Part shown: in pieces, positions 1 to 22,654 of the stretch
Layout of the letters: each line of letters starts with the position of its first letter
Numbering within the stretch: position 1 is the stretch's first letter
The notes under the pieces: generated by a model
What the model was told of the DNA's origin: nothing
Databases searched by the model: none
The model's input: only the letters and a program-made list of their open reading frames with translations
Translations under genes and position numbers: made by a program
Assembly: GCA_031551405.1 (NCBI GenBank)
Contig: JAVBNQ010000003.1
Coordinates: 186,001 to 208,654, forward strand
Length of the DNA: 22,654 nucleotides
Direction of reading: 5' to 3'
Source of the DNA: a bacterium
GTDB taxonomy: Bacteria; RUG730

Positions 1-1
1 A

Positions 2-1033
2 AAAGAAAAACTAAAACAGGAAGCAAGAGAGGAAGAAGAACGCGTTTTTTACGTTGGAGCAACTCGCGCAAAAAAAATGCTTTTTATCTCGAACTCGCTG
101 GCTTATAAAAAATTTAACGAATTTATTTACAAAATTGTTGACGTCGACGAAAAAAAAATAAAGCCAGAGTTCGAAAATTTTGTAAAGCTGGATAATGCAA
201 ATTTGAAAGAAAGCAAAATTTTTACAATAAGCAAGTTAGAAACAAAAGTTGAAAATTTTAATTGCTCAAAAAATATTGCGAATCGTCTTGAAAAAAATTC
301 TTTTAAACAAAAAATCTCAAAATTTTTTTATTCTGTAAGCGAACTTGAAACTTATCAAAAATCTCCTCGCGAATATTTTCTTAAATATCAAAAAAATTTA
401 GATTTTGAGTTGGAATTTCCAGTCGATACTGAATCTCTTGAGCGTTACAAAAAAAATATTTCAGAGTTTCAAAATATGCAGATTTTTGGAAATATTGTTC
501 ACAAATTTTTGGAAAAATTTTTTGATAATTCACAGAAAAATTCAATAGTTTTTGAAAATTCAAAAAACATAAAAGATTTTTTTATTAAAAAATTTAGGCT
601 TGAGAATTTTGAAATTGACGAGTTTTATCGAGATAAAATCGAAAAATTTTTAGATTGGTTTTTGGCGTATAAAAAGCAAAATTTGAAAATTTTGGGAGTA
701 GAAAAAAATTTTAATTGGAACATTGGAACAGCTTTTGTGAGGGGAAAAATCGACAGAATAGACGAAATTGCGCCAAATACAATTAGACTGATCGACTACA
801 AAACTGGCGAAAAAATTCGAGACAAAGATTACGAATTTTCTATGAATGTTTATGCTCTGGCTTGTGAGGAGATTTGGGGTTACGAAGTTTGCGAAATGAA
901 AATAATTTATCCTTTTGCGAATAAAGAAATTGCCGTCACAAAGTCGGATAAGAATTTGATAAAAAATAAAATAATTGAAACGATAGGGGGGATTGAAAGA
1001 ATGGTTTTTGCAAGTTTAGTTGTCGAGGCATGA
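2..1033 (+). CDS. 3' part of a UvrD/AddA-like SF1 helicase fused to a C-terminal RecB-family PD-(D/E)XK nuclease domain (5'-truncated by window edge)
   Basis: The frame is open from base 2, upstream of the listed ATG at 77, and reads KEKLKQEAREEEERVFYVGATRAKKMLFIS (SF1 helicase motif VI). Nuclease motifs follow: SVSELETY, GNIVHKFLE, GKIDRID, LIDYKTG. Confidence 0.88.
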   Translation, partial: KEKLKQEAREEEERVFYVGATRAKKMLFISNSLAYKKFNEFIYKIVDVDEKKIKPEFENFVKLDNANLKESKIFTISKLETKVENFNCSKNIANRLEKNSFKQKISKFFYSVSELETYQKSPREYFLKYQKNLDFELEFPVDTESLERYKKNISEFQNMQIFGNIVHKFLEKFFDNSQKNSIVFENSKNIKDFFIKKFRLENFEIDEFYRDKIEKFLDWFLAYKKQNLKILGVEKNFNWNIGTAFVRGKIDRIDEIAPNTIRLIDYKTGEKIRDKDYEFSMNVYALACEEIWGYEVCEMKIIYPFANKEIAVTKSDKNLIKNKIIETIGGIERMVFASLVVEA

Positions 1034-2068
1034 CTTTAGCGAATCGCCTCGGTCTTCACCTATTTTTCGTCCTAAAGATTCAGCCATTTCGTATAAATTT
1101 TGCGTTATAGTTTTAGCGTCTTCGGTCAGACATTTTTTCCCGGGATAAATCTCGTAGAGTTTTTTGTAAGTGTGAGGGGTGTAGTTTGGCATGATCACGT
1201 TTGCTCCGAGTGTCAAAGCCTTGATCCTATAATCCTCGCCCATGCTTCCAAGAGCGCTTGTTGCCGGTATATGAGCATTTTTCGATGTTATCCTCGTAAG
1301 CGCCAAAACCTTAAAAACTAAATTTACATCAGCTTTTGACTCGCTAGACAGCAAAGTTTCCGGATGTGGTAAAAATGGACTTACGCTAAGCATATCGTAC
1401 TCGTTTTCGGCGAATTTCTGCAAATCAAACGCCAAATCTTCGAAAGTCTGGCCTTTCAAACCCACAATATTTCCGGATCCAACTTGAAATTTCAATTTAC
1501 GCAAATTATCCAAACATTCAATTCTATTTTCAAAACTCATAGACGGATGCAACCTTTCGTACAATTTTTTGTTAAAAGTTTCAATTTTTAAAAGATAGCG
1601 ATCAGCTCCAGCATTTTTCAAAATTTCATATTCTTCAAAAGTTTTTTCGCCGAGTGAAAGAGTAATCGCAAGCTCCGGGTATTTTTTTTTAACAGTTTTT
1701 ATAATCTCAGCAATCCAATAAATATCGATTTTTTGTTCGCCGGATTGCAAAACTATCGTCTTGATTTTGTCTTGAACTATCAAGTCAACGCTTTCAAAAA
1801 TTTCAGAAGATTTTAGAGTATAGCGCTCGAGCTTTGTGTTGTTTTTATTTAGGCCGCAGTAGGTGCAAGTTTTATCGCAACAATTGGAAATTTCTATGAG
1901 CCCGCGCAAATAAATTTTATTGCCGACATATTTTTGCCGAATTTCGTCAGCAAAATCATAAATTTCTTGTAGATATTTTGGCTCAGAAACTGCAAGCAAA
2001 AAAACTAAATCTTTTATATTTGGGATTTTTGATTGGAAGATTTGTTTTAATAAATACGAAATTTTCAT
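1016..2068 (-). CDS. hydE: Radical SAM protein, HydE-like ([FeFe]-hydrogenase maturase HydE / BioB-PylB subgroup)
   Basis: RGLIEISNCCDKTCTYCGL (CxxxCxxC), IVLQSGE, ITLSLGE, GADRYLLKIET, LHP, PFLPHP, IPATSAL, GANVIMPN, and C-terminal YEIYPGK, all typical of HydE. Confidence 0.75.
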   Translation of the reverse strand: MKISYLLKQIFQSKIPNIKDLVFLLAVSEPKYLQEIYDFADEIRQKYVGNKIYLRGLIEISNCCDKTCTYCGLNKNNTKLERYTLKSSEIFESVDLIVQDKIKTIVLQSGEQKIDIYWIAEIIKTVKKKYPELAITLSLGEKTFEEYEILKNAGADRYLLKIETFNKKLYERLHPSMSFENRIECLDNLRKLKFQVGSGNIVGLKGQTFEDLAFDLQKFAENEYDMLSVSPFLPHPETLLSSESKADVNLVFKVLALTRITSKNAHIPATSALGSMGEDYRIKALTLGANVIMPNYTPHTYKKLYEIYPGKKCLTEDAKTITQNLYEMAESLGRKIGEDRGDSLKSCLDN

Positions 2069-3750
2069 TTAGGCTTTTGGGAAGTTTTATAGTCGACGCC
2101 TATTACATAAGATTTGTCTTTTAAAGTAAGGCTTTTGAAATATAATGTTTTGTAAATTTTTAAATTAGAACCCGGTTCTACATGCGTATAAACCAAGCTT
2201 AATGTTTCATTTTTATTTTCTTCTGCAAGTTTCAAATATTTTTTTACTATAAAATCGCCGGATGCGTCCTTAAATTTAAGAATATTTAAATTTTCAAAAA
2301 ATGTATTTTTAGAATCAAAAAGCTGAACGCCGTTTCCTTCAGTGATAAAAAATCTTAGATTTTTGTAGAAAAATAGATTGTGTTCGCGAATTGTAGAAAT
2401 AGCAGAATTTATGTCTGTGCTTTCCGACAAAAAATTATACGCAATATCCAAAGTTTCATTAGCAAATTCCGGATGCATTTCGAGATTAACACCAACTACT
2501 CCCAAAATATATTCAATATTATTGTTTTTAAATCTCGTGATGTAAGCGGATTTCCAAGTAGGAAACAGTTTGTTTTGTGAGGAAGAATTTTTTATGTAAT
2601 GAACCCAGCCTTTGTTATTATTAAAATCTAGGGTTACAAGCATATTTTTAAACATTGGCTGTCCAAATAAGTCTTTCATATAATTAATATTTTTTTGTTC
2701 AAAACCATGAATTACTTTATCAATTACAAGAATTCCTGTTTTAACTTCAATCAAAAAAATATTATTTACATTTTTTGTTAATTCTTTGAAACTATCGATT
2801 GTATTTTCAGCAAGAAAATCTGTATATTCGTCAGATAAATATTTTATTTCGTAAATTTGAGAACTTTTATTTTTGGCATTAATAGATATAGCGTCCGGAA
2901 AAATTACTGAATAAGCAACTATTACTTTCTTGTCGTTTAATACCGCAGTTTGGTAATAAATACTTTTTAAATATGCGTTTTTTTCATCATTTTTCTCTTC
3001 ATAATAGTTCATCCAGCCAGAATTTTTTGACAGCGATAAATTAATAAGATTTTTTATATAAGGAGCTCCTGTAAAATCATTTAAATTTAAAATATTTATC
3101 TGTTGAGGAGAAAATTTTGCCGAATTAAATAAAACGTTTCCCATATTATCAAGAATAAACAGAAAATTTTCAGCACAAAAAAAATCATGAGTTCTGTTCC
3201 TTATCATAGAAAAAGCCAAATTACCTTTTTCTTTTATCAAATGAACAATTTTCTCGACTTCATCGACTACAAACTCAGGCTCCAGTTTTAAATTAAATCT
3301 ACCGCTAGCTACAATATATTCTTTTCCTGCCGGAGTCTTTACTTTTTTGGAATAAATTATTTTATAATTTTGGTTTAGATTTTTTAAATTTTTACACGAA
3401 GTATAAACCCAATGTGAGTTGGAATAATCATAATAAGTGTTTTCAAAAACAAACATTTTTTTAAATTTTTCAGTTTCAGAAGCATCATTTGAAATGTTGC
3501 AATCATCAAGAGGGGGATTAACTATACAAACACCATTTAAATCATAAATATTTATAAAACACTTTTTATTTAACCATTTCGATTTTATATCACTAAAATC
3601 AGAGAAAACAGTTTCTCCTTTTTCTTCAATCAATTTTGAAGCTTCATCTACAAGGGTTATAATATCAATAGCTTCTTGATTTTTATATGAATACAAATTT
3701 GGAAAGGAAAATAAAAATAATAAAAAAACTATAAAACTTATGTTTCTCAT
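2065..3750 (-). CDS. Exported protein with four tandem Cache_2-like domains and no transmitter domain
   Basis: N-terminal signal peptide-like MRNISFIVFLLFLFSFPNLYS. Repeated Cache-like motifs: LVDEASKLIEEKGE, FILDNMG, NILNLNDFTGAPYIK, NINYMKDLFGQPMFK, NILKFKDASGDFIVK, GWMNY/GWVHY, WKSAY. Its stop overlaps the hydE start (ATGA). Confidence 0.75.
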   Translation of the reverse strand: MRNISFIVFLLFLFSFPNLYSYKNQEAIDIITLVDEASKLIEEKGETVFSDFSDIKSKWLNKKCFINIYDLNGVCIVNPPLDDCNISNDASETEKFKKMFVFENTYYDYSNSHWVYTSCKNLKNLNQNYKIIYSKKVKTPAGKEYIVASGRFNLKLEPEFVVDEVEKIVHLIKEKGNLAFSMIRNRTHDFFCAENFLFILDNMGNVLFNSAKFSPQQINILNLNDFTGAPYIKNLINLSLSKNSGWMNYYEEKNDEKNAYLKSIYYQTAVLNDKKVIVAYSVIFPDAISINAKNKSSQIYEIKYLSDEYTDFLAENTIDSFKELTKNVNNIFLIEVKTGILVIDKVIHGFEQKNINYMKDLFGQPMFKNMLVTLDFNNNKGWVHYIKNSSSQNKLFPTWKSAYITRFKNNNIEYILGVVGVNLEMHPEFANETLDIAYNFLSESTDINSAISTIREHNLFFYKNLRFFITEGNGVQLFDSKNTFFENLNILKFKDASGDFIVKKYLKLAEENKNETLSLVYTHVEPGSNLKIYKTLYFKSLTLKDKSYVIGVDYKTSQKPK

Positions 3751-3789
3751 AATTTTTTTTATTAAATCTCCTTAATAATTTATTTTATA

Positions 3790-3818
3790 ATAATATGATT
3801 ACGACTCATAAAAAGCAA
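3790..3818 (-). promoter_or_regulatory. Candidate sigma70 promoter for the Cache-hydE unit
   Basis: Minus strand TTGCTT-17 bp-TATTAT, followed by AAGGAG (3768-3773) upstream of the ATG at 3750. AT-rich context, so a chance match is possible. Confidence 0.4.
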
Positions 3819-4007
3819 GCTTTTTTTCTAAATATTTTTTAGAATCAAAAATTAGCCATTTTTAAAACAGTTTTCATAAAAATACACTTTTTAAAATTTT
3901 TTTAACGTAAATAAGCTTAAATAGAATGAAAAACAAATAACAACTAACAACTCTAAAACAAAATGAAAATTTTCTAAACAATACAAAACACAAAACTTAA
4001 AATAATA

Positions 4008-4035
4008 ACGTCATATAATATATATTATGTTAACT
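4008..4035 (+). other. dif: dif-type XerC/XerD site-specific recombination site
   Basis: ACGTCATATAA-TATATA-TTATGTTAACT has the 11-6-11 architecture. Compare B. subtilis dif ACTTCCTAGAA-TATATA-TTATGTAAACT and E. coli dif GGTGCGCATAA-TGTATA-TTATGTTAAAT. It lies in a 499-bp AT-rich intergenic region. Confidence 0.8.
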
Positions 4036-4112
4036 TTTATAATAATTTTTTAATTACAAATTAAATAATACAAACACAGAAAAACATTTTAAATAAAGGA
4101 TAATTTAAATTT

Positions 4113-4123
4113 ATTTAACATAA
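4113..4123 (-). other. Isolated XerD-binding arm, inverted relative to the dif site
   Basis: Plus strand ATTTAACATAA is TTATGTTAAAT on the minus strand, identical to the E. coli XerD arm. No proper XerC arm at 6-bp spacing. Confidence 0.45.
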
Positions 4124-4196
4124 GTTCTTAGATAAAGTTTTAAGATTAGAATTTTTTAGGCTAAATTTTAATGTAAAAAAAATAAATCAAAAAAAT

Positions 4197-4225
4197 TTGT
4201 AATTTGAAAATTTAATTACTAAAAT
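4197..4225 (+). promoter_or_regulatory. Candidate sigma70 promoter for dusB
   Basis: TTGTAA-17 bp-TAAAAT, then GAGGA RBS at 4241-4245 and ATG at 4250. Confidence 0.45.
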
Positions 4226-4249
4226 GCTGCTTTAAATTTTGAGGAAATA

Positions 4250-5203
4250 ATGATAAAAAAAATAAAAATCAAAAATCTTGAATTTCAAAATAATTTGTTT
4301 TTAGCTCCACTAGCCGGGATTAGCGTCAAACCTTTTCGCGTCAATGCCAAAAAATTTGGGGCAGGTCTCGTTTTTAGTGAAATGATTTCAAGTTATGGAC
4401 TCGTCTACAACAACGAAAAAACATTTAGAATGCTTGATGTATTCGACGAAAAAGAAAAACCTGTTTGTGTGCAAATTTTTGGAAATGATGCGAAAATTTT
4501 AGCGGATGCTGCCGTGATTTTAGAGGAAAAAGGCGTTGAACTGATAGATATAAACATGGGGTGCCCAGCAACAAAAGTCGTAAATTCCGGTTCCGGATCT
4601 GCGATATTAAAAGACCTAAAAAAGGTAGAAAACATTGCAAAATCTGTTCGCGCCAAGGTCAAAATACCCCTCACTGCCAAAATACGAGCTGGCTGGGATT
4701 TGGAAAATGTAAATGCTGTTGAGGTTTCAAAAATTTTAGAAAATGAAGGATTTGATTTGATTACAGTTCATGGACGCACAAAAACGCAAAAATTTAATGA
4801 TTTTGATTGGCGGACAATACAAATGATCAAAAACAAAATAAAGATCCCTATAATTGGAAATGGCAACATATTTTCACCTAATGACGCAAAAATGATGTTT
4901 GAAGAAACGAATTGTGATGGATTTATGATTGGAAGAGCGAGTCTCTCAAATCCTTGGATTTTCAGACAAATCCTTGAGCTTGAACAAAAAGGAAAGTTTG
5001 AGGAAATTTCGCCAAAAGAAAGATTGGATTATATCAGAAGTTTTGCGGAAGATTTTGTTAATTACACAGGTGAACAATATGGGATTTTTGAGGTGAGAAA
5101 ATTTTTGATTTGGCTCGCGAAAGGATTACAAAACGCAAAATATTTAAAAGAAATAATCTGCAAAATGGAATCTATAGAAGAATTAAACCTGGCTCTCAAG
5201 TAA
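4250..5203 (+). CDS. dusB: tRNA-dihydrouridine synthase, DusB/NifR3 family
   Basis: LAPLAG, SEMIS, VQIFG, IDINMGCP, GSGSAIL, KIRAGW, VHGRT, MIGRA. Confidence 0.93.
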   Translation: MIKKIKIKNLEFQNNLFLAPLAGISVKPFRVNAKKFGAGLVFSEMISSYGLVYNNEKTFRMLDVFDEKEKPVCVQIFGNDAKILADAAVILEEKGVELIDINMGCPATKVVNSGSGSAILKDLKKVENIAKSVRAKVKIPLTAKIRAGWDLENVNAVEVSKILENEGFDLITVHGRTKTQKFNDFDWRTIQMIKNKIKIPIIGNGNIFSPNDAKMMFEETNCDGFMIGRASLSNPWIFRQILELEQKGKFEEISPKERLDYIRSFAEDFVNYTGEQYGIFEVRKFLIWLAKGLQNAKYLKEIICKMESIEELNLALK

Positions 5204-6064
5204 TTTTTTATCTACAATCACGCTTACAAAATTCAAAGAATTAATTTTTTCATATGGCTCAACATTCACGCTTTCAATATTCGCATTTTTATCAAAATTA
5301 ATCGATTTAATCTGCCCGATATAAATTCCATACGGAAAAATCCCACCGAGCCCGGAAGTGATAATGATATCTCCAGTTCTGAAATCATTCTTAAAATACG
5401 TCTGAATCGGACTCATTTTGAGAAGTGTAGAATTATCTCCTGCAATAATGCCGTACAAGTTTCTTGCCGGAGCAAAAGCAATGATGTTTGACGATACATT
5501 TGTAACAAGTAAAACTTTTGAATAATGCTTGTAAGTTTCTATAATCTGCCCGACTAAAATCTGAGATCCGTTTTCATGGGTAATTACAACATTTTTCTTT
5601 TTTATTCCGTCTTTTTCGCCCTTATTGATAATAATTACAGAAAACCAATCGTCAATAGTTCGACCAATTACTCGACATTCAATTTGATTATTACCATTTT
5701 TTACGTTAAGGTTTACAATTTTTTTTAATTCAATATTTTCTCGCTCCAAAACAGAAAGTTTACTTTTTAAAATTTTATAGTTTTGGACTTGTTTCTCAAG
5801 AGCAAAATTGTTTTGATAAGCATTTAAAATTGAGTGGATATTTTCGATTTTGTACTTATTGGAATTTAATAACGCTGACAATCTTTCTTGAAATGGAAAA
5901 AATATAAAGTTTATACCATTTTTCAGCCAAAAAATAGGTTTTGTTCCATCCACAAACATTAAAATAACACTAAAAAATAGCATAAAAAAATAAAGCTTAT
6001 AGTTTGTTTGGAATATTTTTTTTGGCAAAAAAGATTTTTTTAAAATTTTACTGTTTTTTAACAT
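5183..6064 (-). CDS. mreC: Rod shape-determining protein MreC
   Basis: N-terminal TM segment, coiled coil (LERENIELKK), IIINKGEKDGI, GDIIITSGLGGIFPYGIYIG. Directly downstream of mreB. Exact start uncertain. Confidence 0.93.
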   Translation of the reverse strand: MLKNSKILKKSFLPKKIFQTNYKLYFFMLFFSVILMFVDGTKPIFWLKNGINFIFFPFQERLSALLNSNKYKIENIHSILNAYQNNFALEKQVQNYKILKSKLSVLERENIELKKIVNLNVKNGNNQIECRVIGRTIDDWFSVIIINKGEKDGIKKKNVVITHENGSQILVGQIIETYKHYSKVLLVTNVSSNIIAFAPARNLYGIIAGDNSTLLKMSPIQTYFKNDFRTGDIIITSGLGGIFPYGIYIGQIKSINFDKNANIESVNVEPYEKINSLNFVSVIVDKKLLESQV

Positions 6065-6158
6065 GAAAATTTCCCAAGACTTTTTTCGCGAATTTTAAAA
6101 TTGATAAAATAATTTGATTTTTTAAGATGTGAAAATGTAGATGTTCGAAAGGATTTTA

Positions 6159-7199
6159 TTACGTATATTGCAGTTGAACGAATCTGCGATTTTTTTCGAT
6201 TTCTTCTAAATATCTTCCGGCTCCCAGCACAACGCAGTCTAACGGATTTTCTGCAATAATGACCGGAAGACCTGTTTCTTTTTTTATGAGCTCGTCTAGC
6301 CCTCGCAATAATGCTCCGCCGCCAGATACGACAATTCCTTTATCGACCAAATCAGCTGCAAGTTCTGCAGGCGTTTGTTCAAGTGTAGATTTTATCGAAT
6401 CAACAACGAGACTAATCGGTTCACTTAGAGCTTCTCGTATTTCGTCTGATGTAATCTCGATAGTTTTCGGCAAACCCGAAATTAAATCTCGACCCTTCAC
6501 TTCCATCGATAAAGTTTCTTTGATTGGATAAACAGAACCTATGCTTACTTTTATTAATTCTGCAGTTCTCTCGCCGACTAGCAAACTATGTTTTTTTCTA
6601 AAATAAAGGGAAATTGAATCGTCAAAATGGTCACCGGCAATTCGAAGCGAATGCGACAAAACCATACCACCCAAAGAAATCACCGCTATTTCCGTCGTCC
6701 CTCCGCCGATATCCACAATCATGCTTCCTGACGGTTCATGAATTTTTATATTAGCGCCAATAGCAGCAGCCATTGGTTCGTCTATGAGATAAACTTCTCT
6801 AGCGCCAGCTTGCTCGGCTGATTCTTTAACGGCACGTCTTTCGACCTCTGTAATTCCAGACGGAACTCCGATTACAATTCTAGGACTCAATATCGTTTTT
6901 TTATTATTAACTTTGCGAATAAAATATCGTATCATTTCCTCGGTAATTTCAAAATCTGCAATTACTCCATTCTTTAATGGTCTTACAGCAACAATATTCT
7001 TTGGTGTTCTGCCCACCATTCTTTTCGCTTCTTGCCCAACTGCCAAAACTTCTTTTGAGTTTTGTTCGATAGCTACGACAGACGGTTCTTGAAGAATAAT
7101 TCCTTTTCCTTTCAGATAAACCAAAGTATTAGAAGTTCCCAAATCCATCCCGAGATCAAATGAAAAAAAATTTAAAAGTTTAGAAGACAATATTTTCAC
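6159..7199 (-). CDS. mreB: Rod shape-determining protein MreB
   Basis: [45 protein letters not shown] start. Confidence 0.97.
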
Positions 7200-7220
7200 C
7201 TTTATTTACAAATCAAAATT

Positions 7221-7574
7221 TTAGGAAATCAGCTTTATTAAACACATTGGAGCATTGTCTGAACGTCTATTTTCTAATTTCACAAGCTCAACAAAACCAC
7301 CAACTCTATTATCATATCTACCTATAATTTCATTAAAAAGCTTCAAATACGCATCTTTTTGATGGATATCTTGTCTGATTCTTTTACGAGCAGTCAAATC
7401 ATTCTTTTTAGCTCTTGAAATCAAAGAATCTATGAAAGCTTTTAGATTTTTTGCCTTTGCTTCAGTTGTTTTTATAGACTCATATTTTATTAAACTACAA
7501 GCCATATTTCTAAGAAGCGCAATTCTATGTCCAGTATTTCTATTTAATTTTTTTCCGCCTTTAATTCCGCCCAT
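7221..7574 (-). CDS. rplQ: 50S ribosomal protein L17
   Basis: KKLNRNTGHRIALLRNM, IKTTEAKAK, RVGGF, RRSDNAPM. Start placed at ATG 7574, behind a GGAGG RBS, rather than at TTG 7589. Confidence 0.95.
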   Translation of the reverse strand: MGGIKGGKKLNRNTGHRIALLRNMACSLIKYESIKTTEAKAKNLKAFIDSLISRAKKNDLTARKRIRQDIHQKDAYLKLFNEIIGRYDNRVGGFVELVKLENRRSDNAPMCLIKLIS

Positions 7575-7596
7575 CCTTTCTTCCTCCAAAATTTCC

Positions 7597-8592
7597 TTAA
7601 ATATTTTTTATATCCATTCCTAGATTAAGACCCAATTCTTGTAATTTCTCACGAATTTCATCTAACGATTTTCTACCAAAATTTTTATACGAAAGAAGTT
7701 CATTTTCTTTTTTTGAAACCAACTCTTTAATCTTATAAATTTTTGCACTTTTTAAACAATTTGCGCTTCTAACAGATAATTCAATTACCTCTACAGATTG
7801 TTCAAACAAATCTTTAATTTTCTCAGCAGAATGTTCTTGTTCAACCTCTTTCTTCTCGACTTTTTCGCTTGAATAACCGACTAAAAGATCTTTGTCTTCC
7901 TCAAAATTTATGAAAATATTCATTGAATCTTTCAAAATTTTTGCAGAGTATGCCAAAGCATCTTCTGGTTTTATTGATCCATCAGTCCAAATTTCTATGA
8001 TCAGTCTATCATAATCGATCAAATGCCCGACTCGAGCACTTTCTACCTCGTAATTTACTTTTATTACCGGCGAAAAAATCGCGTCTATCGCTATTGCATT
8101 AACAGGCAACTCCGATTTATCATTTTCCTCAATCGACAAATAACCGCGTCCTCTATTCACATATATTTCCATTTCAAGCTCTGCGTTTATATCCAAATTT
8201 GCAATCACGAGTTCCTTATTTATGACTTCAATATTTGAGTTTGAAATGATATCTCCGGCAACAACAGCTCCTCGACCTTTTTTATGAAGCTTTAAAATTT
8301 GCAAGTCTTTTGAGTCTGATTTAAAACGAACTTGCTTTAAATTCAAAATTATCTGCATTACATCTTCTGCAACACCCGGCAAAACTGAATATTCATGAGG
8401 TGCATTATTGATTTTTACTGCAGTAATTGCATTACCCTCAAGAGAAGACAATAAAAGACGCCTTAAAGAATTTCCAATTGTGTGCCCATATCCTGGTTCA
8501 AAAGGCTCTGCAAAAAACTTACCATAAGAATTTGTCAAAGAATTAACATCAGCTTGCAAATTATTTGGAATTACTAAATTTTTTAATTTCAT
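7597..8592 (-). CDS. rpoA: RNA polymerase alpha subunit
   Basis: EPFEPGYGHTIGNSLRRLLLSS, DAIFSPV, LSVRSANCL, KNFGRKSL. Confidence 0.98.
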   Translation of the reverse strand: MKLKNLVIPNNLQADVNSLTNSYGKFFAEPFEPGYGHTIGNSLRRLLLSSLEGNAITAVKINNAPHEYSVLPGVAEDVMQIILNLKQVRFKSDSKDLQILKLHKKGRGAVVAGDIISNSNIEVINKELVIANLDINAELEMEIYVNRGRGYLSIEENDKSELPVNAIAIDAIFSPVIKVNYEVESARVGHLIDYDRLIIEIWTDGSIKPEDALAYSAKILKDSMNIFINFEEDKDLLVGYSSEKVEKKEVEQEHSAEKIKDLFEQSVEVIELSVRSANCLKSAKIYKIKELVSKKENELLSYKNFGRKSLDEIREKLQELGLNLGMDIKNI

Positions 8593-8655
8593 ATTTCAAA
8601 ACCGCCCTTATGAATTTTTTTAAATACAAATACTCTCACAGAATTATTTCAAAAA

Positions 8656-9291
8656 TTATTTCGAGTATAACTCTACTATGAGCTGCTCTTTTACAGGAGT
8701 TGTAATATCAGCTCTATTCGGTAACCTTACAACTTTTGCCTCAAAATTTTCTAAATTAATAGTAATCCATGACGGAACTGTTGCAGTATTTACACTTTTA
8801 CTTTCTTTTAATTCTTTAAAAATCAACATTTCTTGACTATTGTCTTTAATTTTTACAACATCATTTTCTTTAAGTAAAAAAGAAGGCTTGTCTACTCTTT
8901 TGCCATTTACTAAAACATGTCCGTGCACAACCAACTGTCTAGCTGAATTTTTAGATTTTAAAAAACCTGTTTTAACTAGAAAATTATCAAGTCTTCTTTC
9001 AATAAAGACAAGCAAATTTTCACCAGTCTGACCATCTTTCTTTTCAGCTAACTCAAAATATTTTTTAAATTGCTTTTCCAAAATACAATAATATCTCTTT
9101 GCTTTTTGTTTTTCTCTCAATTGTAACCCATATTCCGAAACCCTCATTGACCTAGCTGTTCCATGCTGACCCGGAGCAAAAGCCCGTTTTTCCATAGCAC
9201 ATTTATATGAATTACATCTATCAGCTTTTAAAAATAACTTCAAACCTTCTCGTCTACATAATCTACAAACTGAACCTATATATCTAGCCAA
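8656..9291 (-). CDS. rpsD: 30S ribosomal protein S4 (Cys/Zn type)
   Basis: MARYIGSVCRLCRREG, YGLQLREKQK, ERRLDN, IVELYSK. TTG start with GGAGG RBS. Confidence 0.98.
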   Translation of the reverse strand: MARYIGSVCRLCRREGLKLFLKADRCNSYKCAMEKRAFAPGQHGTARSMRVSEYGLQLREKQKAKRYYCILEKQFKKYFELAEKKDGQTGENLLVFIERRLDNFLVKTGFLKSKNSARQLVVHGHVLVNGKRVDKPSFLLKENDVVKIKDNSQEMLIFKELKESKSVNTATVPSWITINLENFEAKVVRLPNRADITTPVKEQLIVELYSK

Positions 9292-9363
9292 CCTAGTAGC
9301 CTCCTTAAAAGAATTTTACAATATAATTTTTTAATATATTTTTTTATTATTTTGGCGGGAAAA

Positions 9364-9771
9364 TTACACTCGTCTTTGTTTCGGAGGTCTGCAACCATTA
9401 TGAGGAAGCGGCGTGATATCCTTTAAAGACAAAATATTTAATCCAACAGCCTGAAGAGCTCTAATACTGGTTTCTCGACCAGATCCAGGCCCTTTTACAT
9501 TCACTTCAACATTTCTAATCCCTAAATCAAATGCTTTTTTTGCAGCTTGTTCAGAAGCTTGTTGTGCCGCGAAAGGAGTACCTTTTCTGGTTCCTTTAAA
9601 TCCCAAAGCTCCAGATGATGCCCAACATAACGGTTCTCCAAATTCATTTGTGATAGTGATGAGCGTATTGTTAAAGGAAGATTTTATATAAACTCTTCCA
9701 TTTACAGTAATCTTTGCTTTTATTTGTTTTTTAGTTTTTTTTACTGATGAAGTATTTTTGCTTACAGCCAC
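9364..9771 (-). CDS. rpsK: 30S ribosomal protein S11
   Basis: [33 protein letters not shown]. Confidence 0.98.
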
Positions 9772-9799
9772 TTATTTATAACCCTCCTAGAGTTTAATT

Positions 9800-10147
9800 T
9801 TAAAATTTTTTCCCACGACGAGTTCTAGAGTTTGTCTTTGTTCTTTGTCCTCTGCAAGGCAAATTATTTCTGTGTCTCAAACCTCGATAAGATTTTATAT
9901 CTTTAAGTCGTCGAATATTTTGGGAAACTTCTCTTCTCAAATCTCCTTCGACTTTATAATTTTTTGTTAAAATATTTGTGATTCGGCCTACTTCTTGTTC
10001 TGTCAAATCTTTAACTCGCGTGTCAATGTTCACTTCCGCTTCTTCCAAAATCTTTTGCGACGTCTTCAGACCAACACCATAAACATATGTCAACCCAATT
10101 TCAACTCTTTTATTTTTTGGTAAATCTATCCCAGCTATTCTCGCCAT
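9800..10147 (-). CDS. rpsM: 30S ribosomal protein S13
   Basis: [28 protein letters not shown]. Confidence 0.98.
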
Positions 10148-10164
10148 ATTATAAGTCCTCCGAA

Positions 10165-10278
10165 CTAACCTTGTTTTTGTTTATGTTTTGGATTTTCACA
10201 AATCACGCGCAAAACATTTTTTCTTTTTACTATTTTGCATTTAGCACAAATTTTCTTGACTGATGCTCTCACTTTCAT
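10165..10278 (-). CDS. rpmJ: 50S ribosomal protein L36 (not in the ORF track)
   Basis: Manual translation [45 protein letters not shown], canonical position between infA and rpsM. Confidence 0.97.
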
Positions 10279-10296
10279 AAAGATATTTCCTCCGGG

Positions 10297-10515
10297 TTAT
10301 TTCCCTCTATAAGTAATTCGTCCTCTCGATAAATCGTAAGGAGACAACTCAATTTTGACAGTATCGCCTGGTAAAATTTTAATAAAATGCATCCGCATCT
10401 TTCCAGAAATATGAGCCAAAACTTTATGACCATTTTCTAATTCAACTTTGAAAGTTGCGTTAGGCAAAGCTTCAATAATTGTGCCTTCAACCTCTATTTT
10501 TTCAGTATTTACCAT
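10297..10515 (-). CDS. infA: Translation initiation factor IF-1
   Basis: [36 protein letters not shown]. Confidence 0.98.
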
Positions 10516-10530
10516 AATTTTTTTTGTCCT

Positions 10531-11283
10531 CTAAAAGCTTGTCAAAATTTCTGGACCATTTTTAGTAACCAAAACAGTATGTTCGAAGTGCGCTGAGTTT
10601 GAGCCATCTAACGTCACAACTGTCCAGTCATCACCCAAGATTCCTGTTCGCCAATCTCCAACATTAATCATTGGTTCTATCGCAAAAACCATTCCCTCTT
10701 GAATCTTTAATCCGGTTTTTGGAACCCCATAATTCAAAATTTCAGGTTTTTCGTGCAAGCTCGTTCCAATTCCATGCCCGACATATTCTCGTACAACAGA
10801 AAAATTTGTTTTTTTTGCAATCGAATCAACTGCGTTTCCAATGTCTCCGAGATAATTATCAACAACGCAATGTTTTATTCCCTCATCCAACGCAAGCTTT
10901 GTAGTCTCAATCAGCTTTTTGTCAGACTCAGAAATGTTTTCAATCGGAACTGTAACAGCCATATCCGAAAAATATCCGTCATAACAAATTCCAATATCTA
11001 TCGACAAAATATCGCCATTTTTCAAAAAACGAGATTTTGATGGAATACCATGAACAATTTCATTATTAATTGAAGCGCAAATACTGGCTGGAAATCCGTT
11101 GTAATTCAAAAAAGCTGGTTTTGCGTCTGAATTTAAAATTAATTCGTAAGCAATATCATCTAGTTTTTTCGTAGTAATATTAACTTTTACTTCTTTGAGC
11201 AAGTTGCGCATAATTTGGGAAAGAATCTTCCCAGATTTTCGCATTTTATTTTGCTCATCGAAACTTTTTATTAAACTTGGCAT
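10531..11283 (-). CDS. map: Methionine aminopeptidase type I
   Basis: CASINNEIVHGIP, DIG, D-MAVT, GHGIG, EPM, SAHFEHT. Confidence 0.97.
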   Translation of the reverse strand: MPSLIKSFDEQNKMRKSGKILSQIMRNLLKEVKVNITTKKLDDIAYELILNSDAKPAFLNYNGFPASICASINNEIVHGIPSKSRFLKNGDILSIDIGICYDGYFSDMAVTVPIENISESDKKLIETTKLALDEGIKHCVVDNYLGDIGNAVDSIAKKTNFSVVREYVGHGIGTSLHEKPEILNYGVPKTGLKIQEGMVFAIEPMINVGDWRTGILGDDWTVVTLDGSNSAHFEHTVLVTKNGPEILTSF

Positions 11284-11927
11284 TGTTCGCCAACCAAAAT
11301 TTTTTTTATAAAACTAAAAATAGCTTCAATTGAATTTGAAGCATTGATCACTTCTAGTAAATTTCTCTCTCTGTAAAAATCAACAAGAGGTGCGGTTTCG
11401 GATTGATAAATTTTAAGACGATTCAAAATCACATCGTGATTATCATCCATTCGCTGCTCTAACTCACCAAAACAAAAATCGCATCTATTTTCTTTATCTG
11501 TTGGATTAAAATAAATATTGTACTCTCTTTTGCAACTCTTACAAACTCTGCGACCGGAAAGCCTTTTTAAAATATCCTCTTCTCTCAAATTTAAGTAAAT
11601 AACTTTTTTCAGTACAGCGCCGGTTGTTTCTAAATATTTTTCAAACAAGTTAGCTTGATTAATATTCCTCGGAAATCCATCTAAAACATATTTTTTTGAT
11701 TCTTTTATTTTTTCTAAAACCAAATCAAAAACTAAAGCGTCATTGAGGAAAAAACCTTTTGAAATAATATCGTTTATTTTTTGTCCTAATTCGCTTTTTT
11801 CATTAATAATTTGCCTCAACAACTCACCGGATGAAATATGAGTATAACCTAATTCATCTACAAGTAATTTTGCTTGAGTTCCCTTCCCACTGCCTGGCAC
11901 ACCAAATAAAATTATGAATTCTTTCAT
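11271..11927 (-). CDS. adk: Adenylate kinase (Zn-binding LID)
   Basis: GVPGSGKGTQ P-loop, LDGFPR, RRVCKSC...RCDFC, QRMDD. Confidence 0.97.
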   Translation of the reverse strand: MKEFIILFGVPGSGKGTQAKLLVDELGYTHISSGELLRQIINEKSELGQKINDIISKGFFLNDALVFDLVLEKIKESKKYVLDGFPRNINQANLFEKYLETTGAVLKKVIYLNLREEDILKRLSGRRVCKSCKREYNIYFNPTDKENRCDFCFGELEQRMDDNHDVILNRLKIYQSETAPLVDFYRERNLLEVINASNSIEAIFSFIKKILVGEQCQV

Positions 11928-13246
11928 TTTGAATTAAAATATCGTCCGCGGATCCTGCCGCTATCCATGAAGCCTTCATAGCGCCTAGTAATCAAGTGCG
12001 ATTCTAATTGTCCCATTGTATCTAGTCCGACTCCAACCGCAATTAACAAAGCTGTGCCGCCAAAATGAAATGGGATATTGAAAAATGCTCGCAAAATATC
12101 AGGCATAATAGCAAGAAGCGCAATAAAAATAGCACCAAAAAAAGTTATTCTTATCAAAACGTATTCTATATATTTTGCAGTTGGTTCGCCAGGTCTTACT
12201 CCTGCAATAAAACCACCGGATTTCTTCATATTTTCCGCTAAATCGTTAGGATTGAAAGTGATGGAAGTATAGAAATAACAGAAAAAAATGATAAGGGCAG
12301 CATAAATAATGTGATATAGTATCCCTGCGTGTGACCAAAGAGCCAGTATTTTTTTTGACATAGGTTGGTCCGGGAAAAACTGCGCTATTGTGAGCGGAAA
12401 AGAAATAATCGAAACTGCAAAAATAACCGCTATTACTCCTGATTGATCGACTTTAATTGGCAAAAATGAAGTTTGCCCGCCAACCATTTCATTCCCAGAA
12501 TAACGTTTCGGATATTGAATAGGGATTCTTCTCTGGGCTTGCTCAACTCTCACAACTAAGGCCGTAGCAATCAAAATTATCGCAGTGATAATTAGGACGG
12601 TAAAAATAGAAATTCCCTCGCTCTGCAATAATAAGAATATATTTTTTATGGCTCCTGGAAGTCTATCGATAATTCCAGCAAAAATAATCATTGAAACACC
12701 ATTTCCAATGCCTTTTTCAGTAATTCGTTCTCCGAGCCACATTATAAAAACTGTTCCTGTAGTCAAAGTAATAACAGAAATTAATTGAAATTTCAGTCCA
12801 GATTCTAAAACAACCGGACTTCCGTTAGGAGCCTTCATTGCCATTATCATAAAAGTGAGTCCAAAAGATTGAATTAATCCCAAAATCAAAGTCCCATATC
12901 TTGAAATTTGGATTAATTTTTTTCTGCCTTCTTCCCCTTCTTTCGATAGTTTTTCAAAATAAGGAATTATCGTTTGCAACAAAGACACGATAATTGAAGT
13001 GTTAATATAAGGCATAACACCCATAGAAAAAATAGAAAATTTATTGAGGGCCCCACCGGAAAACATATCCAAGAAACCAAATAAAGTATTATTTTGATTT
13101 GCAAAAAAAGCTCTCAGTGCAGTACCATCAATTCCAGGAGTTGGGATAGCTGTTCCAATTCTGTAAACAATAATTATAGCTAAAGTAAAAAAAATCTTTT
13201 TTCTCAGTTCTTTAATTTTAAAAACTTCAGACAAATTTTTTATCAT
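11924..13246 (-). CDS. secY: Preprotein translocase SecY
   Basis: FSGGAL, GVMPYI, WLGERITEKGIGNG, GVRPGEPT, FGGTALLI, multiple TM segments. Confidence 0.98.
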   Translation of the reverse strand: MIKNLSEVFKIKELRKKIFFTLAIIIVYRIGTAIPTPGIDGTALRAFFANQNNTLFGFLDMFSGGALNKFSIFSMGVMPYINTSIIVSLLQTIIPYFEKLSKEGEEGRKKLIQISRYGTLILGLIQSFGLTFMIMAMKAPNGSPVVLESGLKFQLISVITLTTGTVFIMWLGERITEKGIGNGVSMIIFAGIIDRLPGAIKNIFLLLQSEGISIFTVLIITAIILIATALVVRVEQAQRRIPIQYPKRYSGNEMVGGQTSFLPIKVDQSGVIAVIFAVSIISFPLTIAQFFPDQPMSKKILALWSHAGILYHIIYAALIIFFCYFYTSITFNPNDLAENMKKSGGFIAGVRPGEPTAKYIEYVLIRITFFGAIFIALLAIMPDILRAFFNIPFHFGGTALLIAVGVGLDTMGQLESHLITRRYEGFMDSGRIRGRYFNSK

Positions 13247-13263
13247 ACGACCTCTTTAAGAAG

Positions 13264-13710
13264 TTAAGCTATTATTGTGATTACACCTTTTGCTTTTTCG
13301 ATTTTTTCTTTTCCAGCTTTTGAAACCGCATGTGCTTCGATTTTTTTTGCTTTTTCTAATTCGCCATTCGCCAAAATCTTAATCTTTTGATTTTTAGTAA
13401 TAATTTTCTTTGAAATATAATCATCCAAAGTAATTGTTTCTTTACTGCCAAAAATTTTATTTATTTGAGAAAGATTCAAAGAAACAACATCTTCTTTAAA
13501 ATTAAAATTAGAAAAACCACGTTTCGGGAGACGTCTCATCAAAGGCATTTGTCCACCTTCAAATCCTACTCTAACCCCTCCTCCTGCTCGTGAATTTTGA
13601 CCATTTGATCCTCTTCCACAAGTCTTTCCGTTTCCACAACCATAGCCTCGCCCAACTCTTTTTCTATTTTTTTTTGATCCGATCGCCGGTTTTAATTCTG
13701 ACAATTTCAT
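13264..13710 (-). CDS. rplO: 50S ribosomal protein L15
   Basis: [30 protein letters not shown]. Confidence 0.98.
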
Positions 13711-13725
13711 TCGCTTTCTCCCAAG

Positions 13726-14253
13726 TTAATTAATTTTTCTTAAATCATTCACTACTTGTTTAGTCTGAAGCTCACTCAAAGCTTTCAAAGTCGTATAAAC
13801 AACATTGAATGGATTGTTACTTCTGAGCGATTTACTTAAAATATCTTTATATCCTGCTGCCTCTAAAACTGCTCTTACAGCGCCACCGGCAATAATCCCG
13901 GTACCAGGCGCAGCTGGTTTCAATAAAACTCTTCCTGCTCCAAACTCGCCAACTATATCGTGCGGAATTGTTGTTCCTTTAATAGGCACAGTAATCATAG
14001 TTTTTTTTGCTCGTCTTACTGCTTTTTTTATAGCTTCCTGAACTTCTTTCGCTTTTCCAACTCCACATCCAACCTTCCCTGCTTCATCTCCTACTACAAC
14101 CAAAGCGCTAAATCCAAACCTTTTTCCACCTTTTACAACCTTGGTAACTCGATTTACAGTCACAAGATTTTCTTTATAATTTTTCTCACTAGTTTCTGTA
14201 ATTACCTGAGCTGCATTTTGTTCAGTGTTTTCTAAATTTGCTGCCTCTTTCAC
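13726..14253 (-). CDS. rpsE: 30S ribosomal protein S5
   Basis: [35 protein letters not shown]. Confidence 0.98.
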
Positions 14254-14279
14254 TCAAAATACTCCTTAGTTATAATTTT

Positions 14280-14654
14280 TTAAAAATCTATACCTTTGCT
14301 ACGAACAGCATCGGAAAAAACTTTAACTTTCCCATGATATAAATAACCGTTTCTATCAAAAACAATTTTCTTTACACCCAATTCTTGCAATTTCTCTCCA
14401 ACAAACTCGCCAAAAAGTTTACAAGATTCGATATTTTTTTTGTTTTTTTGTTTATCGAAAAGTTCATTATTAAGAGTAGAAAAAGCTTTTAATGTATGAC
14501 TTGTAGCATCATTTATGATTTGTGCATATAAATAATTCAAAGATTTTACAAAAACAAGTCTAGGCCTTTCGCTATTTCCTTCAATTTTCTTTCTAATTCT
14601 AAATTTTCTTACTTGCCGACGAACTTCTTTATTTCTTGTTAATTTCTTATCCAT
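14280..14654 (-). CDS. rplR: 50S ribosomal protein L18
   Basis: RPRL, YAQIIND, FDRNGYLYHGKV. Confidence 0.97.
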   Translation of the reverse strand: MDKKLTRNKEVRRQVRKFRIRKKIEGNSERPRLVFVKSLNYLYAQIINDATSHTLKAFSTLNNELFDKQKNKKNIESCKLFGEFVGEKLQELGVKKIVFDRNGYLYHGKVKVFSDAVRSKGIDF

Positions 14655-14669
14655 AAAAAATATCCTCTT

Positions 14670-15218
14670 CTATTTTTTGCTTGAAGCAGCTGATTTTCCT
14701 GCTTTTCTAATAATCTTTTCACCAAGATACATGATTCCTGTTCCTTTGTAAGGCTCAGGCGGACGAATCGCTCTAATCGTAGCAGCTATCTCTCCTACTT
14801 TCAATTTATCAAAACCTTCGACAGTCAACTGATTTGTTTTAGCATCTATAGAAATGTTTATTCCATCAATTATGTCTATTTCTACTGGGTGAGAATAACC
14901 TACATTTAAGACAAGCTTTTTTCCGGCAACATTAGCTTTAAAACCTATGCCTTTTATTTGCAAAACTTTCTGGAAGGGCTTTTGAAATCCATTTACCATA
15001 TTTGCAATTAAATTTCTCACCAAACCATGCAAAGATTTCACTCTATTTTCTTCACTATTTCTAGTTAAAGTTATTTTATTATTTTCATATTTTAATTTTA
15101 TTTCACTTGGAATTTCTGTCTCAAGTGAATGTTTTCCATTCGAGACTTTTATAGAATCTGAAATTTCAACTTTTAGATTACTCGGAACAATAATTTCTTT
15201 TTTACCTATTCTACTCAT
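14670..15218 (-). CDS. rplF: 50S ribosomal protein L6
   Basis: MSRIGK, GYSHP, RPPEPYKG, RKAGK. Confidence 0.98.
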   Translation of the reverse strand: MSRIGKKEIIVPSNLKVEISDSIKVSNGKHSLETEIPSEIKLKYENNKITLTRNSEENRVKSLHGLVRNLIANMVNGFQKPFQKVLQIKGIGFKANVAGKKLVLNVGYSHPVEIDIIDGINISIDAKTNQLTVEGFDKLKVGEIAATIRAIRPPEPYKGTGIMYLGEKIIRKAGKSAASSKK

Positions 15219-15235
15219 AAATTTTTACCAATCCT

Positions 15236-15634
15236 TTACCAAATATATCCTATTATTTCGCCACCGATATTTTGTTTTTTCGCTTCTCGTCCAGTCATTA
15301 AACCTTTTGAAGTAGATAAAATAGTAACACCTAGCCCGGATCTGATCTTAGGAATTCTAGCTACATCTTTATAAATCCTTAAACCCGGAGTACTTACTCT
15401 TTTTATTCCTGTGATCACTTTTTCTTTATTTTCGCCATATTTCAAAGCAATTCTCAATACTTTTTTGTTTTTTTCTTCAACTTTATTGTAATTTTTTATA
15501 AAACCTTCTTTTTTAAATATCTCAAGGATTTGCTCCTTAAATTTTGAAGCCGGAACATCTAAACTTTCGAATAATTTTGCATTTGCATTGCGAATACTAG
15601 TAAACATATTTGCGATTGGATCTGTAACTGACAT
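15236..15634 (-). CDS. rpsH: 30S ribosomal protein S8
   Basis: TDPIANM, RVSTPGLRIY, STSKG, GGE. Confidence 0.98.
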   Translation of the reverse strand: MSVTDPIANMFTSIRNANAKLFESLDVPASKFKEQILEIFKKEGFIKNYNKVEEKNKKVLRIALKYGENKEKVITGIKRVSTPGLRIYKDVARIPKIRSGLGVTILSTSKGLMTGREAKKQNIGGEIIGYIW

Positions 15635-15644
15635 TTTGCCTCCA

Positions 15645-15830
15645 TTACCAACTTGCTTTTTTTACACCAGGGATTTCAGCGCTATAAGCTCTTTCTCTGA
15701 AACAAATTCTGCATAGCCCGAAATCTCCCATATACCCTCGAGGTCTTCCACAAATTCTACATCTGTTATAATTACGAGTAGAAAATTTTTGTTCTCGTTT
15801 CTGCTTTACTATTAAACTTTTTTTCGCCAC
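15645..15830 (-). CDS. rpsN: 30S ribosomal protein S14 type Z
   Basis: 61 aa, [25 protein letters not shown]. Confidence 0.98.
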
Positions 15831-15847
15831 TTAGAATTTCCCTCCGT

Positions 15848-16393
15848 TTATTTTTTCTTTTTAAATGGCATTCCCATATTTTTTAACATTTCTCGGTTCT
15901 GCTCTATATTTTTCTGTGAACAAACAAAAGTAATATTCATTCCTCTTGCTTTGTCTGATTTATCTAGATCGATTTCAGGAAAAATATATTGCTCTTTTAT
16001 CCCCAAATTATAATTTCCATTTTGATCAAAAGCATTTGGATTCAAACCTTGAAAATCCCTAATTCTAGGAATAGAAATATTTATGAGCCTATCTAAAAAT
16101 TCATACATTTTCTTCCCTCGTAAGGTCACCATACAACCTATAGCCATGCCTTCTCGTAATTTAAAATTAGAAATTGATGTTTTTGCCTTAGTCACCAAAA
16201 CTTTCTGCCCAGAAATAGCAGTTAGTTCGCTAGTAGCAATTTCCAAAACCTTTGGATTATCTTTTGCCTCACTCAATCCTATATTTAAAACTATTTTGGT
16301 GAGTTTTGGGACTTCCATCACGTTTTTATAATTAAATTGCTTCATCAAATTAGATACGACTTTCTCTTTATACTGCGTAAGTAAACGACTCAT
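15848..16393 (-). CDS. rplE: 50S ribosomal protein L5
   Basis: VPKLTKIVLN, FKLREG, PRIRDFQG, IFPEI. Confidence 0.98.
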   Translation of the reverse strand: MSRLLTQYKEKVVSNLMKQFNYKNVMEVPKLTKIVLNIGLSEAKDNPKVLEIATSELTAISGQKVLVTKAKTSISNFKLREGMAIGCMVTLRGKKMYEFLDRLINISIPRIRDFQGLNPNAFDQNGNYNLGIKEQYIFPEIDLDKSDKARGMNITFVCSQKNIEQNREMLKNMGMPFKKKK

Positions 16394-16411
16394 CTTTTGA
16401 TACCTTCCATA

Positions 16412-16720
16412 CTAAATTATAATTTCACCACATTTCTTGCAGACTCGAACTTTTTTTGCATCACTTAAAACATCATTTTTGATTCGAGTAGGTTTACTGC
16501 ATTTCGAACAAACTAACATTAATTTTGAAATATTGATAGGAAATTCCTTTTCAATTATTCCACCCTCGTTTTGTTGAGATTTTTTTGTTGTTTTTTTCAT
16601 TAAATTAACTTTTGAAACAATTACTTTATTTTCAGAAGGAAATGATTTTAGAACTTCTCCAATTTTCCCCTTATCCTTTCCGCTCAAAACAATTACTTTA
16701 TCATTTTTTTTAATATGCAT
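16412..16720 (-). CDS. rplX: 50S ribosomal protein L24
   Basis: IKKNDKVIVLSGKDKGK, GGIIEKE, C-terminal CxxC...CxxC. Confidence 0.97.
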   Translation of the reverse strand: MHIKKNDKVIVLSGKDKGKIGEVLKSFPSENKVIVSKVNLMKKTTKKSQQNEGGIIEKEFPINISKLMLVCSKCSKPTRIKNDVLSDAKKVRVCKKCGEIII

Positions 16721-16734
16721 AATAAAAACCCTCT

Positions 16735-17103
16735 TTATAAAACTTCAGGAGCTAAAGATATAATTTTCATGTAATTTTTGTCACGCAATTCACGAGGGAT
16801 TGGCCCAAAAATTCTAGTTCCACGCGGTTCATTATTGTTATTTATTACCACTGCTCCATTTTCATCAAATCTTACGTATGATCCATCATTTCTTTTATAA
16901 GTTCTTTTCATTCGAACAACAACAGCCTTTACAACATCTCCCTTTTTAACAGCGGCACCAGGCGTTGCATCTTTAACAGCAGCAACTATGATATCGCCAA
17001 TAGTGGCATATCTTTTCTTAGAACCACCCAAAACCTTTATACACATTATTTTTTTTGCACCTGAATTATCTGCGACATTTAACATTGTTTGTTGTTGTAT
17101 CAT
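16735..17103 (-). CDS. rplN: 50S ribosomal protein L14
   Basis: [22 protein letters not shown]. Confidence 0.98.
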
Positions 17104-17192
17104 TTTTATTTCTCCATTTACTAGATCATCTCTTAAACAAAAAACTTACTGTCTAATCTCGAGGAATACCTGAAATTGAAACTTAATTTTTT

Positions 17193-17222
17193 ATTATAAC
17201 AAATTTTTATATAAAATAACAA
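17193..17222 (-). promoter_or_regulatory. Candidate internal spc-operon promoter upstream of rplN
   Basis: In the only large gap (136 bp) of the cluster: minus strand TTGTTA-18 bp-TATAAT with an extended -10 (TGtTATAAT). Same position as E. coli Pspc. Confidence 0.6.
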
Positions 17223-17239
17223 GGAAAATATACTGACAA

Positions 17240-17497
17240 TCAATCAGAAATTTTTTCTATTACCTCAAGAATTTCCCAAGACTTTCTTTTACTCATTGGT
17301 CTTTTGTAAATAATTGAAACTATATCTCCAATCTTTGTCTCGTTTTTTTCGTCATGTGCCATAAATTTTGTTGTTTTAGTAACGATTTTTTCATAAAGCG
17401 GATGTTTTACTTTTCGTCTTATTTCAACAACTCTAGTTTTATCCATTTTGTCGCTTACGACTTTGCCTTGTAATTTTTTTTTCTTTTTTGTTTCCAT
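17240..17497 (-). CDS. rpsQ: 30S ribosomal protein S17
   Basis: GKVVSDKMDKT, HPLY, AHDEKN, RPMSKRK. Confidence 0.97.
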   Translation of the reverse strand: METKKKKKLQGKVVSDKMDKTRVVEIRRKVKHPLYEKIVTKTTKFMAHDEKNETKIGDIVSIIYKRPMSKRKSWEILEVIEKISD

Positions 17498-17510
17498 TAA
17501 ATTTCTCCAG

Positions 17511-17696
17511 CTATTTCAGCTCTTTTATTATAGTATTAATTCTAGCAATTTCTTTTTTTATATTGGATAATTCCATTGTATTTTTTAACATAGTTGTTTT
17601 ATGTTTAAAAGCCAGCTTGAATTTTTTCTCTTGTAACTCTTTTAATTTAGCAGTTAATTCGACTTTTGACATTTGTCTCATTTCTGTAATCTTCAT
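17511..17696 (-). CDS. rpmC: 50S ribosomal protein L29
   Basis: 61 aa, IKKEIARINT, canonical position. Confidence 0.95.
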   Translation of the reverse strand: MKITEMRQMSKVELTAKLKELQEKKFKLAFKHKTTMLKNTMELSNIKKEIARINTIIKELK

Positions 17697-17699
17697 ATT

Positions 17700-18113
17700 T
17701 TATACCGCCTGTTTTTTTATAAACCTGGTTTTGATTGGCAATTTGTGCGATGCTAAAGCCATTGCTTCTTTTGCTGTTTCTTCAGTAAGTCCATCAATTT
17801 CAAATAAAATCCTACCAGGCTTTACAACAGAAACCCAAAATTCTGGAGCTCCTTTCCCTTTTCCCATTCTAGTTTCCGCAGGTTTTTTGGTGACAGATCT
17901 GTCAGGAAAAACTCTAATCCAAAGTTTTCCGCCTTTTTTTGCATATCTGGTCAAGGCGATTCTAGAAGCTTCTATTTGCTGGCTCTTTACCCAACCCGGC
18001 TCTAACGCCTGCAAACCAAATGTTCCAAACGATATATAGCTTCCGCCTTTTACCTTTCCTTTCATTCTGCCTCGTTGCAATTTTCTATATTTTACTCTTT
18101 TAGGCATTAACAT
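17700..18113 (-). CDS. rplP: 50S ribosomal protein L16
   Basis: [31 protein letters not shown]. Confidence 0.98.
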
Positions 18114-18131
18114 TATTTTTTCTCTCCTACG

Positions 18132-18842
18132 CTAATTTTTAAAGTCCATGTCTGAATTATACGCTTTGTCAAATCCTTTCTTTGATGTTTCAACGTCGTC
18201 TTCAAGAACCGGTCTTTCTAAAAATTCTTTATTAAAAATCCAAACTTTTATACCAATTTGTCCATAGGTAGTGTAAGCTTCGGAAAATCCATATTGAACA
18301 TCTGCTCTAAAAGTTTGAAGTGGAACACGTCCTTCTCTAGCCCATTCACTTCTAGCTATTTCAGCACCTCCAATTCTTCCGGATATCATAATTTTTATAC
18401 CTTGAGCATTCATTTTCATTACTTTTTCCATTGCTTTTTTCATTGCGCGTTTATATGAAACTTTCTTCTCGATTTGCAAGGCAATGGTATCTGAAACTAA
18501 TTGCGCATCAATCTCAGGCTTTTTTACTTCCAAAATATTCACAAAAATCTTTTGATTTGTAATTTTTTCGACATTTTTTTTCAAATTTTCAACATCTACA
18601 CCCTTTTTACCTATTATCATTCCAGGCCTAGCAGTATTGATATTAAGTTTTATGTATTTTCCAGCCCTCTCAATCCCAACTGATGAAATTCCAGCATTTC
18701 GATACCTTTTTTTAACAAAATCTCTAATTTTTATATCTTGCTCTAAAAAATCCACATAATTTTTTTTGTTAGAATACCATTTTGAATCCCAACTATAAAT
18801 ATATCCCAATCTCAGTATCTTTGGATGAACTTTTTGTCCCAC
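18132..18842 (-). CDS. rpsC: 30S ribosomal protein S3
   Basis: MGQKVHP, RPGMIIGKKG, GAEIARSE, GRVPLQT. Confidence 0.98.
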   Translation of the reverse strand: MGQKVHPKILRLGYIYSWDSKWYSNKKNYVDFLEQDIKIRDFVKKRYRNAGISSVGIERAGKYIKLNINTARPGMIIGKKGVDVENLKKNVEKITNQKIFVNILEVKKPEIDAQLVSDTIALQIEKKVSYKRAMKKAMEKVMKMNAQGIKIMISGRIGGAEIARSEWAREGRVPLQTFRADVQYGFSEAYTTYGQIGIKVWIFNKEFLERPVLEDDVETSKKGFDKAYNSDMDFKN

Positions 18843-18859
18843 GTACAGAATCCTCCCTT

Positions 18860-19183
18860 TTAGCCTATTAACTCAAGTTTTAATGTAACACTACAGGTCT
18901 TTTTTCGTATAAGCATTGCAGACCCTCTTGCTCCAGGTCTTACTCTTTTCATAGTTGCACCTTGATTGACAAAGGCTTCTTTTATCAAAACCCTATCCGG
19001 GCTTTCTTTCAAATTATTAACACCAGACTTGACAGCTTTTAAGATCTCAGGAGAAACGGCCTTGTTTGTGAAAGTCAAAATACCAATTGCTTTATCAGCT
19101 CTTTTCCCTCGAATTAAATCTAGCAATAAACCTGCTTTTCTCCAGCTTGTTTTTAAATACTTAATTTTTGAAGTTGTAGTCAT
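18860..19183 (-). CDS. rplV: 50S ribosomal protein L22
   Basis: SWRK, DLIRGK, MKRVRPGARG, canonical position. Confidence 0.96.
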   Translation of the reverse strand: MTTTSKIKYLKTSWRKAGLLLDLIRGKRADKAIGILTFTNKAVSPEILKAVKSGVNNLKESPDRVLIKEAFVNQGATMKRVRPGARGSAMLIRKKTCSVTLKLELIG

Positions 19184-19186
19184 TTT

Positions 19187-19474
19187 TTATTTTCCTTTAG
19201 TGGTAGTTTCTTTCTTTTTTTCACCATGGCCACGATACGTTCTGGTTGGTGCGAACTCACCCAACTTATGTCCAACCATACTTTCTGTAACGAAAACTGG
19301 AAGGAACGTCTTTCCATTGTGAATATTAAAAGTATGTCCGACAAAATCTGGTGAAATAGTCGAACTTCTAGACCAAGTTTTTATGGGTTGTTTTTTGCCA
19401 CTTTGCTCTATAGCTTCAATTTTTTTTACCAAGTTTACATTTATAAAAGGACCTTTTTTGGTGGATCTACTCAT
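19187..19474 (-). CDS. rpsS: 30S ribosomal protein S19
   Basis: [29 protein letters not shown]. Confidence 0.98.
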
Positions 19475-19485
19475 ATTTTTACCTC

Positions 19486-20313
19486 TTATTTTGCGTTTCT
19501 TCGCCTTACAATAAATTTATCAGAATATTTACTTTTTCTAGTTTTATAACCTTTTGTAGGTTGATTCCAAGGAGAGCGTGGATGATTATTTCCTTTGCTC
19601 TTTCCTCGTCCACCACCATGAGGATGATCTACTGCGTTCATGGCAGTTCCTCTAACTGTAGGTCTTATACCCATATTGATTTTTCTTCCGGCTTTTCCAA
19701 AAACCACATTTTCGTGATCTATATTCCCAACTTGACCTATCGTCGCAATACATTCTTTTGCTACAAGTCTTACTTCGCCTGAAGTCATCCTAAGATGAAC
19801 AAAATTTCCTTCTTTTGCCAAAAGCTGTATATATGCACCAGCTGATCTAGCAAGTTGGCCTCCCCGCCCTCTTTTCAGCTCCACATTATGAATCAACGTT
19901 CCATCTGGAATGGCATACATAGGTAAAGCATTTCCAGTTTTTATAGCTGCGTCTTCTCCACTCATTATTTTGTCTCCAACCTGCAAACCAAGCGGATGTA
20001 AAATATATCTCTTGTCTCCATCGCGATATTGTATCAAAGCAATATTTGCGCTTCTATTTGGATCGTACTCAACACTTAAAACCTTTCCTTCAATTCCAAA
20101 ATTATTTCTCTTGAAATCTATTACTCGATATCTGTTCTTACTTCCACCACCTTGATGCCGCACAGTAATAGTACCGGTATTATTTCTTCCAGCTCGTTTT
20201 TTATTCGGTCTTAATAATGATTTCTCAGGACCAACTTTCGTAATTTCTGCAAAATCATTTACAGACATCCCACGTCTACTTGGAGTTGTTGGTTTATATT
20301 TCTTTATTCCCAT
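19486..20313 (-). CDS. rplB: 50S ribosomal protein L2
   Basis: [33 protein letters not shown]. Confidence 0.98.
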
Positions 20314-20330
20314 TTTTGCTAAACCCTCTC

Positions 20331-20624
20331 TTATGCTTCTTCTATGAAACTAATTTTGGCATCTTTTTTAAAAGTCACAATCGCTTTTTTCCAGTCAGAT
20401 TTTTGCCCTTCAAAGCGTCCCATTCTCTTTTTCTTGCCTAGACAATTTATTGTATTGACAGACACAGCATCGACATTAAATAAATCTTTAAGAGCTTTTT
20501 TAATTTCAATCTTTGAAGCATCCTTATGAACCTCAAAAAGATATTTATTGTTTTCTTTCATAAAACTCGTCTTTTCTGTTAAAAGAGGTCTCACTAAAAT
20601 ATTATGTTTATTCAAAATCGCCAT
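20331..20624 (-). CDS. rplW: 50S ribosomal protein L23
   Basis: PLLTEK, KIEIK, WKKAIVT. Confidence 0.97.
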
Positions 20625-20626
20625 TT

Positions 20627-21265
20627 TTATTTACCTGCCTCGAATTTCTCATTCAAAAAATCAATACTTTCTTTGTCGCAAATCAAGTAATTAGCGTTCA
20701 TTATATCGTAAATATTTATATCATTCGCATAAACTAGCGACAAATTTTCAATATTTTTTGTAGCTCTAATAAATTTTTCTGCCTTATTTTTTATCACAAA
20801 TAAAGATTTATTTTGATAAAGCTCAAAATTTTTAAGTATTTGCACAACTTCTTTTGTCTTTCCGGTATTATTTTCAAACAAATTATCAACTGCTATTAAT
20901 TCCAAATTCTGCGCTTTTAAAAGTAACGCGCTGACCAAAGCCTTTCTTCTTTTTTGTGCAGGCATAGAATAACTGTAATCTCTTGGTTTTGGTCCGAATA
21001 TAATACCGCCATGTCTCCAAAGAGGAGATCTATTACTTCCAACCCTTGCACGCCCAGTTCCTTTCTGCCTCCAAGGTTTTTTTCCACCTCCAGACACTTC
21101 AGCTCGAGTTTTTGTAGAAGAAGTTCCTTGCCTCTGATTTGCTAAATAATTGACAATAGCTTCATGAATCAATTCCAAATTAATTGTATCTTCAGGATTA
21201 AAGCTATTCAAAAAATTTATTTTGGAAATTTCGCTGCCTTGGATATTTCTTAACACTAATTCCAA
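20627..21265 (-). CDS. rplD: 50S ribosomal protein L4
   Basis: RQGTSSTKTRAEVSGGGKKPWRQKGTGRAR, FGPKPR. TTG start. Confidence 0.98.
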   Translation of the reverse strand: MELVLRNIQGSEISKINFLNSFNPEDTINLELIHEAIVNYLANQRQGTSSTKTRAEVSGGGKKPWRQKGTGRARVGSNRSPLWRHGGIIFGPKPRDYSYSMPAQKRRKALVSALLLKAQNLELIAVDNLFENNTGKTKEVVQILKNFELYQNKSLFVIKNKAEKFIRATKNIENLSLVYANDINIYDIMNANYLICDKESIDFLNEKFEAGK

Positions 21266-21271
21266 TTTTCT

Positions 21272-21961
21272 CTACCTCTTTTTATTTAGTTTTACTTCGC
21301 TTGCCGTAACTTTTCTCTCTTTTTTCTTTTTCAAGAATTTTACTGTTTGCTTAATTTTTAGCAAGCTACCATTAATTCCAGCGCAAGAACCTTTGACTAA
21401 AAGTAATCTTTCTTCCGGCTTTACGTCTACAATCTCCAGTTTTTGAACCGTAACATTGTCTCCTCCGCATCTTCCAGCCATTCTTTGCCCCTTAAAAACT
21501 CTCGACGGATAAGAAGATGCTCCAATTGATCCAGGCGCCCTTCTGTATTCTCCGTGTCCATGACTATGCGATAATCCACCAAAACCATGTCTTTTTATTG
21601 TTCCAGCAAAACCTTTTCCTTTGCTCAAAGACGTGATGTCGATGTACTCGCCTTTTTCAAAAATATCTACATTAAATTCTTGGCCTAGAGCTAAAGAATC
21701 TTCACTACCTCTAAATTCTCGAACATATAACGGACATTCACCATTATTAATATTCTTAAAAAGTCCTCTATATGGTTTAGTGACTTTTTTATCTTTTTTA
21801 ATATCAAGACCTAATTGAATTGAATCATATCCATCTTTTTCTTTTGTTTTCAATCCAACGACCCAACATTTATCCACTTTAATTATTGTTACAGGAACTA
21901 GCTTGCCAACATCGTCATAAACTCGAGTCATTCCAATTTTTGTGCCAATTATGTTTTTCAT
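21272..21961 (-). CDS. rplC: 50S ribosomal protein L3
   Basis: KIGMT, SKGKGFAG, APGSIG, RVFKG. Confidence 0.98.
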   Translation of the reverse strand: MKNIIGTKIGMTRVYDDVGKLVPVTIIKVDKCWVVGLKTKEKDGYDSIQLGLDIKKDKKVTKPYRGLFKNINNGECPLYVREFRGSEDSLALGQEFNVDIFEKGEYIDITSLSKGKGFAGTIKRHGFGGLSHSHGHGEYRRAPGSIGASSYPSRVFKGQRMAGRCGGDNVTVQKLEIVDVKPEERLLLVKGSCAGINGSLLKIKQTVKFLKKKKERKVTASEVKLNKKR

Positions 21962-21973
21962 AAAATTTCCACC

Positions 21974-22285
21974 TTAAAGCTTAATTTCTACGTCTACGCC
22001 GGCTGGTAAATCCAGTTTCATTAAAGCGTCTATAGTTTGAGCTGTTGGAGTCACTATATCCAGAAGCCTTTTGTACGTCTTTATTTCAAACTGCTCTCTT
22101 GATTTTTTATCAGCATGCGGAGATCTTTGGATAGTGTATCTTTTCATTTTTGTAGGCAATAAAATTGGACCAGCGATTGAAGCGCCAGTTCTTTTTGCCG
22201 TAATTACAAGCTCTTTTAAAGATTTATCCAAAATTCGATGATCATATGCTTTTAATTTTATTCTTATTTTTTGTTCTTGTAACAC
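21974..22285 (-). CDS. rpsJ: 30S ribosomal protein S10
   Basis: [31 protein letters not shown]. Confidence 0.98.
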
Positions 22286-22314
22286 TTTTAATTCTCTCCA
22301 AAATTTTTAAAAAA

Positions 22315-22653
22315 TTATTCAATAATTTCGCTAATTACTCCAGCTCCTACTGTCCTTCCGCCTTCGCGAATCGCAAATCTCAATTCCTTTTCCATCGCTA
22401 TCGGCGTGATTAACTCTACTACCATTTGCACATTATCTCCCGGCATTACCATCTCTACTCCGGCTGGCAACTCTACCATCCCCGTAACATCCGTTGTCCT
22501 GAAATAAAACTGCGGTCTATACCCTTTAAAAAACGGCGTATGTCTTCCACCTTCTTCCTTCGTCAATATGTACACTTGTCCCTTGAATTTTGTATGCGGC
22601 TTTATACTTTTTGGCGCACAGATTACTTGTCCTCTCTCTATATCTGCCTTCTC
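22315..22653 (-). CDS. tuf: Elongation factor Tu, C-terminal part (5'-truncated by window edge)
   Basis: Frame open to the window end: [42 protein letters not shown]...[13 protein letters not shown]. Confidence 0.98.
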
Positions 22654-22654
22654 G

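Follow-up and report, generated by a model that had tools for sequence, protein, structure and literature searches.

Does the dif-type Xer site that lies beside the main ribosomal protein superoperon of this bacterium mark the replication terminus and, if it does, are the core translation genes replicated last? The site falls in a stretch of 22,654 nucleotides, called the window below, which is G000:C11:186001-208654, G000 being the genome at hand and C11 one of its contigs. Feature coordinates are window positions unless a contig is named. The genome consists of 14 contigs totalling 1.21 Mb and is rated 100% complete, with 0.04 contamination. A first-pass annotation of the DNA had proposed that core translation genes, rpoA, secY and mreBC are kept at the terminus, co-directional with the fork, and had named a non-terminus Xer site used for integration as the alternative. 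From the evidence set out below, we consider it highly likely that the 28-mer is chromosomal dif in the terminus region and that the adjacent core translation genes are replicated last, on the leading strand.

The 28-mer, ACGTCATATAATATATATTATGTTAACT, reads on the + strand at 4008..4035 (G000:C11:190008-190035). It is a dif-type Xer recombination site with an 11-nt arm, a 6-nt spacer and a second 11-nt arm, ACGTCATATAA-TATATA-TTATGTTAACT. By hand count, the left arm ACGTCATATAA (4008..4018, + strand) matches the left arm of B. subtilis dif at 8/11 positions and that of E. coli dif at 5/11. The central region (4019..4024, + strand) is TATATA, the very spacer of B. subtilis dif, as the annotation had stated. 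The right arm TTATGTTAACT (4025..4035, + strand) had been reported as 10/11 identical to the E. coli and B. subtilis arms, and a recount gave the same figure. By analogy with those two systems, the left arm would be the XerC side and the right arm the XerD side. The inner dyad of the site is ATAA-N6-TTAT, and a 6-bp centre is likewise seen in the three 28-bp chromosomal dif sequences given in PMC3025954 (Methods).

As delimited from the ORF table and the sequence, the site sits in an AT-rich intergenic region of 499 bp (3751..4249) between divergently transcribed genes, with a G+C content of about 20%. An Rfam scan of the window returned no family. A lone 11-mer resembling the right arm (1 mismatch) was seen on the - strand at 4113-4123, inverted, 105 bp to the right of the start of dif and 77 bp past its end. 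As a functional element this half-site was set aside; it is probably a chance occurrence and is absent near dif in 6/6 other genomes examined.

Reference sequences for B. subtilis and E. coli dif were taken from the Methods of PMC3025954. Over its whole length, the site is identical to B. subtilis dif at 24/28 positions and to E. coli dif at 20/28. For both references it is the top-scoring 28-mer genome-wide, with runners-up at 20/28 (B. subtilis) and 19/28 (E. coli). The 28-mer is unique in the 1,207,757-base, 14-contig genome. A better dif match elsewhere, which the annotation had named as grounds for dropping its proposal, was not found in the genome, the next closest site having 8 mismatches. 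In five genomes simulated with a first-order Markov model, the 28-mer closest to B. subtilis dif matched it at 19-22 of 28 positions. When the dif pattern was searched for in 41 genomes, 7 matched (G000 included), compared to none of the 41 for the reversed-pattern control.

The phylum set comprised 7 genomes, G000 included. Allowing 3 mismatches, the 28-mer was found in exactly one copy in each of 6 of these, and the one miss is a 76%-complete genome. Conservation in related genomes had been made a test of the proposal; five of the six other phylum genomes bear it out, each with one copy of the 28-mer. A further 34 genomes of other phyla gave one match. The right arm does not vary among the 6 phylum genomes that have the site. 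The left arm among relatives follows A[CT]GTC[ACT][TC]ATAA, and the spacers read TATATA, GATATA or TAGATA. The flanks of dif are unalignable among the relatives, leaving the 28-mer as the sole conserved stretch in 6 genomes that span a class. In the available text of Kono et al. 2011 (PMC3025954), dif is predicted in 16 phyla, including 1/1 Elusimicrobia genomes by way of the Firmicutes and Chlamydiae profiles; the same text makes no mention of ribosomal operons next to dif.

The surroundings of dif resemble those in G000 in some relatives. Genes converge on dif, in the G000-like orientation, in G005 (4+/0- to the left, 0+/9- to the right) and G006 (10+/0- and 1+/2-), and in both of these genomes total skew turns from + to - across the site. 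The right side of dif in G004 has 0+/18-. Around dif, G001 has mixed skew and gene orientation, and so has G003 to the left of the site. In G004, where dif lies at a contig end (G004:C495), a directly duplicated stretch of about 55 nt abuts the left arm, within 138 nt to the left; it is either an artefact of assembly or genuine.

The presence of xerC, xerD and ftsK had been proposed as a check, and the genome contains xerD and ftsK together with a xerC-like gene. There are exactly two Phage_integrase-family genes and no other tyrosine recombinases. The product of the gene on C5 (293 aa) passes the TIGR02225 XerD cut-off of 329.6 with 357.1 bits. For the product of the gene on C12 (296 aa), the best-scoring model is TIGR02224 XerC, where its 332.1 bits fall just under the cut-off of 335.15 (3 bits short). 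Both recombinases align full-length to E. coli XerD 1A0P and are identical in the Arg, Lys, His-x-x-Arg, His and Tyr motif columns, which we take to be the catalytic residues. There is a single FtsK, 750 aa long, in which the 4TM, alpha and motor domains are recognized. Its gamma domain gives a weak, sub-threshold Pfam match (E = 0.04, 14.1 bits vs a cut-off of 30.6), and in a PDB sequence search for this domain the matches cover the motor domain only.

A polarity switch of skewed octamers at the site had also been named as something to look for. Counts for the top 15 octamers go from 1384:799 on the left of dif to 49:230 on its right; no KOPS-like polar octamer emerged among the most skewed 8-mers, which were trained on 549 kb of other contigs. 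These 8-mers are A/T-rich, coding-like words, found 64-85% on the leading strand. Since these octamers flip also within the gene block at C11:120-140 kb, what they follow is gene orientation, and they contribute little to the case.

The left neighbour of dif is a gene for a Cache-domain sensor protein (2065..3750, - strand; Pfam dCache_2 and sCache_2). Its right neighbour is dus, encoding tRNA dihydrouridine synthase (4250..5203, + strand; Pfam Dus, E = 4e-79), the only confirmed + strand gene right of dif in the window. Beyond dus, mreC and mreB (5183..7199, - strand; Pfam MreC and MreB_Mbl) point toward dif, as does the S10-spc-alpha superoperon, which extends from rpsJ to rplQ and includes secY, adk, map, infA and rpoA (7221..22285, - strand; Pfam and ORFs). 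The 3' part of tuf (22315..22653, - strand; TIGR00485 positions 284-394) is cut by the contig end. The annotation had described the whole tuf-to-mreC block as transcribed toward the site, and in the ORF table all long ORFs in 5183-22653 are indeed on the - strand. The products identified on this strand are MreC, MreB, L17, RpoA, S4, S11, S13, IF-1, Map, Adk, SecY, L15, L3, S10 and the EF-Tu C-terminus. The end of mreC is 1.15 kb from dif and the end of rplQ 3.2 kb, in agreement with the distance of about 3 kb from the end of the superoperon that had been given. Among the neighbours of dif scanned with Pfam, there were no integrase or phage genes. To the left, 3 kb from dif, is the end of a long + strand ORF (C11:183974-187030, window 2-1033) whose product has a PD-(D/E)XK nuclease domain at its C-terminus and may be AddB/RecB-like.

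When C11 is divided into 10-kb bins, raw GC skew is for the most part above zero between 10 and 190 kb and falls below zero in the final bin. Because raw skew could mirror gene orientation, G-C skew was measured at third codon positions (GC3). Across seven contig sets, coding-strand GC3 skew ranged from +0.09 to +0.19 in genes on the leading strand and from -0.08 to -0.145 in those on the lagging strand. This signal is near-symmetric between the two groups, showing that the skew tracks replication and not transcription. Top-strand GC3 skew (10-kb bins) keeps a single sign on all contigs save C6 and C11. C6 reads - - + + +, with an origin-type switch at about 20 kb, at dnaA (C6:20627-21109). 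On C11 the sign is + between 10 and 120 kb, values are about 0 between 120 and 190 kb, and the bins over 190-208 kb fall to -0.21 and -0.30, which is a terminus-type switch. A skew switch had been expected near the site, and the sole +/- switch inside any contig is at or next to dif while the sole -/+ switch is at dnaA; these counts are for contig interiors, and extra paired switches could hide at contig ends.

The GC3 switch on C11 is a broad zone (120-190 kb) and is not sharp at dif. Cumulative total GC skew has its maximum at C11:187189, 2.8 kb left of dif (scaffold C3+/C11+/C14-). Cumulative GC3 skew has its maximum at C11:165106, 25 kb left of dif (about 2% of the genome), and then runs as a plateau to the site. 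The site is thus at the right edge of a broad terminus zone and, as GC3 skew is near zero over C11:120-190 kb, the forks may on average meet tens of kb to the left of dif. Predicted dif positions in general, according to the available text of PMC3025954, correlate with skew shift points and do not exactly coincide with them. GC3 skew stays near zero in the 70-kb zone directly left of dif (C11:120000-190000), even though the genes in the final 27 kb of this zone run along the + strand. In the relatives, GC3 skew is likewise weak or slightly negative over the 10 kb to the left of dif. The zone may reflect a right-hand fork that often passes dif, or it may be a rearrangement scar.

To the right of dif, the drop in GC3 skew is partly inflated by ribosomal-protein genes (-0.2 to -0.67). 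The values for mreB, mreC, secY, adk and map (-0.06 to -0.17) fit the polarity of the right-hand replichore, and the 20 - strand ORFs right of dif have a coding-strand GC3 skew of +0.26, a leading-strand signature.

The 5' parts of tuf are found at the right ends of C3 and C14, and the polarity of both contigs implies forks moving toward these tuf ends. Since both polarities lead into C11, the terminus is inside C11 whichever way the contigs are joined. At 98.6% identity, the final 360 nt of C11 (window 22295-22654) repeat its opening 360 nt (C11:1-360) in reverse complement. C11 (208.6 kb) is therefore bounded by two inverted tuf copies, alike over their 3' 360 nt and both reading into the contig. 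Recombination between inverted tuf copies would flip the whole terminus segment and shift dif by about 170 kb. Another feature near the left end of C11 is a 2,866-codon ORF on the - strand (C11:4164-12764), which is the lagging strand there.

Contig-end overlaps link C2-C8, C9-C12-C7 and C10-C12; a search for such overlaps found no links for C11, C14, C3 and C6. In a class-level relative (G006:C8), rpoB-rpoC-rpsL-rpsG-fusA-tuf-rpsJ-rplC are contiguous, and because of this order C14 most likely joins the right end of C11 via tuf. C14 carries fusA and a tuf 5' part, with rpoB at 17690-21346. It also carries the only 16S rRNA gene of the genome (C14:9273-10804), after which come genes for tRNA-Ile and tRNA-Ala; rpoB is found about 7 kb downstream of the 16S gene, on the same strand. 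With the join predicted from G006 synteny, and about 0.7 kb of tuf missing between the contigs, rpoB would begin about 30 kb away from dif and the 16S gene would lie about 39 kb away, and these genes would all point toward the site. This would place the str operon, rpoBC and the only 16S gene within about 39 kb of the site.

We compared the dif neighbourhood and the ribosomal cluster among relatives. Using tblastn (1e-3, 6 genomes, flanks of up to 10 kb per side), no homologues of 12 window proteins were found near the relatives' dif; in G001 and G004, where dif is at a contig end, one of the flanks compared was under 1.3 kb. The genes rpoA and dif are on different contigs in 5/5 relatives. 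Adjacency of dif and the ribosomal cluster was seen in 0/5 relatives, and so in G000 only among the six genomes examined. The rpoA-rplQ-mreB-mreC linkage is kept on the same strand in all five relatives across the phylum, and the association of these cell-shape genes with the alpha operon is thus a conserved one. Downstream of mreC the relatives have other genes, and no dif was found there over 3-16 kb, as far as the contigs reach. The mreB frame of G001 has just 207 codons, 130 of them aligned, and is possibly broken or misassembled. G001 and G003 have a common dif context, which is unlike that of G000.

As the neighbourhood is not shared with relatives, the adjacency of dif and the ribosomal cluster would be derived in this genus. 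Gene order between genera is too scrambled for the rearrangement that put mreC beside dif to be reconstructed, and an inversion model drawn from shared neighbours (orthologues of C2:153.6-157.0 kb) is speculation. Outside the phylum, 0/80 rpoA loci (+/-10 kb) held a 28-mer that matched the dif of G000, B. subtilis or E. coli at 22/28 or better; these loci (RpoA 47-53% identical) are a crude sample with many closely related Acidobacteriota, and their dif is perhaps too divergent to detect. Taken with the inferred join, we think it reasonably probable that this genus has its only rRNA operon, rpoBC, str/S10/spc/alpha, secY and mreBC gathered on the last ~40 kb (~3%) of one replichore, ending 1 kb from dif, possibly via a terminus-spanning rearrangement, and that this arrangement is absent in sister genera.

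How do other explanations fare against these data? The 28-mer could be a functionless chance match, an AT-rich palindrome in an AT-rich intergenic region. The low G+C content of the intergenic spacer (about 20%) suits this idea, as do the simulated genomes, which reach 22/28 against B. subtilis dif, and the narrow margin over the runner-up for E. coli dif (20 vs 19). However, the observed 24/28 is above the maximum of 22 in 5 simulations, and the invariant right arm, the single copy per genome and the status of the 28-mer as sole conserved stretch amid unalignable flanks all speak against chance, which we regard as extremely unlikely on account of the conservation and position of the 28-mer. 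Integrative elements that exploit Xer exist, and the site could instead be a real Xer target other than the terminus dif, namely an accessory or attachment site of an integrating element (IMEX) or a remnant of one. The lone inverted 11-mer at window 4113-4123 can be read in this way, but that extra half-site is missing from all six other genomes examined, and the genome has no second full site, 8 mismatches being the closest approach. The 28-mer is moreover single-copy, conserved across the phylum in differing contexts and located at the sole +/- skew switch, with no integrase or phage genes among its scanned neighbours. A plasmid-type (cer/psi-like) site is disfavoured by the central region, which is 6 bp and not longer, and by the lack of a second bounding site. 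With neither a second dif-like site nor a flanking element, the integration alternative raised by the first-pass annotation was given up; we consider it very improbable.

It could also be that dif is real and that late replication of the cluster is wrong, either because the dif-mreC junction is a misassembly or strain chimera, or because the right replichore is very short and the cluster is also near oriC. The genome is metagenome-assembled, in 14 contigs, and its neighbourhood is unlike that of 5/5 relatives. Only one public run contains the window stretch: X1, an invertebrate gut metagenome that is the probable source and thus the only run with the junction. A 33,340-nt Logan contig of run X1 covers window 1-12000 with 0 differences and an even depth of about 34-40; this contig is the product of a different assembler working on the same probable source sample, and is not independent data. 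Since it crosses the dif-mreC junction without a difference, it argues against an assembler-specific chimera. As for a short arm, the minimum possible right arm would be about 70 kb, if C14 abutted C6. Against either version are the one -/+ and one +/- switch seen in 1.2 Mb and the GC3 skew of mreB, mreC, secY, adk and map, which fits the right replichore. Overall, we judge this explanation unlikely.

Our preferred reading is that the 28-mer is a terminus dif and, very probably, the genuine and ordinary dif of a small uncultured gut bacterium. By analogy with characterized systems, we infer Xer binding, catalysis, arm assignment and FtsK dependence. The XerC-like protein would bind the left arm and XerD the right arm, with strand exchange across the 6-bp TATATA. 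Two sister dif sites would synapse at the septum, where recombination would resolve chromosome dimers. Translocation by FtsK at the septum would probably bring the dif sites together and activate XerD.

With one -/+ and one +/- switch in 1.2 Mb, the forks are expected to meet in C11, and if there is no fork trap the two arms would be similar in replication time. Forks would thus converge on C11 of a chromosome of about 1.2 Mb with roughly equal replichores. S10-spc-alpha and, given the predicted join, str, rpoBC and the single rRNA operon would lie on the leading strand of the right replichore, about 1-39 kb from dif. Placed beside dif, core translation genes would be copied last and have the lowest replication-associated dosage, yet remain co-directional with the fork. 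The original suggestion of a terminal, co-directional position for these genes, rpoA, secY and mreBC is therefore supported by skew, by the uniqueness and conservation of dif, and by gene orientation.

An ori-proximal bias of ribosomal-protein genes is described for fast growers in the available text of PMC4395360 and PMC2797632. The latter, in the part available, describes the bias as strong among fast-growing bacteria and 'much less so' among slow-growing ones, and reports a positive correlation between minimum generation time and how far the genes for rRNA, RNA polymerase and ribosomal proteins lie from the origin (PMC2797632). The placement of S10-spc-alpha in G000 (with the predicted join also str, rpoBC and the sole rrn) runs counter to the bias of fast growers, which we find moderately interesting. 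As the origin constraint is weaker in slow growers, the arrangement mainly predicts slow growth without multifork replication. Our literature search found no paper describing a ribosomal cluster beside dif in this lineage.

For a lineage that is uncultured and poorly sampled, the site offers a firm marker of the terminus, of use in scaffolding, peak-to-trough growth estimates and replichore analysis. If the arrangement is true of a closed genome, it would be a natural extreme opposite to the ori-proximal rule, and the bacterium would offer a natural test of whether, in gut symbionts that grow slowly, a translation apparatus whose genes are copied late is tolerated or even favoured.

The E. coli system of dif, XerC-XerD and FtsK has a like architecture. 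The right arm of its dif agrees with the one described here at 10/11 positions, and the two recombinases align full-length to E. coli XerD 1A0P. It differs in that the left arm agrees at just 5/11 positions and the whole site at 20/28, no KOPS-like motif was found here, and FtsK gamma is only weakly detectable.

The closer match is B. subtilis dif with CodV-RipX (XerC/XerD). It has the same 28-bp 11-6-11 layout and the same TATATA spacer, and its arms agree at 10/11 (right) and 8/11 (left) positions. As in B. subtilis, the site in G000 is a single copy at the skew switch, in a genome with two paralogous tyrosine recombinases and an FtsK/SpoIIIE-family translocase. The phylum and the flanks differ. 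The S10-spc-alpha cluster of B. subtilis is near oriC, whereas in G000 it abuts dif.

For gene placement, the relevant comparison is Vibrio cholerae, in which S10-spc-alpha was moved toward ter (as described in the available text of PMC4395360, PMC5347342 and PMC10127744). In the part of PMC4395360 at hand, relocation lowered dosage, expression and growth under fast growth and had no significant effect under slow growth. Both cases have a major ribosomal-protein locus far from oriC. The position in G000 is native, in an uncultured bacterium with one 16S gene, and G000 can be seen as a natural counterpart of the Vibrio relocation experiments.
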